Positions 1 through 64,000 of a DNA stretch of 64,000 nt are shown here, in pieces. The stretch lies in NCBI GenBank assembly GCA_902799835.1, contig CADCCF010000004.1:150032-214031 (forward strand). The letters are read 5' to 3'. The notes under the pieces are model-generated. The model saw nothing but the letters and a program-made list of their open reading frames with translations, had not been told where the DNA came from and did no database searches. A program made the translations under genes and the position numbers. The DNA comes from an uncultured Pseudomonadota bacterium. Lineage in GTDB: Bacteria > Pseudomonadota > Alphaproteobacteria > RF32 > CAG-239. Positions within the stretch are counted from its first letter, which is position 1, and every line of letters starts with the position of its first letter.

Positions 1-3
1 ATT

Positions 4-804
4 TTATAATTTATTGCCTTTGGCGTCATACTTTACAACTTCGGCACTATCCTGTAATTTTTTGAGAATATCACCGACCGATTTCTTTGCCAACATTGCT
101 TTCAGTTGCGGCTCAATATTCTTCAGAGGCTCCGGTTTGGCTTCACGAATATCTTCAACCAAAATCACATGATAGCCAAACTGAGTTTTTACCGGAGTTT
201 TGCTGAATTGACCTTTTTTCATTGAAAAAGCGGCTTCGGCAAATTCCGGAACCATCATCTCTTTGGTAAAGTATCCCAATTCTGCCGGCTCTTTGGAATA
301 TTCTTTAGCCAATTTATCAAACTGTCCGGCATCATTTAACTTGGCAATAACTTCTTTAGCGGCTGCCTCATTATCAACCAAAATATGTTTAGCCTTGATT
401 TCTTTTTCGCCATGAAATGTATCTTTGTAATCTTCATAGAGTTTTTTAACTGCTTTATCATCAACTGCGGCACGAACTTTTTTATCCAAATAAATCTTGC
501 GGGCTAACTCTTGTTTTAATCCTTTTAATTGAGCAGCATATTCCGGCGATTCGGTAATTTTTTCCTTTTCGGCAGCCTGATAAACAATCTCGCCATCAAC
601 AAAAATATCCAATGTGTTGTTATAAAATTCATCAAATGATGTCTTCTCTTTTACGGCCGGATTGGCATTATAAGCTGTTTTGATATCTTCAACTTTAATT
701 TGCTTGCCGTTCACAACTGCGGCAACACCATCTTTGCCGGCAGCTTGAGCGTTGAAAGCACTCAACACCCCCATCATGGCTAACGCAATAAATTTGTTAT
801 TCAT
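4..804 (-). CDS. Periplasmic parvulin-type peptidyl-prolyl cis-trans isomerase (SurA/PrsA-like)
   Basis: Signal peptide MNNKFIALAMMGVLSAFNAQA. Parvulin rotamase domain (KAKHILV..., GYHVILVED). AAGGAG ribosome-binding site 8 nt upstream of the ATG at 804. The ORF-track start at 861 looks like an N-terminal extension. Confidence 0.75.
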   Translation of the reverse strand: MNNKFIALAMMGVLSAFNAQAAGKDGVAAVVNGKQIKVEDIKTAYNANPAVKEKTSFDEFYNNTLDIFVDGEIVYQAAEKEKITESPEYAAQLKGLKQELARKIYLDKKVRAAVDDKAVKKLYEDYKDTFHGEKEIKAKHILVDNEAAAKEVIAKLNDAGQFDKLAKEYSKEPAELGYFTKEMMVPEFAEAAFSMKKGQFSKTPVKTQFGYHVILVEDIREAKPEPLKNIEPQLKAMLAKKSVGDILKKLQDSAEVVKYDAKGNKL

Positions 805-977
805 CTTCATCTCCTTATAAAAACTTTCATCACTAAAATTTATACAACAATCATATCTCAAATTCCAAGCTCTTTTTTTTGCTGGTTTATAACTTGGCGC
901 GACACTTGACAGGCGGGCATAAAAACACTAGATATATATCAACTGAAACTTTTGATTATATATTTAAGGATAATACC

Positions 978-3701
978 ATGATAGGCAGCATTGCACGCAA
1001 GATATTCGGCTCCGCCAATGATCGTTATGTTAAAAGACAATATAAAATTGTAGAAAAAATCAATTCATTAGAGCCGGAAATTTCTCAACTTTCTGATGAA
1101 CAACTACGTGCCAAAACTGATGAATTTAAAAAACGCTTATCCCAAGGCGAAACTTTAGACGAACTTTTACCCGAGGCTTTTGCCGTAGTGCGCGAAGCTG
1201 CCAAACGTACTCTTGGTCAACGCCATTATGATGTTCAGCTTATCGGCGGTATCGTTCTGCATCACGGTCAAATTGCCGAAATGAAAACCGGCGAAGGTAA
1301 AACTCTGGTGGCCACCCTCGCCGCCTATCTTAACGCTCTTGATGGCAAAGGTGTTCATATCGTTACTGTCAACGACTATTTGGCCAAACGCGATGCCGAA
1401 TGGATGGGACAAGTTTATCGTTTCTTAGGGCTTACTGTTGATTATATCATTCATGAAAAGGATGATGATCAACGTCGTGCCGCCTACAATGCCGATATTC
1501 TTTATGCTACCAACAACGAGCTCGGTTTTGATTACTTGCGTGACAATATGAAATTTCGACTTTCCGATATGGTACAACGCCCTTTTAACTATGCCATTGT
1601 CGATGAAGTTGACTCTATTTTGATTGATGAAGCCCGAACACCTTTAATTATATCCGGTGCAGCCGAAGATAGCTCGGAAAAATATATTTTGGTTAATCGC
1701 ATAATTCCGCAATTATCCGACGATGATTACGAAAAAGACGAAAAAGCTCGTCAGGTAACTTTAACCGAAAAAGGTATGGTTCATGTCGAAGAATTGCTGA
1801 AAAATGTCGGACTTATCAAAGAAGGTGGTCTTTATGATTTGGCTAATGTAAGTCTTGTCCACCATGTAAATCAGGCTTTGCGTGCTCACAAAATGCACAT
1901 CAAAGATGTTGATTATATCGTCAAAGACGGCAAAGTTATGATTATTGACGAATTTACCGGTCGTATGATGGAAGGACGCCGCTATTCCGATGGTCTGCAC
2001 CAAGCTATTGAAGCTAAAGAGGGAGTACAAATTCAATCAGAAAACCAAACCCTTGCTTCAATTACTTTCCAAAACTATTTCCGAATTTATCCCAAGCTGG
2101 CCGGTATGACCGGAACAGCCATGACCGAAGAAGCTGAGTTTAACGATATTTACAATCTATCATGTGTTGAAATTCCTACCAATCGTCCGGTAATACGACA
2201 AGATATGCATGATGAAATCTATCGTACTGCCAATGAAAAGTATGATGCCATCATCAAGACCATAATTGAATGTCACGAAAAAGGTCAACCAGTTTTGGTC
2301 GGCACTGCCTCTATTGAAAAATCAGAATTGGTTGCTGACTTGTTATCCAAACGTACCAACCTGAAATTTGAAGTACTAAATGCCCGTCACCATGAACGTG
2401 AGGCTTACATCATTGCTCAGGCCGGACGCTCCGGTGCCATCACTGTTGCCACCAACATGGCCGGACGCGGTACTGACATCCAGTTGGGCGGTAACGTTGA
2501 TATGCGCTTAAAAGAAACCTTAAAAGGCAACGAAACGCCTGAACAGATTGAAGCTTTACGCGAAAAAATCAAACAAGAGGTCGCTGCCGACAAAGAAAAG
2601 GTTAAGTCTGCCGGCGGACTTTATATCTTGGGTACTGAACGCCATGAAAGTCGTCGTATTGACAACCAATTACGTGGTCGTTCCGGTCGTCAAGGTGATC
2701 CTGGAACCTCCAAATTCTTCCTTTCACTGGAAGATGATTTAATGCGCATTTTTGGCTCCGAGCGCATGGGTGTTATGTTACAGCATTTAGGTTTGCCTGA
2801 AGGCGAACCGCTGGTTCACCCGTGGATTAGCAAGGCTCTGGAAAAGGCTCAACAAAAAGTTGAAGAACGCAACTTTGATATTCGTAAGAATTTGCTCAAA
2901 TATGACGATGTTATGAATGAGCAACGCAAAGTAATTTACGCTCAACGCCGCGAGTTGATGGAATCCGAAGATGTCTCCGAAGTTCTTGTTGATATGTATC
3001 ATGACCAAATTCGCAATGTTATATACAAAGATATCACCTATGGCTCATCACCCAAAGATTGGAATTTGGAACTCATTAACCAAGATTTGTCTCGCCTGAC
3101 CGGCTATATTTTCCCGCTGCAAGAATGGATCGGCGATACTGAAATGGATTCCGAAAAACTGGTTGATTTAGTTTGCGAAGCCGTTGACAAATCGCAAGCT
3201 CAGAAAAATTCATCTGTTCCTTCCGATATTTTGCGTGTCGTTGAAAAATCTATCCTTTTACAAGAGTTAGACACTTTGTGGAAAGACCATATAGCAACAT
3301 TGGATTATATGCGCCATACCATTGTTCTGCGCGCTTACGGACAAAAAGATCCTCTCAATGAATACAAAAAAGAAGCTTTCAATATGTTTTCTGAAATGCT
3401 TTCACAATTGGGTGAAAAAGTATCTTTTATCCTGTTGCGTACGGTTATCAAACAAAATTCCGCTGAAAAAATGGAACAACAACCTTCTGCAATGAAAGAG
3501 GTTCATGAATCTCCTGTAAATTTATTATCAGGAAAGTCTGAAAATGAGGCGATGCAAGCTCCTGAAAAGCCCACTACTTTCAGTTATGGTAATCAACAAG
3601 TTGATCCTAACAATCCCAATACCTGGGGAAAAATATCACGCAATGACCCCTGCCCTTGCGGATCAGGTAAAAAATACAAGCATTGTCACGGCAAAATCTA
3701 G
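978..3701 (+). CDS. secA: Preprotein translocase ATPase SecA
   Basis: Canonical SecA N-terminus [24 protein letters not shown]-like motor motifs. C-terminal zinc finger [19 protein letters not shown] ribosome-binding site at 966-970. Confidence 0.95.
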
Positions 3702-3763
3702 ATTGCCGTTTATATAAAATTAACCTGTATTTGCTATACTTCGCTATATTATAGGAGGTATCC

Positions 3764-4861
3764 ATGTTCAGATTATATACTCTAATTGCTTTGTCTGTTC
3801 TTCTAACGGGCAACGTTTATGCTCAAGAAAGCCTGTCTCTGCTCGGTGATGAGCCGGCTCCACAAGCATCTGAAACTCCAAAGCAAGATGTTTCTGAAAA
3901 TGTTTCTGAACCTTCAAATGAAAAAAGTGCCAAAGAAGATAGCGCTTTATTTAACTTCATGGGGCTGAAAATACCTAATTTTGTATCATCACCTTCTAAA
4001 GATGAAAATTCCTTGGAAACCCTCACTCAAAAAGCTGAAGATGGCGATGTTTCAGCGCAATTAAAACTTGGATACGCTTATCTCTATGGCCTGGAAGGGC
4101 TTACCGCCGACTATGAAAAGGCATTTCACTATTACGAGCTCGCCGCCAATCAAAACGATAAAATAGGTATCAATAACTTGGGAAGTCTTTATTACAATGG
4201 TATTGGAACCAAGCGTAATCCGCGTAAAGCAGCCCTATTGTTTGCTAAAGCCGCTGAAGCTGGAAACTTTGATGCCGCAACTAACCTAGGTTTTATTTAT
4301 GTCAGTGGTAGTGGCATTGAACAAAATGTCGAAACCGGTATAGCTAATTTTGAAAAAGCTGCTACCGGAGGTAATGTTTTGGCGCAATTTATGACCGGAT
4401 GCGCTTATTACTACGGCAAACATCGTCAACTTAATTTTATCAAAGCGGCTCCTTTAATCAAGGCCGCGGCTGACCAAGGTTTTGATGAAGCACAATTTTT
4501 GATTGCAACAATGTATATGAATGGTCAGGGATATCCACAAAACTATGGTAACGCTATTAAGTATTTAAAAAGGGCTGCCGGACAAGGACATCTTCAAGCT
4601 ATGATGAAACTTGCCGATATCTATTCTGGCACCACCAAATATCCTGCTGACATCCAACAGGCTCACACTTTATATAATATCGCAGCAGTTCGCGGAGTTA
4701 GAGGCGCTATCGAGCTACGCGAAAAAGTCGAAGGAAAAATGAAAATAGCTCAAATCATGAACAGCCAAACCGAAGCCGAAAACTTCAAAGATAAACCTTC
4801 CGATTTGACAATTTATGTTCGTAAAACATTTGGTACAAATATTTGTCGCTATGTGCAATAA
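3764..4861 (+). CDS. Secreted Sel1-repeat (TPR-like) protein
   Basis: Signal peptide MFRLYTLIALSVLLTGNVYA. Tandem Sel1-like repeats (xxGxAxxxLGxxYxxG pattern). Ribosome-binding site TAGGAGG. Confidence 0.7.
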   Translation: MFRLYTLIALSVLLTGNVYAQESLSLLGDEPAPQASETPKQDVSENVSEPSNEKSAKEDSALFNFMGLKIPNFVSSPSKDENSLETLTQKAEDGDVSAQLKLGYAYLYGLEGLTADYEKAFHYYELAANQNDKIGINNLGSLYYNGIGTKRNPRKAALLFAKAAEAGNFDAATNLGFIYVSGSGIEQNVETGIANFEKAATGGNVLAQFMTGCAYYYGKHRQLNFIKAAPLIKAAADQGFDEAQFLIATMYMNGQGYPQNYGNAIKYLKRAAGQGHLQAMMKLADIYSGTTKYPADIQQAHTLYNIAAVRGVRGAIELREKVEGKMKIAQIMNSQTEAENFKDKPSDLTIYVRKTFGTNICRYVQ

Positions 4862-4865
4862 AGAA

Positions 4866-6206
4866 TTATCTGAAATTACGAATATTATTCTCTAACCAGT
4901 GAATATCGTAAAGTCCGTCAATATATTCAGGTTGAGCTATGATTTTTTGGTGCAAAGGAATAGTCGTCTTTACGCCATCAATTACAAATTCTTCCAACGC
5001 CCGATGCAACCGCATCAAAACGCCGTTACGGGTGCGACCATGCACAATCAGCTTAGCAATCATGCTGTCATAGAATGGAGGAATTTTATAACCTGAGTAA
5101 ATCTCGGAATCGACCCTAACTCCCAATCCACCCGGAGCATGCCATTCTGTAATTTTTCCGGCATTAGGCACAAAAGTTTCGGGATCTTCAGCATTAATAC
5201 GACATTCTATGGCACATCCGTTCAATTTAATATCATCTTGGGTATAACCTAACTTCGCACCATCAGCTATTCTCAATTGCTCTCTTACAATATCAATGCC
5301 TGAGACAGCCTCAGTAATCGGATGCTCAACTTGCAAACGTGTATTCATCTCTAAAAAGTAAAACTTGCCGTTCTCAAACAAGAATTCCAAAGTTCCGGCA
5401 CTGACATAACCGATTTTTTCCATAGCTGACTTGGCAAGCTCGCAAAGCTCTTTTCGCTGTTGCTCATTCAAAGCCGGAGACGGAGTTTCTTCAATAATTT
5501 TTTGATTCTGGCGTTGAATTGAACAATCCCTTTCTCCCAAACAAACAACATGCCCATAACTGTCTGCCAGAATTTGAACTTCAATATGGCGGGGATTTTG
5601 CAAATATTTTTCCATATACACTTCATCACTAGAAAACGAAGCTTTGGCCTCAGCTCGGGCCATCATATATGCCGTGGCGATTTCTTGTTCATTATTAGCA
5701 ATTTTCATCCCCTTACCACCACCACCGGCTTTGGCTTTAATAATAATCGGATAGCCGATAGTCGCTGCCTTTTCTTTGGCATCATCAATACTCTGCAAAG
5801 CATCGCTTCCTTCTACCACCGGCAGACCACACTCTTTGGCAAATTCTCTGGCTTTGAGTTTATCTCCCATCATACGTATTTGCTCAGGTTTAGGACCGAT
5901 AAAGGCAATACCGTGTTCTTCAACCATTTCTGCAAAATCTGCATCTTCCGACAAAAAACCATATCCCGGGTGAATGGCATCAACCCCTGTAATTGTCGCA
6001 GCTGAGATAATCGCTGACTTATTCAAATAAGAATCTGCGGCTCGAGCCGGACCTATACAAACCGCCTCATCAGCCAATCTAACATGCATAGCATTTGCAT
6101 CAGCCTCCGAATGAACAGCTACGGTCTTTATCCCCATCTCGCGACAAGCCCGATGAATTCGTAACGCAACCTCGCCACGATTGGCAATCAAAACTTTTTC
6201 AAACAT
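4866..6206 (-). CDS. accC: Acetyl-CoA carboxylase biotin carboxylase subunit
   Basis: N-terminus MFEKVLIANRGE. ATP-grasp and biotin carboxylase motifs. Lies directly downstream of accB. Confidence 0.95.
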   Translation of the reverse strand: MFEKVLIANRGEVALRIHRACREMGIKTVAVHSEADANAMHVRLADEAVCIGPARAADSYLNKSAIISAATITGVDAIHPGYGFLSEDADFAEMVEEHGIAFIGPKPEQIRMMGDKLKAREFAKECGLPVVEGSDALQSIDDAKEKAATIGYPIIIKAKAGGGGKGMKIANNEQEIATAYMMARAEAKASFSSDEVYMEKYLQNPRHIEVQILADSYGHVVCLGERDCSIQRQNQKIIEETPSPALNEQQRKELCELAKSAMEKIGYVSAGTLEFLFENGKFYFLEMNTRLQVEHPITEAVSGIDIVREQLRIADGAKLGYTQDDIKLNGCAIECRINAEDPETFVPNAGKITEWHAPGGLGVRVDSEIYSGYKIPPFYDSMIAKLIVHGRTRNGVLMRLHRALEEFVIDGVKTTIPLHQKIIAQPEYIDGLYDIHWLENNIRNFR

Positions 6207-6215
6207 TTTGACCTC

Positions 6216-6710
6216 TTACTCAATTATCAGCAAAGACTCACCATATTCAACCGGATCACCCGACTCAACCAAAATTTTGGTAACAATACCAGAGCGATGG
6301 GCTTTAACCGGATTAAATGTCTTCATTGCCTCAATCAAACAAACGATATCACCTTCTTTAACCTTATCACCGACATTAACATAATCTGGTTTCGTCGGAT
6401 CCGGTGACAAATAAACCACACCGACAATTGGGGCTTTAACACTACCGGCATTATTCGAATAATCATCAATTGAAAAATCATTACTGTCTGTTGCTGTATT
6501 AGCTTTTGCAGTATTAACCGGCTGTATAGTTTGAAGCGGAGCAACTGTCTGAACCAAAGCTGAGCCGCTGTTGCTTTTTATACTTATACGGCATTTCTCG
6601 TCCTCATATTCCAATTCGCTCAAATTATTTTTGTTCAAAACTTCAGCCAGTTTATTTATAACTTTTGTATCAATTTGATTATTCATAACATTATCTTTCA
6701 AAAAAATCAC
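6216..6710 (-). CDS. accB: Biotin carboxyl carrier protein
   Basis: C-terminal biotinyl domain with EAMKT motif. Probable true start at MNNQID (6686). Confidence 0.9.
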   Translation of the reverse strand: MIFLKDNVMNNQIDTKVINKLAEVLNKNNLSELEYEDEKCRISIKSNSGSALVQTVAPLQTIQPVNTAKANTATDSNDFSIDDYSNNAGSVKAPIVGVVYLSPDPTKPDYVNVGDKVKEGDIVCLIEAMKTFNPVKAHRSGIVTKILVESGDPVEYGESLLIIE

Positions 6711-6848
6711 TCTTTTGTTAAAATATCATTTTTTGCAAAAAATACAACAAAAATTATGCATTTTTAGCATTTTTTATGCTTTTTTGCTCAAAAATGCAAT
6801 TTTCAAATTTTATTACTTTTGTGTCTTATTGTCGCTGTTTTTAAAATT

Positions 6849-6864
6849 TGGCACGCAACTTGCA
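6849..6864 (+). promoter_or_regulatory. Sigma-54 (-24/-12) promoter TGGCAC-N5-TTGCA upstream of fliK
   Basis: Exact match to TGGCAC gcaac TTGCA, about 40 nt upstream of the fliK ATG. Confidence 0.6.
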
Positions 6865-6903
6865 TATACTTCTGCAAGCTTAATTTTTTATAAGGCGAAA
6901 AAG

Positions 6904-8559
6904 ATGGAAATACAAGATAGAAACAGCATTATGCAACTTGCACTTAATTTCAACTTTGACAGTAAAAACTTGTCATCTGCCAGTGAGATTGGTTTTATTG
7001 ACATGATTAAAAATGTTCCGGTTGATAATAATGTTAAAGCATCTGCTTTTGATACTTCTAAAAATGCAGATTCTTTAGTTTCTGAAAAAAATAAAACTTC
7101 TCGTCCCTCCAACAAAAACAATAATGACTTTTCGGCAAACAAAACTCTCAAGAAAACTGCCACAAAGTCGTCAGATAAGGTTGAGAAAAAGACAGTAGAA
7201 CAAAACAACAAACAGGAAGTCACTACTGCTCCGGCTGCTGTAAACTCTTCGAACCCTCAAGATAATGTTCAAACACAACCTTCAACTGATGCAGCCTATG
7301 TTCAAGTTGAAAATGATGTCGAAAGCACTGGCGCTGAGGTCGCAACTGAAATTCCCGCCATAATCGAAAATGCTGAAACAATGGTTGCTGAAAATTTATG
7401 GGATTTAGGTAAAATATTTGATTTGCCTCAAATGTCTGTATCTCCGATAGAGCAAACTGAAGTTGTTACTGATGACACTGATATAATTACAGTCACTCCA
7501 GAAAATACAACTTCTGAAGATGCTACTGTTACTACCATTGTTGAAGATACCACATCTGCTAAAACCGTTCAGGTTGTTGAAAAAGTAACACCACAAACTG
7601 TGGCTATGAATTTAGATACCATTGAAGATACAACCGCTCATAAAGCCGCTTCTTCTCAGCAAAATGACAATCCGTTAAATATGCCCATTGACGAAAAGAG
7701 TGATTTGTTAATTCAGCAAGCTCAACATCTGGATACCAAAATCGGTACATCACACCATCTCAAAATTGATGTTAACGTCAATGAGGCAAAAATTGCCGCC
7801 CCTATCGAAAACAACATTTTGCAAAATTCATTTGCAATTACTTCCATGTTGCAAGGCGACAACATGTCTGACACCCCGATAAATGTTGAAAACTTTATTG
7901 AAGGTGAACAAATTCTAACCAACAACAATACTGTTCAAAACAATGCTGAAACCACACCATTGGCTGTCAATAATGTATTTGTTGCTGACATCTCCGGTCA
8001 AACCGCTTCTTTATCTGCCTCCGAAGATGTTGCTATGATAAATTCCATACAGCCTGTTGAATTGTCGGTCTCGCATCTGACACCCAAAAATGAATTATCT
8101 CCTCGCTTACAAGAGGTAAATGATGATGCCTCCCTGAAAGGTTTGGGCAAAGAGGTAATTGAACAAATCAAAGTCAATATCACCAAATCAGCTGTTAAAG
8201 GAGTTGATACTATCGATATTGAATTAAAGCCTGAAGAATTAGGCAAAGTACAAGTTCGCATGTATATCAGCAGAGATGGCAAACTGCATGCTGACATCAT
8301 AGCCTCAAGACAAGAAACCTCTGATTTGCTTCAACGCGAAGTTGAAAGTTTGAGCAAATCATTCCAAGATGCCGGCTATGATACTGACAAACAAAACTTT
8401 AATTTCAGCTCTCAGGAAGAACGTCAAGCCAATCACAACCGTGAAGAAAACAAATTTCAGCAGTTTATTGGTGAGACCTTGGCTCAAGAATCTGAACCGA
8501 CCGGAGTAAATGATAATCTGGCGTATGACCCCAAAGTCGGTCTTAACATCAGAGTATAG
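6904..8559 (+). CDS. fliK: Flagellar hook-length control protein FliK
   Basis: C-terminal FliK (Flg_hook) domain: LKPEELGKVQVRMYISRDGKLHADIIASRQETSDLL. Low-complexity T/S/Q-rich N-terminal region. The ORF-track start at 6715 is a non-coding AT-rich extension that contains the promoter. Confidence 0.65.
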   Translation: MEIQDRNSIMQLALNFNFDSKNLSSASEIGFIDMIKNVPVDNNVKASAFDTSKNADSLVSEKNKTSRPSNKNNNDFSANKTLKKTATKSSDKVEKKTVEQNNKQEVTTAPAAVNSSNPQDNVQTQPSTDAAYVQVENDVESTGAEVATEIPAIIENAETMVAENLWDLGKIFDLPQMSVSPIEQTEVVTDDTDIITVTPENTTSEDATVTTIVEDTTSAKTVQVVEKVTPQTVAMNLDTIEDTTAHKAASSQQNDNPLNMPIDEKSDLLIQQAQHLDTKIGTSHHLKIDVNVNEAKIAAPIENNILQNSFAITSMLQGDNMSDTPINVENFIEGEQILTNNNTVQNNAETTPLAVNNVFVADISGQTASLSASEDVAMINSIQPVELSVSHLTPKNELSPRLQEVNDDASLKGLGKEVIEQIKVNITKSAVKGVDTIDIELKPEELGKVQVRMYISRDGKLHADIIASRQETSDLLQREVESLSKSFQDAGYDTDKQNFNFSSQEERQANHNREENKFQQFIGETLAQESEPTGVNDNLAYDPKVGLNIRV

Positions 8560-8577
8560 TTATAAGGAGATTAAGCC

Positions 8578-9315
8578 ATGACAGATTTAACTTCCATCAT
8601 CAATTCCGTCAACACTTCAGCCACCAAAACCGGTGCTGCCAGCCAGACCTTGTCGGCGGATATGAACACTTTTTTGACCATGCTGACCACTCAGTTGCAA
8701 TATCAAGATCCGCTTGATCCGATGGATGCCACTGAATACACTAATCAACTGGTACAATATTCTAATGTTGAACAAGCCATTCAAACCAACACCAAATTGG
8801 ATCAGCTTTTGAGCCTGTCTATCCACAATCTCGGTGTTCAAGCTACCGGTTATGTAGGTCAGACCGTTCAAGTCTTGGGTGATGTTATGCCTTTGGCCAA
8901 TGGCGCCGCCAAAGCAACCTATACTTTGGGACAAAATGTTGAAAGCACATCTATCTTGGTTAAAGACCTTGACGGAAACACTGTTTACACTACTACCGGT
9001 GATACCTCAAGCGGAACCCACGATTTTGTGTGGAACGGCAAAGACAATTTCGGCAATCAGCTTCCGGATGGAGCTTATCAAATTGCTATTATGCCGCAGG
9101 CTTTATCCGGCCAAGCTGCGCCGACCGTAACTACCACGGTTTATGGCAAAGTTACCGGTGTCGCCAGTGATGAAAACGGAATTTATATTGGTCTTGGCGA
9201 TGCCACAACCACAACTTTAGATAACATTTTAACATCCCGCGGCTCAAGCTATTGGGATGAAATAATCGCAAGCGCTCAAGGAAATGGTAGCGCATTAAAT
9301 GACGAGAACGCTTAA
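8578..9315 (+). CDS. flgD: Flagellar hook capping/assembly protein FlgD
   Basis: FlgD N-terminal motif: FLTMLTTQLQYQDPLDPMDATEYTNQLVQYSNVEQ. Confidence 0.85.
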   Translation: MTDLTSIINSVNTSATKTGAASQTLSADMNTFLTMLTTQLQYQDPLDPMDATEYTNQLVQYSNVEQAIQTNTKLDQLLSLSIHNLGVQATGYVGQTVQVLGDVMPLANGAAKATYTLGQNVESTSILVKDLDGNTVYTTTGDTSSGTHDFVWNGKDNFGNQLPDGAYQIAIMPQALSGQAAPTVTTTVYGKVTGVASDENGIYIGLGDATTTTLDNILTSRGSSYWDEIIASAQGNGSALNDENA

Positions 9316-9339
9316 CCTTTTAGTTTTAGGAGAAAGAAC

Positions 9340-11601
9340 ATGAGTATTTTAGGTGCATTACAAGCTGGTGTTTCGGGATTATCTTCCCAATCCAGCGCCA
9401 TGGGAGCGGTAGCTGACAACATCGCTAACATGAACACTGTTGGTTACAAAGACAACAACGTGTCATTTTCGACACTGGTAACCAAACAAATTTCGTCAAA
9501 CAAATATTCCTCCGGCGGTGTCCAACCACATGCCAGCCAGAACATCAGCTCGCAAGGCTTGTTGTCTTCTGTTGCATCCAACACTTCGTTGGCGATTTCC
9601 GGAGCAGGTTTCTTCGTAGTTAACTCTTCCAATCTTGGTGACGAGACTTGGGCCTACACCCGTGCCGGCGATTTCAAAGCTGACGAAACCGGTTATATGG
9701 TAAACTCCGGTGGTTATTATGCTCAGGCTTGGTCATTATTGCCTTGGGATGGTACAACTACCGCAGCAACTGTTGATATCAATGGCATTATGTATATGAA
9801 AGCTTACAAAAACGATGCCGGTCAAACCGTCTATATCAATGACAACATTGTCGACAAAACCAACTTGCGCGGTATTGACTTATCCAAAATCGGCGGTACC
9901 GCTACACCGACAACTCAAATTGCTTTCGGTGCTAACTTACCGTCATCAACCCGCATCGGTGACACTCACTCGGTATCAACTCTTGTGTATGACAGTTTAG
10001 GTAATCCGGCCAATGTAAGCTTAAACTATCAGAAGGCTTCGGCCAACTCATGGGATTTGAACACTTCTGTTCCATCCGGAGCTGCCGCCGTAAATCTTTA
10101 CAATAAAGATCAACAAGTTTATGCTTCTGCGGCTCACATGGAATTTTCCGATGTTCCTTCCGAGGGTTCAACCATTAAAATCGGAACCACCACATTTACT
10201 TTCACATCTTCGCCTTCAGGCACTGATACTACGGAAGTTGATATTTCATCCAACGAGCTTTCAACCGTATTGAAAAACTTCCTTGCTGCCGTTCAGGCTA
10301 ACATCCGTGACGGTGGAAGATTTTCTATCGACAAAGGTGCTATTGAGGTAAATCAAAGCTTGACCGGTGAAGAATTGCAATTTGATTGCAGCAAGTGCTT
10401 GGCTTGTGTTCAATCCTCTGCTGATATCAATCAGTCAACCGGATTGCCCACCGGAACTTTCACTTTGAAAGCTATTGACAACAACCTGCGCAACGCAGCT
10501 TACATCGATGTCACCAGCCTTGCCAGTGGCAATAGCCTGACCATTAATGGCACAGCTTTTGTTTTCACCGATCAGGCCAACAGAACCTCTTCTGCTTTGA
10601 CAACTGCCTCCGGAACAATTGCTGCCGGTACTGAGATCTTTTATCTCAACGGGCAATACATTGCTGAAGATGATAGTGGTAGTTGGTATGATATCTCCGA
10701 TCTGTCATCGGCCATTGCTGATGTCAGCGCCAAAAAACCTTTTGCCAGTGTCGGAGAACCCACCGGTGATTTCACTCAAGACGTCAAAAACTTGGCTGTT
10801 GCGATTGCCAAATCTGATATTGCCGAACCGGAACGCTTTGTTGCCAGTGGTTCAACTTTAGAGATTATTCCTTCATCAACCGGTGAGGACATCAACATCT
10901 CGGATATCACTTTCGGCAATACCAGCAACTATATCCAAGGTGGTTCATCTTTGAGCATTACCACCCCGATTACCAGCAAATTTACCTCAATCAATGATGG
11001 CATTGAACATTTGGGTAGTTCGGTTCCGGCGGTTATGTTCAATTCTGACGGTACACCTAAAACCATCAATATCAACGACATGGAAATCTATTGGGCTAAT
11101 GGTGCTCAAGATATGACCGGTAATGTTGCTGATGGTGATGGTGTCAAAATTACTCTTAACATGGGTAACGAAAACACTTCCTCCGGTTTGACCAGCTTGT
11201 CCGGCAACTTCAACACCTCATACATCAACCAAGATGGTGCTACTTTCGGTAACTATACCGGAGTTACTGTCAGTGATGATGGTATTGTAACCGCCGTATT
11301 CTCAAATGGTGAAACTCAACCGATTGCCATCATACCTTTGGCCATGTTCACCAATGCTGATGGTATGGAAGCCTTAAACAACAATGTTTGGATTGCCACA
11401 ACGGCTTCAGGCACTCCGCTATTAACTCAGGCCACCTCCGGCGGTTCGGGCGAAATAGCTTCCAGTGCTTTGGAAAGCTCAACCGTTGATTTGGCCAATG
11501 AGTTCTCCAACATGATTATTGTTCAAAGAGCTTATTCAGCTGCCGGTAAGATTATTACCACCGCTGATGAAATGTTGCAGGAGCTGACATCGCTCATCTA
11601 A
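9340..11601 (+). CDS. flgE: Flagellar hook protein FlgE (long form, 753 aa)
   Basis: N-terminal rod/hook motif SGLSSQSSAMGAVADNIANMNTVGYK. C-terminal STVDLANEFSNMIIVQRAYSA. Large central insertion domain. Confidence 0.85.
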   Translation: MSILGALQAGVSGLSSQSSAMGAVADNIANMNTVGYKDNNVSFSTLVTKQISSNKYSSGGVQPHASQNISSQGLLSSVASNTSLAISGAGFFVVNSSNLGDETWAYTRAGDFKADETGYMVNSGGYYAQAWSLLPWDGTTTAATVDINGIMYMKAYKNDAGQTVYINDNIVDKTNLRGIDLSKIGGTATPTTQIAFGANLPSSTRIGDTHSVSTLVYDSLGNPANVSLNYQKASANSWDLNTSVPSGAAAVNLYNKDQQVYASAAHMEFSDVPSEGSTIKIGTTTFTFTSSPSGTDTTEVDISSNELSTVLKNFLAAVQANIRDGGRFSIDKGAIEVNQSLTGEELQFDCSKCLACVQSSADINQSTGLPTGTFTLKAIDNNLRNAAYIDVTSLASGNSLTINGTAFVFTDQANRTSSALTTASGTIAAGTEIFYLNGQYIAEDDSGSWYDISDLSSAIADVSAKKPFASVGEPTGDFTQDVKNLAVAIAKSDIAEPERFVASGSTLEIIPSSTGEDINISDITFGNTSNYIQGGSSLSITTPITSKFTSINDGIEHLGSSVPAVMFNSDGTPKTININDMEIYWANGAQDMTGNVADGDGVKITLNMGNENTSSGLTSLSGNFNTSYINQDGATFGNYTGVTVSDDGIVTAVFSNGETQPIAIIPLAMFTNADGMEALNNNVWIATTASGTPLLTQATSGGSGEIASSALESSTVDLANEFSNMIIVQRAYSAAGKIITTADEMLQELTSLI

Positions 11602-11630
11602 TTATTATCAAATCTTTTCCCTAAAACTGA

Positions 11631-11670
11631 AAAACCCCGTATGTTTGAAGAAATCAAACAACGGGGTTTT
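11631..11670. terminator. Bidirectional rho-independent terminator
   Basis: AAAACCCCGT...ACGGGGTTTT hairpin flanked by A and T runs, between convergent flgE and the SPFH gene. Confidence 0.6.
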
Positions 11671-11677
11671 AACATTT

Positions 11678-12373
11678 CTAGAGTTCATGCAAACCTTGGT
11701 CAACCACCTCTTCTAATGTCGGATAGTGGGATTTTTTGCCGGATTTTGCACTAGGTTGTGGAGCTTTTTCACCTTCAATCTGTTTTTGTAGATTGGCGAC
11801 ATAGGTTTTGCCATAAGCGTCTTGGATTTCAACTATCTCAAAATCATTCAACTCAACTCCTAGTCTTGTAAAGTCGGAGCGTTTTTCAAGCATGGCATCC
11901 TTTTTGATGACTTCACTGATGCCGGACTTGATCAGATCTTTCAGCTTCATTTCAAGACAGGCATTGCATGCAACCATTTTGACATATGATTCCAACAGCG
12001 CCATAGTGTCATGTTTGAACAGCTCCTCACTATCATTAAGGAAGAAAAATGCTTCCACCTTAACTTTAATTTTGACTAATGATGAACCGAACTGACTTAA
12101 GACAAAACAGTCGTCAACTGCCACCTTAAATCTGTTATCATCCCCTTGCAGAACGATAATCTGATCATCCGGGTAACGCAAATATCGGTTACTCAGTTCA
12201 CGCTGACCATACCAATAGATGGAACCATCACGACGAACCAAATGTGTCTCGCCATCCGGCACCGTAACTTCATAGCCAACCGGCTTTTTTCGTTTTTTAT
12301 CGGCACTATAAATTGCCAACACAATGAACATAACAATAGCCACGCAAGCTATTACTAAAATCGTTGTTCCCAT
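11678..12373 (-). CDS. Membrane-anchored SPFH (band 7/flotillin-like) domain protein, short native paralog
   Basis: N-terminal transmembrane segment, then an SPFH-like core that aligns with the N-terminal half of the adjacent flotillin. AT-rich like the host genome. Start taken at MGTTILV (12373); the upstream ORF-track extension overlaps the next gene. Confidence 0.55.
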   Translation of the reverse strand: MGTTILVIACVAIVMFIVLAIYSADKKRKKPVGYEVTVPDGETHLVRRDGSIYWYGQRELSNRYLRYPDDQIIVLQGDDNRFKVAVDDCFVLSQFGSSLVKIKVKVEAFFFLNDSEELFKHDTMALLESYVKMVACNACLEMKLKDLIKSGISEVIKKDAMLEKRSDFTRLGVELNDFEIVEIQDAYGKTYVANLQKQIEGEKAPQPSAKSGKKSHYPTLEEVVDQGLHEL

Positions 12374-12461
12374 AATAAATATTTTTGGATTAATAAATAA
12401 ATTAATGATAAAATTTGCTGTTATGATAACAATCAGTGCTTTTTTGTCAAGTTTAAATACC

Positions 12462-12498
12462 AAAAAACCGCTCTCTCTGAAAAGAGAGAACGGTTTTT
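12462..12498. repeat. 37-bp palindromic hairpin repeat, copy A (AAAAAACCGCTCTCTCTGAAAAGAGAGAACGGTTTTT)
   Basis: Identical to copy B at 14364..14401. Terminator-like hairpin with A and T flanks. Confidence 0.8.
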
Positions 12499-12515
12499 GT
12501 TGAGGAAATAAAGGT

Positions 12516-14078
12516 TTATTCCTCAGAAGGCTTCGGAGCTTCGGGTTTGGGAGCCTCGGGCTCAGACTTCGGGGTCGGAGCTTGTGCCTGCGGCTTTCCT
12601 TTTCCCAGCGAGGAAAGGAAACCGACAATGGCGGACACAGCGTCCTGACCGGCCTTGGTACCCGTGAAGGCCTCGAGAGCAGTTCCCAGAGCCAGACCTC
12701 CCTGAGCAGAGAACAGATCCATGACCTTGCTTACGCTGCCCTGGATACCCTCACCTGCACCGGAAATGATGCGGATGTTGGATCCATCGAGGTTCTTGGC
12801 CTGCTCAACACCGACGGCTTCACCGGCCTCAAGTTGACGGATGCCGAGAAGGTACCTCTGGTATCCCTCATTGGAGCCGATCTGCTCAGCCAGAGCGATG
12901 TCGCCGGCGACCTGAGCTTTGCGCATTTTTTCCTCGGCACCGGCCTTGGCTTCACCTTCGGCCTCGATACCCTTGGCGTTGTTAGTAGCCTGTGTCAGGT
13001 TACCTTCAGACACCAATTCAATACGCTTTTTCTCGGCCTCGGCTTGGAGTTCGACCTCCTTCTGCGCGGCCTCGGCGTTGATCACAGTCTTCTTACGAGC
13101 GGCTTCGGCGTCGATCTCCGTCTTTTGCTGGGCGGCTTCGGCGTCGATCTTGATCTTGTCTTTGTCGATCTCAGCCTTGCGGACGGTCTCCACCTGAATG
13201 ACATCCATTTCCTTCGTTTTGGTGGTCTTTTTCTCGTCCTGCACGGCCTGGTCGGCCTTCTGTTTGGCGACGCCAACCTCTTGCTCAACCTGCGCCTTTC
13301 TCATTCCGACCGTCTGGTCAGCGGCGGCTTGCTTCAGGTCGATCTCCTGCTGAGAAGCAATCTCCGCTTCCTTCGCCTCCTGCATATTCTTGGCGACGGT
13401 GACGCGTGACTCCTTCTCGATGACGGATTTCTTTTTCTTCATGATGTTGGCGATAACTTCCTCGCCGCTGGCATCACGGATGTCCATCAGCTCGATAGAC
13501 TTGACAGGTTCAACACCCCAAGCCTTGAGCTGCTCACTGACTTCGTCAGTGAAAACCTTGCCGTATTTGGAGCGTTCGCCCATAATGCTCTCCAAGTCCT
13601 CCTTAGCGAGGATGGTACGGGCGGCACCACGGCAGATGTCGAGGAGTTGCTCGCGAAGTTCTTTGTCACTTTCCACGCGCTCGGCCGCCATCTTAAAGTC
13701 ACAGATCCGGAAGAAGGCTTTCACATCAACCACAAAGGGCAAGCGATCCTTGTCATAGGCGTCGTATCCTTTGATGTCGATGTCGAAAACCGCCAGAGAC
13801 AGTCGCGATATTGTGACACCGATTGCCGGCACCCATTCGGGCCAACGGTAGTAGGCATTGCCGCTCACCTCGTTGCCTTCCGGGATACTGGCTGATGCGC
13901 CGTAAATCAGGGTTTTTTTGCCTTGGCGCACAATGTGCACCTCGTTCGGCGACACCACAGTTCGCAGGCTGAACACCCAGCGCAACATCAGAAACAGAAC
14001 AACTGCTACCAAAACTGCTACGCCAATCCAAATATAAGTCATAACGCTCATATATTTATTTTTTTTTATTAGCTGCAA
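12516..14078 (-). CDS. Flotillin (SPFH domain plus coiled-coil EA-repeat region); GC-rich, probably horizontally acquired
   Basis: N-terminal membrane anchor and SPFH domain. Repeated IDAEAAQQK coiled-coil flotillin region. PE/PK-rich tail. GC near 60% with GCC/CTG/GAG codons, unlike neighbouring genes. Confidence 0.8.
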   Translation of the reverse strand: MQLIKKNKYMSVMTYIWIGVAVLVAVVLFLMLRWVFSLRTVVSPNEVHIVRQGKKTLIYGASASIPEGNEVSGNAYYRWPEWVPAIGVTISRLSLAVFDIDIKGYDAYDKDRLPFVVDVKAFFRICDFKMAAERVESDKELREQLLDICRGAARTILAKEDLESIMGERSKYGKVFTDEVSEQLKAWGVEPVKSIELMDIRDASGEEVIANIMKKKKSVIEKESRVTVAKNMQEAKEAEIASQQEIDLKQAAADQTVGMRKAQVEQEVGVAKQKADQAVQDEKKTTKTKEMDVIQVETVRKAEIDKDKIKIDAEAAQQKTEIDAEAARKKTVINAEAAQKEVELQAEAEKKRIELVSEGNLTQATNNAKGIEAEGEAKAGAEEKMRKAQVAGDIALAEQIGSNEGYQRYLLGIRQLEAGEAVGVEQAKNLDGSNIRIISGAGEGIQGSVSKVMDLFSAQGGLALGTALEAFTGTKAGQDAVSAIVGFLSSLGKGKPQAQAPTPKSEPEAPKPEAPKPSEE

Positions 14079-14363
14079 ACAAACTTCCTAGCTTACTTTA
14101 TGTCTCATCATTAAAATATCGAAGTTTTACTTTGGTCCCTAGGGCGCGTAGCTCTAAACTGTAAACAACAGCGGGCGGCTCGTGGATTAACAAGCTCTTT
14201 ACTTCCATAATTTTAAGACTACCGACATATTTCTAACTAACAAATTCATCTGCACCTTTTGTTAATAATTCTCTTAATCCCTATAAACAATAACACTATA
14301 CCACTTTTTGCCTACCCTGTCAAGCGGGTTTTATACAAAATTTTAAAAAATATACTAAAATAT

Positions 14364-14401
14364 AAAAAACCGCTCTCTCTGAAAAGAGAGAACGGTTTTT
14401 T
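14364..14401. repeat. 37-bp palindromic hairpin repeat, copy B
   Basis: Identical to 12462..12498. Together the two copies bracket the GC-rich flotillin segment. Confidence 0.8.
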
Positions 14402-14425
14402 CAAGCTTTCGACTCGCTATCTTTT

Positions 14426-14737
14426 TTAGAAAGCGTTCTTGAGATTATCCAAACTCTTTTTCATATTCTCAACGGCTTTTTCATCTTCGGCTTTTTTGGC
14501 TTCGGCAGCATCATCAGCCTCTGCCTTTTTGGCTTCTACTTGAGCTTTGGTTTCTTCAACTTTAGCCTTAGCCTCATCAACTTGAGCATTAACTCCGGCC
14601 TTAGATTCTTCAACTTTTACAGCCAAATCATCAGCAGCTTTTGCCACAGCATTAGCGGCAGCAGCGATATCTGTTTGAGCATTTGCCGCAAAGGCAACTG
14701 ATGTCAACAAAGTCGCAAGAGCGAATAACTTTTTCAT
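14426..14737 (-). CDS. Secreted Ala/Lys/Glu-rich helical protein (hypothetical)
   Basis: Signal peptide MKKLFALATLLTSVAFAANA, followed by low-complexity AKAEV repeats. Confidence 0.4.
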   Translation of the reverse strand: MKKLFALATLLTSVAFAANAQTDIAAAANAVAKAADDLAVKVEESKAGVNAQVDEAKAKVEETKAQVEAKKAEADDAAEAKKAEDEKAVENMKKSLDNLKNAF

Positions 14738-14854
14738 TTTATACATCTCCTCATAGATTGATTAAACACGACGCAGTGTAATCGCAATTTATTCTTATGA
14801 CAATCACAATAAAAATTTTCTCAACAAAAAACAAAAGGTCGGATTGCTCCGACC

Positions 14855-15271
14855 TTAATCAATGTCAATTTCAACTTCACCAAGGCGATAGCTTATATCC
14901 TCGCCAAGCATGGCTTGTAAATCTTCTTCAAAATCATGCCATTGCTCCAAAGGGTATCGCCACCCCTTTTCGATGATTATATCATCTATTGCCAGGTGGA
15001 TAGCTCTTAGTTGATTTGGGTTTGCATAGTAGGATATAACTACTTGCTTGACACTGTCACAATCAAAGTACACAAAGTCTTTGATTGTACTGTCAACCTC
15101 AAATGAGTAGTACCCTACTTGACCATAAGCCCCGAACTCCCAATCTTCCAGTGCCGGAGCTTCAATCGTTTGGTTGTCAACTGTATAGTCACCTTCCCGT
15201 AAAGCTGAATTTTTTTGATGATTACATGCGGCCAGTAAAAACAGTAGTGCCGCTAAGATCAATTTTTTCAT
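14855..15271 (-). CDS. Lipoprotein (hypothetical)
   Basis: Lipobox LLAAC after signal peptide MKKLILAALLF. Terminator hairpin downstream (14820-14850). Confidence 0.5.
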   Translation of the reverse strand: MKKLILAALLFLLAACNHQKNSALREGDYTVDNQTIEAPALEDWEFGAYGQVGYYSFEVDSTIKDFVYFDCDSVKQVVISYYANPNQLRAIHLAIDDIIIEKGWRYPLEQWHDFEEDLQAMLGEDISYRLGEVEIDID

Positions 15272-15447
15272 ATCTCAATAATTTTTTTGTACCTCAAATA
15301 TACTACTTTTACCTCTATCCGTCAACCATTTTTTAGACAAAAACATCTTTTTTGCAACTGTCAATATTTATTCTTTTTTACTGGATTTTGTTCAAGTTTG
15401 CTTATATATTGCGGGCAGACTAATTTTTTAACAAAAGGAAAATATAG

Positions 15448-18400
15448 ATGTCTGATGTAAAAATGAAAATGATGGACGGCAATGAGGCCGCCGCTTCTGT
15501 TGCTCACCGCATGAATGAGGTTTGCGTAATCTATCCGATTACTCCTTCTTCACCGATGGGCGAATGGGCTGATGCTTGGTCAGCTGCCAACCAAAAGAAC
15601 CTTTGGGGTGTTGTTCCCAATGTTCAAGAAATGCAATCTGAAGCCGGTGCCGCCGGTGCTTGCCATGGCTCTATTCAAGCCGGTGCTTTGACCACCACCT
15701 TTACCGCTTCGCAAGGCTTACTCTTGATGATACCCAATATGTACAAGATTGCCGGTGAATTAAGCCCGTTTGTTATGCATGTTGCCGCACGCTCTTTGTC
15801 ATATCACGCCTTGTCGATTTTCGGCGATCACTCAGATGTTATGGCTTGTCGTCAAACCGGTTTTGCCATGCTCTGCTCCAACTCAGTACAAGAAGCTCAC
15901 GATATGGCCGCCATTGCTCAAACTTCGACTTTGCGTTCGCGCGTTCCATTTATGCATTTCTTTGATGGTTTCCGTACATCTCACGAAATCAAAAAGATTA
16001 AATTGCTTTCCGATGACGATTTGCGCGCCATGTTAGAAGGTGTTGATTTCTCATTCAATGCTAAAAACGCTTTGCGTCCGGAAGCTCCGGTTTTGCGCGG
16101 TACTGCTCAAAACCCTGATGTTTTCTTCCAAGGTCGTGAAGCCGGCAACAAATTCTATGCTCAGGTAGAACGTATCGTTCAAGAAGAGATGGATAAGTTC
16201 GCCAAGATTTCGGGACGCAAATACAATGTTGTTGATTATTGCGGTGCCCCCGATGCCGAACAAGTTATCGTAATCATGGGTTCCGGTGCCGAAACCGTTG
16301 AAGAAACCATCGAATATTTGAACAATAACGGCTACAAAGTCGGTTTGATGAAAGTTCATCTGTATCGTCCTTTCCCGGAGAAGTCTTTCTTAAAGGCTTT
16401 GCCTAAGTCGGTTAAAGTTGTCAACGTTCTTGACAGAACCAAGGAATCCGGCTCTATCGGTGAACCTTTGTATTTGGATGTTGTTGCTACCTTGAGCCAA
16501 GCTTTTGCTAAAGGCGAGATTGCTTTCTGCCCGCGCATCTATGGCGGTCGTTATGGCTTGTCATCCAAAGAATTTACTCCGGGTATGGTTCGCGCCGTTT
16601 ATGACAATGGTGCCAGCATGAACCCGATTAACAGTTTCTCTGTTGGTATCAATGATGATGTTAACAATACTTCTTTACCTTATTCTGATGATATTGACAC
16701 CGAAGGCAAAGATGTTGTTCGCGCTGTATTTTATGGATTGGGTGCCGATGGTACGGTTGGTGCTAACAAAAACTCAATTAAGATTATTGCTGAAGATGCC
16801 GGCAAATATGGTCAAGGCTATTTTGTTTACGATTCTCGTAAATCAGGCTCTATGACCACTTCACACTTGCGTTTTTCCGATAATCCTATTCGTGCAGCTT
16901 ATCAAATTAACAAAGCTGACTTTGTTGCTTGTCACCAATTCCCGTTCATGGCTAAGGTTGATGTCTTGAAAATTGCCAAAAAGGGTGGCGTTTTCTTGCT
17001 CAACGCTCCTTATGCCGCTAATGAAGTTTGGGATCACTTAACCGCTGAAGTCCAACAAGAAATCATTGATAAAAAGTTGGAATTCTACACCATTAACGCG
17101 GTTGAAGTTGCTCGTGAAACCGGCATGGGACAACGCATTAACACTATTATGCAGGCTTGTTTCTTTGCCATTTCTAACATCTTGCCCAAAGATGAAGCTA
17201 TTGCCCAAATTAAGAATGCAATTAAGAAAACCTATTCTAAGAAGGGTGACGAGATTGTACAAAAGAACTATGCTGCGGTTGATGCTTCTTTGGCTCATAT
17301 GCACAAAGTTGATTATCCTAACGAGGTTACATCTAAACTGCATCGTTTGGCTCCGGTTCCGGCTAATGCTCCGGAATTCGTTCAAAAAGTTACTGCCGAA
17401 ATTATTGCCGACCGTGGTAATGAATTGCCGGTATCTGCTTTCAACGATGTTGTTGACGGAACTTGGCCGACCGGTACAACCAAATATGAAAAACGTTGTA
17501 TCGCTACCGAAATTCCGGTTTGGGATAATGAGACTTGTATCCAATGCGGCAAGTGCTCGATTGTTTGCCCGCATGGCGTTATCAGAATGAAGGTTGCATC
17601 AGATGAAGATTTGAAGAATGCCCCGGCTACCTTAAAATCTGCCGCTTATAAAGGTAAAGAATTTGAAGGCAAGAAATTTATTTTGCAAATTTCACCTGAA
17701 GATTGCACCGGATGCGGTATCTGCGTTTCGGCCTGCCCTGCCAAAAACAAGGCTAACCCCGAATTGCACGCTATCAATATGGATCATATTGAAAATCACT
17801 TGGAAGCTGAAAAAGCCAACTGGAACTTCTTTGAGACTTTGCCTTATGTAAAGCGCACCGAAGTTTCCAAGAATTTGCCCAAGACCACCCAAATGATTCA
17901 ACCTTTGTTTGAGTTCTCGGGTGCTTGCGCCGGCTGCGGTGAGACTCCTTACATCAAATTGCTCACCCAGTTGTTTGGTGATCGTATGATGGTTGCCAAT
18001 GCTACCGGTTGTACTTCCATTTATTCCGGCAACTTGCCGACCACGCCTTATGCCAAGGACGAAAAAGGTCATGGTCCGGCTTGGTCAAACTCTTTGTTTG
18101 AAGACAATGCCGAATTTGGTTTGGGTATGCGTTTCTCGGTTGACCAGCAAACTTCTTTTGCCAAAGCCTTGCTTGAAGGTTTGAAAGACAAAGTTGGTGC
18201 TGATTTGGCTGATAAATTGTTGAACAACCCGCAAAAGACCGATGCTGAGATTGATGAACAACGCGATTTGGTAGCTCAGTTGCGCACCAAACTCTCCGGC
18301 ATCAAATCTGATGAAGCCAAACATCTCGATAAATTGGCTGATTATCTGATTAAGAAGTCAGTTTGGATTATCGGCGGTGACGGTTGGGCTTATGATATCG

Positions 18401-19008
18401 GTTTCGGCGGTTTGGATCACGCTATTGCATCGGGTAAAAACATCAACATCTTGGTACTTGATACCGGCGTTTATTCCAACACCGGCGGTCAACAATCCAA
18501 GGCTACCCCGATGGGTGCTTCGGCCAAATTTGCCACAGCCGGTAAATCTTTGCCTAAGAAAGATTTGGGCATGATTGCCATGTCTTATGGCAATGTTTAT
18601 GTTGCTCAAGTTTCAATGGGAGCTAACGATAGCCAAGTTATCAAAGCTATGAACGAAGCTGAGGCTTATGATGGACCTTCTATCATTATTGCCTATGCTC
18701 ACTGTATTGCTCAAGGCTTCAACCTGGCTGATGGTTTGACTCACCAAAAAGCCGCTGTTGAAACCGGATCTTGGCCGTTGTATCGATATAATCCGGAGAA
18801 TATTAAAGAGGGTAAAGCTCCTTTGACATTGGATTCAAAGGCTCCTTCCCGTCCGTTGTCTGACTATATGGCTAATGAAACTCGTTTCCAAGTAGTCAAC
18901 AAACAGAATCCGGAACGTTACACAACCTTGCTCAACAAGGCTCAAGAGAATGTTAAGGAAAAACGTTCTCTCTTAGAACATATGTCCGAGTTCAAAGTAG
19001 CTGAATAA
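15448..19008 (+). CDS. nifJ: Pyruvate:ferredoxin (flavodoxin) oxidoreductase, PFOR/NifJ
   Basis: 1186 aa. Two 4Fe-4S ferredoxin motifs (CIQCGKCSIVCP, CTGCGICVSACP). TPP-binding GGDGWAYDIGFGGLDH. Ribosome-binding site AAAGGAAA. Confidence 0.9.
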   Translation: MSDVKMKMMDGNEAAASVAHRMNEVCVIYPITPSSPMGEWADAWSAANQKNLWGVVPNVQEMQSEAGAAGACHGSIQAGALTTTFTASQGLLLMIPNMYKIAGELSPFVMHVAARSLSYHALSIFGDHSDVMACRQTGFAMLCSNSVQEAHDMAAIAQTSTLRSRVPFMHFFDGFRTSHEIKKIKLLSDDDLRAMLEGVDFSFNAKNALRPEAPVLRGTAQNPDVFFQGREAGNKFYAQVERIVQEEMDKFAKISGRKYNVVDYCGAPDAEQVIVIMGSGAETVEETIEYLNNNGYKVGLMKVHLYRPFPEKSFLKALPKSVKVVNVLDRTKESGSIGEPLYLDVVATLSQAFAKGEIAFCPRIYGGRYGLSSKEFTPGMVRAVYDNGASMNPINSFSVGINDDVNNTSLPYSDDIDTEGKDVVRAVFYGLGADGTVGANKNSIKIIAEDAGKYGQGYFVYDSRKSGSMTTSHLRFSDNPIRAAYQINKADFVACHQFPFMAKVDVLKIAKKGGVFLLNAPYAANEVWDHLTAEVQQEIIDKKLEFYTINAVEVARETGMGQRINTIMQACFFAISNILPKDEAIAQIKNAIKKTYSKKGDEIVQKNYAAVDASLAHMHKVDYPNEVTSKLHRLAPVPANAPEFVQKVTAEIIADRGNELPVSAFNDVVDGTWPTGTTKYEKRCIATEIPVWDNETCIQCGKCSIVCPHGVIRMKVASDEDLKNAPATLKSAAYKGKEFEGKKFILQISPEDCTGCGICVSACPAKNKANPELHAINMDHIENHLEAEKANWNFFETLPYVKRTEVSKNLPKTTQMIQPLFEFSGACAGCGETPYIKLLTQLFGDRMMVANATGCTSIYSGNLPTTPYAKDEKGHGPAWSNSLFEDNAEFGLGMRFSVDQQTSFAKALLEGLKDKVGADLADKLLNNPQKTDAEIDEQRDLVAQLRTKLSGIKSDEAKHLDKLADYLIKKSVWIIGGDGWAYDIGFGGLDHAIASGKNINILVLDTGVYSNTGGQQSKATPMGASAKFATAGKSLPKKDLGMIAMSYGNVYVAQVSMGANDSQVIKAMNEAEAYDGPSIIIAYAHCIAQGFNLADGLTHQKAAVETGSWPLYRYNPENIKEGKAPLTLDSKAPSRPLSDYMANETRFQVVNKQNPERYTTLLNKAQENVKEKRSLLEHMSEFKVAE

Positions 19009-19024
19009 TATTTCAGCTTAACCT

Positions 19025-19060
19025 TAAAAAAACCTCAAGTCTTCGGACTTGAGGTTTTTT
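19025..19060 (+). terminator. Rho-independent terminator after nifJ
   Basis: AAAAAAACCTCAAGTCTTCGGACTTGAGGTTTTTT. Confidence 0.7.
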
Positions 19061-19120
19061 ATTGACAAAATATTGTTTTCGTCTAAGATACAAGCAGAAA
19101 AAAATTAAAAAAATATAATT

Positions 19121-19786
19121 ATGGATGACAATTGCTTAAAAAATGTGTCAAGTCAATGCTGGTTTTGCTCATACAATGAAGCGGCCAAAAGTCTTGGTCT
19201 AGATTCACCTATTCGTTTGGGGCACCTGGATGTAGAGGGAAAGCATGAGTATTTTTGGTATAATAATGACAGTTGCGCTCCGGTTTTTCGCAATACTGAC
19301 TTGCGTATAATAGTTTTTATGCGCTTCTTACCATTAACGCAAATTCTTCCCGGCAGCTTTTTTCCTCGTGGAAGCAAAATTTATTACTATGATGATGAAA
19401 ATTTGACAATTTATCAAATTGCTAATTTTCTCAACATTGAAACTGTAAGAATTTTTGCCAATTTATCGAACTTAAGAGCTAAGCAGGCATACCCTGCAAC
19501 CATAAAGGCTAAGAACGGTAACGATATTCCCATCTGGATGCTGGAACCGCTGATTGAAGAAGGCGAAGAATGGAAAGCATCGCAACAGCCCGTCAAATAC
19601 ATCAACATCTTTGAAGAAGATGAAGAATATGATTTGTCAGCGATAACACCGCAACAAATTAAGATATTGGGCAAAGGTGATTATGTTATTCATGGCGAAG
19701 ATCTTTATCAAGTTGAACTAAACCCGCTTTATGGATTAGGCTTGACCAAACAAGAAATTGACATTGATTCCCTGCTTAAAAGTTAA
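19121..19786 (+). CDS. Hypothetical protein, no recognisable domain (221 aa)
   Basis: Long ORF with host-like AT-rich composition. Cys-rich N-terminus (CWFCSYNE). Confidence 0.4.
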   Translation: MDDNCLKNVSSQCWFCSYNEAAKSLGLDSPIRLGHLDVEGKHEYFWYNNDSCAPVFRNTDLRIIVFMRFLPLTQILPGSFFPRGSKIYYYDDENLTIYQIANFLNIETVRIFANLSNLRAKQAYPATIKAKNGNDIPIWMLEPLIEEGEEWKASQQPVKYINIFEEDEEYDLSAITPQQIKILGKGDYVIHGEDLYQVELNPLYGLGLTKQEIDIDSLLKS

Positions 19787-19873
19787 GCCGGGAATTTTTT
19801 TATTTGACTTTTTATATTTTTTGTCTAGTATTAAATGCACAAAAAATTACTTACAAATTAAAAACCAACAAAG

Positions 19874-20524
19874 ATGAAGAAAGAATTTTTAAAGGTGGCC
19901 AGTGATATTTGTATCGCCGCCACAGCCGAAAAAGCTGCAGAGCTCATGAGTTGCCCGGTCGATGAGATTGCTTTTGCCAGAGCAATCAACAACCAGAAAA
20001 TCGGTTTTTGCTGGGTTAAAATCGGAGCTGACAAAAAGCCCTTGAGCTATCAACCCTCTTTCGAAAATAACATCTTCGAAGAGGATTGTAAAATTAGCAA
20101 ACTAAGGCTGAGAACGATCAGCAAAGACACTTACTTTGTCAAGGATGGCAACTTCTGCTATTATAATCAGCAGGAAAAAGTCATCTTTAAGGTGGATGTC
20201 ATTTCGTCGGGGCGAGTGGCTACTGAAAGAGCCCTTTTAGCCGGAATTGCGGCGCAGACTGTGTCCCTCGCCAACATCAAAAAGAAAGGTGTTGTCGGCA
20301 AACCCTCTCCACTTTATGTGTGGGTAGTAAGAGACACTTTAGGAAGAAGTTCACTTTTTCCGGTGTTTGCCGAAGATGCTCACCGTCTGGTGGACGACAG
20401 TGGCAATCCTTTGCCCAAAAACATTTTAGAGGCTCATTATCTTGAGCAAGGGCAAAGTGTGCGAAAGCACGGCGAGCTCTATCCAGTTATGTTAGACCCG
20501 GTCAAAGGATTCTATCTAACCTGA
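19874..20524 (+). CDS. Hypothetical protein, no recognisable domain (216 aa), moderately raised GC
   Basis: Long ORF followed by a strong terminator. No family recognised. Confidence 0.4.
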   Translation: MKKEFLKVASDICIAATAEKAAELMSCPVDEIAFARAINNQKIGFCWVKIGADKKPLSYQPSFENNIFEEDCKISKLRLRTISKDTYFVKDGNFCYYNQQEKVIFKVDVISSGRVATERALLAGIAAQTVSLANIKKKGVVGKPSPLYVWVVRDTLGRSSLFPVFAEDAHRLVDDSGNPLPKNILEAHYLEQGQSVRKHGELYPVMLDPVKGFYLT

Positions 20525-20526
20525 TC

Positions 20527-20563
20527 TAAAAAACTCCTCAAGCAAATGCTTGAGGAGTTTTTT
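20527..20563. terminator. Bidirectional terminator between convergent ORFs
   Basis: AAAAAACTCCTCAAGCAAATGCTTGAGGAGTTTTTT. A second hairpin CCCTCTTGCCTTTCGGTTTGAGGG lies at 20571-20606. Confidence 0.7.
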
Positions 20564-20620
20564 AAAACACCAAACCCTCTTGCCTTTCGGTTTGAGGGTT
20601 TTTGTGTTTATGCCTTTTTT

Positions 20621-21307
20621 TTATTTTTTAATCCAATCTTTTAACCAAGCCGGCACAACAGGCTTGGTCAAAATCTTGTCGCCCAATCGGCTCCACCCCC
20701 CTGTGTATGAGGATGAGAGCAATTGCGATGCCTGGTAGGCAGCCAATGCCATCTTGATGCCGCGCTTGCCCTTCACATAGAAGGTATTATCAGCATAGTA
20801 AGCATCAATTTGCGGGCAGCTCTCTACCAAGCACTGAGCTGTCAGCAACGGAAAGTCGCTAAACACCAGCACTTTGGGCTTCTCATGTCCGGCCTCACGC
20901 GGATAGCGTTCCTTCAGAGCATCTGCCGCCTTCTCCACCAATCTAATGGTACGGCGAACAGCCTCCGGCTCATGGCTGGTTTGTTCCTCGAAAGAAACCA
21001 CCACAGGTAACACATCGGGAACCGCCGCCTGATTGCGCCTCACAATCTCGCCATCGTGGCTGATGAAGAGGACAATGTCCGGTGTCTCTTCCCCCAAATC
21101 CATCGAAGACTTGGTGTACAAGTCTTTTCTGTCAATGAGAGTGGGATAAAAACCCTTATTGCCCACATAGTTGATGGCATAACCATCTCCCCTTCCCAGC
21201 CATCGGGCAATACGATGGGCTATGGCGTATGCCGCCTTGTTGGCGTTGTTGTTCTTGGCATTCTTGTTCTTGCCATTGTTCTTCTGATTTTTGTTCTTGT
21301 TTGCCAT
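20621..21307 (-). CDS. Hypothetical protein with Lys/Asn-rich low-complexity N-terminus (228 aa), GC-elevated
   Basis: N-terminus MANKNKNQKNNGKNKNAKNNNANK, then a globular domain of unknown family. About 50% GC, against roughly 36% for the surrounding genome. Confidence 0.4.
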   Translation of the reverse strand: MANKNKNQKNNGKNKNAKNNNANKAAYAIAHRIARWLGRGDGYAINYVGNKGFYPTLIDRKDLYTKSSMDLGEETPDIVLFISHDGEIVRRNQAAVPDVLPVVVSFEEQTSHEPEAVRRTIRLVEKAADALKERYPREAGHEKPKVLVFSDFPLLTAQCLVESCPQIDAYYADNTFYVKGKRGIKMALAAYQASQLLSSSYTGGWSRLGDKILTKPVVPAWLKDWIKK

Positions 21308-21431
21308 AATTTTATTTTTTTATAATTATACTTTGAATTAATTCTTATTTTTGATACTCAAAAATATATCATATTTTTTAGACAAAAACAACACATTTTT
21401 TACAAAAAAGCAAAAAAAATCTTTCATCCCC

Positions 21432-21538
21432 AAAAACTGCGAAGAATAGTGTAGATAAAGCGATTTTTAGGGGCGATAAAAATTTTAGTGTAGTAAAGCC
21501 TACATGAATTTTTATCGTCCCCGTAAAATTGCTTTAGA
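21432..21538. repeat. Dispersed hairpin element, copy 1 (leader AAAACTGCGAAgAATAGTGTAGATAA plus nested inverted repeats)
   Basis: Shares the conserved leader with 29042..29133, where the stems differ but stay base-paired. Confidence 0.5.
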
Positions 21539-21557
21539 TGCGCTGTTATACGCAGTT

Positions 21558-22685
21558 TTATTTCAATTTGTCAGGATTAAGCGCCTGCAACTCTTTTGCA
21601 ACAAAAATCCCATCTTTGCGAATTAGTTTATCATCAAACCAAATCTCGCCACCGCCATGAGCTTTGTCTTGAATCAATACTAAATCCCAGTGAATCGACG
21701 AGCGATTGCCGTTAAATGTCTCGTCATTATAAGAATTGCCAATTGCCATGTGCATTGAGCAGGCAATTTTTTCATCAAACAAAATATCAAGCATTTCTTT
21801 CCTGATATAAGGATTTACCCCGATAGCAAATTCACCCATATATTTGGCGCCATCATCAACGCTGAGTTGATGTTGCATTTTGTCGTTATTGGCGCGCGAC
21901 TCGGCCTTAACAATTTTACCGTCTTTGAATTCCAAATAAATATTGGAATAAAATACTCCGTCATACAAAGTATCGGTATTAAACTGGATATGTCCGTTTA
22001 TTGAATTTTTTACCGGTGCGGTATAAACCTCACCATCGGGAATATTCATTTTTCCATCACACACAACCGCCTTTAAGCCTTTAATTGAAAAAGTCAAATC
22101 AGTGTTTGGTCCTTTGATATGCACTTCATTGGTCTTATCCATCAACTTTTTCAAAGGTAACATGGCTTTGCCCATCTTTTTATAATCAACCAAGCAACAA
22201 TTGAAATAAAAATCTTCCAATGCCTCGCGCGGCATTTTGGCAGTTGCTGCCATGGTGTTATTCGGCCAACGCATAACACACCAACGAGTTTTGGCAATCC
22301 GGCGGTCGAAATGCACTTTGTTATAAAAAATATCGCGATACATATTCATTTTTTTGACCGGAACGTCAGCTAAAGCAAACAAATCATCATGCCCGCGCAA
22401 CCCGATATAGCAGTCCATATCATCCATGAGTTTGGCATGCCATTTGGCATATTGTTCCATTTGCTCCGGAGTTGAATTAGCTATCAACTGCTTAACAAAC
22501 TCATTATCATTATAAAAATAAAACGGCGTTGCCCCCATTTTGGTTGCAATTCGCACAAATTCCCTAAGCATATCTTTGGTTGATTCGCTGAAAGCCTCAA
22601 TATAAATCTTTTCACCTTTTTTCAATGCTACCGAGTTTTTCAAAATATTCTCGGCCAATTTGGTAATTCTCTCATCTATTTTCAT
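21558..22685 (-). CDS. Aminopeptidase, M29 (AmpS/PepS-like) family
   Basis: The N-terminal ENILKNSVALKKGEKIYIEA pattern and the length are typical of leucyl aminopeptidases in the AmpS/aminopeptidase T family. Confidence 0.55.
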   Translation of the reverse strand: MKIDERITKLAENILKNSVALKKGEKIYIEAFSESTKDMLREFVRIATKMGATPFYFYNDNEFVKQLIANSTPEQMEQYAKWHAKLMDDMDCYIGLRGHDDLFALADVPVKKMNMYRDIFYNKVHFDRRIAKTRWCVMRWPNNTMAATAKMPREALEDFYFNCCLVDYKKMGKAMLPLKKLMDKTNEVHIKGPNTDLTFSIKGLKAVVCDGKMNIPDGEVYTAPVKNSINGHIQFNTDTLYDGVFYSNIYLEFKDGKIVKAESRANNDKMQHQLSVDDGAKYMGEFAIGVNPYIRKEMLDILFDEKIACSMHMAIGNSYNDETFNGNRSSIHWDLVLIQDKAHGGGEIWFDDKLIRKDGIFVAKELQALNPDKLK

Positions 22686-22687
22686 AT

Positions 22688-24109
22688 CTACATATTCCTT
22701 ATATATTCATTTAATAACTTAACTCCGAAACCTGCCGCCAAGCCTTTATTATCCATTCGCATATTACTCATATCAATATGCGCCCATTTGGTGCCTTTTT
22801 CAACAAACTCCGCCAAAAATGCTGCCGACACTATTGAAGCTTTGGCATCCGGTGCCACATTTTTAATATCGGCAACTGTTGAATCCAAAGCTTTTCGGTA
22901 TTGTTTATTAAGCGGCATCCGCCATAGTCTCTCGCCGCTTTCCTCGCTTGCTTTTAACAATTCATCAGCCAACCTATCATCATTGGCAAACATCCCGCCG
23001 TAAACTTTGCCCAAAACTCCGTTAAGCGAACCTAAAGTCGTAACGTCAATTATTCTTTTAACCTTATAGTTTTTTTGCATATAGCTTAAGCCATCAGCCA
23101 CGATCAAACGCCCTTCGGCATCGGTATTGTTAACCTCAACCGTTTTCCCCGCGTAAGAAGTATAAACATCACCGACTTTCATTGCATTACCGTCGGGCAT
23201 ATTTTCAACCAAAGCCACCATTGCCAATAGATTCTTTTTGGTCCTTTGCAAAGCTGCCGTCTTCATTGTAGCTACCACTGCCGCCGCACCACTCATATCC
23301 TGTTTCATCTCCAACATTCCTTGTGTGGTCTTCAAACTCAGTCCGCCGGCATCAAAACACACACCTTTGCCCACCAAGCCCAAATCATATTCTTTGGCCT
23401 TGCGATTGCCGCGCCACGAAATGACTACCAACTTTGGCTCGTTAGCGGCACCCTTGCCGACTGCCTCAATCAGACCTAACCCTTTTAAGTGCAAATTATC
23501 TTTATCTAAAATCTCAACATCCAGCCCTAAATATTCCAGTCGCTTAATATCACGCGCAAAAATTTCCGGTGTCAGACAATTTGCCGGCTCATTACACAAA
23601 TCTCTGGCATAGCGTACACCGGTATAAAGTGCCACATAATTTTTATAAGTCTCAGTTGCTTTTTTTTCATTTTTTACTTTAACAATCAATTGTTCCAATA
23701 CCGGAAAATCTTCCGGTTTTTTATTGGTTTTGTATTTATCAAAACTGTAAGATGCTTGCAAAACACCAAACACAACCTCTAATGCCGCCGCGTCATTTGA
23801 TACCAAAATCAATGCCTTTTCTTCTTTTTCAATTTTGCTATAGAGATTGCGTCCGGCCTCTTGCCAATCAAGTTTTGCAACATTCTCTCCCAAACCGTAA
23901 AGCACTATCGACAAACCATCTTGCCAAAAGGTAATGATCTTGCCCTTTTCCGGCTTAAAACCTTGCAATTTGGCCTGCTCTTTATAAATTGCAGGAATTT
24001 TATCTTTTTTACTCAAAACAAAAACTTTGGTTTTAACATCTTCCTTTGGTTTGGCGGTCAAAATAACTTCCAGCATCTTTTGCGATTCCTTTTTTGTTGC
24101 AACTGGCAT
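22688..24109 (-). CDS. pepA: Leucyl aminopeptidase (M17)
   Basis: M17 signature NTDAEGRL. Size 473 aa. Confidence 0.9.
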   Translation of the reverse strand: MPVATKKESQKMLEVILTAKPKEDVKTKVFVLSKKDKIPAIYKEQAKLQGFKPEKGKIITFWQDGLSIVLYGLGENVAKLDWQEAGRNLYSKIEKEEKALILVSNDAAALEVVFGVLQASYSFDKYKTNKKPEDFPVLEQLIVKVKNEKKATETYKNYVALYTGVRYARDLCNEPANCLTPEIFARDIKRLEYLGLDVEILDKDNLHLKGLGLIEAVGKGAANEPKLVVISWRGNRKAKEYDLGLVGKGVCFDAGGLSLKTTQGMLEMKQDMSGAAAVVATMKTAALQRTKKNLLAMVALVENMPDGNAMKVGDVYTSYAGKTVEVNNTDAEGRLIVADGLSYMQKNYKVKRIIDVTTLGSLNGVLGKVYGGMFANDDRLADELLKASEESGERLWRMPLNKQYRKALDSTVADIKNVAPDAKASIVSAAFLAEFVEKGTKWAHIDMSNMRMDNKGLAAGFGVKLLNEYIRNM

Positions 24110-24187
24110 AATTATAAAGTCAAATCGTTAAAATAAAACAAACATTATTTGACAAATCACACTTTTAGGTTATAGATAACTTTTATT

Positions 24188-25135
24188 ATGAGTAATATTT
24201 TAGAATTTAATGAACAAAATCTGACCATCGCCGCCACTACCATTAAAAAAGGCGGTTTAGTCGCTTTTCCCACCGAGACGGTCTATGGTCTCGGGGCTGA
24301 TTCATATAATGCTAAAGCTGTTGCGCAAATTTTTGCCGCCAAAGGTCGCCCGACATTTAATCCTCTCATCTCACATATCGCCGAAATTGATATGCTCAAA
24401 GAATTAGCCGTTCCCGATGCCAGAGCTTATGCCTTGGCCAAGGAATTTTGGCCCGGACCTTTAACTTTTATTTTGCCACGCAGGACATCCAACTCGGCTC
24501 TTGATTTAGTTTGTGCCGGACTGCCTAATATCTCGGTGAGAATGCCTAATCATCCGATTGCACTTGCCTTAATCAAACAAAGCGGCACCCCGATTGCTGC
24601 TCCCTCGGCCAATCGTTCCCAAACTATTTCTCCCACCACTGCACAACATGTTGCCGATTCTTTAGGTGATAATGTTGATGTCATCCTTGACGGTGGCGCT
24701 TGCAAGGTCGGAGTTGAATCTACCATTATTGATTTGACAACCAAAGATGTAGTAATATTGCGCGCCGGCGGACTATCCAAAGAAAATTTAGAAGAATTTT
24801 TAGGTGAAAAAGTTTTGCTATCCCATGGCAATCCTGAGCTTCCCACTTCACCCGGACAAATGCTCAAGCATTATGCGCCCAAACTTTCCACTCGAATCAA
24901 TGTTGCCCCTACCGACCGCCAATCTGATGAATTTTACATTGGTTTCGGCGACATGGATTGCGATTTGAATTTAAGTCCGACAGGTGATACTACCGAAGCC
25001 GCGGCTAATTTATTTGCCTACATGCATTTGGCTGAGACACAAACCACCTACCCCAAAATTGCTATCGCCCCTATTCCCAATAATGGCTTGGGTTTAGCAA
25101 TTAACGACCGCATACGTCGTGCTTCTTACAAATAA
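24188..25135 (+). CDS. tsaC: L-threonylcarbamoyladenylate synthase (Sua5/YrdC long form)
   Basis: YrdC domain motif GGLVAFPTETVYGLGAD plus a Sua5 C-terminal domain. Confidence 0.85.
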   Translation: MSNILEFNEQNLTIAATTIKKGGLVAFPTETVYGLGADSYNAKAVAQIFAAKGRPTFNPLISHIAEIDMLKELAVPDARAYALAKEFWPGPLTFILPRRTSNSALDLVCAGLPNISVRMPNHPIALALIKQSGTPIAAPSANRSQTISPTTAQHVADSLGDNVDVILDGGACKVGVESTIIDLTTKDVVILRAGGLSKENLEEFLGEKVLLSHGNPELPTSPGQMLKHYAPKLSTRINVAPTDRQSDEFYIGFGDMDCDLNLSPTGDTTEAAANLFAYMHLAETQTTYPKIAIAPIPNNGLGLAINDRIRRASYK

Positions 25136-25244
25136 AACTCCATTAAATACGACTCGCAAACCCATGCAGCACCATTATACCTCAGCTTTTGATATTTAAA
25201 ATCAATATGCTGTTAACTTATTGATTTTACTTAATATATTTCAT

Positions 25245-25273
25245 TTGACAACCACGGCAAAATGTGGTATATT
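25245..25273 (+). promoter_or_regulatory. Near-consensus sigma-70 promoter (TTGACA-17-TGgTATATT)
   Basis: TTGACA, a 17-nt spacer ending in TGG, then TATATT. Lies upstream of the small ORF at 25416. Confidence 0.5.
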
Positions 25274-25415
25274 ATGAGTGTAAATGATTATTAATTCGCT
25301 ATAGATATAAATGAGTTCTGTTTCTGGTTTTTACTGGTTATAGGGTTTGTTCATTTCTAAAGTGACTAATAATCATTTTTTTTTATGAATATTAACCCAT
25401 TAAACACATAAAAAC

Positions 25416-25655
25416 ATGAAAGAAACTAGAATTCTGCCTATTATCATAGGTGCCTTAACAGGTTTGAGCGTCTCCCAGAGCATTATGATTGCAAAAAACA
25501 GGGGCGACGAACAAATTGTTACCGAGGTCATCACCTCCACCTCGGAAGAAACAATCATTAAAACAGAGGAGGGAATCTTTAGTATCTCCGACGACAACGT
25601 CGTCGTAGGCGATACAATCTTCCTCCGCGGAGGAAAGAAATATAAGAAAGTTTAA
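25416..25655 (+). CDS. Small membrane protein (79 aa, hypothetical)
   Basis: N-terminal transmembrane helix. Strong promoter upstream and a terminator at 25664-25702 downstream. Confidence 0.35.
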   Translation: MKETRILPIIIGALTGLSVSQSIMIAKNRGDEQIVTEVITSTSEETIIKTEEGIFSISDDNVVVGDTIFLRGGKKYKKV

Positions 25656-25783
25656 ACAGATAAAGAATAGGGCCATCCGTGAGGACCGCCCTTTTCTTTT
25701 TTTAAACTTTGATAGAGTCACGCACGAAGGCTTGCTTCTAAAGTATAAAAAAAAGGGCTGATTAGCCCTTTTTTTTATTAATA

Positions 25784-26572
25784 TTACATGGTTCGTTGAG
25801 GTTGCCTGGTAACCAAATTTAGTTTAGAAGCATTATGATGTTGTTTATCCATATCTTTAAGTGCCTGATGCAATTCACGCATGTTATCAAATACACCATC
25901 AACTCCAAGTTTTTTACACTCACTTATGTATTCAGCATTATTATTGGCTACCGCTCCGACAAAGGCAAACACCCTCATTCCCGCAGCTTTAGCTGCCATT
26001 ATACCATCGATAGAATCCTCTATTACTATCGCATCTTTGGGATCAAATCCCATACTTCTGGCTGCACATTTAAATATATCAGGCTCCGGCTTACCTTTTT
26101 TTACATCAGGCATATCTGCCGTAAAACAATTTACGCCCCATGTAAAATATTTATCAATTCCAACCGTACCATTTTTAGTATCACTTTGCTCATGGTTAGC
26201 ACCTGTTGCAATACATTGCTTAAATCTCTTATCCTTAAATATCTCTTCAACTCCGGGAGTTAATTTCAGTCTTTTTTTATCATTCATTGCTTTATTGTGT
26301 AGAATGTTAAGTGTTTTCATGAAATAATCGTCAATAAGCTTTTCCGGAACATTATTGCCAAATTTTTTACTTAATACATTTCCAAATGCTTTAGGTAATT
26401 CAGCTTCCAATCTCATGGCTTTATCATTTTCCGATATTCCAATTAGCCAAGATCTTTTCTGTTTTTCGGTCAATTCTATACCATATCTATCTTTCAAAAC
26501 TGTTGCCCAGTTCTCAGCCCATATGTAATCACTGTCACAAATTACGCCGTCAAAATCCCATATAACCAACAT
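25784..26572 (-). CDS. HAD-superfamily hydrolase
   Basis: HAD motif I at the N-terminus (MLVIWDFDGVICDSD). Bidirectional terminator hairpin AGGGCTGATTAGCCCT downstream. Confidence 0.6.
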   Translation of the reverse strand: MLVIWDFDGVICDSDYIWAENWATVLKDRYGIELTEKQKRSWLIGISENDKAMRLEAELPKAFGNVLSKKFGNNVPEKLIDDYFMKTLNILHNKAMNDKKRLKLTPGVEEIFKDKRFKQCIATGANHEQSDTKNGTVGIDKYFTWGVNCFTADMPDVKKGKPEPDIFKCAARSMGFDPKDAIVIEDSIDGIMAAKAAGMRVFAFVGAVANNNAEYISECKKLGVDGVFDNMRELHQALKDMDKQHHNASKLNLVTRQPQRTM

Positions 26573-26659
26573 ATTATCTTCCCTCCTATAAAATTTTATT
26601 TATATCGGCAATATTACCATAATTTAACATATATTGCAATACCCAAACGCCTAAAAATG

Positions 26660-27886
26660 TTATACCATATCAGGTTCAGGAATGACTTCCGGCTCAGGCT
26701 CCGGTTTTTTGAAGAAATGATGTTGCAATTGGAACACTAAAGCTCCCCATAAGGCTGACAATCCCGATCCGCATAAAATTCCCAATCTGATTTCTGCCTG
26801 CATATCATAAGGCAAAGACAATTTTCCGACAAACAATGCCATCGTAAAACCGATACCGGCAATAGATGCCACGCCATACAAATCAAGCTTACTTACCGTA
26901 TCAGGAAATTTTGCCAATCCCGTTTTTACCATCAACCAAGTAGTTGTAAAAATACCGATCTGTTTACCCAAAAACAACCCGAAAATAATACCTAAAGTCA
27001 AAGTATGAGTAAATGTTTCCGCTGTAACATTACCAAGATACAACCCGGCCGAAGCAAAAGCAAACACCGGTAAAATAATCAAATCAACCCATGGTTTTAA
27101 TTTGTGCATCAAACGCTCTAACGGCGAATATTTTTTGATATTAACCCGCATCGGATAGGCCATTGCTACCACCACTCCGGCCATAGTGGTATGAATACCG
27201 CCATTCAAAAAGCAATACCACAATGCCACCCCGAAAAACATATACAACGAAAAATTGGTAAACTGCATACGATTGAGCAAATAAAGACCTACGCAGGCCA
27301 AACTGGCATAGCCTAACAAATCAATTGATACACCTTTGTTGTAGAATAATGCAATAATCAAAATTGCCCCTAAGTCATCAAAAATCGCAATTGCTAAAAG
27401 AAAAATCTTGGCGGCCTTAGGTATTGCCCCACCAACCAGCATCAAAACACAAACCGCAAAAGCAATATCGGTTGCCGTAGGTATTGCCCAACCATTAGCA
27501 TATTGTTCCGAATTATAATTAAAAGCAAAATAAATTAAAGCCGGACAAATAATACCACCGGCAGCGGCTATTGCCGGCACAAAAATTTGTTTGATATCCG
27601 AAAGAAATCCCTCACGCATCTCACGTTTGAGTTCCAATCCCACTTGCAAAAAGAAAAATACCATCAAAACGTCATTAACCCACCATTCTAACGGACGTGA
27701 AAATTCCACATCGCTTAGACCTACGAATAACTTGACATTCCAAAATTCATATACCTTATAATGTAAATCGCTGTTAGCACACCAAATCGAGGCAATCATT
27801 GCCGCAATCATCAAAACACCGCTGGTCATTTCATTATAAATAATCTTTTCCAGCCATTCTCTTAGATTCATTTTTCTCACCTGCAA
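26660..27886 (-). CDS. nhaA: Na+/H+ antiporter NhaA
   Basis: N-terminal EKIIYNEMTSGVLMIAAMIASIWCANS and a 12-TM profile typical of NhaA. Confidence 0.85.
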   Translation of the reverse strand: MQVRKMNLREWLEKIIYNEMTSGVLMIAAMIASIWCANSDLHYKVYEFWNVKLFVGLSDVEFSRPLEWWVNDVLMVFFFLQVGLELKREMREGFLSDIKQIFVPAIAAAGGIICPALIYFAFNYNSEQYANGWAIPTATDIAFAVCVLMLVGGAIPKAAKIFLLAIAIFDDLGAILIIALFYNKGVSIDLLGYASLACVGLYLLNRMQFTNFSLYMFFGVALWYCFLNGGIHTTMAGVVVAMAYPMRVNIKKYSPLERLMHKLKPWVDLIILPVFAFASAGLYLGNVTAETFTHTLTLGIIFGLFLGKQIGIFTTTWLMVKTGLAKFPDTVSKLDLYGVASIAGIGFTMALFVGKLSLPYDMQAEIRLGILCGSGLSALWGALVFQLQHHFFKKPEPEPEVIPEPDMV

Positions 27887-28065
27887 ATTAAAGCTAAAAT
27901 CTCTGACTATTATATAATGCCGAAATATTTAATATTTTATAAAAAACAACAAATAAAACTCTTAAAAAACGACTCGAAAAATTGCATGGTATTATTATAC
28001 CATTAAATCTGATATTAAAATTAAATAATTTTCATATCTTATTGATTTTAATTGATAAAAAAAAT

Positions 28066-28094
28066 TTGACAAAATATATAAATTATGGTATATT
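28066..28094 (+). promoter_or_regulatory. Near-consensus sigma-70 promoter (TTGACA-17-TGgTATATT) reading into the ORF-free region
   Basis: Same architecture as the promoter at 25245, including the ATGGTATATTA -10 region. A 7-bp-arm palindrome ATGGTATtattATACCAT lies upstream at 27993-28013. Confidence 0.5.
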
Positions 28095-28332
28095 AATAAT
28101 CGATAACTTATTATTAATATTTATTTTTGGTAAATAGGACTCAGTCACTTTTAATTCGACCTTTGTGTTCAAGCCATTTATCCTGCTTGAAGTCTGAAGT
28201 CATCACCCTATATTATTTTGATGTTTGGTTAACATTGTAAATAAATAGTATGATGCTTTATAAAAGAATTAAAAAACAAAGAAGCCCGGGAGTTTACCAA
28301 GAGAAGCATTTTGAAAGCAAAGATACAAAATG

Positions 28333-28461
28333 AAAACTAGAGAAACAAATTTAATTTGTTTCTTGCCATCACAACATCAGTTGAGATAGGCGTGCCGTAT
28401 GGCCGAACACATCAGTGTTACGCAGTTTCCATTTTTTTGCCGGATGAGTAAGTCTTACAAG
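28333..28461 (+). ncRNA. Candidate structured RNA element, tandem copy 1
   Basis: Identical core GTTTCTTGCCATCACAACATCAGTTGAGATAGGCGTGCCGTATGG, then the hairpin AACAC-atca-GTGTT. No ORF. Lies downstream of a strong promoter. Confidence 0.3.
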
Positions 28462-28703
28462 TGGACGTTCTAGAAAAAAGGATCTGTAATCATTTATCTG
28501 CTTGCAGATAAAAAACAGTAAGCCTTTCCACCTCTGAAAAAAAATGAAATTTCAACAATCTAAGGATCTGTAATCCCTTTATCCTCTCTCGGATTATTGG
28601 CGAAAATAATCTGATTGCCGATAGAGTAACAGCAAACCTTAGAAAGAGAAAAAAACTGATTTTGTCTCGGGAAAGCATTTCGAGAACAGAAATCAAAGAA
28701 TTA

Positions 28704-28846
28704 AACTAGAGAAATACAAGAACTAACCACTCCTGTGTTTCTTGCCATCACAACATCAGTTGAGATAGGCGTGCCGTATGGTCGAGCACAACAGTGCTAC
28801 GCAGTTTAATTTTGAGATTTTTGTTTAAGAATGTAAGTCTTAAAAA
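28704..28846 (+). ncRNA. Candidate structured RNA element, tandem copy 2
   Basis: Same leader (AAACTAGAGAAA) and core as copy 1. The hairpin is AGCAC-aaca-GTGCT, which is compensatory relative to copy 1. Confidence 0.3.
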
Positions 28847-29041
28847 TGAATGGGCAATAACTTATTTATCTACCCTCCTCATTTCCGTGAAAAACAGGAA
28901 AAAAAACCTCTCTTCAAATAGTCAGCACAAGACTAAAAGAAGGGAGGTTTATCTTTTTAAACTGTTTCCTTATCCCTAAAAAATTCGCACAATACCATTA
29001 TACAAACTTAAAAAAGTTCGGATAGTAAGGCGGATAATAAG

Positions 29042-29133
29042 AAAACTGCGAATAGCTCGTGTAGATAATAAGAAACTTCCTAAAAAGTGAAGGAAGTGTA
29101 CTTTAAGCGTACATGACCGAACTTTTTAGGAAG
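29042..29133. repeat. Dispersed hairpin element, copy 2 (leader AAAACTGCGAAtAGCTCGTGTAGATAA plus nested inverted repeats)
   Basis: Outer stem CTTCCTAAAAAGT/ACTTTTTAGGAAG. Inner stem TGTAC/GTACA. Leader is shared with copy 1. Confidence 0.5.
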
Positions 29134-29178
29134 CTTCTGTATTAGATACCAGCTAGACGCAATTTTACCACGAACTTT

Positions 29179-29523
29179 TTAATCTACGTAAATTACGTCA
29201 TCATCCGTATCACTCACACATTGGCGAGTAACCGTGCCTTTTTTGCGTGATACCACGGTGTAACACTTGTTTTCCGGTTCAGCAATATAAACCTTTGGTT
29301 GTTGCACCTGTACAACTCTGGGACGAGTTGAAGCAACAATAGCATCAGCCAAAGCAACACCGGCTAAAGTCCCCAAGACGACATTACCAAAATGACGTCC
29401 TCCATGGTGATGAGTGTGATAATGAAAACCACCCCCATGCCAGCCGCCGTGCCAACCGCCTCTTGCCTGAGCCGGAGCGGCCATTGCCATGCAAACCATC
29501 AAAGCAATTATCAATTTTTTCAT
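29179..29523 (-). CDS. Secreted Gly/His-rich protein (possible metal-binding)
   Basis: Signal peptide, then GGWHGGWHGGGFHYHTHHHGG. Confidence 0.45.
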   Translation of the reverse strand: MKKLIIALMVCMAMAAPAQARGGWHGGWHGGGFHYHTHHHGGRHFGNVVLGTLAGVALADAIVASTRPRVVQVQQPKVYIAEPENKCYTVVSRKKGTVTRQCVSDTDDDVIYVD

Positions 29524-29967
29524 TTATTTATCTCCTTTTGCTTCACCTTTTACTTTTTTATCAAAATTGTGACGATGATGTGGTTTTTTGTGATGAAATT
29601 CTTTACGAAATTCTTTTTTCATTTCTTCAAACTTTTCTTTCTGTTCAGCAGTCAAAATCTTTTCAAATTCCCCCATGTTTTCTTGACGTAATTTATCCAT
29701 TTTCTCATGCAAAGCTTTGCTCTCTTCCATCAAGGGTTTCATTTTTTCACGACCTTCTTCATGGATTTTTTTCGCCAAATCACGTTGTTCCTGGGTTAAT
29801 TGCAATTTGTCGGCCAATTCCTTTTGCATATCGCCCCGACGTCCTTTCATATGATGTTCAACCGGCGGAGGCGGCATGGTTTCATCAGCTTTTTCTTGAG
29901 CCCAAACATTTGAACTCATCATAACGGTCAAAGCACAAACTGTTGCTAATAAATATTTTTTCATCAA
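29524..29967 (-). CDS. Periplasmic Spy/CpxP/ZraP-family (LTxxQ motif) protein
   Basis: Signal peptide, two LTxxQ-like motifs (LQLTQEQRD, ILTAEQKEK) and a His-rich C-terminal tail. Confidence 0.5.
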   Translation of the reverse strand: MMKKYLLATVCALTVMMSSNVWAQEKADETMPPPPVEHHMKGRRGDMQKELADKLQLTQEQRDLAKKIHEEGREKMKPLMEESKALHEKMDKLRQENMGEFEKILTAEQKEKFEEMKKEFRKEFHHKKPHHRHNFDKKVKGEAKGDK

Positions 29968-30461
29968 TCTTCTCCTCTCAAAAAGTTTAATTTTTCAGCC
30001 AAAATTTTGCGAGCATTATGCAGTCTTGACTTGATGGTGCCCTCAGGTTCTCCCATGCGCTTGGCGATTTCGGCAATTGACATTTCCTCAAACTCAAACC
30101 AATAAATAACTTTACGCATTTTATTCGGCAACTCATCTATGGCTTTCAAGATTATTTTTTGTCTGGTTTTTGCGTCTATAACTTTATCAGTATTACTGAT
30201 AACCGCCTTGTTTTGCAAAACTTCATCAGCACAAACCTCTCTCGTTTGTTGGTGATAAGTTGAAGATTTAAAATAATCCAAACATACATTCTTAGCAATC
30301 TTTGCCAACCAAGACCTAAAGCTCCCCTGCTCCTGATAGGCATCCAGATTTTTCCAAGTCTTGATATAAACCTCTTGTTCCAAATCTTCATTATAGGAGC
30401 CGGTAACTTTTTTGATAATCGATTTAATCAATCCGCGATTTTGCGCTATAATTTTTTCCAT
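29964..30461 (-). CDS. ECF-type RNA polymerase sigma factor
   Basis: Sigma-70 regions 2 and 4 (YIKTWKNLDAYQE..., SIAEIAKRMGEPEGTIKSRLHNARK). Overlaps the Spy-like gene by 4 nt. Confidence 0.85.
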   Translation of the reverse strand: MEKIIAQNRGLIKSIIKKVTGSYNEDLEQEVYIKTWKNLDAYQEQGSFRSWLAKIAKNVCLDYFKSSTYHQQTREVCADEVLQNKAVISNTDKVIDAKTRQKIILKAIDELPNKMRKVIYWFEFEEMSIAEIAKRMGEPEGTIKSRLHNARKILAEKLNFLRGED

Positions 30462-30728
30462 CTAGCTGACCTTTAACAAACCATAGTCATCAACCGGCAA
30501 GCCCATTTCTTCAATAGAGCTTATTTGTTGATATTGCGCATCACCCAAGTCCCAATATGGAGAATAGGAATAATCTTGTTGTTGCGGCAGAAAAGCAAAT
30601 ATCAACAAAGATACAGCCAAAACCGAAGCCCCGGCCTTAATAATTTTATTACGGCGCTTGCGTTTGAAATAAAGCGGTTTTGCTTCTTGAATTAAATTCG
30701 AAATATCTTGCATATTTCCTCCTTTCAT
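30462..30728 (-). CDS. Small single-pass membrane protein, possible anti-sigma factor
   Basis: Sits immediately upstream of the ECF sigma gene. Start taken at MKGGNMQD. The longer ORF-track version would overlap tRNA-Gln. Confidence 0.35.
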   Translation of the reverse strand: MKGGNMQDISNLIQEAKPLYFKRKRRNKIIKAGASVLAVSLLIFAFLPQQQDYSYSPYWDLGDAQYQQISSIEEMGLPVDDYGLLKVS

Positions 30729-30841
30729 ACCACTTAAAACGATAGTAGATTTAAAAAGGTTCATTTGGCAACAAATTTTTTTCAAAAACACTCTTGCATT
30801 TAAAAACAAATTGCTGTATAGGATTGAGCAAACAGCACTAT

Positions 30842-30915
30842 TGCTTGATCGTCTAATGGTAGGACAGCGGACTCTGACTCCGTTAATCTTGGTTCGAATC
30901 CAGGTCAAGCAGCCA
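30842..30915 (+). tRNA. tRNA-Gln (anticodon CTG)
   Basis: Cloverleaf with U1:A72 pair. Anticodon loop CTCTGAC. T-loop TTCGAAT. Encoded CCA end. Terminator hairpin follows. Confidence 0.8.
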
Positions 30916-30945
30916 TAAAAATAGCACCCTTCATGGGTGTTTTTT
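30898..30945 (+). repeat. Direct repeat copy 1: tRNA-Gln 3' end plus terminator (ATCCAGGTCAAGCAGCCATAAAAATAGCACCCTTCATGGGTGTTTTT)
   Basis: Repeated exactly at 31056..31102. Confidence 0.8.
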
Positions 30946-30957
30946 TATGGATGTTTA

Positions 30958-31035
30958 ACCATTGGATTTGAACCAACCGTTCGGAATCGCATCACGATCC
31001 GTAAGTGCATCTGCGCTTGTGGCGAAGTGGTAAGA
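30958..31035 (-). pseudogene. tRNA fragment (T-arm GGTTCAAATCC only), probably a degraded tRNA
   Basis: The reverse strand has a canonical T-arm but no matching acceptor 5' strand. Confidence 0.3.
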
Positions 31036-31055
31036 TCATCGGGCTTGCCCGATAC

Positions 31056-31102
31056 ATCCAGGTCAAGCAGCCATAAAAATAGCACCCTTCATGGGTGTTT
31101 TT
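31056..31102 (+). repeat. Direct repeat copy 2 of the tRNA-Gln 3' end plus terminator
   Basis: Identical 47-bp copy without the tRNA body. Confidence 0.8.
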
Positions 31103-31124
31103 AATTATCTTTTTTAATTGTACC

Positions 31125-31628
31125 CTAGCCTAATAAAGAAGTTTTTTCCGCAATCATTGCCGCAATCAGATTAACATCTTCTGTTTTTAGGGCATATAAA
31201 GCTATTGAAAAAGGCGTAAAATCTGACTTTGCACACCATTTTTGCATCAGATTAAATTTATAACGGATAGGCTTTTTGGTACGAATTGCAATAATCGGCA
31301 ATTTCTTAAAGCAACAATGAGCAATTTTGAATTCGGCAAAAGCCACCATTCTCCAAGGTAACGGCCGACAATGATCAATTTTTATATATTTATCGTCAAT
31401 CACTACCATTACATGTTTGCATAAATATTTTATTGCCCACAGCGTAAAAGAGTAAAAACAACAAAACAGCAATCCCCAAATTTGCCACCAATAAATTATT
31501 ACCGGATAACACCAAATACAGTGAATCATAAATGCCAACAACAAAACAGTCAACCCTAACCAAACATAATTAGGCTTAAAATGATAGTAAAAAACTTGTT
31601 GTTGAATATCTTTTTTCATACGCTCCAC
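31125..31628 (-). CDS. Integral membrane protein (hypothetical, 167 aa)
   Basis: Three predicted TM helices. No family recognised. Confidence 0.4.
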   Translation of the reverse strand: MERMKKDIQQQVFYYHFKPNYVWLGLTVLLLAFMIHCIWCYPVIIYWWQIWGLLFCCFYSFTLWAIKYLCKHVMVVIDDKYIKIDHCRPLPWRMVAFAEFKIAHCCFKKLPIIAIRTKKPIRYKFNLMQKWCAKSDFTPFSIALYALKTEDVNLIAAMIAEKTSLLG

Positions 31629-31699
31629 CTTATATTATTGCAGTTTAGCACAAGCAACCACGATTGTCAAATTAAGCAAACATTTTTTACAAAAAACTC

Positions 31700-31729
31700 T
31701 TGACTCTTTAATAAAAGCGCATTAATAAT
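31700..31729 (+). promoter_or_regulatory. Candidate sigma-70 promoter and L10 leader region for rplJL
   Basis: TTGACT, 18 nt, AATAAT. About 230 nt of structured leader precede rplJ. Confidence 0.4.
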
Positions 31730-31957
31730 CACCGCAAGTGAGTTGATTTATACAAATTTGCTCACCCTGTCCGAGACTGCAGGTAGGCTGTTTATCAGAC
31801 TTTAATGTCCTGCATAGATGGGGGTAAATGTGATTTCAATCAAATTTTCTCCAAGGACAGTTTAGGTTTCATCTTTTGGTATGAAAATACCAAATGGTGA
31901 TGTGTGGTTAAAAAGTTTTTCTTAAATAAAAGAAAAACACTTATTGGAGACACTCAA

Positions 31958-32440
31958 GTGAACCGTGAAGAAAAAGCACAATTACTGGCTGAACTTCAAG
32001 AGATGTTCAACAATTCGGAAACAGTCGTTATCTCTCACTACAAGGGATTGACCGTTGCCGAGGTTTCCAAGCTGCGCGATGATATTCGCAAAGCCGGAGC
32101 CAGTTTTAGAGTTACTAAAAACCGGATTACTCGTCTTGCTCTGAAAGACACCAAGTTTGCAGCATTGGCTGATTTGATGACCGGACCGACAGCGATTGCT
32201 TTCGCTAATGATCCTATTTCAGCTTGCAAAGCTTGTGTTGAATTTGCCAAAACCAATGAAAAATTGGTCGTCTTGGGCGGTGCCAACTCAAACGGAGTTT
32301 TGTCAATTGATGACATCAAACGTTTGGCTTCTCTGCCTTCCATGGACGAACTCAGAGCCAAAATCATTGGTTTGGTTCAGGCACCTGCTGCCAAATTGGC
32401 ACGTTGCGCCAAGGCATACAGCGAGAAAGAAGCAGCTTAG
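31958..32440 (+). CDS. rplJ: 50S ribosomal protein L10
   Basis: GTG start with GGAGA ribosome-binding site. L10 motifs. Confidence 0.9.
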   Translation: MNREEKAQLLAELQEMFNNSETVVISHYKGLTVAEVSKLRDDIRKAGASFRVTKNRITRLALKDTKFAALADLMTGPTAIAFANDPISACKACVEFAKTNEKLVVLGGANSNGVLSIDDIKRLASLPSMDELRAKIIGLVQAPAAKLARCAKAYSEKEAA

Positions 32441-32498
32441 GCTTTGCTTCTGTTAAGGTTTTTATTTTAGTTAAATTTTATTTTATTGGAGAAAAAAA

Positions 32499-32873
32499 AT
32501 GGCCGATTTAGCCAAATTAGTAGATGAATTGTCAGCTTTGACCATTATGGAAGCTGCTGACCTTGCAAAAATGTTAGAAGAAAAATGGGGCGTTTCTGCC
32601 GCTGCTGCTGTTGCAGTTGCTGGTGCTCCTGCTGCTGGCGGCGCTGCCGGTGGTGAAGAAAAGACCGAATTTGATGTTGTTTTGGCCGAAGCTGGTGCTA
32701 ACAAGATCAACGTTATTAAAGAAGTTCGCGCTATTACCGGATTGGGCTTGAAAGAAGCCAAAGATTTAGTTGACGGTGCTCCTAAGACCGTTAAAGAAGG
32801 CGTTGCCAAAGCCGAAGCCGAAGAAATGAAGAAGAAATTGGAAGAAGCTGGCGCTAAAGTTGAATTGAAGTAA
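32499..32873 (+). CDS. rplL: 50S ribosomal protein L7/L12
   Basis: Ala-rich hinge. C-terminal [22 protein letters not shown]. Confidence 0.95.
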
Positions 32874-32891
32874 TTACTTTAATTTATACCC

Positions 32892-32929
32892 AAAATCCCC
32901 TTATACCCAACGGTATAAGGGGATTTTTT
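32892..32929 (+). terminator. Rho-independent terminator after rplL
   Basis: AAAATCCCCTTATACCCAACGGTATAAGGGGATTTTTT. Confidence 0.7.
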
Positions 32930-32931
32930 CA

Positions 32932-33321
32932 TTACCAATAGCCATTATCATCTGCGTAATGCGGAATATTGGCAACATAAATCACATCTTCCGGCAACAC
33001 ATAAACACCGTGTTTTTTGAGTTTTTGAATGACTTCAAAAGGCACTTTCCATGTTACCTTTTTTTCAATGGCGTGCAAACACAACCGAAAAGAAGATAAC
33101 ACTCCCGAAACAATCGAAGTAGGCTGATGTAAACTCATGCATTTTATCTGTTGTCGCAAAAGTGCGATCATCTGTTCCTTGTTGCGGGCATTTAATGCAA
33201 TTGGTTCGACAATAGTTCCATCACTCATTTTAAGGTCATGCAACCAAAAATAACCATTAGGAAGATTATCAAACTCCTTACTGCCGGCAAGAGGAAGCAA
33301 AGCTATATTTTTTAGTGTACT
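32932..33321 (-). CDS. Hypothetical protein (129 aa)
   Basis: ORF with start at MSTLKN. No recognised domain. Confidence 0.35.
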   Translation of the reverse strand, partial: STLKNIALLPLAGSKEFDNLPNGYFWLHDLKMSDGTIVEPIALNARNKEQMIALLRQQIKCMSLHQPTSIVSGVLSSFRLCLHAIEKKVTWKVPFEVIQKLKKHGVYVLPEDVIYVANIPHYADDNGYW

Positions 33322-33481
33322 CATAAGGAATAATTTTATAATTGTTATTTCATATCTCAAATTTAGAAAATCATGCTGCTCTGGTCAATTAACTTTTTGT
33401 TGAATAATATTTCATTGCTTTTTAAGTAAAAATTAGGAGTTAATAAAATATAATATGGCCTACAATTAAGGAGTATGAAAT

Positions 33482-34174
33482 ATGCGGCATATCTTTTTTG
33501 TAGTGGCTTTGCTGACAGGTTTCTGTTTTACTTTCAACATTAAGGCTGCCGATTATCATAATGAAAAAATCAAAGCTTTTGTAGAACAAACGCCGCGTAA
33601 TGTTGAAAATCGAATATCAACTTTGGCTGAATACTTGACCAAACCCTATAACAATAGCTATGATAAAGCTAAAGCTATTGCTTTTTGGATTGCCGGACAC
33701 ATCAATTACGACAGTTATCTTTATAACAATGGAAAAACCACCAAATTGTTAAACTCCTACATGGGACAAAGCGCTAACGATTTATTGAAATCGCGTGTTG
33801 GAATTTGTGGTGATTTTGCCGAACTGTTTGCTACTTTATGCCGTGCCGCCGGCATAAAAGCAGCTAAAGTTCATGGCTATGCTTATTCGAATGATGGGTA
33901 TCTTTCAACCAAAGAGTTGCAAAACTCCGGTCATGCTTGGAACTATTTTCTCTACAAAAATAAAAAAATTTATGTTGATACTACTTTTATGGCTAAAGGA
34001 CGCACTAAATTATCCGGACGTCCCACTAACCTCAGACACCGTCGTGCCCTAAAAGAAATTCGCCGTGACAACAAATATAACAGTCAAATGAACGATTTTG
34101 ACGATTACTATTTTGATTTTTCATACCGACAAGAAGAACGCGAGCGCGGATATAAGCACCAGGAAATGCGCTAA
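33482..34174 (+). CDS. Secreted transglutaminase-like cysteine peptidase family protein
   Basis: Signal peptide. Catalytic core GICGDFAELFATLCRAAGI ... GHAWN (Cys-His-Asp type). Confidence 0.55.
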   Translation: MRHIFFVVALLTGFCFTFNIKAADYHNEKIKAFVEQTPRNVENRISTLAEYLTKPYNNSYDKAKAIAFWIAGHINYDSYLYNNGKTTKLLNSYMGQSANDLLKSRVGICGDFAELFATLCRAAGIKAAKVHGYAYSNDGYLSTKELQNSGHAWNYFLYKNKKIYVDTTFMAKGRTKLSGRPTNLRHRRALKEIRRDNKYNSQMNDFDDYYFDFSYRQEERERGYKHQEMR

Positions 34175-34953
34175 ATTGCCAATGACATTTGAATATTGAG
34201 CGCATCCATGCGTTTTTTAGCCAAATCACAATAAATTTTATCGCTATCGACACCGACAAATTTGCAACCATGTTTCAAGGCGGCAACACCGGTAGTGCCA
34301 CTTCCCATAAACGGATCAAAAACCACCGCCCCCGGCTTAGCTGAAGCTTGGATAATACGCTCCAACAATGCCAAAGGTTTTTGCGTCGGATGTCGACCAA
34401 ACTTTTTTTCCTCAGGCGGAGTTGCCGCAATCGCCCAAACCGTGCGCATTTGTTTGCCGTCTTTTTTCAAGATATCTTTGGGAAAATTGCCGTCTTTCAT
34501 AGCCTTATAGTTGAAATAATGCTTTGCTTTATAATTTTTACGCGCCCATATCAGGCTTTCGTGACTGGCGGTAAAATACTTGCAACTCAAATTAGGACTG
34601 GCATTAGGCTTAAACCAAACAATTTCATTTAGGATATGAATGCCTAACATCTGCATGGCATAACCGCAAGGATGAATCGAGTGATAGGTGCCGGAAACCC
34701 ACAAAGTTCCGTCTTTTTTTAAAAGGCGTTGACACTCCTGCAACCATCTTTTGTGAAATTCAAAATTGGCTTGGGCACCTTGACAAGCATCCCACTTTCC
34801 CTTATTAATCTTTACTAATCTGCCACTTTGGCAGCTGGTACCAACATTAGAAATCATATAAGGAGGATCGGCGAAAATCACATCAAAACTTTCGTCTGGT
34901 AACTTACTCATCACCGCAAAAGTATCATCATTATAAATCGTATAATCAGCCAT
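34171..34953 (-). CDS. DNA methyltransferase, beta-class (N6-adenine or N4-cytosine), short form
   Basis: DPPY motif IV near the N-terminus (VIFADPPY). C-terminal AdoMet motif I (VFDPFMGSGTTG). 260 aa, so it lacks a CcrM-type C-terminal extension. Confidence 0.8.
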   Translation of the reverse strand: MADYTIYNDDTFAVMSKLPDESFDVIFADPPYMISNVGTSCQSGRLVKINKGKWDACQGAQANFEFHKRWLQECQRLLKKDGTLWVSGTYHSIHPCGYAMQMLGIHILNEIVWFKPNASPNLSCKYFTASHESLIWARKNYKAKHYFNYKAMKDGNFPKDILKKDGKQMRTVWAIAATPPEEKKFGRHPTQKPLALLERIIQASAKPGAVVFDPFMGSGTTGVAALKHGCKFVGVDSDKIYCDLAKKRMDALNIQMSLAI

Positions 34954-35116
34954 AGCAATTCCTTCTACATCTTAAGAGGTTGCAAAGATTAATATAACAG
35001 ATGCTATCAATATCGTAAATATCCACTTTTTTGATATGTGTTCATAATTCTTTATTTTAACACCTATAAGTTGCAAAAACTTATTTGTCAACATAATCCA
35101 AACTACCACTGATAAA

Positions 35117-36160
35117 TCAGTCTCTGATAGACCGAGACTTCCTGTTTTTTATGATATCCTGTTTAATTTTATCCCACATTTTGCAACCATTTTGCTCAAT
35201 TTTCTTAAAAAATCTTTTTATAAACGCATTATTGCCACAAATTAAATCTTCAACCGAGGGGAGATTTTTACTGGATATTGAATTTTTTATTCCGTTAACT
35301 ATTACATTCTCTGACATTAAAGCCCACATTCTACCATTAAAATTAAGTCCTTTCGTTAGAGGACTATACCCTAAAAAATCATGAGAATCGATTTCTTTAC
35401 CTAAAGATAATGCCAATATTAAACTTCCTCGTCCTTTTGGAAAATAGCTGAACAAAAAACCACCGTCTGATTTAAATTTACTGCGACATGCTTTACTATA
35501 ATAACTTTTTACCAATTTATAGAAATTATTATGTTCATATCTTCTTTCATCATTAAACCATCTTAACACGTGGTTTCTTTCGTTATCATCAATTACCCCA
35601 AAAGATATTATAGTAGATTTTGAATTTCCAAATCCGGCTCTTGGCGCAAAGGCAACACATAACAATTCATGTTGAATTTGTTCTCTTTCCTCTTTACTAT
35701 AACCAAGTTCTTGCATTTTATCTTGCATTATTTTTTCGAGTTTGGGTACAACTTCGGTTCCGCGGCAATGAGCAACAACAGTTATCTTACGAACTCGGTT
35801 GCATGCTTCTGTTGAGGATAAGCGTTGTCCATATTCATCAACAATACGAGGTAAGAAAACTTTATCAAAAATATCTTGAATATAGCCAGGACATTCTTTC
35901 TTTTCTTCTTTTGAAAAATTACAAGATCTATAAACTACAGAATACATCCTTACACTTTTATCAAGATTATGTCTTTTTAATAATTTTTTTAATACAGACA
36001 AATAGCCGTTACTGGCTTCAGATGCACTTGAGCCATCCCCTCCAAAAACAATTAAGGCAGGTGTATTTACATCTATTGATTCTACATACTTAAAACCATA
36101 AATAGCTTCTTCATTACCCACTTTTTCACCAATGGCAACTGTGCTTTCATCTTCTTGCAT
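35117..36160 (-). CDS. Hypothetical protein (347 aa) upstream of the methyltransferase
   Basis: No clear family. GGDGS-containing segment. Lys-rich. Confidence 0.4.
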   Translation of the reverse strand: MQEDESTVAIGEKVGNEEAIYGFKYVESIDVNTPALIVFGGDGSSASEASNGYLSVLKKLLKRHNLDKSVRMYSVVYRSCNFSKEEKKECPGYIQDIFDKVFLPRIVDEYGQRLSSTEACNRVRKITVVAHCRGTEVVPKLEKIMQDKMQELGYSKEEREQIQHELLCVAFAPRAGFGNSKSTIISFGVIDDNERNHVLRWFNDERRYEHNNFYKLVKSYYSKACRSKFKSDGGFLFSYFPKGRGSLILALSLGKEIDSHDFLGYSPLTKGLNFNGRMWALMSENVIVNGIKNSISSKNLPSVEDLICGNNAFIKRFFKKIEQNGCKMWDKIKQDIIKNRKSRSIRD

Positions 36161-36345
36161 AGGTACCTCCTACATATATATCATATTACCATATTTGCAA
36201 AAAACTTACAATATAAAGTTTACAAAACAGGTTAGAGATAAATAAAAAATCATTGGCATAATTAAGCATATCAAAAAAGAGAGAAATTTTATGCAATTTT
36301 CTCTCTTTTTCGCAATTTTGGTTTTAAATAATATTTTACGAGATT

Positions 36346-38736
36346 TTAAGCATCACGAAGAATGGCGTTACACTTGCTTTTCTCTGCCTGCTCTACTTTA
36401 CTCATTAAGGTTTCAATATCCTTATCGGTAAATGAAGTTTCCCATGGTTGGAAAGTTAAAGTCAAAGCAACTGACTTTTTACCCTGCTCCATATTTTCAC
36501 CTTCATATACATCAAAAATACGAACATCAGTGATGTAACGCTTATCAGCATTACGTGCTGCGGCCAGTATGTCATCTGCTTTGACACTTGCATCAACAAT
36601 AAATGCCATATCCTTGTCAACCGGTTGAAAAGCGGATAACTCGAGTTTTTTCTTAGCTTTGTCTTGGCTTGCACGCGGCAATGGAATATTATCCAACATT
36701 ACCTCAAAAGCCACAACCCGCTGTTTGATACCGAATTTCTTTAAAACAATCGGATGCAACTCCCCAAAATAAGCAATCACATTAGCTCCCAAGCGTAAAG
36801 CACCGGAGCGTCCGGGATGATAATAAGCCGGAGCATCCATACTTATGCGCGCCGAATCAAACGGACCATTAGCCGCAGCAATAGCCGCTATAGCATCTGC
36901 CTTAACATCAAATACGTCAAAATTACGATTTTCTTTGAGCCAATGTTTTTTACTTGTTTGTCCGCAGCGCACTCCTGCGGCAATCAATTTTTGTTCGCCC
37001 GGATGACAACCGAAAAATTCCGGTCCACATTCAAACAAATTGATATTGCCATAACCTCTGGCGATATTGTTCTTAACTCCGATTAACAAATTAACCAATA
37101 ACGATGGGCGCATCTCGCCCAACTCCTCGGTAATCGGATTGCAAATCTCGATTGCTTTATCCGAACGACGAAAATACTTGGCTAATTTGCCATCGGTAAA
37201 ACTCCAAGTAACTGTCTCTAGCAATCCGCGTGCGGCTAACTCATGTTTTACTGTAACCGTGCGACGCTGTGAAGCTGTCAAAGTCTGTTTGGGAAAATAG
37301 CCCTTTTCCATAGAAGCGGCCGGAATATTATCCAAACCGATCATTCGTACAACTTCCTCAACCAAGTCATGTTCACCTTCAATATCGCCGCGCCAAGTAG
37401 GTGATGTTGCCCAAATCTTATCGCCTTGCGTCTCTACCTTGAAACCCAAACGTTCCAAAATTTCAACAATTTTAGAGGGCGCAACCTCAATTCCGATAAA
37501 ATCTTTTATCCTTTGCGGACGAATAAAGGTTTTAACCGGAGTATAATTTTCATCACCGGCAATTTCCAATTCTGAAGGCTCACCACCGCAAATATCCAAA
37601 ATCATCTTGGTGGCATATTCACAACCGCTCACATTAGAGCAAGGATCAACCCAACGCTCATAACGATAACGAGAATCTGAATCAATCTGAAACTTGCGTC
37701 CGGTACGAGCAATGCAAACCGGATTAAATAAGGCACTCTCTAAAAATACATTAGTTGTATCTCCAGAGCAACCCTTGGCAATTCCGCCCATAATACCGCC
37801 CAAACACTGAATACCTTCATCATCACAAATTCCTAATGATTGAGTATCAAGATTATAAACTTTTTCTTCTAAAGACTCAAACCCCTCGCCGTCTTTGGCC
37901 ATACGTACGCAAATATTACCTTTTAATTTGTCTGCATCAAACACATGTAACGGACGCGCCATATCATAATTGATATAGTTGGTAATATCGACTAATGGTG
38001 AAATCGAGCGCAAACCGATTGCTTCCAAGCGTTTTTTCATCCAATCGGGAGTTTTGGCTTTATTATTTACCTTCCTGATATAGCGACCAACATAATTCGG
38101 ACAAGCTTTGTTTTCTTCAATTTTTACTTTAATCGGAGAAGTAAATTTACCCTCAATTTTCTTAATATCTAAAGGTTTTAATTTACCCAAACCGGCTGCC
38201 GCCAAATCACGCGCCACACCACGCACCCCCAAACATTCGGCACGATTAGGCGTAATATTGATATCAAATACCGGATCAGCGGCGTAAACTTGTGCCAAAC
38301 TCAAACCAATCTCAGCATTTGCCGGAAGTTCGATAATTCCTTCATGATCAGAACCAACCCCGATTTCGTCTTCGGCACACATCATACCGAAACTCTCTAC
38401 TCCGCGAACTTTGCCAACTTTTATCTTATCATTAAACAGTGGAATATACGCCCCAACATGAGCAAGAATACCCATCATACCTTTCTTTACATTGGGTGCC
38501 CCACAAACAATTTGCAAAATTTCTTTGCCATCATTAACCTTTAAAACATGCAAGTGATCAGAATCAGGATGATCGCTTACCTCCTCAACTTTTGCCGTAC
38601 AAAAACCCTCCATATCGGCAAGCGGATTTATCACTTCCTCAACTTCCAAACCGATTTTGGTTAAGGTTTCGGAAATTTCATCAACCGAAGCTGAAGTATC
38701 AAGATGTTCTTTTAACCATGATAATGTAAATTTCAT
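36346..38736 (-). CDS. pheT: Phenylalanine--tRNA ligase beta subunit
   Basis: 796 aa. N-terminal tRNA-binding domain, B3/B4 and B5 domains, C-terminal FDX-ACB domain. Confidence 0.95.
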   Translation of the reverse strand: MKFTLSWLKEHLDTSASVDEISETLTKIGLEVEEVINPLADMEGFCTAKVEEVSDHPDSDHLHVLKVNDGKEILQIVCGAPNVKKGMMGILAHVGAYIPLFNDKIKVGKVRGVESFGMMCAEDEIGVGSDHEGIIELPANAEIGLSLAQVYAADPVFDINITPNRAECLGVRGVARDLAAAGLGKLKPLDIKKIEGKFTSPIKVKIEENKACPNYVGRYIRKVNNKAKTPDWMKKRLEAIGLRSISPLVDITNYINYDMARPLHVFDADKLKGNICVRMAKDGEGFESLEEKVYNLDTQSLGICDDEGIQCLGGIMGGIAKGCSGDTTNVFLESALFNPVCIARTGRKFQIDSDSRYRYERWVDPCSNVSGCEYATKMILDICGGEPSELEIAGDENYTPVKTFIRPQRIKDFIGIEVAPSKIVEILERLGFKVETQGDKIWATSPTWRGDIEGEHDLVEEVVRMIGLDNIPAASMEKGYFPKQTLTASQRRTVTVKHELAARGLLETVTWSFTDGKLAKYFRRSDKAIEICNPITEELGEMRPSLLVNLLIGVKNNIARGYGNINLFECGPEFFGCHPGEQKLIAAGVRCGQTSKKHWLKENRNFDVFDVKADAIAAIAAANGPFDSARISMDAPAYYHPGRSGALRLGANVIAYFGELHPIVLKKFGIKQRVVAFEVMLDNIPLPRASQDKAKKKLELSAFQPVDKDMAFIVDASVKADDILAAARNADKRYITDVRIFDVYEGENMEQGKKSVALTLTFQPWETSFTDKDIETLMSKVEQAEKSKCNAILRDA

Positions 38737-38750
38737 TTTTATTATCCTCC

Positions 38751-48441: not shown

Positions 48442-49653
48442 ATGACTATTGCCAGCTTTATCCCTTCGGTTACCGGTCTAAGCGCCATGAGCCATTCGCT
48501 CAACACTGTCGCCGACAACATTGTCAACATGAACACAACCGGTTATAAGCAGAAGAACACTTTGTTTAATACAATGCTGGGCAACAAAGGTTTTAATTAC
48601 GGTTCACAAAGTGGTTTACATTCTTCACGCGTGGCCATTACCGGTGTCAATACTTGGGACAGAGACAACATCTTACAGCAAGGTCTGATCTCTAACACGG
48701 GTAAAACTTTTGATGTTGCCATTTCAAACAGTCACAATGCATTTTTTACCGTCACTGATGATGCCGGCAATATTTTCTACACTCGTGCCGGTGATTTTTC
48801 CAAAATTACTAATGATGGCGTAACTTATCTTCAAACCAGTGGCGGGCTTCATGTTTTGGGTTTCAAATCAATTTCCGGAGGCGATGAATTTTCCTCTGCC
48901 GCTGAAGAAATAATTATTGATGCTCCTGATTATATACCACAACGTGAGACAACTCATGTAAATGTATTGGCCAATGTCCCCTCCCAAGATGTCACCAGCA
49001 GTATCTATACTATCGGCATCTATTCTAACAGCTATGATGGTGCTGATCTTAACATGATATTTACCAAAGATGAAACCAAAGAAAATTCTTGGCTTTTGTC
49101 TTTCAACTTACAAGAAGGAACCGCCACCGGCGACGCTAGTGAAGTAATGTTTAACAGCGACGGCACCTTGCGCTCACCGCAAGTTGTCAATACCACCATC
49201 AATTGGGATGATGGATCTTCCAGTACAATTGCTATTGACATCAGTGAAATGACGCAATTTGCATCATCTTCACAAATTACCAAAATCGAACAAGACGGCT
49301 CACCATCAGCCAACTTAACCGGTTTTGCCTTTGATACCGATGGCGTCTTAAAAGCTCTTTATGGCAGTTCTGCACCTTACAACATTGCTAAATTGGCGAT
49401 TACCGGCTTTACGGCTCCGGAAAATCTTGATCCTTACAATACCACGCTTTATACAGCCAATGCCGATGTCGGAAACAGCTTTTATGTTGACACCACAGAA
49501 TTAGTCACCCCCAACTCAATTGAACGATCCACTGTTGACTTGGCCGAAGAATTTTCCAAAATGATTGTAACGCAACGCGCCTACTCTCTTAATGCGCAAA
49601 GCTTTACCGTCAATGATGAAATGCTGTCATTATTGATTGACTTAAAGAGTTGA
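48442..49653 (+). CDS. Flagellar hook/rod family protein (FlgE-like paralog, 403 aa)
   Basis: N-terminus SGLSAMSHSLNTVADNIVNMNTTGYK. C-terminus STVDLAEEFSKMIVTQRAYS. GGGAGG ribosome-binding site. The ORF-track start at 48325 is an upstream extension through the promoter. Confidence 0.75.
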   Translation: MTIASFIPSVTGLSAMSHSLNTVADNIVNMNTTGYKQKNTLFNTMLGNKGFNYGSQSGLHSSRVAITGVNTWDRDNILQQGLISNTGKTFDVAISNSHNAFFTVTDDAGNIFYTRAGDFSKITNDGVTYLQTSGGLHVLGFKSISGGDEFSSAAEEIIIDAPDYIPQRETTHVNVLANVPSQDVTSSIYTIGIYSNSYDGADLNMIFTKDETKENSWLLSFNLQEGTATGDASEVMFNSDGTLRSPQVVNTTINWDDGSSSTIAIDISEMTQFASSSQITKIEQDGSPSANLTGFAFDTDGVLKALYGSSAPYNIAKLAITGFTAPENLDPYNTTLYTANADVGNSFYVDTTELVTPNSIERSTVDLAEEFSKMIVTQRAYSLNAQSFTVNDEMLSLLIDLKS

Positions 49654-50084
49654 CGATTATGCTGGTTAAAGCCTTTTGGATTGTGTGGAATTGGTGGTTT
49701 AAATTGCCTGACAAAATTCGTTTTTTGTTGGTAGGTGGTTTTAATGCCTGTGTTCAATATGCCCTATATGCATTGATAATTTATTTTTGGGGACAACAAC
49801 TATATCAAACCGCTTTAATTTTATCTTGGGTAATTTCCACCTTCTCATCTTTTACCACTCAAAAAATATTTGTCTTCTGCACCCGTGGAAAATTAAAAGA
49901 CTGGCTCCGTGAATATATCAAGTGTTTGGGCACTTGGGTATTAGCTTATATCATCAATGCTGTTATCTTAGAACTGTTGGTAAACTTTTTGGGGCTAAAT
50001 CCTTATATCGCCCAAATTATTGCAATATCTTGCACCACAATTACCAGCTATATCATGATGAAGTATTTTGCTTTTAAGCACTAA
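49650..50084 (+). CDS. GtrA-family membrane protein
   Basis: 4-TM protein with a GtrA-like N-terminus (FLLVGGFNACVQYALY). Overlaps the upstream stop by 4 nt. Confidence 0.5.
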   Translation: MTIMLVKAFWIVWNWWFKLPDKIRFLLVGGFNACVQYALYALIIYFWGQQLYQTALILSWVISTFSSFTTQKIFVFCTRGKLKDWLREYIKCLGTWVLAYIINAVILELLVNFLGLNPYIAQIIAISCTTITSYIMMKYFAFKH

Positions 50085-50120
50085 AAAAGCCTGCCATTGC
50101 AATTGGGCAGGCTTTTTTTT
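50085..50120. terminator. Bidirectional terminator
   Basis: AAAAAAGCCTGCCATTGCAATTGGGCAGGCTTTTTTTT. Confidence 0.7.
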
Positions 50121-50132
50121 AATTGCATTATC

Positions 50133-50462
50133 TTATTTTTTAGCCGTAGCTTTGAAAGCTGAAATTGGATTCAATACAATCGATTTAACATTCTTCAAAG
50201 CAGCTTTAGCTGAAGCAGTCTTAGTTGACTTTGTTGCTTTTTTATTCAATCCGGTAGTCTTTTTGCAAGAATTTAATGACATATTGGACTTCTTGGCTGA
50301 AAAAGCAGCATTAACTGAAAGCTGATGGATAGCAGCATCCCAATCGCTCAAAGCTGTACCTTGTTTGCAACCATTGTTTTTCCAAATATAATAAGCAGCT
50401 TCTCTGATAGCATCTTCACTAAAATTATACATAACAGTTCTCCCAACAAAAATATTTATCAT
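50133..50462 (-). CDS. DUF2934-like small protein
   Basis: N-terminal motif IREAAYYIWKNNGCKQGTALSDWDAAIHQL typical of DUF2934, followed by a Lys/Ala-rich tail. Confidence 0.45.
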   Translation of the reverse strand: MINIFVGRTVMYNFSEDAIREAAYYIWKNNGCKQGTALSDWDAAIHQLSVNAAFSAKKSNMSLNSCKKTTGLNKKATKSTKTASAKAALKNVKSIVLNPISAFKATAKK

Positions 50463-50515
50463 TCGTTGTGTATTAGTAAACTGCTTAGGTTAATAAATGG
50501 TTTATATTTGAAAAA

Positions 50516-50950
50516 TTATTTATTTTCTTTATTACGACGCAATTTTTGCTCACGCAACTCTTGTTTCAAAGCCCTTTCTTCGGCACGTTTCTTAGCCATT
50601 TCTGTAAAACGTGATTCTGAAACTTCTTGCTCTTTTTGCAATATCTCTATTTTCTCTTTTTCAGCTTCTTCTTTTGCCTTTTTCTGAAAACGTGATGCAT
50701 GCTCATCTTTTCGCTTCATTGCTTCTTCATATTTTTTTTCACGAGCCTCGGTATTAGCTATCGCCTTTTTCTTAAATCGATTGGTTTCTTCGGCTCTTTC
50801 TTTTTTAATTTTTTCCAATCTTTCATTATAAACTTTTTCCGCACGACTCATCAAAGGCGTTTCTTCTGCTTTTTTCTCCTCTGCTTGTGCAACCTTAAAC
50901 TGCAGTGTTGCCCCCAACAACATCATCAAAAAGACGCTCCATTTTTTCAT
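50516..50950 (-). CDS. Secreted Lys/Glu-rich coiled-coil protein (hypothetical)
   Basis: Signal peptide MKKWSVFLMMLLGATLQFKVAQA, then a KE-rich helical region. Confidence 0.4.
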   Translation of the reverse strand: MKKWSVFLMMLLGATLQFKVAQAEEKKAEETPLMSRAEKVYNERLEKIKKERAEETNRFKKKAIANTEAREKKYEEAMKRKDEHASRFQKKAKEEAEKEKIEILQKEQEVSESRFTEMAKKRAEERALKQELREQKLRRNKENK

Positions 50951-51059
50951 AACATATCCTCCTAACACAAAATATAATTTATATTTAAACTTATTTGTTT
51001 GACTAATCAAGTTTTAAGTGCAAAAAATATATAGTAGTAACTTGTTGAAAGAGACTAAA

Positions 51060-51455
51060 ATGAAAGAAATAACCGTAGCCGCGGCTGCTTTACGCAAAGG
51101 CAATCGCATTTTTATAGCCAAGCGCCCTGCTAATAAACTTCCGGCTCTAGTTTGGGAACTCCCCGGTGGAAAACCGGAACCCGGTGAAACCTTACCGCAA
51201 ACCTTAAAACGCGAACTCAAAGAAGAGTTAAATATCGACACCGTTATCGGAGATTTTATTGCCCAAACTACCCATATTTATGACTTTGCCCAAGTTACCA
51301 TAAATCTGTTTTGGGCATCTTTACAAAATGAAAATGATATCATTACCGATGATGAACACGTCGAAACGGCTTGGGTTACTTCACAACAACTTGATAATTA
51401 TGAATTTGCTCAAGCGGATATTCCCTTAATTACTCAATTAAAAAACTTGTTTTAA
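51060..51455 (+). CDS. mutT: Nudix hydrolase (MutT-like 8-oxo-dGTP diphosphatase)
   Basis: Nudix box GGKPEPGETLPQTLKRELKEELNI. Confidence 0.8.
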   Translation: MKEITVAAAALRKGNRIFIAKRPANKLPALVWELPGGKPEPGETLPQTLKRELKEELNIDTVIGDFIAQTTHIYDFAQVTINLFWASLQNENDIITDDEHVETAWVTSQQLDNYEFAQADIPLITQLKNLF

Positions 51456-51456
51456 C

Positions 51457-51491
51457 AAAAATCCCTTTGACCAACTATCAAAGGGATTTTT
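51457..51491. terminator. Bidirectional terminator
   Basis: AAAAATCCCTTTGACCAACTATCAAAGGGATTTTT. Confidence 0.7.
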
Positions 51492-51506
51492 CTTTATATT
51501 TCATAT

Positions 51507-51989
51507 TTATTTGGCTTTGCTTTTCAATGCCTTCTTTTTAGGAGCACTTGAATTGCTTACAATAATCGGTACAACCACATCCGATACTTTAGGCTGCTCA
51601 ATTGAGGTAATGGTTGTTTTTCTGGTGCAACGACCATCAATGTATGCTCCTGGCTCAATAGCTATGCTGTTGTGAGTAGCATCACCCAACAATTTAGCCG
51701 TCTTGGCTATAAATAAATCATTAACCTCAGCCTTACCTTTTAATGTGCCGAACAACTGCAAATTTGCCACCTTAATTGCTCCGGAAACCATTCCTTTTGT
51801 ACCGATAATTAACTCATCACAGGTAATATCACCTTCAATCTGACCATCAACATGAACTATACCGTCACTAATCATATCGCCATTGATTCGTGTATTTTCA
51901 CTGACGATTGTCGGCACCGGAGCCCCTGCATTGTTATGACTGAGCTTACGAGCTAATTTGACATAAATCAATCTTTTCAAATTTTTCAT
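51507..51989 (-). CDS. Bactofilin
   Basis: Beta-helical bactofilin (DUF583) repeat pattern with G/N turns throughout. Size 160 aa. Confidence 0.8.
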   Translation of the reverse strand: MKNLKRLIYVKLARKLSHNNAGAPVPTIVSENTRINGDMISDGIVHVDGQIEGDITCDELIIGTKGMVSGAIKVANLQLFGTLKGKAEVNDLFIAKTAKLLGDATHNSIAIEPGAYIDGRCTRKTTITSIEQPKVSDVVVPIIVSNSSAPKKKALKSKAK

Positions 51990-52006
51990 CTTTCACATCT
52001 CCATTT

Positions 52007-53233
52007 TTAAGAAATTTTAGCCTGTATAAACGGCATCGGATCCACCGGCCTTCCTTGATAAAGTACCTCATAGTGCAAATGCGGTCCGGTTGAGCGTCCG
52101 GTTGACCCAACCTCGCCAATAGCTGCATTAACACCTAAAACATCGCCTTCCTTGACATATATTTTTGACATATGAGCATATTTGGTTGAAAAACCGTTAC
52201 CATGATCAACCACCACCAAATTACCATATCCGCGATTAGAATACTCAACTTTGGTTACTCTGCCTTTAGCCATAATTCGAATCTTATTACCCGGACGTGA
52301 TGCCAAATCGATTCCCTTATGTCCGGTTATTTTCCTATTAAACGGATCACTGCGTGCTCCGAACTTTGAGCTTACCCAATAACTCCAAACTGGCTTACCG
52401 AAAGGCAAACCTAAAGCCACTTCACGATAATACTCAACATCATCAACTACTTTATATATATTAGAAATTTTATCAATAATAACTTTATCTTTCAGCTCAA
52501 TAAAAGACTCCTTATCCGGCAACCCGCCTTTTGAATCTCTTTTCTTAGAGTTAGCCAACGGATTAAAATACAATCCTTGTGCTTTCAAAGCTCCGTTAAT
52601 TTTAGAAAAAGAATTCTTAATCTTGTTAATCTCACTCGAAGCTATTGCCTCAACCTTGTTAAATACGTCCAACTCAGCTTTCTTAATGTTGTTGACTGCA
52701 ACTTCCATATCATTGAGCTGCTCACGCAAGGCATCTCTTTCCGCCGCTGCCAAATCACGTTGCAAAATTGCCTCGTTTAAATCAATCTTTTCATTGACTT
52801 TTTGGTCATCCCACCCTTTTTCTGCACTGAGCTGCTTTATTTTATCTTCAACAATCAGCGCTTTTTTCTTGTAAGTTTCTATTTCCTTATTTTTGCTTGA
52901 ACTCAAAACTTCATCAATATTTCGTTGTATAGCCATAAAATCGCCCATCAATTCATCATAGGCATCTTTTGTGCGAACCAACTCCATATCTTTCTTGTAT
53001 ATTATGCGATCTGACTTATTGTAAACATGATAAGCCCTCATCCCCCAAACACTAGCTAGCAATAGAACAATCAATGCCACAATCTGAAATCGCGACGATA
53101 ATTTAATAACACGTGCATTACCACCGGAACGAAAAATAATTTCTTTCTCGGCAAAAAACTCTTTTCTCTCCGTATAACGAGGAGAATATGTACGTTTTAT
53201 CTTACGATTGTAGCGCATATTTAAATCAGTCAC
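52007..53233 (-). CDS. M23 family metallopeptidase (LytM/LmdC-like) with N-terminal TM and coiled-coil
   Basis: M23 motifs HKGIDLA and HLHYEV. TM anchor, then a long coiled-coil. Confidence 0.8.
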   Translation of the reverse strand: MTDLNMRYNRKIKRTYSPRYTERKEFFAEKEIIFRSGGNARVIKLSSRFQIVALIVLLLASVWGMRAYHVYNKSDRIIYKKDMELVRTKDAYDELMGDFMAIQRNIDEVLSSSKNKEIETYKKKALIVEDKIKQLSAEKGWDDQKVNEKIDLNEAILQRDLAAAERDALREQLNDMEVAVNNIKKAELDVFNKVEAIASSEINKIKNSFSKINGALKAQGLYFNPLANSKKRDSKGGLPDKESFIELKDKVIIDKISNIYKVVDDVEYYREVALGLPFGKPVWSYWVSSKFGARSDPFNRKITGHKGIDLASRPGNKIRIMAKGRVTKVEYSNRGYGNLVVVDHGNGFSTKYAHMSKIYVKEGDVLGVNAAIGEVGSTGRSTGPHLHYEVLYQGRPVDPMPFIQAKIS

Positions 53234-53317
53234 AGTTCATACCATTGTCCATCTATAACATAAAATAAAAAAAAATAAACTATTTTATTAATTAACTAAC
53301 ATTTAAAATAAATTGGT

Positions 53318-53410
53318 GGCGCAAATTCAAGTCTCTACTCCACCTTTTCATACAAAAAAAACACCCGCAAGGGGTGTTCTTTTGTTTTGCGCGGATTATG
53401 AGACTACTCC
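53318..53410. repeat. Tandem duplicate (copy A) of the segment carrying a terminator hairpin and the tRNA-His 3' end
   Basis: About 90 bp nearly identical to 53503..53590 (AAGTCTCTACTCCACC...ACACCCGCAAGGGGTGTTCTTTTGT...GGATTATGAGACT). Confidence 0.7.
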
Positions 53411-53562
53411 GCTGTCGCTTTGTTCACTGCGTTCATTCGGCTTTGCCTCACCGGCACACTTTCGTGTGCCTTTCACTTGTAGTCGAACTCACTTCTCGTG
53501 AGTTCAAGTCTCTACTCCACCTTTCCATACAAAAAAACACCCGCAAGGGGTGTTCTTTTGTA

Positions 53563-53640
53563 TGGGGCGGATTATGAGACTCGAACTCACGACATCTGGT
53601 ACCACAAACCAGCGCTCTAACCAACTGAGCTAAATCCGCC
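53563..53640 (-). tRNA. tRNA-His (anticodon GTG) with encoded G-1 and CCA
   Basis: The reverse strand reads G-GCGGATT-TA-GCTC-AGTTGGTTA-GAGC-G-CTGGT-TTGTGGT-ACCAG-ATGTC-GTGAG-TTCGAGT-CTCAT-AATCCGC-C-CCA. A G-1:C73 pair is present. Confidence 0.85.
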
Positions 53641-53779
53641 AGCAAAATCTACCCTCTTTTAACGACTATCAAAAACAAAGTCAAGATAATTTTATAAAAA
53701 AAATTCCTTGTTAAGAATTTATTTGCTTTTTTGTTTTTATAATAAACCAAAATAAATTAGAATTTATGAGGATTGCAAA

Positions 53780-54949
53780 TTGTACAAGAAATTTACCTTT
53801 GTATTAAGTGTACTTGCTGTCGCTATGCTTTGCAGTAGTAGTGCTGTTGCTGGTAAAATAAAACGCACCCAATCTTCCATCGTGATTGACGCATCAACCG
53901 GCAAGGTTATCGCTTCATCCAATGCTGATGAACGTCGTTATCCAGCATCATTAACTAAACTAATGACACTTTATATTGCCTTTGACGCACTCGATAAAGG
54001 CACTTTAAAACTTTCTGACCGATTGAAAGTATCCCGTCATGCGGCTAATCGTGCCCCTTCAAAAATCGGAGTTCGTGCCGGCGAGACCATCTCGGTTGAT
54101 GATACAATCAAGGCTTTAATAGTAAAATCAGCCAATGACTGTGCCACAGTATTAGCTGAAGCCTTGGGTGGCAGTGAGGAAAATTTCGCTAAAATAATGA
54201 CCAAAACTGCTCAGGATTTGGGTATGAAACATACAACTTTCAGAAATGCCTCCGGACTTCCTGATCCCAAACAAAAAACTACAGCTCGCGATATGGCCAT
54301 TTTAGGCAGTGCGGTTTATCACCATTTTCCCGAATATTATAATTTGTTTTCAATCACTGAATTTACCTACAAAGGAACAACCTATACAACCCACAATCAT
54401 TTGTTAAAAAAATTCAGCGGTACGGATGGAATGAAAACAGGTTATACAGCAGCAGCCGGATACAATATTGTAACTTCTGCCGAACGTAATGGCAATCGAG
54501 TTATCGCTGTAACCATGGGACACAACAGTATAAAAGAACGCGACTATAAAGTTGCATCTCTAATGCATGACGGCCTACAAAAAATTGCCAATCGTCACAA
54601 TCATCGCATGTTTGCCAAACTTGATGTTGAACCCAAAATCAACACTAATAAAAATTTCCAATATAATGACGCAGCGTGGGCAATTCAAGTTGGAGCTTTT
54701 TCTAACTATGCCAAGGCGCATAAATATGCCCTCGATATCCAAAATTCTCTGCGTCCGGCATATGCCGCCAAAACATCAGTTAATGTAGAGCCTTATTCTA
54801 AAGGATACGCCGTAGTTTATCGTTCGCAAATTGTCGGATTGAAAAAAAATGAAGCGGATAAGTCATGTTATCAATTGCAACATGAAAAAAAATCCTGTAT
54901 CGTCATCCCGAATGATGTTTTGAAACAATTTGCAATGGCTGATAAATAA
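53780..54949 (+). CDS. D-alanyl-D-alanine carboxypeptidase (PBP5/6 family) with C-terminal SPOR domain
   Basis: SxxK motif (ASLTKLMT), SxN motif (KSANDCA) and KTG motif (KTGYT). SPOR-like C-terminus (WAIQVGAFSNYAKA...). Confidence 0.8.
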   Translation: MYKKFTFVLSVLAVAMLCSSSAVAGKIKRTQSSIVIDASTGKVIASSNADERRYPASLTKLMTLYIAFDALDKGTLKLSDRLKVSRHAANRAPSKIGVRAGETISVDDTIKALIVKSANDCATVLAEALGGSEENFAKIMTKTAQDLGMKHTTFRNASGLPDPKQKTTARDMAILGSAVYHHFPEYYNLFSITEFTYKGTTYTTHNHLLKKFSGTDGMKTGYTAAAGYNIVTSAERNGNRVIAVTMGHNSIKERDYKVASLMHDGLQKIANRHNHRMFAKLDVEPKINTNKNFQYNDAAWAIQVGAFSNYAKAHKYALDIQNSLRPAYAAKTSVNVEPYSKGYAVVYRSQIVGLKKNEADKSCYQLQHEKKSCIVIPNDVLKQFAMADK

Positions 54950-55743
54950 TGGAAACTGGCAAAAAATCCCATATCATAGTAGTTAGCAACGAAAAAGGCG
55001 GTACCGGAAAATCAACATTATCAATGCATCTTGCTATTAAATTGATGTACGAAAATTATAATGTTGCCGTAATGGATTTAGATGGAAGACAAGGTACTTT
55101 AAGTAAATATATTGCAAGTCGTCGCGCTTTTTGCAAAAAGAATAATATAAATTTACCGATTCCTCTTCATTATGAATTTGAACCTTTAGATGACAAATCA
55201 AATGCTCGCGAAGTAAAATCTGTTATTGAAGAGTTATCCTCAAAAGTTGATGCATTGGTTATTGATACACCGGGACATAAAAACTATTTGTTTGATATAG
55301 CTCACCTCTACCCTCACACCTTAGTTACTCCTATTGGTGACAGTTTGATTGATTTATCAGTAATCGCTGACATCGATTCCGATACCGGAGAGATATTGCG
55401 TGCCAGCAATTATGCTGAATATATATGGGAAGTAAAAAAACAACTGGCAGCTAAAGGACTGCCTTATCTTAACTGGGTTGTGTGCGGTAATCGAATTTCA
55501 AATTTACGATCCCATAACAAAGATGTAGTATTCGAAAAGCTCGAAAACATTGCAAAGCTGTATGGTTTTCGCTTTGTCAACGGCCTAAGAGATCGCGTCA
55601 TATACAAGGAATTATTTCTTAACGGTTTGACGGTTCTTGATTTAAATCAACCTGGCTTACTTTCGCGTATGAGCATGTCTCAATTAGCTGCCAAGATTGA
55701 AGTAAATGATTTGGCTGAATTTATCTTTGCTCAAAACGGCTAA
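54949..55743 (+). CDS. mipZ: Division-plane positioning ATPase MipZ (ParA-like)
   Basis: Walker A motif SNEKGGTGKST. MipZ-specific C-terminus GLRDRVIYKELFLNGLTVLDL. Confidence 0.8.
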   Translation: METGKKSHIIVVSNEKGGTGKSTLSMHLAIKLMYENYNVAVMDLDGRQGTLSKYIASRRAFCKKNNINLPIPLHYEFEPLDDKSNAREVKSVIEELSSKVDALVIDTPGHKNYLFDIAHLYPHTLVTPIGDSLIDLSVIADIDSDTGEILRASNYAEYIWEVKKQLAAKGLPYLNWVVCGNRISNLRSHNKDVVFEKLENIAKLYGFRFVNGLRDRVIYKELFLNGLTVLDLNQPGLLSRMSMSQLAAKIEVNDLAEFIFAQNG

Positions 55744-55872
55744 AACTTGCCTTCATTTTTAACAAAAATAAGATAAATAGCATTTGATAACTATTTTATC
55801 TCACTTGTTTTTATGCTTATTTATTGCTAAGTTATTGTCATAATTTATACATATTGAGCACAAGGAGATAAA

Positions 55873-57492
55873 ATGATTACAACTGTTGCAACTCAACCAT
55901 TTTCTGATCAAAAAATGGGAACTGCCGGTTTGCGTCGCAAATCCAAGATTGTGATGCAACCTAACTACATTGAAAATTTTGTACAAAGCATTTTCAATGT
56001 TATCGGTGACCTTTCCAATAAAACTATTTTATTGGGCGGTGACGGGCGTTTTTATAATGACGTTGCCATTCAAAAAATTATCAAAATGGCAGCTGCTAAC
56101 GGCCTAAAGAAATTGGTTGTTGCCAAAGATGGTTTTATTTCAACCCCTGCCGGATCAGTTGTTATTCGCAAATACCAATTAAGCGGAGGTTTTATTCTTT
56201 CAGCTTCACACAACCCCGGTGGTGAAAACGGCGACTTCGGATTAAAATATTCCAATGAATCCGGTGGTCAGGTTCCTACCTCGGTTTCCGATAAGATTCA
56301 ACAAGAAACCTTAAACATTAAGGAATATAAAATATGCCAGGTCAACGATATAGATATTTCACGTATTGGCACATCAAAACTTGAAAATATGGAAATTGAA
56401 GTAATTGACGGTATCAAAGATTATGTCGAAATGATGCAAAACATCTTTGATTTCAGTGCCTTACAAAAATTGGCTCAAAGCGGTTTCACCATGCGTTTTG
56501 ACGCTATGAACGCCGTAACCGGCCCCTATGCTAAAGAAATCTTCGAAAAATTGATCGGTTTTAAAGATGGTTCTGTTGTAAATTACATTCCCAAACCTGA
56601 CTTTGGCGGATTGCATCCTGATCCCAATTTAGTTTATGCTAAAGAATTAGTTGATTATATGTTCTCGGATAAAGCTGCTGATTTTGGTGCTGCCAATGAT
56701 GGTGATGGTGACCGCAATATGATTTTGGGCAAAAGCTTTTTCGTCACACCTAATGACAGTTTAGCAATCATAACTGACAATTTCAAATTGATTCCTTATT
56801 ATGCCAAAGGCATTTATGGTGTTGCTAAATCTGCCGCAACTTCAACTGCCGTAGCCAGAGTAGCTAAAGCCCACAATATTGGATATTATGAAGTTCCGAC
56901 AGGGTGGAAATATTTCGTAAACTTAATGGATTCTAACCGCATTACTTTCTGCGGTGAAGAGAGTTTCGGTACTGGTTCTTCTCACATCAGAGAAAAAGAT
57001 GGTATTTGGGCTGTTTTGTTCTGGCTCAGCATCATTGCCGCAACCGGCAAATCAGTCGAACAAATAACTACTGAACATTGGCAAAAATATGGTCGCAGCT
57101 ATTACATCCGTTTTGATTTCGAAGGAGTTGACACAGCTGTTGCTGACAAATTAATGATTGATTTGGAAAACAAACTTCCATCACTTGGTGGAAAAACTTA
57201 TGGTGAATTCACCATAAAAGAAGCCAAACCTTTTGTTTATAATGATCCGGTTGATGGTTCAATTACTAAAAATGGTTTAGTAATCTACTTTACCGACGGC
57301 TCGCGTATCGTTTATCGTTTATCCGGAACCGGTTCATCCGGAGCGACCATTCGCGTTTATTTGGAACGCCTGCAAACCAAGGATGTTCTCCGAAATCCTC
57401 TTGATATGGTTTCACCTTTAGGAAAGATTGCTCTTGATGTTGCCGAAATACCGGAAAGGACAGGAAAGCACAAAGCCGATGTCATTACTTAG
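55873..57492 (+). CDS. pgm: Phosphoglucomutase (alpha-D-glucose phosphate-specific)
   Basis: Active-site motif SASHNPGG. Metal-binding motif DGDGDRNM. Size 539 aa. Confidence 0.9.
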   Translation: MITTVATQPFSDQKMGTAGLRRKSKIVMQPNYIENFVQSIFNVIGDLSNKTILLGGDGRFYNDVAIQKIIKMAAANGLKKLVVAKDGFISTPAGSVVIRKYQLSGGFILSASHNPGGENGDFGLKYSNESGGQVPTSVSDKIQQETLNIKEYKICQVNDIDISRIGTSKLENMEIEVIDGIKDYVEMMQNIFDFSALQKLAQSGFTMRFDAMNAVTGPYAKEIFEKLIGFKDGSVVNYIPKPDFGGLHPDPNLVYAKELVDYMFSDKAADFGAANDGDGDRNMILGKSFFVTPNDSLAIITDNFKLIPYYAKGIYGVAKSAATSTAVARVAKAHNIGYYEVPTGWKYFVNLMDSNRITFCGEESFGTGSSHIREKDGIWAVLFWLSIIAATGKSVEQITTEHWQKYGRSYYIRFDFEGVDTAVADKLMIDLENKLPSLGGKTYGEFTIKEAKPFVYNDPVDGSITKNGLVIYFTDGSRIVYRLSGTGSSGATIRVYLERLQTKDVLRNPLDMVSPLGKIALDVAEIPERTGKHKADVIT

Positions 57493-58588
57493 AATTTGTA
57501 GTATATTGTTTCTGGCAACCATATTTAACTTAAATATGGTTGCCAAAACGTATGCTTATCTTTACGGCTTTACTCATTATAATCCCTACACCAAACAAGA
57601 AAGAAATCTTTCTTGGAAAGAAACTCCTTTACATTTGCAAAACTATCGCGCTGACATGCGTGAAAACTTGCTGATGCTGATACGTTATGCCAACCAACAA
57701 AATCCTGATTTCAAAATAATTGTTCACAACGGTCAGGATCTGTTGACTAAAAGCCTTTGGGAATATTCGCGCGACGGGTATAATACGGCTCGACACAATA
57801 TTGACATTGATGATGAATATTTTTTGTTTCATCACAAAGACTGGGAAAATGAACCCGAGCGCGGAACTTCAGCTTATGAATATTTGCACAAAATTGATGC
57901 TATTGCCATTGATAATTTTTACTGCGGCAACGGTAAATTCACCAATTTAGCTAAAAATCAACATCTTGATCTTATTACTATTGAACAATGTCCTGATCAA
58001 TCAGCCGTTGATAGTGCTAAAGCCTCATCAATGCTTGACAAAAAGGCTATTTATGCTTTCTCAGATTTAGATACTGCTTTCAACAGTATCGGCGACTATG
58101 ATATGATTAATGATTCGGCAAAAAACATTTACAACATCAGTGATGCTCAAAACATTCTCATTCTTAATGATGACAGCCGTTACAAAACTCAAGAACAATT
58201 AGTTGATGATCTCAGCAAAACCAACTACGATATTCTCGTTATTAAACCCTTGTTCGCCTACAATCAACGTTTCTCCTCTGAAAATTTGAAAAAACTTCAC
58301 TTTAAGAAAAACGGTTCCAAAAGGCTGTTAATCGCTGAATTCAATGTTTCAGAAGCTAATCCTAGAGAATATTATTGGCTTGATGGTTGGCATATTGGTA
58401 CACCTGATTGGTTGATACGCCCGTCTTTTTCATCACCAGACAATATAATTACCAAATTTTGGCGTCTTGAATGGCAAAAAATAATTTCTCGTTATTTCAA
58501 AGATGTCTTAAATGAAGGATTTGACGGAGTTTTCTTTACCGGCGTAGAAAATTACAATTATTTTGAACAACAAAATCCTTTGGAGTAG
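57479..58588 (+). CDS. Putative secreted glycoside hydrolase-like TIM-barrel protein (GH114-like)
   Basis: Signal peptide. The C-terminal GFDGVFFTGVENYNYF block resembles the GH114/endo-alpha-1,4-polygalactosaminidase family. Start at MSLLRI overlaps the pgm stop. Confidence 0.4.
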   Translation: MSLLRICSILFLATIFNLNMVAKTYAYLYGFTHYNPYTKQERNLSWKETPLHLQNYRADMRENLLMLIRYANQQNPDFKIIVHNGQDLLTKSLWEYSRDGYNTARHNIDIDDEYFLFHHKDWENEPERGTSAYEYLHKIDAIAIDNFYCGNGKFTNLAKNQHLDLITIEQCPDQSAVDSAKASSMLDKKAIYAFSDLDTAFNSIGDYDMINDSAKNIYNISDAQNILILNDDSRYKTQEQLVDDLSKTNYDILVIKPLFAYNQRFSSENLKKLHFKKNGSKRLLIAEFNVSEANPREYYWLDGWHIGTPDWLIRPSFSSPDNIITKFWRLEWQKIISRYFKDVLNEGFDGVFFTGVENYNYFEQQNPLE

Positions 58589-58594
58589 TGTAAG

Positions 58595-58861
58595 ATGAAT
58601 GAATTGGAAATTTTTACCATAACTAAAGAAGCTATTTTAACCCTGCTTAAAGTAGTTTCACCAATTATAGGCATTGCTTTGGCAGTCGGTCTTGTCATTG
58701 GTATTTTCCAAGCTCTCACTCAAATTCAGGAAATGACCTTAGCCTTTGTTCCTAAAATTATATGCGTATTTGCAGCTTTGATTTTGTTATTTCCTTTTAT
58801 GTTCGGACAAATGCAAAATTTATCCGAATCTCTCTTTGCGCGCATAGCTGCCGGCGGATAA
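58595..58861 (+). CDS. fliQ: Flagellar biosynthesis protein FliQ
   Basis: 88 aa, two TM helices, FliQ consensus. Confidence 0.85.
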   Translation: MNELEIFTITKEAILTLLKVVSPIIGIALAVGLVIGIFQALTQIQEMTLAFVPKIICVFAALILLFPFMFGQMQNLSESLFARIAAGG

Positions 58862-58868
58862 TTTTGAC

Positions 58869-59624
58869 ATGACTGAATTGTTGCACACCGATTTATATAC
58901 ATATATGCTCGTTTTTTTGCGCTTAGGCACGGTGTTTATGCTTATGCCGGGGTTTGCCGCTTCTTATGTCAACAATCAAGTTCGTCTTATTTTAGCCTTG
59001 GCCGTAACCATAGTATTACATCCCATCATATCTCCTCTTTTACCGGCTCAACCGACATCTTTTGCGGTTGAACTGCAATATATGATAAATGAGATAAGTA
59101 TCGGTTTATTTTTAGGTATTATCATGCAAATTTTGTTTTTTGCTCTTAATTTTGCCGGGTCTATAGCTTCGCAAGCTATTGGTTTTGCCAATGCCCAACT
59201 GTTTGATCCGGCTTTTCAGGGACAAAGCATGCTGATAGAAAGTTTTTTCAGTGTGGTAGCTTTGACTTTTATTTTCGTAACCGATATCCATCATCTGATG
59301 CTGGGTTCTTTGGTTGATAGTTATCAATTATTCTCGGCCACCCAACCGATAATGTGGAGCGATATGACCGAAAATTTATCTCAAACCATTACCCAATCTT
59401 TTACGTTTGGTTTCAAGCTTGGTTCGCCTTTTATAGCTTTTACCATTATTTTTTATTCTTGCATGGGCTTGGTATCACGCCTAATGCCTCAACTAAACAT
59501 TTTCTTTTTATCCCTGCCTTTGCAAATCTATCTTGGCTTGGGATTATTGTTTTTAACTATTCCCGTCATAATGACACTTTTCTTTCGTTATTATGGCGAA
59601 GGACTTCAATTCTTCATTGAGTAA
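58869..59624 (+). CDS. fliR: Flagellar biosynthesis protein FliR
   Basis: 251 aa polytopic membrane protein positioned between fliQ and flhB. Confidence 0.85.
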   Translation: MTELLHTDLYTYMLVFLRLGTVFMLMPGFAASYVNNQVRLILALAVTIVLHPIISPLLPAQPTSFAVELQYMINEISIGLFLGIIMQILFFALNFAGSIASQAIGFANAQLFDPAFQGQSMLIESFFSVVALTFIFVTDIHHLMLGSLVDSYQLFSATQPIMWSDMTENLSQTITQSFTFGFKLGSPFIAFTIIFYSCMGLVSRLMPQLNIFFLSLPLQIYLGLGLLFLTIPVIMTLFFRYYGEGLQFFIE

Positions 59625-59635
59625 AGGATACACTG

Positions 59636-60709
59636 ATGGTAGCACCTGAAGAAGAAGATGAAGCCTCCAAAACCGAAGAACCTTCCGAACGCAAAATAAG
59701 CAAAGCGAAAGAAGAAGGCGATATTGCTATATCGCAAGATGTCAAAAGTTTTATCATGTTGATTGGTGCATTATTTGTTGTTTGGCTGTTCGTACCGATA
59801 ATGTCGCGCTGGATGGCTGGCATCGGTGCCTCGTTCATCGAAAAATCTTCCGATATATCTCTCACCCCGCAAAACTTTGTCAACATATTTAAACAAGGGG
59901 TTATTGGTTTTCTCAAAATAATGGCAATACCCTTTGCCATATTTATGGTACTGGGTATAATTGCCTCTCTTAGCCAAACCGGTTTTATCTATGCCCCCAA
60001 AAAACTTGAGCCTAAATGGGAAAAGTTGAATTTTTTAGCTGCTCTTCCCAAATTCATTAACAAACAAAAAATCGTAGAAAGCATTAAAGGTATTCTCAAA
60101 ATAATCGTTGTATCAGCCATAGTCTACAGCGTCCTCAAAGGCTATATCTCACAAATAGAAATATTACCGGCCATGGGCTCATGGGGCATATTAAATTTTA
60201 TTCATCATGTGACCGTTTTACTAATCTTTACCGTGACAATTGCCGTACTAATCATCGCCGCTGGAGACTACGCCTGGCAAAAATATTCACATTTGCAAAA
60301 ATTGCGCATGACCAAACAAGAAGTAAAAGAAGAATTTAAACAAATGGAAGGAGATCCTTTGGTTAAATCCAAAATTCGTCAAATCAGAATGGATCGTGCT
60401 CGTCAACGCATGATGGAAAATGTGCCTAAGTCAGATGTTGTTATTGTCAACCCCACCCATTATGCAGTAGCATTGTCTTATAAATTTGGCGAAATGGATG
60501 CTCCTGTAGTAACTGCAAAAGGTGTCGATACCATAGCTCTGCGTATCAAATCAGTGGCTGAAGAGAACGATGTTCCGATTGTTGAAAATCCCCCACTGGC
60601 TCGTGCCCTTTTTGCATCTACTCAACTTGATCAACCCATTCCAGTGGAACATTTCCAAGCCGTAGCTGAGGTAATTAGATATGTTATGCAACTTAAAAAC
60701 CAGTTATAG
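59636..60709 (+). CDS. flhB: Flagellar biosynthesis protein FlhB
   Basis: NPTH autocleavage motif (VNPTHYAVAL). Size 357 aa. Confidence 0.9.
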   Translation: MVAPEEEDEASKTEEPSERKISKAKEEGDIAISQDVKSFIMLIGALFVVWLFVPIMSRWMAGIGASFIEKSSDISLTPQNFVNIFKQGVIGFLKIMAIPFAIFMVLGIIASLSQTGFIYAPKKLEPKWEKLNFLAALPKFINKQKIVESIKGILKIIVVSAIVYSVLKGYISQIEILPAMGSWGILNFIHHVTVLLIFTVTIAVLIIAAGDYAWQKYSHLQKLRMTKQEVKEEFKQMEGDPLVKSKIRQIRMDRARQRMMENVPKSDVVIVNPTHYAVALSYKFGEMDAPVVTAKGVDTIALRIKSVAEENDVPIVENPPLARALFASTQLDQPIPVEHFQAVAEVIRYVMQLKNQL

Positions 60710-63302
60710 ACCGGATAAACAGTTACAACGTGCACTGATAAAATTATCCGTGGCAATTATTTTGCTCAGCTTGAGCATCTTAAGCATCTTCGTCGTTCCG
60801 CAGTATTTGTTATACAGCTTAGGGCTGACTATCCTATTAACCATATGTTGTTTCGTTTATACCATAAAGACCTTAAAATCCGGTGAAGCTGCCATAAGTT
60901 ATGGTGGATTTGCCAACGAGATTATCAAACATTCATCCTTTGCTGAACTTATTGAAAATCCTAATGGTGAAAGTATTATTCAAAACGATGCAGCTATAAA
61001 ACTATTGTCAGGCAATGATGTTATGTCTTTTATCAAGAAATACATCTCTGAAGGTGCCGCTAATAAAGCCGCTTTATATCGGCTACAAACTGCTGTCAAA
61101 AACTTAAACCAGGAAAAAACTTCTCTATCTTTATTGTTTAATAATCAAAGCACCCATATTTTTAACGATTTGGAATATTTTGAAATCAGCGTTGCTCCCA
61201 TTTACCTCAAAAAACCCAAAATATTTAATGGGGCATTTTCGGTAAAACGCATAAAAAGCGAAACTTATTTGCACTGGAAAATTCGCAACATCACCTCACA
61301 AAATAATCTCGATCGCGTATTGCACGATGAATTAAACACCTTGCATGACTTCCTAGATGAACTACCTATCGGACTGTATAGTATTGACAGCAGTTCTCTG
61401 ATTACTTATGCCAACAGCGAATTAGCTAAGTTTTTGCAAACCTCTCCTCAACAACTTATCGGATCTTCGCTCAACGGACTTGTTTATCCGGCTAATTCTA
61501 TTCCGCTCAAAAATGATTTTTGGTTTGGAAAGGTCAACTTTAGTGATGCCAACAAAGAACAACATAATGCCTACATCTTTCAAACTTCTTATCGGCAAAA
61601 CGAAAAAATTTATTTTCGCGGAGCTGTAATTCACAACCTGCCAACTTTGAAAAACAATCGCCACGACATTGAAAAATCGCTTGATGAATTAAACAGTTTG
61701 CTCAAGAATTTTCCGATTGGCATTATCTTTCTCAACAACAAAGAAGAGATAATTCATTTTAATGATACTGCCGGCAAGTTGTTAAACTTCAATAATATGA
61801 TGCCGCAAAAACTTTCATCAATCATCAACGGTGATAATTTAAGCTTATTGCATAACGCTATTGATAAAACTAATCATACTCCCCACGACGCCAACATTGA
61901 GCTGAAACACAATGATACGTCATTGAATTTTTATATTCATCGACTTACTCACCAAAATGAAGATAACCTGATTATCTATATCTTAGACATCAGCAAGCAA
62001 AAAAATTTGGAAATTCAATTTGCCCAAGCCCAAAAAATGCAGGCCATTGGACAATTCGCCGGTGGAGTTGCCCATGATTTTAACAACTTGCTTACCGCTA
62101 TTATCGGTTTCACCGATCTTTTGTTGCAAAGACATGGTATAGGTGATCCGGCATTTGCTGACCTTATTCAAATCAAACAAAACGCCAACCGTGCCACATC
62201 TCTGGTTCGTCAACTTCTGGCCTTTTCGCGCAAACAACCGCTAATTCCTAAGGTTATTGATGTGACAGAAAACTTTGCCGACTTAAGTCAAATGCTCAAA
62301 CGCATTATCGGCGAGAAAATCAAACTAAATTTTCAACATGGTCCGGACATTGGTTACATTAAGGTTGATCCCAACCAGTTTGCACAAGTTGTAATTAATT
62401 TAGCAGTTAATGCCAAAGATGCCATGAACGGTGAAGGTACACTTTCCATATCCACTCAAGCCTATCATCTGTCAGATAATTACAATTTCGGTGATGATAT
62501 TATTCCGGCCGGAGACTTTGTCAAAATTGATGTTTCTGATACAGGTTGTGGTATCCCTGAAGAAAATTTAAATCGTATTTTTGATCCATTCTTTTCTACT
62601 AAAGAAAATATCATCGGATCTGGTACCGGTCTGGGATTGGCCATGGTTTATGGTATTATTCGTCAAACCGAGGGATTCATAAAAGTAGATTCCGTTGTTG
62701 GCAAAGGTACAACTTTTTCCATTTTCTTGCCTCGCTTGGATAAAATGCCTGATGAACAAGAAGCCTCTCCTTCCAATAAAACCATTACTGACCACACTGG
62801 GCAACCTATACTTCAAGTCCAAGAAACACTGTCAACACCGGCCAACATCAATCAAAAAATCATCATGGGATTAAATGTTACTCATACTATTGACCGTGGT
62901 AACTTTGCTTTCGCCAAAAACGGTAAAGCCGCCCGCATCTTGTTTGTTGAAGATGAAAAATCCGTACGCACTTTTGCCGTACGAGCCTTAAAGAAAAAAG
63001 GTTATGAAGTTGTTGATAGTGATTCTGCTGAAAATGCACTGGAGATATTGCAAAACGACAAAAACTTCGACCTGCTTGTTACTGATATGGTTCTGCCTGG
63101 AATAAGCGGTGCTCAATTGACCAATCAGGTAAAGAAATTTATGCCCGATTTGTTGGTAATTTTAGCATCAGGCTATTCCGAAGACATTGCCCAAAAAGAA
63201 GTTGATAACACCTATCAATTTGAATTTATTACCAAGCCTTATAGTCTTGATGACTTGACAGCTAAAGTTTTTAGTGTTCTAAATAACCGTCATGACAAAT
63301 AA
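60681..63302 (+). CDS. Hybrid sensor histidine kinase/response regulator, CckA-like
   Basis: 2 TM segments, PAS regions, H-box [17 protein letters not shown], the downstream block [12 protein letters not shown], HATPase domain and a C-terminal receiver domain. Overlaps flhB by 29 nt. Confidence 0.6.
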
Positions 63303-64000
63303 CATACCAACTCAAATGGCTTTAAATTTTCCTTGCCGCCCCAGTTTAGGGCGCGATGACTTTATGGTTGCCGATTGCAATCATCAGGCTGTTTCAATTA
63401 TTGACAGTTGGCCGCAGTGGCCTTATTTTGCCATTTGTCTGCTTGGTTCACCAGGATGCGGCAAAACTCACTTGGCGAATGTTTGGGCTCAAAAAATTGC
63501 CGTTACCCACAATCAGCCCTACCGCATTCCTTTTATCAAGGCATCGCAACTTTCATATAATCAAGCTTCGAACTTGTATGAGCAATCGCCTTACATTGTA
63601 ATTGAAGATTTACCTGAACTGCAAAATCAGGAAGCTCTCTTTCATCTTTACAACACCTATCGTGATTTGGGAGGTAATATACTTTTTACCAGTGACACTG
63701 CTCCGGCTCGCTTAAATTTTTCTTTGCCGGATTTGCGTTCCCGACTTAATATTGTACCTGTATATGAAATAAAAGCTCCTGATGACCAACTTTTAATGGC
63801 TCTATTACTAAAACTGTTTTCCGATCGCCAGATAACGCCATTTCCCGAACTCTTGAGCTACCTATTAAAAAATATGCAACGCTCTTTTTCTTATGCTCGC
63901 AAATTGGTAGAAGAAATTGATAATATATCACTTGAGCGCAAGCGAGCTGTAAGCATCGCCATTGCTCGTGAAGCTATCAATACACTGAACTCAGATATGC
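63292..64000 (+). CDS. DnaA-related protein HdaA-like (partial, runs off the window end)
   Basis: Walker A motif GSPGCGKTHLANVW. Hda/DnaA AAA+ layout. The ATG overlaps the stop of the upstream kinase by 11 nt. This gene is not in the ORF track because no stop codon falls inside the window. Confidence 0.6.
   Translation, partial: MTNNIPTQMALNFPCRPSLGRDDFMVADCNHQAVSIIDSWPQWPYFAICLLGSPGCGKTHLANVWAQKIAVTHNQPYRIPFIKASQLSYNQASNLYEQSPYIVIEDLPELQNQEALFHLYNTYRDLGGNILFTSDTAPARLNFSLPDLRSRLNIVPVYEIKAPDDQLLMALLLKLFSDRQITPFPELLSYLLKNMQRSFSYARKLVEEIDNISLERKRAVSIAIAREAINTLNSDM

Follow-up and report, generated by a model that had tools for sequence, protein, structure and literature searches.

A probably long-resident flotillin gene between twin predicted terminators in a low-GC alphaproteobacterium of the ruminant gut

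The window, by which we mean the whole 64,000-nt stretch of DNA that was analysed, carries on its minus strand a coding sequence (CDS) for a flotillin-like SPFH protein, which starts either at an ATG (12516..14051, 511 aa) or at a TTG (12516..14078, 520 aa). The 520-aa form is the version held in the public protein collection, and exact look-ups of the 511-aa form and of P0121 gave no match. The protein belongs to the SPFH/Band 7 superfamily by its Pfam Band_7 domain (PF01145; residues 32–222, 58.6 bits against a cut-off of 23.6, E 1e-15). It is of the flotillin type in that it combines an SPFH domain with an extended coiled-coil and can be aligned to flotillins; the similarity to the human Flotillin-1 structures 9bq2 and 9l3g is weak (E ~1e-7, residues 80–380). 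An N-terminal membrane anchor is common to the window protein, FloT/YuaG and FloA of Bacillus subtilis, and eukaryotic Flotillin-1, and so is the combination of SPFH/Band_7 with a long coiled-coil region rich in Ala, Glu, Lys, and Gln. The NCBIfam FloT equivalog model (NF058507) aligned with residues 13–379 and scored 44.5 bits against a cut-off of 700. From these profile matches, the protein is classified as flotillin-like and not as a FloT orthologue. Searches found 1555 homologues, several of them named flotillin (JGI) or assigned to metagenome-assembled genomes (MAGs) of Alphaproteobacteria, and homologues with 44% identity are present in large phages of Vibrio, Xanthomonas, and Brevundimonas. 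The plasmid collection contained no match (tblastn), and a protein scan of IMG/VR found no relative. A 275-aa ORF runs antisense to the gene (12582..13409); it was set aside as what we assume to be the usual by-product of a GC-rich CDS.

The flotillin gene has a gene on either side, both on the minus strand. Gene A (14426..14746) belongs to the transcription unit upstream and encodes a small Ala/Lys/Glu-rich protein of 106 aa with a signal-like N-terminus, for which family searches gave no convincing match. Gene B (11678..12373) encodes a protein of 231 aa that is predicted to be a membrane-anchored, truncated SPFH-like paralogue. It is 24% identical to flotillin over 187 aa, collinear with flotillin residues 33–206 (E 1e-4), and has only 6 homologues in the protein collection. 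Bacterial flotillins are likewise accompanied by an adjacent gene for a second, shorter SPFH protein. Unlike them, the window locus has no NfeD partner gene, and it has a structured leader specific to the family. PADLOC and PHROGs gave no usable match for flotillin, gene A, gene B, or a 228-aa orphan gene that is considered below.

Two exact 37-nt copies of a hairpin, AAAAAACCGCTCTCTCTGAAAAGAGAGAACGGTTTTT, are found at 12462–12498 and 14364–14400 as direct repeats about 1.9 kb apart. They had been recognized in an earlier note on this DNA, in which the end of the second copy was placed at 14401 by counting an extra T of the T-run. Each copy folds into a stem of 16–17 bp closed by a loop of 4 nt, with folding energies (dG) of −22.7 and −24.1 kcal/mol and z-scores near −6.3 and −6.5. 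The stem is perfect on the minus strand, including one G.U pair, whereas the plus strand has a C.A mismatch. On the minus strand, copy 2 (14364..14401; 17-pair stem, 4-nt loop, and U-tract) lies 25 nt past the stop codon of gene A, and copy 1 (12462..12498; stem-loop and U-tract) lies 17 nt past that of flotillin. A GC-containing stem-loop and a U-tract (here U6) just 3' of a stop codon are the marks of an intrinsic terminator. Copies 2 and 1 are accordingly named T1 and T2, the predicted Rho-independent terminators of gene A and flotillin, respectively. Both recur at 100% identity in an independent public assembly (L019); therefore, the twin copies are not an assembly artefact of the window. 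No further copy with up to 3 mismatches occurs in the 64-kb window (chance expectation 0). Among 185,579 species representatives (GTDB), the hairpin has 1 match, at the same locus in the rumen MAG RUG10873, and this is the single match in that whole assembly. A search of JGI metagenomes gave only one chance match, on a contig of 75% GC.

Each hairpin is followed by a predicted strong sigma-70-type promoter. The flotillin promoter (14295..14323, minus strand; TTGACA-17-TATAGT with an extended −10 TG) and the gene B promoter (12423..12450, minus strand; TTGACA-16-TATCAT with TG) each agree with the consensus at 11 of 12 positions, and the former is conserved in two relatives of the same genus, L001 and L008. 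The leader of the flotillin module is about 237 nt long and holds a conserved structured element (14089..14232, minus strand). The GC-rich patch (CCGCCCGCTG ... GCGCCCTAGGGACC) that had been noticed earlier at about 14135–14200 does exist, and it is the core of this element. RNAalifold predicts 37 pairs in the leader, 7 of them with compensatory changes (MFE z = −2.6), and a covariance model built on it matches solely upstream of flotillin, at 8 loci, including another genus (L004/L005). The leader has no family match in Rfam; for the window as a whole, in gathering and E-value modes, Rfam gave two tRNAs elsewhere and scored the hairpins and the leader only far below the gathering thresholds.

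Flotillin occupies a slot of conserved order, which reads PFOR, small genes, gene A, flotillin, gene B, and FlgE. Flotillin lies in this slot in all the genus members sampled (L001, L003, and L008), and these genomes have in common with the window the arrangement gene A, T1, promoter, leader, flotillin, T2, promoter, and gene B. In a distant relative with 47% GC (L002), the order is PFOR, a small ORF, flotillin, FlgE, FlgD, FliK, accB, and accC; the flotillin is 59% identical at the amino acid level and has the GC content of its surroundings. The earlier note had proposed that a phylogeny would identify a donor clade. In the tree, the nearest flotillins are the syntenic orthologues, and no distant donor clade was seen. 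A recently acquired foreign gene should be absent from the outgroup site and have its nearest relatives in a distant clade; this gene is present in L002, L001, L003, and L008, and as a remnant in L013, a genome of a sister species. As judged from synteny, flotillin is an old resident of the slot and not a recent arrival.

The terminators of the relatives are more variable than their positions. Homologous but non-identical counterparts of T1 occupy the corresponding position in L001 (6 differences) and in L008/L013. T2 is identical in L001, and a different hairpin is found instead in L003/L008/L013. Within a single relative, T1 and T2 differ from each other (L001) or are dissimilar (L008), and the relatives retain a hairpin at both terminator positions, in some a different one. 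The loop of the window T1 is of the T2 type, unlike the T1-type loop of T1 in L001. T1 and T2 may have become identical in the window genome by gene conversion or through an imported haplotype. A tandem duplication through gene B was ruled out as their origin because the terminator 3' of gene B is unrelated.

The earlier note had described flotillin as recently acquired. The gene is not new at the site, as L002, the genus members, and the remnant show, but most of its CDS has moved between species. A tract of the CDS (12534..13805, minus strand) has 4 mismatches to L001 over 1272 nt (99.7%), against flanking identities of 87% in PFOR and 78.5% in FlgE and about 50% nucleotide identity in the leader and gene B. 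The gene A region (14531–14859) is also 99–100% identical to that of L001. Compared with L003, the leader (97–99%) and the 5' end of gene B (93–99%) are close, but the CDS is only 60–92% identical and T2 is different; a near-identical background carries a different flotillin allele (69% aa identity). These mosaics show that flotillin alleles, CDS plus terminator, have been replaced between species by homologous recombination. The conserved flanks, with an allele and gene content in conflict with flank divergence, are those of a recombination hot spot or of a slot similar to a minimal mobile element. The minimal mobile elements of Neisseria are also short variable segments between conserved genes (Saunders & Snyder 2002, cited in PMC1538595; also PMC3082526), whose content or alleles vary by strain or species without mobility genes and which move by homologous recombination in the flanks. 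Unlike these elements, the slot here holds alleles of one gene, or none, instead of unrelated genes, and breakpoints also lie inside the CDS.

Two flotillin-less states of the slot were found. Four independent assemblies of the sister species (L012–L015, including GCA_017516405.1) read gene A, T1', 22 nt, a 92-nt remnant of the flotillin 3' end, T2', and gene B. The remnant is 82% identical to the 3' end of the window flotillin, with 12 GC-to-AT against 2 AT-to-GC differences. Because a decayed remnant is present, the absence of flotillin in this species is a loss: at least one internal deletion has removed the gene, and the remnant that stayed behind is decaying. The other state is the single-hairpin empty site in a related genome that the earlier note had proposed to look for; it exists in RUG10873 (L007), a metagenome bin, where one clean hairpin is directly followed by the gene B promoter. 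Around this empty site, stretches of 62 + 37 + 40 nt match the window without a difference. The flanks of L007 and L013 are 95.6–96.5% identical, so the two flotillin-less states occur in one species. Across gene A, L007 is only 50–82% identical to the window, though it is a closer relative than L001. The empty site of RUG10873 would most simply be the product of a deletion between T1 and T2, for which the identical 37-bp direct repeats would be the substrate, and the result would be a single-hairpin allele. Deletions between short direct repeats, RecA-dependent or by slipped-strand mispairing and known at REP and terminator repeats, offer a parallel, since the window has two identical 37-bp repeats and a relative has one copy between intact outer flanks. 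Unlike the usual case, the repeats here would be functional terminators of neighbouring genes and are not dispersed, and the event is read from sequence comparison. The single-hairpin allele probably segregates within populations. L019, a contig assembled at k = 87, ends exactly 50 nt (87 − 37) beyond each hairpin, as would be expected only of a sample that also contains a one-hairpin haplotype with these flanks.

We therefore favour, with a probability of about 0.7, the reading that flotillin forms a resident module (sigma-70-type promoter, leader, CDS, and intrinsic terminator) in a conserved slot of a low-GC alphaproteobacterium of the ruminant gut, that its alleles are exchanged and sometimes deleted, and that the hairpins are terminators.

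The composition of the gene needs a separate explanation. The earlier note rightly saw a GC-rich flotillin, but the CDS has 55.6% GC and not about 60%, and the whole window has 39.4% and not a value in the mid-30s. Its impression of a foreign composition and codon usage, as expected of a recently acquired gene, holds: the GC3 of flotillin is 66.6%, compared with a mean of 37.1% (sd 6.3) in 51 other ORFs, or about +4.7 sd. The codons preferred by flotillin (CTG, GAG, CAG, AAG, GAC, TAC, ATC, and GCC) are opposite to the host-optimal set (TTG, GAA, CAA, GTT, and GCT) read from PFOR and ribosomal L10/L7-L12. The jump had been placed at the hairpins, but it coincides with the CDS. Upstream of the CDS, the bracket encloses 285 nt of AT-rich promoter and leader sequence (14079–14363) that is homologous across alleles; at the 3' end, GC drops with the stop codon, which precedes T2 by 17 nt. 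The GC boundary is the edge of the CDS in every allele. All the flotillin alleles of the genus have a GC3 of 57–67% in flanks of 31–40% GC. In L004, whose genome is still more AT-rich, flotillin has a GC3 of 37% against 21% in its neighbours, and G-ending codons make up 65% of its Lys, Glu, and Gln codons against 7–18% in the neighbours. The flotillin of L002 has a GC3 of 51%, compared with 48–60% in neighbouring genes, prefers AAA, and lies in flanks of 45–49% GC. Across these alleles, the high GC is a property of the coding sequence throughout the genus and not the mark of a recent hairpin-bounded insertion.

Two simple causes were ruled out. Translational selection would not produce the high GC3 because PFOR, FlgE, and L10/L7-L12 prefer GTT, GCT, TTG, GAA, and CAA. 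A long stay in a very GC-rich donor disagrees with the protein, which is Lys-rich like the whole family and has a K/(K+R) of 0.69, the family median. A gene-specific process that favours GC has, in our estimate, a little under an even chance of being the cause; it could be GC-biased gene conversion acting on this hot spot, selection at synonymous positions, or both. In a published survey of 14 bacterial groups (Lassalle et al. 2015, PMC4450053), recombining genes exceeded non-recombining ones in GC3 in 11, and, as here, GC3 was raised through non-optimal GC-ending codons. The flotillin locus differs from such cases in that the AT-rich leader and the terminator beside the CDS are unaffected. 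The size of the excess, about +30 points of GC3, counts against this process; the differences of recombining genes in that survey are reportedly only a few points, far below this value. The codon usage opposite to the host-optimal set, which looks like import, also counts against it, and so does the GC-to-AT decay of the L008 allele (32:14 and 26:11, by parsimony over long branches and few sequences), which is expected of an ameliorating import.

The codon usage and the decay of the L008 allele favour an alternative, in which unsampled relatives of higher GC within this alphaproteobacterial clade were the source of the GC-rich alleles. These would have entered by homologous replacement and would now be spreading among low-GC species faster than they ameliorate. 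We consider this plausible, although the balance is against it. Interspecies transfer of a flotillin allele has been demonstrated, higher-GC related genomes exist (L002, 47%), and family members in phages mean that the family is mobile in general. However, a search of 5.8 billion proteins revealed no donor, and the closest relatives short of identity match at 69% and have AT-rich flanks of their own; the low GC3 and the preference for AAA of the L002 flotillin also fit poorly with such a source. The GC boundary that follows the CDS in every allele and the amino acid composition typical of low-GC genomes are further difficulties. On the window branch, synonymous change is balanced or biased from AT to GC, without net GC-to-AT decay (21:21, 16:21, 18:22, and 22:35; parsimony, with long branches and few sequences). 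Moreover, a genus-restricted and vertically inherited gene, the 228-aa orphan, has kept the same kind of excess (GC3 58–61%) in two species with ordinary divergence.

A broader form of the resident module can be imagined, in which it is self-contained and is often exchanged or lost among the Alphaproteobacteria of the ruminant gut. In this form, the GC-rich synonymous sites of its CDS would be kept up actively within AT-rich genomes, whether through exceptionally strong GC-biased gene conversion at a recombination hot spot or by selection tied to leader-controlled expression, and its diversification and loss may be driven by the phages that carry homologues. We regard this combination as speculative and rather unlikely.

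Much less probable than the resident module is the proposal of the earlier note that flotillin is foreign cargo which arrived recently, inserted at the hairpin or mobilized with it. For this, a circular promoter–leader–flotillin–terminator unit would have had to recombine, in a site-specific or Campbell-type event, with a pre-existing single terminator, and the hairpin would thereby have been duplicated. The identical direct repeats, the atypical composition, and the perfect single-hairpin site of RUG10873 agree with it, since a Campbell-type insertion at a single terminator would yield the same picture as the clean empty site, and re-insertion at a T2-type hairpin would give the T2-type loop of the window T1. 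In contrast, the outgroup L002 and all the genus members have flotillin in the same slot, the decayed remnant proves an earlier presence in the sister species, T1 and T2 are unlike each other in L001 and L008, and the AT-rich promoter and leader within the bracket are homologous across alleles. A transposon or genomic island would be marked by a recombinase or transposase, by terminal repeats or a target duplication, and by a tRNA or other att site; the unit consists of a promoter, leader, CDS, and terminator only. As the earlier note had stated, no transposase or integrase is visible: none was found among the Pfam-scanned ORFs (4866–24109, SecA at 879–3701, and nine more out to 36160), and the ORFs scanned over 879–36160 contain no recombinase. 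The gene is also missing from the plasmids and IMG/VR sequences searched.

Integron gene cassettes resemble the locus in pairing one ORF with an imperfect palindrome 3' of it, in a presence/absence polymorphism that leaves one palindrome, and in a conceivable circular intermediate. They are defined by an attC site of at least 57 nt with R''/L''-L'/R' core sites and an IntI/attI platform, usually without a promoter. An attC site was ruled out because the hairpin has 37 nt and neither RYYYAAC nor GTTRRRY, the unit has a strong promoter of its own in addition to the 237-nt leader, no integrase or attI is present, and the hairpins would act as terminators. REP/BIME, Correia (CREE), and MITE-like repeats are also palindromic, terminator-like intergenic sequences in more than one copy. 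Unlike them, the hairpin occurs only at this locus, twice in 64 kb, without terminal inverted repeats or target duplications, and, beyond the one chance match, no copy elsewhere turned up in the species representatives and JGI metagenomes. The earlier note had allowed that its proposal would fail if relatives carried the same gene at the same locus with comparable GC, which is the case, and if the site were not polymorphic and the hairpin ubiquitous; the site is polymorphic, and the hairpin is not ubiquitous. The idea that the hairpins are cassette ends or part of a mobilized element is given up in favour of ordinary predicted terminators, similar (L001) or different (L008) in relatives. The importance of the hairpins would thus lie in termination and, by accident, in offering a substrate for deletion; they do not mark the ends of a mobile element.

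It is hardly credible that the empty sites are artefacts of assemblers that skipped or looped out the flotillin unit at the 37-bp repeat: the repeat does shape assembly graphs, as seen in L020 (k = 31), a pseudo-circular contig of the flotillin unit with a 30-nt terminal overlap, and in the L019 ends at k − 37 from the hairpins, but the usual metagenome assemblers finish at a k that exceeds the 37 nt of the repeat, the diverged remnant with non-identical T1' and T2', alike in four assemblies, cannot come from repeat collapse, and the switch points of L007 share only about 16 nt with other haplotypes, which is too short for chimeric joining at the usual k.

Under the resident-module reading, the locus is an instance of a misleading signature. 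A GC-rich gene, twin hairpins, and an empty site together mimic a mobile cassette, while the gene appears to be an old resident, the hairpins are predicted terminators, and a deletion is the simplest account of the empty site. Neighbouring terminators can apparently turn identical and then serve as deletion substrates. The conserved flotillin leader is a candidate for a new, previously undescribed cis-regulatory RNA. Resident genes can retain an atypical GC3 although the genome around them is AT-rich, which bears on the detection of horizontal transfer from composition and on whether, as is debated, GC-biased gene conversion operates in bacteria. For the uncultured bacteria of the rumen, these comparisons suggest that one housekeeping-type gene for a membrane scaffold can be a hot spot of recombination between species.

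The flotillin gene is an old resident of the slot between PFOR and FlgE, where it stands in ancestral synteny. In L002, a distant relative, the genes run PFOR, small ORF, flotillin, FlgE, FlgD, FliK, accB and accC. Its flotillin is 59% identical and ambient in composition (GC3 51% versus 48-60% in neighbours; flanks 45-49% GC). The loci of the same genus, L001, L003 and L008, all show gene A, T1, promoter, leader, flotillin, T2, promoter and gene B; gene A is a 106-aa ORF upstream of flotillin, gene B a 231-aa ORF downstream, towards FlgE, and T1 and T2 are the hairpins behind gene A and flotillin. The earlier note had read flotillin as a recently acquired cassette and had looked to a phylogeny for its donor. 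Neighbour-joining with 61 members of the family placed the window protein with exactly these syntenic orthologues, and no donor from a distant clade was found. The observation behind that reading holds, and the interpretation finds partial support: recent arrival is contradicted by flotillin at the same slot in the four loci and by its remnant in four flotillin-less contigs (L012-L015). All relatives are metagenome assemblies, and the comparisons were made from assembled sequence. Named homologues belong to "Alphaproteobacteria bacterium" MAGs, and related loci come from ruminant gut or rumen metagenomes (RUG10873, the XIEF21 assemblies and GCA_017516405.1); the window's own proteins are also found on an 848-kb public contig. 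L004 is from a different genus, more AT-rich still, and there (588-4582) the flotillin module, again with this leader element, adjoins SecA, a homologue of window ORF 879-3701, and not FlgE; therefore, the locus of the module is not the same in all lineages.

The 37-nt sequence AAAAAACCGCTCTCTCTGAAAAGAGAGAACGGTTTTT is present in two exact copies (12462-12498 and 14364-14400) that bracket flotillin, as had been noticed, and the whole flotillin unit, both copies included, recurs at 100% identity in an independent public contig (L019). On the minus strand, the stem of each copy is 16-17 bp long and perfectly paired, counting one G.U pair; it closes a 4-nt loop and has a U-tract behind it (−22.7 and −24.1 kcal/mol; z about −6.3 and −6.5), while the plus-strand fold has a C.A mismatch. 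T1 (14401..14364, minus strand) lies 25 nt past the stop codon of gene A, and T2 (12498..12462, minus strand) 17 nt past that of flotillin. Gene A, flotillin and gene B are all on the minus strand. Flotillin is an SPFH/Band_7 gene (12516..14051 from ATG, or 12516..14078 from TTG, the form in the public protein collection), and gene B (11678-12373) encodes a truncated SPFH paralogue with a membrane anchor, which aligns to residues 33-206 of flotillin at 24% identity over 187 aa. The two best sigma-70-type promoter matches in a scan of 16 kb come one after each hairpin: TTGACA-17-TATAGT (14323..14295, minus strand) for flotillin, with a leader of ~237 nt, and TTGACA-16-TATCAT (12450..12423, minus strand) for gene B. 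This predicted anatomy of the slot reads as three separate transcription units, each with its own terminator and promoter.

The hairpin is specific to this locus and is not a dispersed repeat. Our copy search in the source genome covered 64 kb and gave two copies, with no third at ≤3 mismatches and none expected by chance. The whole assembly of a rumen MAG, RUG10873 (L007), has one copy; it was the single match when one genome of each GTDB species was scanned, the other species representatives having none, and JGI metagenomes gave a chance match only. Further copies flanking foreign cargo, which the earlier note had proposed to look for, were not found in these collections. Its statement that no transposase or integrase is visible holds for the ORFs scanned against Pfam. 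Integron cassettes, REP/MITE elements and transposons do not fit the flotillin unit in kind; it is alike in kind to variable slots of the minimal-mobile-element type with direct-repeat deletion. The identified neighbours are SecA, accB/accC, FliK, FlgD, FlgE, PFOR and peptidases, and several small neighbouring ORFs have no family match. Elsewhere in the window, an N6/N4 DNA methyltransferase gene (34171-34953, minus strand) adjoins a very AT-rich 347-aa ORF without a Pfam match (35117-36160, minus strand; GC 32%, GC3 22%); the two may form a restriction-modification pair that came from a foreign, low-GC source.

The flotillin site NEVERTHELESS is polymorphic, with one certain deletion and one clean single-hairpin allele. 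The predicted empty site with a single hairpin was found in L007, where one hairpin after gene A leads directly to the promoter of gene B. The alignment of L007 to the window covers positions 10781-12498 and 14364-19143, and the two are identical over 62 nt, the hairpin and 40 nt. The contigs L012-L015 (including GCA_017516405.1) lack flotillin in a different manner; the flanks of L013 and L007 match at 95.6-96.5%. In these contigs, gene A and T1' come before 22 nt from the promoter region of flotillin; then follow a 92-nt remnant of the flotillin 3' end, T2' and gene B. As read from the assembled sequence, the remnant proves that flotillin was once present in this lineage and was then deleted. 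It is 82% identical to the 3' end of the window flotillin, and its 16 differences (12 GC>AT, 2 AT>GC) show how sequence free of constraint decays towards AT here. Given this prior presence and deletion, the simplest inference for the clean single-hairpin allele is that T1 × T2 recombination in a window-type haplotype produced it, although the same picture would result from insertion at a single hairpin. L019, a MEGAHIT k87 contig equal to window 14450..12412, ends exactly 50 nt (87−37) outside each hairpin. By graph logic, a contig would be expected to end there only in the presence of a single-hairpin haplotype that shares these ±50-nt flanks, which suggests that filled and empty haplotypes occur together in that sample. 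The repeat also shapes the graph of L020, a k31 Logan contig (window 14393..12469) that contains the flotillin unit with a 30-nt terminal overlap; this is a repeat-collapse pseudo-circle, the k−1 overlap being inside the hairpins, and does not speak for a circular molecule.

Flotillin alleles have been exchanged between species, and the slot is a hot spot of recombination. Between the window and L001, PFOR and FlgE are 87% and 78.5% identical, and the leader, gene B and a 138-aa lipoprotein-like gene with its positional counterpart (14855-15271, minus strand) about 40-50%. The gene A region (14531-14859) is 99-100% identical, and the two sequences differ at 4 of the 1272 nt of the flotillin body (13805-12534). 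The breakpoint near 13805 is sharp, and before it third-position differences occur every few codons. Against L003, the leader (97-99%) and the 5' end of gene B (93-99%) are nearly identical, while the CDS is 60-92% identical (69% in amino acids) and T2 is a different hairpin. L007 has window-type sequence only in roughly 140 nt centred on the hairpin. Inside 3 kb there are thus a minimum of five or six segments that differ in ancestry, a mosaic that allelic replacement by homologous recombination explains without dedicated machinery. The whole 3.5-kb PFOR-FlgE stretch is hypervariable and mosaic. In L016 (6314-8696), a ruminant metagenome contig, the sister-species PFOR is called as two ORFs (569 and 604 aa), possibly by a frameshift, a pseudogene or an assembly error. 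The hairpins vary as well. The window and L001 share an identical T2, and L003, L008 and L013 have a different T2'. T1 of L001 shares the 17-nt 5' arm with T2 and differs at 6 positions, with pairing kept at all of them, and T1' of L008 and L013 is different again. T1 equals T2 only in the window haplotype (and L019), where T1 has the T2-type loop. Either gene conversion, which we infer, or re-acquisition of the unit at a single-hairpin site would account for this.

The flotillin CDS has 55.6% GC in a window of 39.4%. The contrast of about 60% with the mid-30s was therefore overstated, but the gene is indeed GC-rich (GC3 66.6% versus 37.1 ± 6.3% in 51 other ORFs). The compositional boundary is the coding sequence and not, as proposed, the hairpins: inside the bracket, the CDS comes after 285 nt of AT-rich sequence (14079-14363), and on the 3' side GC falls at the stop codon, ahead of T2. 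All flotillin alleles of the genus have GC3 of 57-67% with flanks of 31-40% GC, at protein differences of up to 33%. The L004 flotillin has GC3 37% versus 21% in its neighbours, and 65% G-ending K/E/Q codons versus 7-18%. Synonymous changes, polarised on few, long branches, are balanced or AT>GC-biased on the window branch (21:21, 16:21, 18:22, 22:35), while the L008 allele decays (32:14, 26:11). The protein shares the Lys-richness of its family at large (K/(K+R) 0.69), which speaks against a long stay in a very GC-rich genome. Another window gene with high GC3, a genus-restricted 228-aa orphan (20621..21307, minus strand; GC 50%, GC3 61%), has only 8 homologues in a collection of 5.8 billion proteins and no Pfam, NCBIfam, PADLOC or PHROG match. 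Its sister-species counterpart (L018 4001-4696) is syntenic, with GC3 58% versus 33-49% in neighbours and ordinary divergence (75-87% nucleotide identity, at or below local background). The orphan looks vertically inherited yet persistently GC3-rich. Therefore, high GC3 can persist in resident genes of this genus, and the anomaly of flotillin is not the mark of a fresh arrival.

Two causes remain, a gene-specific GC-favouring process and repeated import. For the former, GC-biased gene conversion is attractive because flotillin is demonstrably recombining. The GC3 differences of Lassalle et al. are reportedly only a few points, and the +30-point effect at flotillin would be far larger. In that study, recombining genes had higher GC3, mainly through non-optimal GC-ending codons (PMC4450053). 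GC-rich alleles may instead be imported repeatedly from unsampled GC-richer relatives, but the search of 5.8 billion proteins showed no donor. Translational selection in this host is not the cause, since flotillin favours CTG, GAG, CAG, AAG, GAC, TAC, ATC and GCC and avoids GGG, CGG, AGG, CTA, TTA and ATA, opposite to the host-optimal set (GTT, GCT, GGT, TTG, GAA and CAA in PFOR, FlgE and ribosomal L10/L7-L12).

The short GC-rich patch at about 14135-14200 exists, as the core of a leader element (14089-14232, minus strand) that is conserved; it appears to be native regulatory sequence, not foreign DNA. RNAalifold on five leaders gave 37 pairs, 7 of them with compensatory changes, and the MFE z-score is −2.6. 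The element, which is also present in L001 (5353-5535), L008 (290-433), L009 (28-189) and L004 (431-555), has a 6-bp hairpin with the loop UAAUCC, two C-rich boxes, CCGCCCGCUG and GCGCCCUAGGGACC, and an apical insertion that varies. A covariance model matched only upstream of flotillin, at 8 loci including L004 and L005, with no match in L002, L006 or the flotillin-less loci; Rfam gave none to the element. It is probably structured and is a candidate for a new cis-regulatory RNA.

The flotillin protein has a Band_7 domain and a coiled-coil region alignable to Flotillin-1 structures, and scores far below the FloT equivalog cut-off. Full-length homologues (~44% identity over 94% of the length) were found in 51 phage records, with Vibrio, Xanthomonas, Brevundimonas, Erwinia and Ralstonia as hosts, and none was found in the plasmids searched. 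The Vibrio phages are ~127 kb; one example homologue is MT460514.1 (76788-78137), and the eight top phage records listed all give the protein as "hypothetical protein". The phage homologues hint at a role in phage-host interaction that could drive the diversification and loss of flotillin.

Follow-up and report, generated by a model that had tools for sequence, protein, structure and literature searches.

Introduction

AbcR1/2, PrrF1/2 and OmrA/B are tandem small RNAs of 100 to 150 nt, usually with a promoter and a terminator for each RNA, and are built of simple hairpins and a seed. Bacterial Y RNAs (YrlA/YrlB), which function by binding a protein, contain a tRNA-like domain and are encoded beside rsr, often as tandem arrays of at least two copies. 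CsrB/RsmZ, CrcZ and 6S are strongly expressed, ORF-free RNAs that titrate proteins and are composed of repeated structured modules. The CcsR1–4 or 'cuckoo' (alpha-r14) RNAs are cut from their precursor by an endonuclease, RNase E, and use a C/U-rich anti-Shine–Dalgarno motif (PMC8034643). Orphan structured-RNA candidates have been drawn from unusually long intergenic regions (for example PMC5737381, PMC8632094); they are long ORF-free regions whose fold is conserved but fits no family.

The locus described here lies in a window of 64 kb (the whole stretch of DNA that was analysed, to which all positions refer) from an uncultured alphaproteobacterium of gut/rumen metagenomes. A sequence-only reading had pointed to 27887–29178 as a probable non-coding RNA locus. 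The anatomy agrees with that proposal in its promoter, its terminator, the lack of a conserved ORF and a fold kept in three versions; the covariation fell short of statistical significance. Our best reading is a new and narrowly distributed structured non-coding RNA, which we regard as credible, with a fold not described previously. On balance we think it somewhat probable that ≈28066–28958 of the plus strand is a free-standing non-coding transcription unit of ≈0.86 kb, located in a recombination-prone cassette site, with two structured domains and processed to small RNAs.

Results

A large ORF-free interval beside nhaA

At 1292 nt, interval 27887–29178 is the largest ORF-free stretch of the window, in which ≈91% of the sequence is coding; the runner-up, after two spurious short ORFs had been dropped, is ≈350 nt. 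The earlier description of a 1.3-kb region without a credible ORF, far larger than any other spacer in the window, was therefore accurate. The flanking genes are an nhaA-like ORF (26660–27886, minus strand) and a 114-aa ORF (29179–29523, minus strand). The longest ORF inside the interval has 68 codons' worth of protein (68 aa), none of its local ORFs matched Pfam, and each of the six frames of 28096–28960 contains 13 to 22 stops. A gene remnant had been named as another possible cause of the spacing. We rejected a pseudogene, since tblastn with the three alternative cassette proteins (see below) found nothing and all frames are stop-dense. A second apparent gap, at 39857–40742, is occupied by rplT and rpmI.

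The size of the interval was thus described correctly, but it is not one intergenic spacer. It consists of a regulatory region of ≈180 nt beside nhaA, common to all strains; a strain-specific, replaceable payload of ≈950 nt; and a palindromic element of ≈125 nt beside the 114-aa gene. Its features are as follows (+, plus strand;., no strand assigned; basis in parentheses).

27887–28065,.: shared regulatory region, from the nhaA start to the −35 box (alignments, blastn matrix of haplotypes)
27986–28003,.: 7-bp-arm palindrome ATGGTAT-TATT-ATACCAT (sequence; strain variants)
28066–28094, +: sigma-70-type promoter TTGACA-17-TGgTATATT with extended −10 (promoter scan)
28101–28316, +: 5′ leader of the predicted RNA (alignments, whole-RNA fold)
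28317–28440, +: predicted structured domain, unit 1; P1 encloses P2 28340–28364, P3 28365–28391, P4 28394–28403 and P5 28404–28422 (folding, RNAalifold, covariance model)
28477–28527, +: hairpin module H1, in which AAGGAUCUGUAAUC and a 9-bp-arm palindrome are followed by ACAG..CCUU (repeat family D5; weak fold, z = −2.1)
28559–28643, +: hairpin module H2 (repeat family D5; fold z = −3.9)
28665–28684, +: short hairpin UCUCGGG-AAAGC-AUUUCGAGA, abutting unit 2 on its 5′ side (folding)
28685–28825, +: predicted structured domain, unit 2; P1 encloses P2 28709–28743, P3 28744–28770, P4 28773–28782 and P5 28783–28801 (folding, covariance model)
28873–28880, +: pyrimidine stretch CCCUCCUC, anti-Shine–Dalgarno-like, between unit 2 and the terminator (sequence)
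28905–28958, +: intrinsic terminator AACCUCUCUUC..GAAGGGAGGUU followed by UAUCUUUUU (sequence, folds)
29041–29166,.: imperfect palindromic element of ≈125 nt, adjoining the 3′ end of the 114-aa gene (inverted repeat I3; self-inverted blastn matches)

A promoter shared with protein-coding cassettes

The near-consensus promoter that had been recognized at 28066–28094, pointing into the region, was recovered as the top site of our promoter scan (11/12 positions plus the TG), with a predicted transcription start at ≈28101. The number of promoter-like sites in the region, eight versus 6.7 expected, is not above chance. The regulatory region upstream is conserved in every haplotype (84–94% identity over the first 135–230 nt in the blastn matrix) and has a paralog at 25128–25246, next to a paralogous promoter, TTGACA-17-TGtGGTATATT at ≈25247–25275, ahead of a 79-aa ORF (25416–25655). 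The 7-bp-arm palindrome reported earlier exists, at 27986–28003 rather than 27993–28013, and its two arms co-vary in other strains (ATGGTGT..ACACCAT, ACGGTAT..ATACCGT).

At the position of the payload, sister strains carry a gene for a 94-aa lipoprotein, a gene for a 177-aa membrane protein, or deletion forms, with a homologous promoter and leader ahead. The homology to the promoters of the lipoprotein cassette, the membrane-protein cassette and the 79-aa ORF covers the promoter, ≈130 nt upstream and ≈35 nt of leader. Since these homologs drive protein genes, the promoter is of a type used for real genes. The first ≈35 nt of the leader (..TTATTAAT..) are common to the protein-coding cassettes; the remainder is haplotype-specific and contains hairpins, for example at 28168–28190. 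Compared with L017, the sole divergent strain found to carry the RNA cassette (92% identical to the window), the leader has 12 substitutions in 211 columns.

Two copies of a predicted five-helix domain

The tandem conserved elements seen in the sequence-only reading are real: a 72-nt core is duplicated at 94% identity (28357–28428 and 28736–28807), and flanking blocks are also repeated, at a spacing of 369–385 nt. For the 38-nt core, the window contains exactly two occurrences, versus zero expected. Each copy is predicted to form a domain of ≈125–140 nt, in which a closing stem of ≈20 bp with an internal loop (P1) leads to a five-way junction with four hairpins. This P1–P5 architecture was reached separately by unit 1, unit 2 and unit 1 of L017, each folded alone, and their P2 lengths differ. 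The minimum free energy was −37.2 kcal/mol for unit 1 (z = −4.6; covariance model 138.7 bits) and −47.5 kcal/mol for unit 2 (z = −6.6; 156.9 bits).

Conservation within the domain is uneven. P1 and P2 diverge by ≈45% yet remain paired, whereas the P3–P5 core shows 94–100% identity, whether paralogs or strains are compared. Relative to L017, the 5′ strand of P1 plus P2 of unit 1 has 17 substitutions and eight gap columns in 56 columns and still pairs; P3–P5 has three substitutions in 64 columns, every one in the P3 loop. The two strains do not differ in unit 2. RNAalifold predicted 57 pairs from the three sequences, five of them with double-sided compensatory changes, and 98% of cells pair versus 34–43% when the partners are slid. 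Comparative alignment, proposed earlier as a check for covariation, thus revealed compensating changes, but covariation in the core was not statistically significant: its two double-sided changes were equalled by 95/500 shuffles (n = 3 sequences). This follows from there being three distinct sequences only, two of which are paralogs of one genome. P3 and P4, being invariant, are uninformative about pairing.

In the predicted RNA the leader is followed by the two domains, with two related hairpin modules between them, then by an exposed CCCUCCUC and the intrinsic terminator. The fold of the whole 862-nt RNA has z = −7.4. Within H1, the "perfect 20-bp palindrome" described at 28493–28512, TTTATCTGC-TT-GCAGATAAA, does have 9-bp arms; it is not perfect, as the central TT is not self-complementary. 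The base of H2 is as in H1 (CUAAGGAUCUGUAAUC ... ACAG..CCUUAG), and its inner hairpin is longer and different. The CCCUCCUC stretch is unpaired in the minimum-energy fold of the whole RNA and is kept in L017 although a 15-nt insertion sits just upstream. A simple terminator scan missed the terminator, whose loop exceeds 8 nt. Because an A-run precedes its hairpin, it could also stop the convergent minus-strand operon. A long-range helix closing the 5′ and 3′ ends of the whole RNA was rejected, as its pairing was inconsistent between the window and L017.

Searches for homologs and distribution among strains

An Infernal/Rfam scan had been suggested as a way to identify the RNA. Rfam 15 at gathering thresholds returned two tRNAs in the window and nothing else, hence no family in the payload. 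In E-value mode the best match in the payload was RT-14 (28800–28951; 28.3 bits versus a gathering threshold of 48.1, E = 0.12); we rejected this identity, since the match is sub-threshold and its alignment covers a generic hairpin and the terminator alone. No plasmid or phage sequence matched the payload in blastn. Pattern scans, both codon-wobble-tolerant and transition-tolerant, found none in GTDB representative genomes; pattern scans of IMG/VR also found none, and those of JGI metagenomes no true homolog. Three pattern matches in JGI metagenomes have 63–73% GC and lack a related fold, and were ascribed to chance. With filters off, the covariance model (R1) found two adjacent copies only within the 64-kb window and none in 39 related loci; a 17-bit match at 14352–14492, in the 3′-terminal part of a small gene on the minus strand, was rejected. 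No short-period tandem array was detected in the payload by TRF, whose sole row was a 12-nt, 1.9-copy repeat outside it at 29019–29041. By eye, we also rejected an integron attC (the unit ends lack R″/R′ core sites, and an integrase gene is missing) and a type I toxin locus (no hydrophobic ORF having a start codon).

The RNA cassette was found in at least three independent samples. Three distinct versions of the unit are known to us, all within a single species-level lineage. Most strains of the species have other cassettes in its place, so the RNA cassette is dispensable. Conservation of the elements in relatives had been taken as a test of the RNA proposal, and the outcome was divided: most relatives lack the elements, whereas L017 keeps them with compensating changes. 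The collections scanned yielded no homolog elsewhere. The context gives no indication of function, and the element may be of recent evolutionary origin. Two contigs from the same sample, L001 and L007, both terminate within the tandem repeats. Tandem units break metagenome assemblies, so loci of this kind are probably under-sampled.

Relation to known RNAs

As with CcsR, the locus belongs to the Alphaproteobacteria and would specify several homologous small RNAs in tandem, in one precursor from one promoter, together with a C/U-rich stretch (one CCCUCCUC). A CcsR RNA, however, consists of two simple hairpins with CCUCCUCCC in both loops, whereas the unit here is a five-helix junction with loops AUCA/CUUU, GUAU and AUCA/AACA, which do not carry the CCUCCUCCC hairpin loops of CcsR; the single CCCUCCUC stretch lies outside the units. 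CcsR is also linked to a DUF1127 gene (CIN1 locus), in contrast to the nhaA gene and the unclassified 114-aa ORF that flank this locus, where there is no local DUF1127 match.

The adjacent paralogous RNA genes in an ORF-free gap, with a more constrained functional part, are reminiscent of AbcR1/2, PrrF1/2 and OmrA/B, but here one promoter and one terminator serve ≈860 nt, and multi-helix domains sit within long stems. Y RNAs share with our units the tandem copies and the long stem that the 5′ and 3′ ends form around a multi-helix domain. They differ in that ARAGORN found nothing tRNA-like here and no Y RNA family matched at E values up to 10; no Ro/Rsr gene (TROVE domain) was seen among the listed flanking genes. 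Repeated structured modules in an ORF-free RNA, as in CsrB/RsmZ, CrcZ and 6S, suggest multivalent binding; unlike those RNAs, this one has no GGA-loop repeats and no 6S-like bubble, and just two module copies.

Riboswitches and tandem aptamers, which sit with an expression platform in the 5′ UTR of a co-oriented gene, differ in that here no plus-strand ORF comes after the units: the terminator ends the RNA and the next gene is convergent. Type III toxin–antitoxin loci, which join a ToxI-like array to a toxin ORF, differ in the period (≈370–380 nt here) and in the downstream ORF, which is missing here. The discovery logic is that of the orphan structured-RNA candidates. Those candidates have tens to thousands of representatives and significant covariation, whereas we have three versions from one species-level lineage.

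Alternative explanations

The alternative that survives best, though unlikely, is non-functional filler: a decaying recombination leftover at a hot spot, duplicated in tandem by chance, whose folds reflect AT-rich DNA with inverted repeats. The mosaic locus with its deletion forms in other strains would fit this, as would the absence of the element from most strains and from all collections scanned, the weak covariation, and the similar folding of both strands (unit 1, −45.3 kcal/mol for minus versus −37.2 for plus; alifold energy, −33.4 versus −32.7). Filler does not readily explain why P3–P5 is nearly invariant while the diverged P1 and P2 stay paired, nor the independent recovery of the five-helix architecture in three versions with unequal P2 lengths. 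The fold z-scores of −4.6 to −7.4, the intact near-consensus promoter and the terminator also argue against it.

It is improbable that the units act as DNA, either as a MITE-like element or recombination site with P1 as its terminal inverted repeats or as a single-stranded-DNA hairpin site, the RNA fold being incidental. Imperfect inverted repeats of ≈20 bp do bound each unit, the locus is a recombination hot spot, and a large serine recombinase is encoded close to it in the related strain L039; in the window, none of the adjacent genes encodes a recombinase or transposase. MITE and Correia-like repeats have many dispersed copies and conserved terminal inverted repeats. Here the covariance model found two adjacent copies in the 64 kb and none in 39 related loci. 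Divergence is greatest in the inverted repeats and smallest in the interior, the reverse of what an element recognised by a transposase would show. The core consensus gave 125/10/0 cells (Watson–Crick/G–U/mismatch) on the plus strand and 125/6/5 on the minus strand, so that the plus strand accommodates ten G–U cells in places at which its complement has mismatches. This count agrees with the orientation of the promoter.

A minus-strand promoter-like site (28072–28045) overlaps the −35 box of the plus-strand promoter, and the terminator is bidirectional and faces the convergent operon. Both would suit a cis-acting or antisense transcript that modulates the divergent nhaA promoter (through the shared −35 region) or the convergent ECF-sigma/LTXXQ/114-aa operon, by transcriptional interference or terminator overlap. 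We give this account little credence: interference needs no conserved two-copy five-helix domain, other strains use the homologous promoter at this site for ordinary protein genes, and a paralogous cassette is located elsewhere, away from nhaA.

Tandem small-peptide genes (type I toxin or precursor peptide) with a core encoding FLAITTSVEIGVPYGR(T/A)(H/Q)QCYAV are very improbable, for although a single frame is open through the core in all three versions and 2/4 core differences between the paralogs are synonymous in it, the frame in L017 is interrupted by a TAG, after which ATG, GTG and TTG are all missing ahead of the core, the window copies start with TTG and GTG and lack an upstream Shine–Dalgarno sequence, the three versions have three different C-termini, Pfam gave no match, and the hydrophobicity, as judged from the sequence, appears too low for a type I toxin.

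A possible mode of action and its significance

We return to the reading as a structured non-coding RNA, which is probably processed into two small RNAs. The near-consensus sigma-70 promoter, a homolog of the small-envelope-protein promoters of sister strains, would drive the RNA unit. For processing and for a binding partner we can offer conjecture: the long closing stems might serve as processing sites for an endonuclease of the RNase III or RNase E type, specific for double strands or for AU, whose cleavage would yield two compact, stable small RNAs, and the invariant P3–P4–P5 face might act as a two-copy decoy for a binding partner, which would most likely be a protein. Separately, the 3′ module, comprising the C/U-rich stretch and the terminator, could act in trans as a base-pairing small RNA on ribosome-binding sites. 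A bolder suggestion, which we consider a long shot, is that the two domains are founders of a new RNA class, with a protein-binding or catalytic role. In a swappable site that comes with its promoter, they would stand as alleles in place of small envelope proteins and compete with lipoprotein and membrane-protein payloads, all under one diversifying selection driven by phages or hosts. They might, for instance, be RNA-based effectors of defence or of surface modulation.

Should the RNA prove real, a new structured-RNA fold would be added for the uncultured and poorly studied Alphaproteobacteria of gut and rumen, and one chromosomal expression site would carry small envelope-protein genes or a non-coding RNA depending on the strain. 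That swap would be a useful natural experiment on the role of the RNA. The narrow distribution limits the weight of the finding for now, and transcription is a prediction from sequence.

A palindromic element beside the 114-aa gene

What had been described as a dispersed hairpin element turned out to be the single palindromic element at 29041–29166, which is unique in the window and occurs once or twice at this locus in other strains. It is outside the RNA payload. The element is absent from haplotype B, looser (82–84%) in the shorter D/E forms and common to haplotype C, and it shares 93–95% identity with L010–L019.

The ORF-free interval and its haplotypes

The interval 27887-29178 is bounded by an ORF for an nhaA-type Na+/H+ antiporter (26660-27886, minus strand; Pfam Na_H_antiport_1) and one for a 114-aa Gly/His-rich protein (29179-29523, minus strand), the last gene of an operon in the order ECF sigma factor, LTXXQ protein, 114-aa protein. 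The longest ORF inside is at most 68 aa, a Pfam search of the ORFs gave zero matches, and stop codons number 13-22 per frame in all six frames over 28096-28960. In a greedy gene map, ~91% of the window lies in ORFs and, with two spurious short ORFs discounted, this gene-free gap measures 1292 nt vs ~350 nt for the next largest; the other apparent gap (39857-40742) holds rplT and rpmI. The observation made in the sequence-only reading, of an ORF-free region far larger than the other spacers, was confirmed, with small coordinate corrections.

The flanking proteins are also found on many gut and rumen metagenome contigs, and alignment across these revealed the nhaA-to-114-aa interval as a mosaic hot spot. 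Its swappable content (the cassette) takes the following forms (L numbers denote related loci).

Haplotypes at the cassette site
A: window, the identical L002, L001 + L007, and L017 (92% identity); ORF-free payload
B: L003, L004, L006, L029; long leader, 94-aa lipoprotein-like ORF, terminator
C: L010-L016, L034, L035; 177-aa membrane protein
D/E: L027, L028, L030 (D); L020-L022 (E); shorter forms, D retaining a remnant of the 3' part of B
Other: L039; 148-aa ORF

The A-specific segment spans ~28064 to ~29010. As judged from these alignments, the region is a strain-specific payload at a replaceable cassette site, which is new information. In one related strain, L039:31-1773 encodes a 580-aa large serine recombinase (Resolvase and Recombinase domains) that directly precedes the anti-sigma/ECF-sigma operon, a hint of integrative-element activity close to the hot spot.

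The promoter and the shared upstream region

The strong promoter that had been read as pointing into the region, TTGACA-17-TGgTATATT (28066-28094, plus strand), is real as a sequence feature, with 11 of 12 positions matched and an extended -10. The 135-230 nt nearest nhaA are common to all haplotypes in the locus alignments, and where the cassette promoter is intact, the haplotypes also retain the -10 box and ~35 nt of leader (..TTATTAAT..). A paralogous promoter region at 25128-25295 (TTGACA-17-TGtGGTATATT, 78% column identity) drives a 79-aa secreted-type ORF (25416-25655), at the end of which stands the GGGCCATCCGTGAGGAYCGCCC terminator also present in cassettes B and C. Because its homologues drive genes, both in the cassettes and at the 79-aa ORF, the promoter represents a family of expression platforms for real genes. 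In the window strain, by this comparison, a gene-driving promoter family is fused to a non-gene.

The paralogous stretch makes up another cassette of this family (25128-25700: upstream region, promoter, ~140-nt leader, 79-aa ORF and the GGGCCATCCGTGAGGACCGCCC terminator shared with B and C). Together with a HAD-hydrolase gene (25784-26572), it is missing from L003, L004, L010 and others, in which nhaA abuts a Sua5 gene.

A palindrome with 7-bp arms had also been noted; it is present, but its coordinates are 27986-28003. Both arms of ATGGTAT-TATT-ATACCAT co-vary (haplotype B has ATGGTGT..ACACCAT, haplotype C ACGGTAT..ATACCGT), which suggests a conserved hairpin or symmetric operator. The paralogous counterpart at ~25160-25180 is degenerate. 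On the minus strand, a promoter-like site, TTGTCA-16-TAAAAT (28072-28045), overlaps the plus-strand -35 box TTGACA (28066-28072). It would serve nhaA, giving predicted back-to-back divergent promoters with one hexamer in common.

Phase-variable promoters classically have a variable-length homopolymer that separates the -35 box from the -10 box. In haplotype B (L003:7040-7110, L004, L006, L029; ~28060-28090 in the window), a poly-G tract of 10 G (L003, L006) or 11 G (L004, L029) makes up the -35/spacer region in the cassette promoter. This variation could reflect such a layout or an assembly or sequencing artefact.

Anatomy and fold of the predicted payload RNA

Transcription is predicted to start near 28101 on the plus strand, followed by these features.

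Features of the predicted payload RNA (all plus strand)
~28101, ~215 nt: 5' leader
28317-28440: unit 1, structured domain
28477-28527: hairpin module H1
28559-28643: hairpin module H2
28665-28684: short hairpin
28685-28825: unit 2, paralogous to unit 1
28873-28880: CCCUCCUC stretch, unpaired in the whole-RNA minimum-energy fold
between this stretch and the terminator: small hairpin
28905-28958: intrinsic terminator, AACCUCUCUUC...GAAGGGAGGUU then UAUCUUUUU

A 72-nt core is 94% identical between the two units, whose flanks are at ~74%, and H1 and H2 have a base in common (AAGGAUCUGUAAUC...ACAG..CCUU). The supposed perfect 20-bp palindrome does lie here (28493-28512) but consists of 9-bp arms around TT. 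Contigs L001 and L007 (both Logan ERR3201392, one sample) end inside unit 1 (~28386) and unit 2 (~28752), respectively. Therefore, the tandem units break short-read assemblies, and haplotype A may be under-represented in metagenome collections.

Three distinct unit versions exist: the two in the window (W1 and W2, the latter identical in L017) and unit 1 of L017. Folded singly, all three gave one shared architecture.

Helices of the unit fold
P1: closing stem of ~20 bp with internal loop
P2: variable in length and sequence
P3: GCCAUC-A-CAAC-loop-GUUG-A-GAU-A-GGC
P4: GCC-GUAU-GGY
P5: CG-ARCAC-loop-GUGYU-A-CG

Plus-strand fold z-scores were -4.6 (unit 1), -6.6 (unit 2), -2.1 (H1), -3.9 (H2) and -7.4 for the whole 862-nt RNA, which scored -5.6 on the minus strand; fold energies did not discriminate between strands. 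The core consensus has 125 Watson-Crick, 10 G-U and 0 mismatched cells on the plus strand vs 125, 6 and 5 on the minus strand. Since the promoter points inward and the core is mismatch-free on the plus strand, a plus-strand RNA is favoured but not proven.

Between the window and L017, the P1 5' strand and P2 of unit 1 differ by 17 substitutions and 8 gap columns in 56 columns with pairing kept, P3-P5 by three substitutions in 64 columns, every one in the P3 loop, and unit 2 not at all. This uneven distribution of change is the strongest argument for the fold. Across the three sequences, 98% of cells form pairs, a share that drops to 34-43% with partners slid. RNAalifold returned 57 pairs, five with double-sided compensatory changes (for example, A-U to G-C in P5, C-G to U-A in P2 and G-C to U-A in P1). 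P3 and P4 are invariant and so uninformative about pairing. Compensatory changes are present among the three versions, but the covariation is not significant: the core model has only two double-sided changes, matched by 95 of 500 shuffles, a weak formal test with three sequences.

Anatomy and fold conservation lend partial support to the earlier proposal of a probable non-coding RNA locus, whereas covariation falls short of significance; on balance, we lean slightly towards a genuine structured ncRNA transcription unit. That the payload is non-functional recombination debris seems unlikely. A DNA-level repeat or recombination element is less likely still, as the pattern of change in the units is opposite to that expected of a transposase-bound inverted repeat; a cis or interference role we rate equally low.

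Coding capacity and known families

A gene remnant, which the sequence-only reading had named as a competing account of the spacing, was rejected: with the cassette proteins of 94, 177 and 79 aa as queries, tblastn found nothing in the payload. A single frame is open across the unit core (..FLAITTSVEIGVPYGR..). In L017, it contains an in-frame TAG with no start codon thereafter, and the C-terminus differs in all three versions, making peptide genes very improbable. No other short ORF combined a Shine-Dalgarno-like motif with conservation between strains (sequences read, window vs L017).

The Rfam scan proposed earlier (Rfam 15) gave no match for the payload at gathering thresholds. The best sub-threshold match, RT-14 (28.3 bits vs a gathering score of 48.1), covers a hairpin and the terminator only. 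ARAGORN found no tRNA-like gene in the payload, and blastn against plasmids and phages found nothing. Wobble- or transition-tolerant pattern scans found nothing in GTDB representative genomes or IMG/VR, and of the JGI metagenome scans one gave no match and another only three high-GC chance matches; such scans extend no further than close relatives, so that distant homologs are possible. A covariance model based on all three versions recovered only the known copies in the window and 39 related loci. By these searches, the fold belongs to no known family and has so far been seen in a single lineage, both of which are likewise new information.

Functionally, the closest analogues are the CcsR1-4 'cuckoo' sRNAs of Alphaproteobacteria, which are tandem, co-transcribed and endonuclease-matured (PMC8034643); however, the payload shows neither of the features that define this family, CCUCCUCCC in the loops of hairpins and linkage to DUF1127.

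A possible mode of action

For the structured RNA that we favour, one strong promoter would yield an ~860-nt transcript. Its P1 helices, long and imperfect, look like processing stems, at which cleavage would release two compact four-hairpin RNAs. Function probably resides in the invariant P3-P4-P5 surface, possibly as a two-copy binding site for protein or RNA. The 3' module combines an exposed C/U-rich stretch with a hairpin and a U-tailed terminator, much like a classical base-pairing sRNA. Any particular mode of action is considerably less probable than the transcription unit itself. The payload is a plausible new RNA in an unusual allelic context, resting on three sequences.

The palindromic element at the 3' end of the interval

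The last part of the interval, adjoining the 114-aa gene at its 3' end, is an imperfect palindromic element of ~125 nt (29041-29166), with self-inverted blastn matches of ~74% identity and a single occurrence within the 64-kb window. The form at 29041-29166 is common to haplotype C and, less closely, to the shorter D/E forms, and is absent from B. A terminator and a REP-like element are both possible readings of it. Palindromic elements of ~125 nt also occur at L003:6346-6470 and in L020-L030, in one or two copies, with variants that differ among haplotypes.

Follow-up and report, generated by a model that had tools for sequence, protein, structure and literature searches.

Two paralogous five-way-junction domains on a predicted ~850-nt non-coding RNA in a strain-variable cassette slot of a ruminant-gut alphaproteobacterium

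In a 64-kb stretch of DNA (64,000 nt in full, hereafter the window) from an uncultured, poorly studied alphaproteobacterium of the ruminant gut, we found two near-identical repeats that form the cores of two paralogous five-way-junction domains. Both domains lie within an ORF-less stretch bracketed by consensus promoter and terminator signals, which is probably a real, selected structured non-coding RNA and an accessory gene of one strain. The repeats sit in a 1.3-kb gap between an nhaA-like gene, whose NhaA homologues are annotated as deriving from Alphaproteobacteria MAGs, and a gene for a 114-aa secreted protein (Table 1).

The repeat search of the region returned a direct repeat of 72 nt with 94% identity, the copies starting 379 nt apart and being separated by a gap of 307 nt. 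A sequence-only reading of this DNA had reported two tandem copies of a ~70-nt element about 371 bp apart; the element is as described, and its spacing is corrected here. The 5' part of both repeats is an identical 45-mer, GTTTCTTGCCATCACAACATCAGTTGAGATAGGCGTGCCGTATGG, also recognised in that reading, which occurs exactly twice in the window with up to 3 mismatches allowed (shuffles expect 0). From copy 1 to copy 2 the repeats differ in four respects, GGC to GGT, AACAC to AGCAC together with GTGTT to GTGCT, and the loop ATCA to AACA, and all four are compatible with pairing, as had been noticed for the hairpin. The upstream leader and downstream motif that had been pointed out are likewise present, the former as AAACTAGAGAAA at 28335-28346 and 28703-28714 (repeat family D2) and the latter as GTAAGTCTTA at 28448-28457 and 28833-28842 (repeat family D10). 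Conservation between the copies is strongly uneven, since the alignable flank (D2) is 74% identical (~26% divergence) and the 45-nt core carries no difference, the chance of 45 unchanged positions at the flank rate being 0.74^45, or ~1e-6. The identical 45-mer could nevertheless stem from gene conversion and not from selection.

Table 1. Features of the locus, in coordinates of the window, and cargos of the same slot in sister strains.
Feature	Position	Strand	Description
nhaA-like gene	26660-27871	-	
Sigma-70-type promoter	28066..28094	+	TTGACA, 17-nt spacer, TG-extended TATATT; 11/12 consensus positions
Strain-specific cassette	28095..29010	.	Segment wholly different between alleles of the locus
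Predicted non-coding transcript, ~850 nt	28100..28958	+	Order: unstructured 5' part, Dom1, A1, A2, Dom2, terminator
Domain 1 (Dom1)	28301..28456	+	Long closing stem capped by five-way junction; MFE and centroid agree; z = -3.95 on 28310-28450; R1 145.5 bits
Domain 1 helices	P1 28328-28338/28424-28434; P2 28340-28349/28355-28364; P3 28365-28375/28380-28391; P4 28394-28396/28401-28403; P5 28404-28410/28415-28422	+	
Repeat copy 1	28357..28428	+	Spans P2 3' strand, P3, P4, P5 and start of P1 3' strand
Peptide ORF, copy 1	28356-28451		31 aa, TTG start
Hairpin module A1	28477..28527	+	AAAGG-AU-CUGU-AAUCA-UUUAUCUG...CAGAUAAA-ACAG-UAAG-CCUUU; z = -2.4
Hairpin module A2	28559..28643	+	A1 paralogue with longer apical insert; z = -3.9
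Domain 2 (Dom2)	28669..28841	+	Same five-way junction, 22-bp closing stem; z = -7.08 on 28680-28829; R1 167 bits
Domain 2 helices	P1 28697-28707/28803-28813; P2 28709-28718/28734-28743; P3 28744-28754/28759-28770; P4 28773-28775/28780-28782; P5 28783-28789/28794-28801	+	
Repeat copy 2	28736..28807	+	
Peptide ORF, copy 2	28735-28809		24 aa, GTG start
Intrinsic terminator	28904..28958	+	12-bp outer stem AACCUCUCUUC.../...GAAGGGAGGUU, then UAUCUUUUU; z = -4.5 for 28846-28962
114-aa secreted-protein gene	29179-29523	-	
L001-type cassette			94-aa lipoprotein behind G10-11 tract; leader ~270 nt
L042-L044-type cassette			177-aa multi-pass membrane protein
L045-type cassette			60-aa protein, two transmembrane segments

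Secondary-structure prediction, one of the checks that the sequence-only reading had proposed, folds both copies into the same junction domain. The repeats make up only the cores of larger domains (~155-175 nt), each a five-way junction of helices P1 to P5 closed by a long stem (P1, 16 bp in Dom1), and the same architecture was obtained when the two segments were folded apart. P2 is a 10-bp hairpin, P3 a bulged hairpin (GCCAUC-A-CAAC-AUCA-GUUG-A-GAU-A-GGC), P4 a 3-bp hairpin (GCC-GUAU-GGC, with GGU in Dom2) and P5 the hairpin singled out beforehand. Only ~4 junction nucleotides (A, GU, C) are left unpaired, and an outer helix extends both domains to the limits given in Table 1 by means of GCAUUU and UCUU, which are conserved within the flanking motifs. 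When the 64 kb were scanned on both strands in non-overlapping segments of 150 nt, Dom2 on the + strand ranked third of 854 by extremity of folding (z = -8.06).

As the reference for covariation we took the structure predicted from Dom1 alone, with 40 pairs in the reliably aligned part of the alignment of the domains (A2). The 18 substitutions between Dom1 and Dom2 comprise four double compensatory changes (U-A to A-U and G-C to U-A in P1, A-U to C-G in P2, A-U to G-C in P5), three one-sided wobble-type changes located in P1, P2 and P4 (A-U to G-U, C-G to U-G, G-C to G-U), and a single broken pair at the apex of P2, where the loops differ. Random placement of 18 substitutions in 100,000 trials gave P = 3.7e-4 for at least four double changes and P = 1e-5 for at most one broken pair. 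Pairing was complete (100%) in register, against 32-41% with the 3' partner shifted by 1-3 columns, and the same helices were recovered by RNAalifold. The accompanying shuffle control gave 31/500, a value to be read against the floor of ~1/16 that applies with two sequences. The built-in paralogue pair thus yields some covariation evidence without orthologues, all of it from two sequences within one molecule. In P1, three of the differences on each strand are adjacent (columns 32-34 and 140-142 of A2), so that they could represent one hairpin-templated mutation event. The sequence-only reading had favoured a structured RNA over neutral duplication on the strength of P5; this is supported and extended here, since P5 is one of five helices present in both copies and P1, P2 and P4 also changed in a compensatory or wobble manner.

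We weighed four rival explanations, in descending order a non-functional cassette remnant, orphan tandem aptamers, a DNA-level or minus-strand element, and small peptides. The first, which we regard as unlikely although it deserves serious attention, sees in the stretch an AT-rich, recently acquired or decaying insert with a local duplication, the 45-mer being a gene-conversion tract and the compensatory look arising from quasi-palindrome (template-switch) correction of DNA. The clustering of the P1 changes agrees with this, as does a fold equally possible on both strands, which DNA palindromes predict; so do the occurrence of the element in one strain, with relatives doing without it, and the lack of a homologue in any collection searched (see below). 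A remnant would, however, hardly account for compensatory or wobble changes in four separate helices (P1, P2, P4, P5), for three wobbles that pair only as + strand RNA, for a multi-branch junction with z-scores down to -8, unexpected from junk, or for the insert's own strong terminator, correctly placed behind a conserved promoter.

Returning to the reading as a structured RNA, the promoter listed in Table 1 is the best promoter site within 27500-29600 and has a predicted transcription start at ~28101. Sister strains conserve its -10 region together with the ~200 nt before it, and in them these sequences stand ahead of protein-coding cassettes of the same orientation. Promoter and U-tract terminator hairpin bracket the ORF-less stretch as expected, at the level of consensus, of an independent ncRNA gene, and the 861-nt stretch folds at -230.6 kcal/mol (z = -8.3 versus dinucleotide shuffles). 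The predicted RNA also carries the hairpin modules A1 and A2, which have in common AAGGATCTGTAATC and their layout (repeat family D12), the same closing stem, the CUGU/ACAG stem, and the elements AAGGAUCUGUAAUC, UUUAUC and ACAG-NAAN-CCUU. CU-rich motifs resembling anti-Shine-Dalgarno sequences occur at 28530 (CCACCUCU), 28582 (AUCCUCUCUC), 28727 (ACUCCUG, in the P2 loop of Dom2) and 28880 (CCCUCCUC), and could be candidate seed regions for pairing with the ribosome-binding sites of mRNAs.

Folding energy leaves the choice of strand undecided, because the values for the whole stretch are nearly equal (-230.6 kcal/mol on the + strand vs -222.8 on the minus strand), Dom1 folding better on the minus strand and Dom2 on the plus strand. 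We assigned the RNA to the + strand because the promoter is on that strand, the terminator fits a + transcript, all protein cassettes at the slot have the same orientation, and the one-sided substitutions are G-U wobbles on the + strand only. The A-run on the 5' side of the terminator means that it could also end minus-strand transcripts.

A repeat element acting at the level of DNA or of mRNA ends (MITE- or REP-like, or a protein operator), or else a minus-strand RNA, is in our view improbable. Such an element might be suspected from the long terminal inverted repeats formed by the P1 arms around the conserved core, from the palindromic TAAGTCTTA found 3' of each copy, and from the similar folding of the two strands. 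MITEs, however, conserve their terminal inverted repeats best, whereas here the P1 arms have diverged most, and only two copies turned up in the 64-kb window, with none in the related loci and no third in ~300 kb of related and other DNA. A transcript from the other strand fares no better: of the two minus-strand promoter-like sites listed within the cassette (28241, 28621), neither is placed rightward of both domains, the minus-strand 114-aa gene to the right ends in its own hairpin, and the hairpin at 28904-28950 would halt any read-through.

Within 28100..28958 on the + strand, no ORF exceeds 61 aa or is preceded by a Shine-Dalgarno sequence, and none of the ORFs matched Pfam or PHROG. With no Shine-Dalgarno-equipped ORF between 28100 and the terminator, and a convergent gene next, a cis-regulatory role is unlikely, because nothing that could be regulated lies between the domains and the terminator. 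The only frame open through the repeats encodes FLAITTSVEIGVPYGR[T/A][H/Q]QCYAV, and it is very improbable that the repeats serve to encode two such small peptides. This frame does run through both repeats, the four differences being two synonymous and two non-synonymous, and small proteins are encoded by other alleles of the slot. Yet both ORFs have non-ATG starts without a Shine-Dalgarno sequence, the frame is broken just upstream by a length difference of 10 nt, and the C-termini differ. In addition, phmmer found no similar protein among 1.84 billion representatives, and the identical contig L005 has no called gene at this place. The repeats accordingly lack the RBS-equipped start, conserved frame and protein homologues of a small-peptide gene.

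Searches for relatives were negative throughout. At the gathering thresholds of Rfam 15, two tRNAs were the only matches in the whole window. At E <=10 on 27700-29300 the best match was RT-14 (28.3 bits, threshold 48.1), located off the repeats, and the sub-threshold matches covered neither repeat and included no riboswitch; nhaA-I/II, GOLLD, ROOL, OLE, HEARO, raiA, alphaproteobacterial sRNAs, tRNA and tmRNA were among the families that stayed below their gathering thresholds here, and ARAGORN reported nothing in the repeat region. The JGI metagenomes gave no match to an exact 19-mer or a wobble-degenerate 29-mer. In GTDB genomes the wobble pattern had 0 matches and the P1/P2 gapped pattern 10, all due to chance (15-22/45 identities downstream, without a covariance-model score). 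Four patterns run on IMG/VR returned 11 chance matches, from three of them, which were judged unrelated by sequence context or because R1 did not match. Blastn against phages and plasmids revealed no homologue, and a full-text literature search for the core sequence found nothing. R1, the covariance model of the domain, was run on the window, 16 related loci and 21 pattern-hit loci, and matched only the two domains and a truncated same-strain contig; the nhaA/114-aa-gene locus from 8 lineages held no diverged copy of the RNA.

Throughout this region, the window is matched at 100% identity by same-strain contigs that come from other samples (L005, L017/L031). Their independent assembly excludes an assembly artefact, and their identity leaves no population variation to exploit; one same-strain contig breaks inside the repeat, as expected of an assembler that meets a repeat. 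Judged by these sequence searches, the RNA is known from one strain only and belongs to no detectable family. The earlier suggestion of an sRNA or cis-regulatory family hence finds no support as far as a family is concerned, no third copy having appeared in the window, in the related loci or in the public collections searched. The sequence-only reading had named two observations that together would count against it, a total of two copies and differences placed without regard to pairing: the first is what we found, whereas the differences preserve pairing.

Among known systems, tandem-aptamer riboswitches such as the glycine riboswitch also place two homologous multi-helix junction domains in series, with helices kept by covariation. 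They differ from the present RNA, in which the domains are ~250 nt apart with other hairpin modules between them, the junction is nearly all paired, a downstream ORF and an Rfam match are both lacking, and conservation was found in a single strain. Two aptamer-like domains are indeed there, but they do not form the 5' UTR of a same-strand gene with an expression platform, and no aptamer conservation across species was seen in GTDB, JGI metagenomes, IMG/VR, phages or plasmids. It seems doubtful that the junctions are orphan tandem aptamers, each a riboswitch-like ligand sensor, in a ligand-responsive regulatory RNA or the leader of a lost gene. The strictly conserved core sequence and the pairing of homologous junctions on one transcript would suit aptamers, as would the presence, in other alleles, of a gene behind the same promoter (after a long leader in the L001 type). 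Against them speak the few unpaired junction nucleotides, which leave little space for a ligand pocket, the absence of both an ORF and an expression platform before the terminator, and the failure to reach any Rfam gathering score.

The ornate RNAs GOLLD, ROOL, OLE, HEARO and raiA are large, have many helices and no coding capacity, occur in accessory or variable contexts, and form families conserved across many taxa. The present RNA resembles them in its size (~850 nt), its many helices, its non-coding nature and its accessory, variable context; unlike them it comes from one strain, and it does not match their Rfam models at E <=10. Tandem alphaproteobacterial sRNAs (AbcR1/AbcR2, alpha-r14 'cuckoo') share with it the alphaproteobacterial host, duplicated structured units side by side in an intergenic position, and anti-Shine-Dalgarno-like motifs (here those at 28530 and 28880). 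However, each of those sRNAs is a transcription unit by itself, ~100-150 nt long and equipped with a promoter and terminator of its own, whereas a single promoter and a single terminator bracket both domains here, again without Rfam matches. The RNA falls outside these three groups and is an orphan bacterial structured ncRNA. With CsrB/RsmZ and 6S we compare only the proposed mode, repeated identical binding modules on an ncRNA, and claim no membership; unlike in CsrB/RsmZ, there are only two AAGGAUC motifs, and they are at stem bases instead of loops.

Several further candidates were rejected. A Li+/Na+ riboswitch, suggested by the adjacent nhaA, was dismissed as the RNA is divergent from nhaA and has no Rfam match. 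The likeness to a class II tRNA cloverleaf is one of topology only, with neither ARAGORN nor the tRNA model matching, and the GGAUGAG reminiscent of a hammerhead ribozyme follows Dom1 only and is missing from Dom2. The differences between the copies (C/T, A/G, T/A, T/C) are not confined to adenines as in the TR/VR pair of a diversity-generating retroelement, and the flanks contain no RT-like ORF. A replication origin, considered for the TTTATC boxes, was discarded as there is no GC-skew switch; att sites, a CRISPR-like array and type III antitoxin repeats were each considered and rejected as well.

Comparison of the locus between strains (blastn and MAFFT; window, L001, L042-L044, L045) showed that similarity ends at ~28063-28094 on the left and restarts at 29011 on the right. 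Both flanks persist in sister strains, the left one with nhaA regulatory region, palindrome and -10 box and the right one from 29011 onwards, and the middle is unrelated in each type (Table 1); more distant relatives have only 90-215 nt at the slot and no insert. The close strains together hold four unrelated cargos, without mobility genes, integrase or transposase, and neither Pfam nor PADLOC has a family for the cargo proteins. A terminator common to the three protein cassettes, GGGCC(G/A)TCCGTGAGGATCGCCC (GGCGATCCGTGAGGGTCGC in L045), is absent from the RNA cassette. As read from these alignments, the RNA is one allele of a strain-variable cassette slot, and its restriction to one strain implies that it is dispensable for the lineage. 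'Minimal mobile element' sites, described in Neisseria, are strain-variable inserts between conserved genes that are swapped by homologous recombination. The slot resembles them in its unrelated cargos between the same flanks (the nhaA promoter region on one side, the 114-aa gene's terminator on the other) and in the lack of integrase and transposase; it differs in that the upstream promoter is shared by the cassettes and that one cargo is an RNA.

The explanation that we favour, and to which as a whole we give an even chance, is that of duplicated five-way-junction domains on one selected ~850-nt + strand RNA acting as a docking platform. A single RNA, transcribed by sigma-70, bounded by the terminator and devoid of ORFs, would bear both paralogous domains, which would have been born by internal duplication. 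Selection would since have preserved both the fold and the exact sequence of the 45-nt core, the fold by way of changes that are compensatory in P1, P2 and P5 and of the wobble type in P1, P2 and P4. Because sequence and pairing are both constrained, the junction is almost without unpaired nucleotides and the domain is present twice, our best guess is that the duplication provides two docking sites for a single partner. A protein, perhaps a dimeric one, would be a likelier partner than a small ligand. Working in trans, the RNA would serve as a scaffold or decoy, and it would be an accessory gene in a slot that holds genes for small envelope proteins in sister strains. If real, it would be an unclassified ~850-nt structured RNA from a poorly studied bacterium, and an RNA gene able to fill an exchangeable slot that small envelope proteins also use. 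How far this finding can be trusted and generalised is limited by the confinement of the RNA to one strain and by the absence of homologues. A bolder extension, which we consider a long shot, would make it the first representative of a novel class of modular, large ncRNAs serving as strain-variable accessory genes, the RNA cassette being interchangeable in function with the cassettes for small envelope proteins (phage exclusion and envelope or niche adaptation are examples) and its two identical-core junctions capturing a host or invader factor.

Other observations concern the surroundings of the slot. Between nhaA and the cassette promoter lies a palindrome, ATGGTAT-TATT-ATACCAT (27996-28013), that reads ATGGTGT...ACACCAT in L001 and ACGGTAT...ATACCGT in L042; both arms have been altered together twice, independently, which suggests a conserved operator or a hairpin of the nhaA leader. 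The motif AATATTTAATATTTTATAAAAAA (27908-27948), upstream of nhaA, is found in all relatives examined, including those with 76-82% NhaA identity, and is probably the nhaA promoter or a regulator site. In strains with the lipoprotein cassette, the -35 of the shared promoter is replaced by 10-11 G (L001 ~11075-11095 on the minus strand of the locus, equivalent to window 28066-28080). The length of this run varies by sample, L002 having one G more, and it looks like a candidate phase-variable promoter of the 94-aa lipoprotein.

A second strain difference adjoins tRNA-Gln, where window 30713-31125 corresponds to L001 6999-8811: L001 has an extra 1.8 kb there with a Phage_30_3-domain protein, and the window has ~400 nt containing tRNA-Gln. 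Elsewhere in the window, an intergenic stretch of ~330 nt on the minus strand (53234-53560), just downstream of tRNA-His (53563-53639), gave the lowest folding z-score of all, with -11.5 for the minus and -8.5 for the plus strand of 53430-53579. It had no match in Rfam and might represent a further unclassified structured RNA, or else several terminator- or REP-like hairpins.
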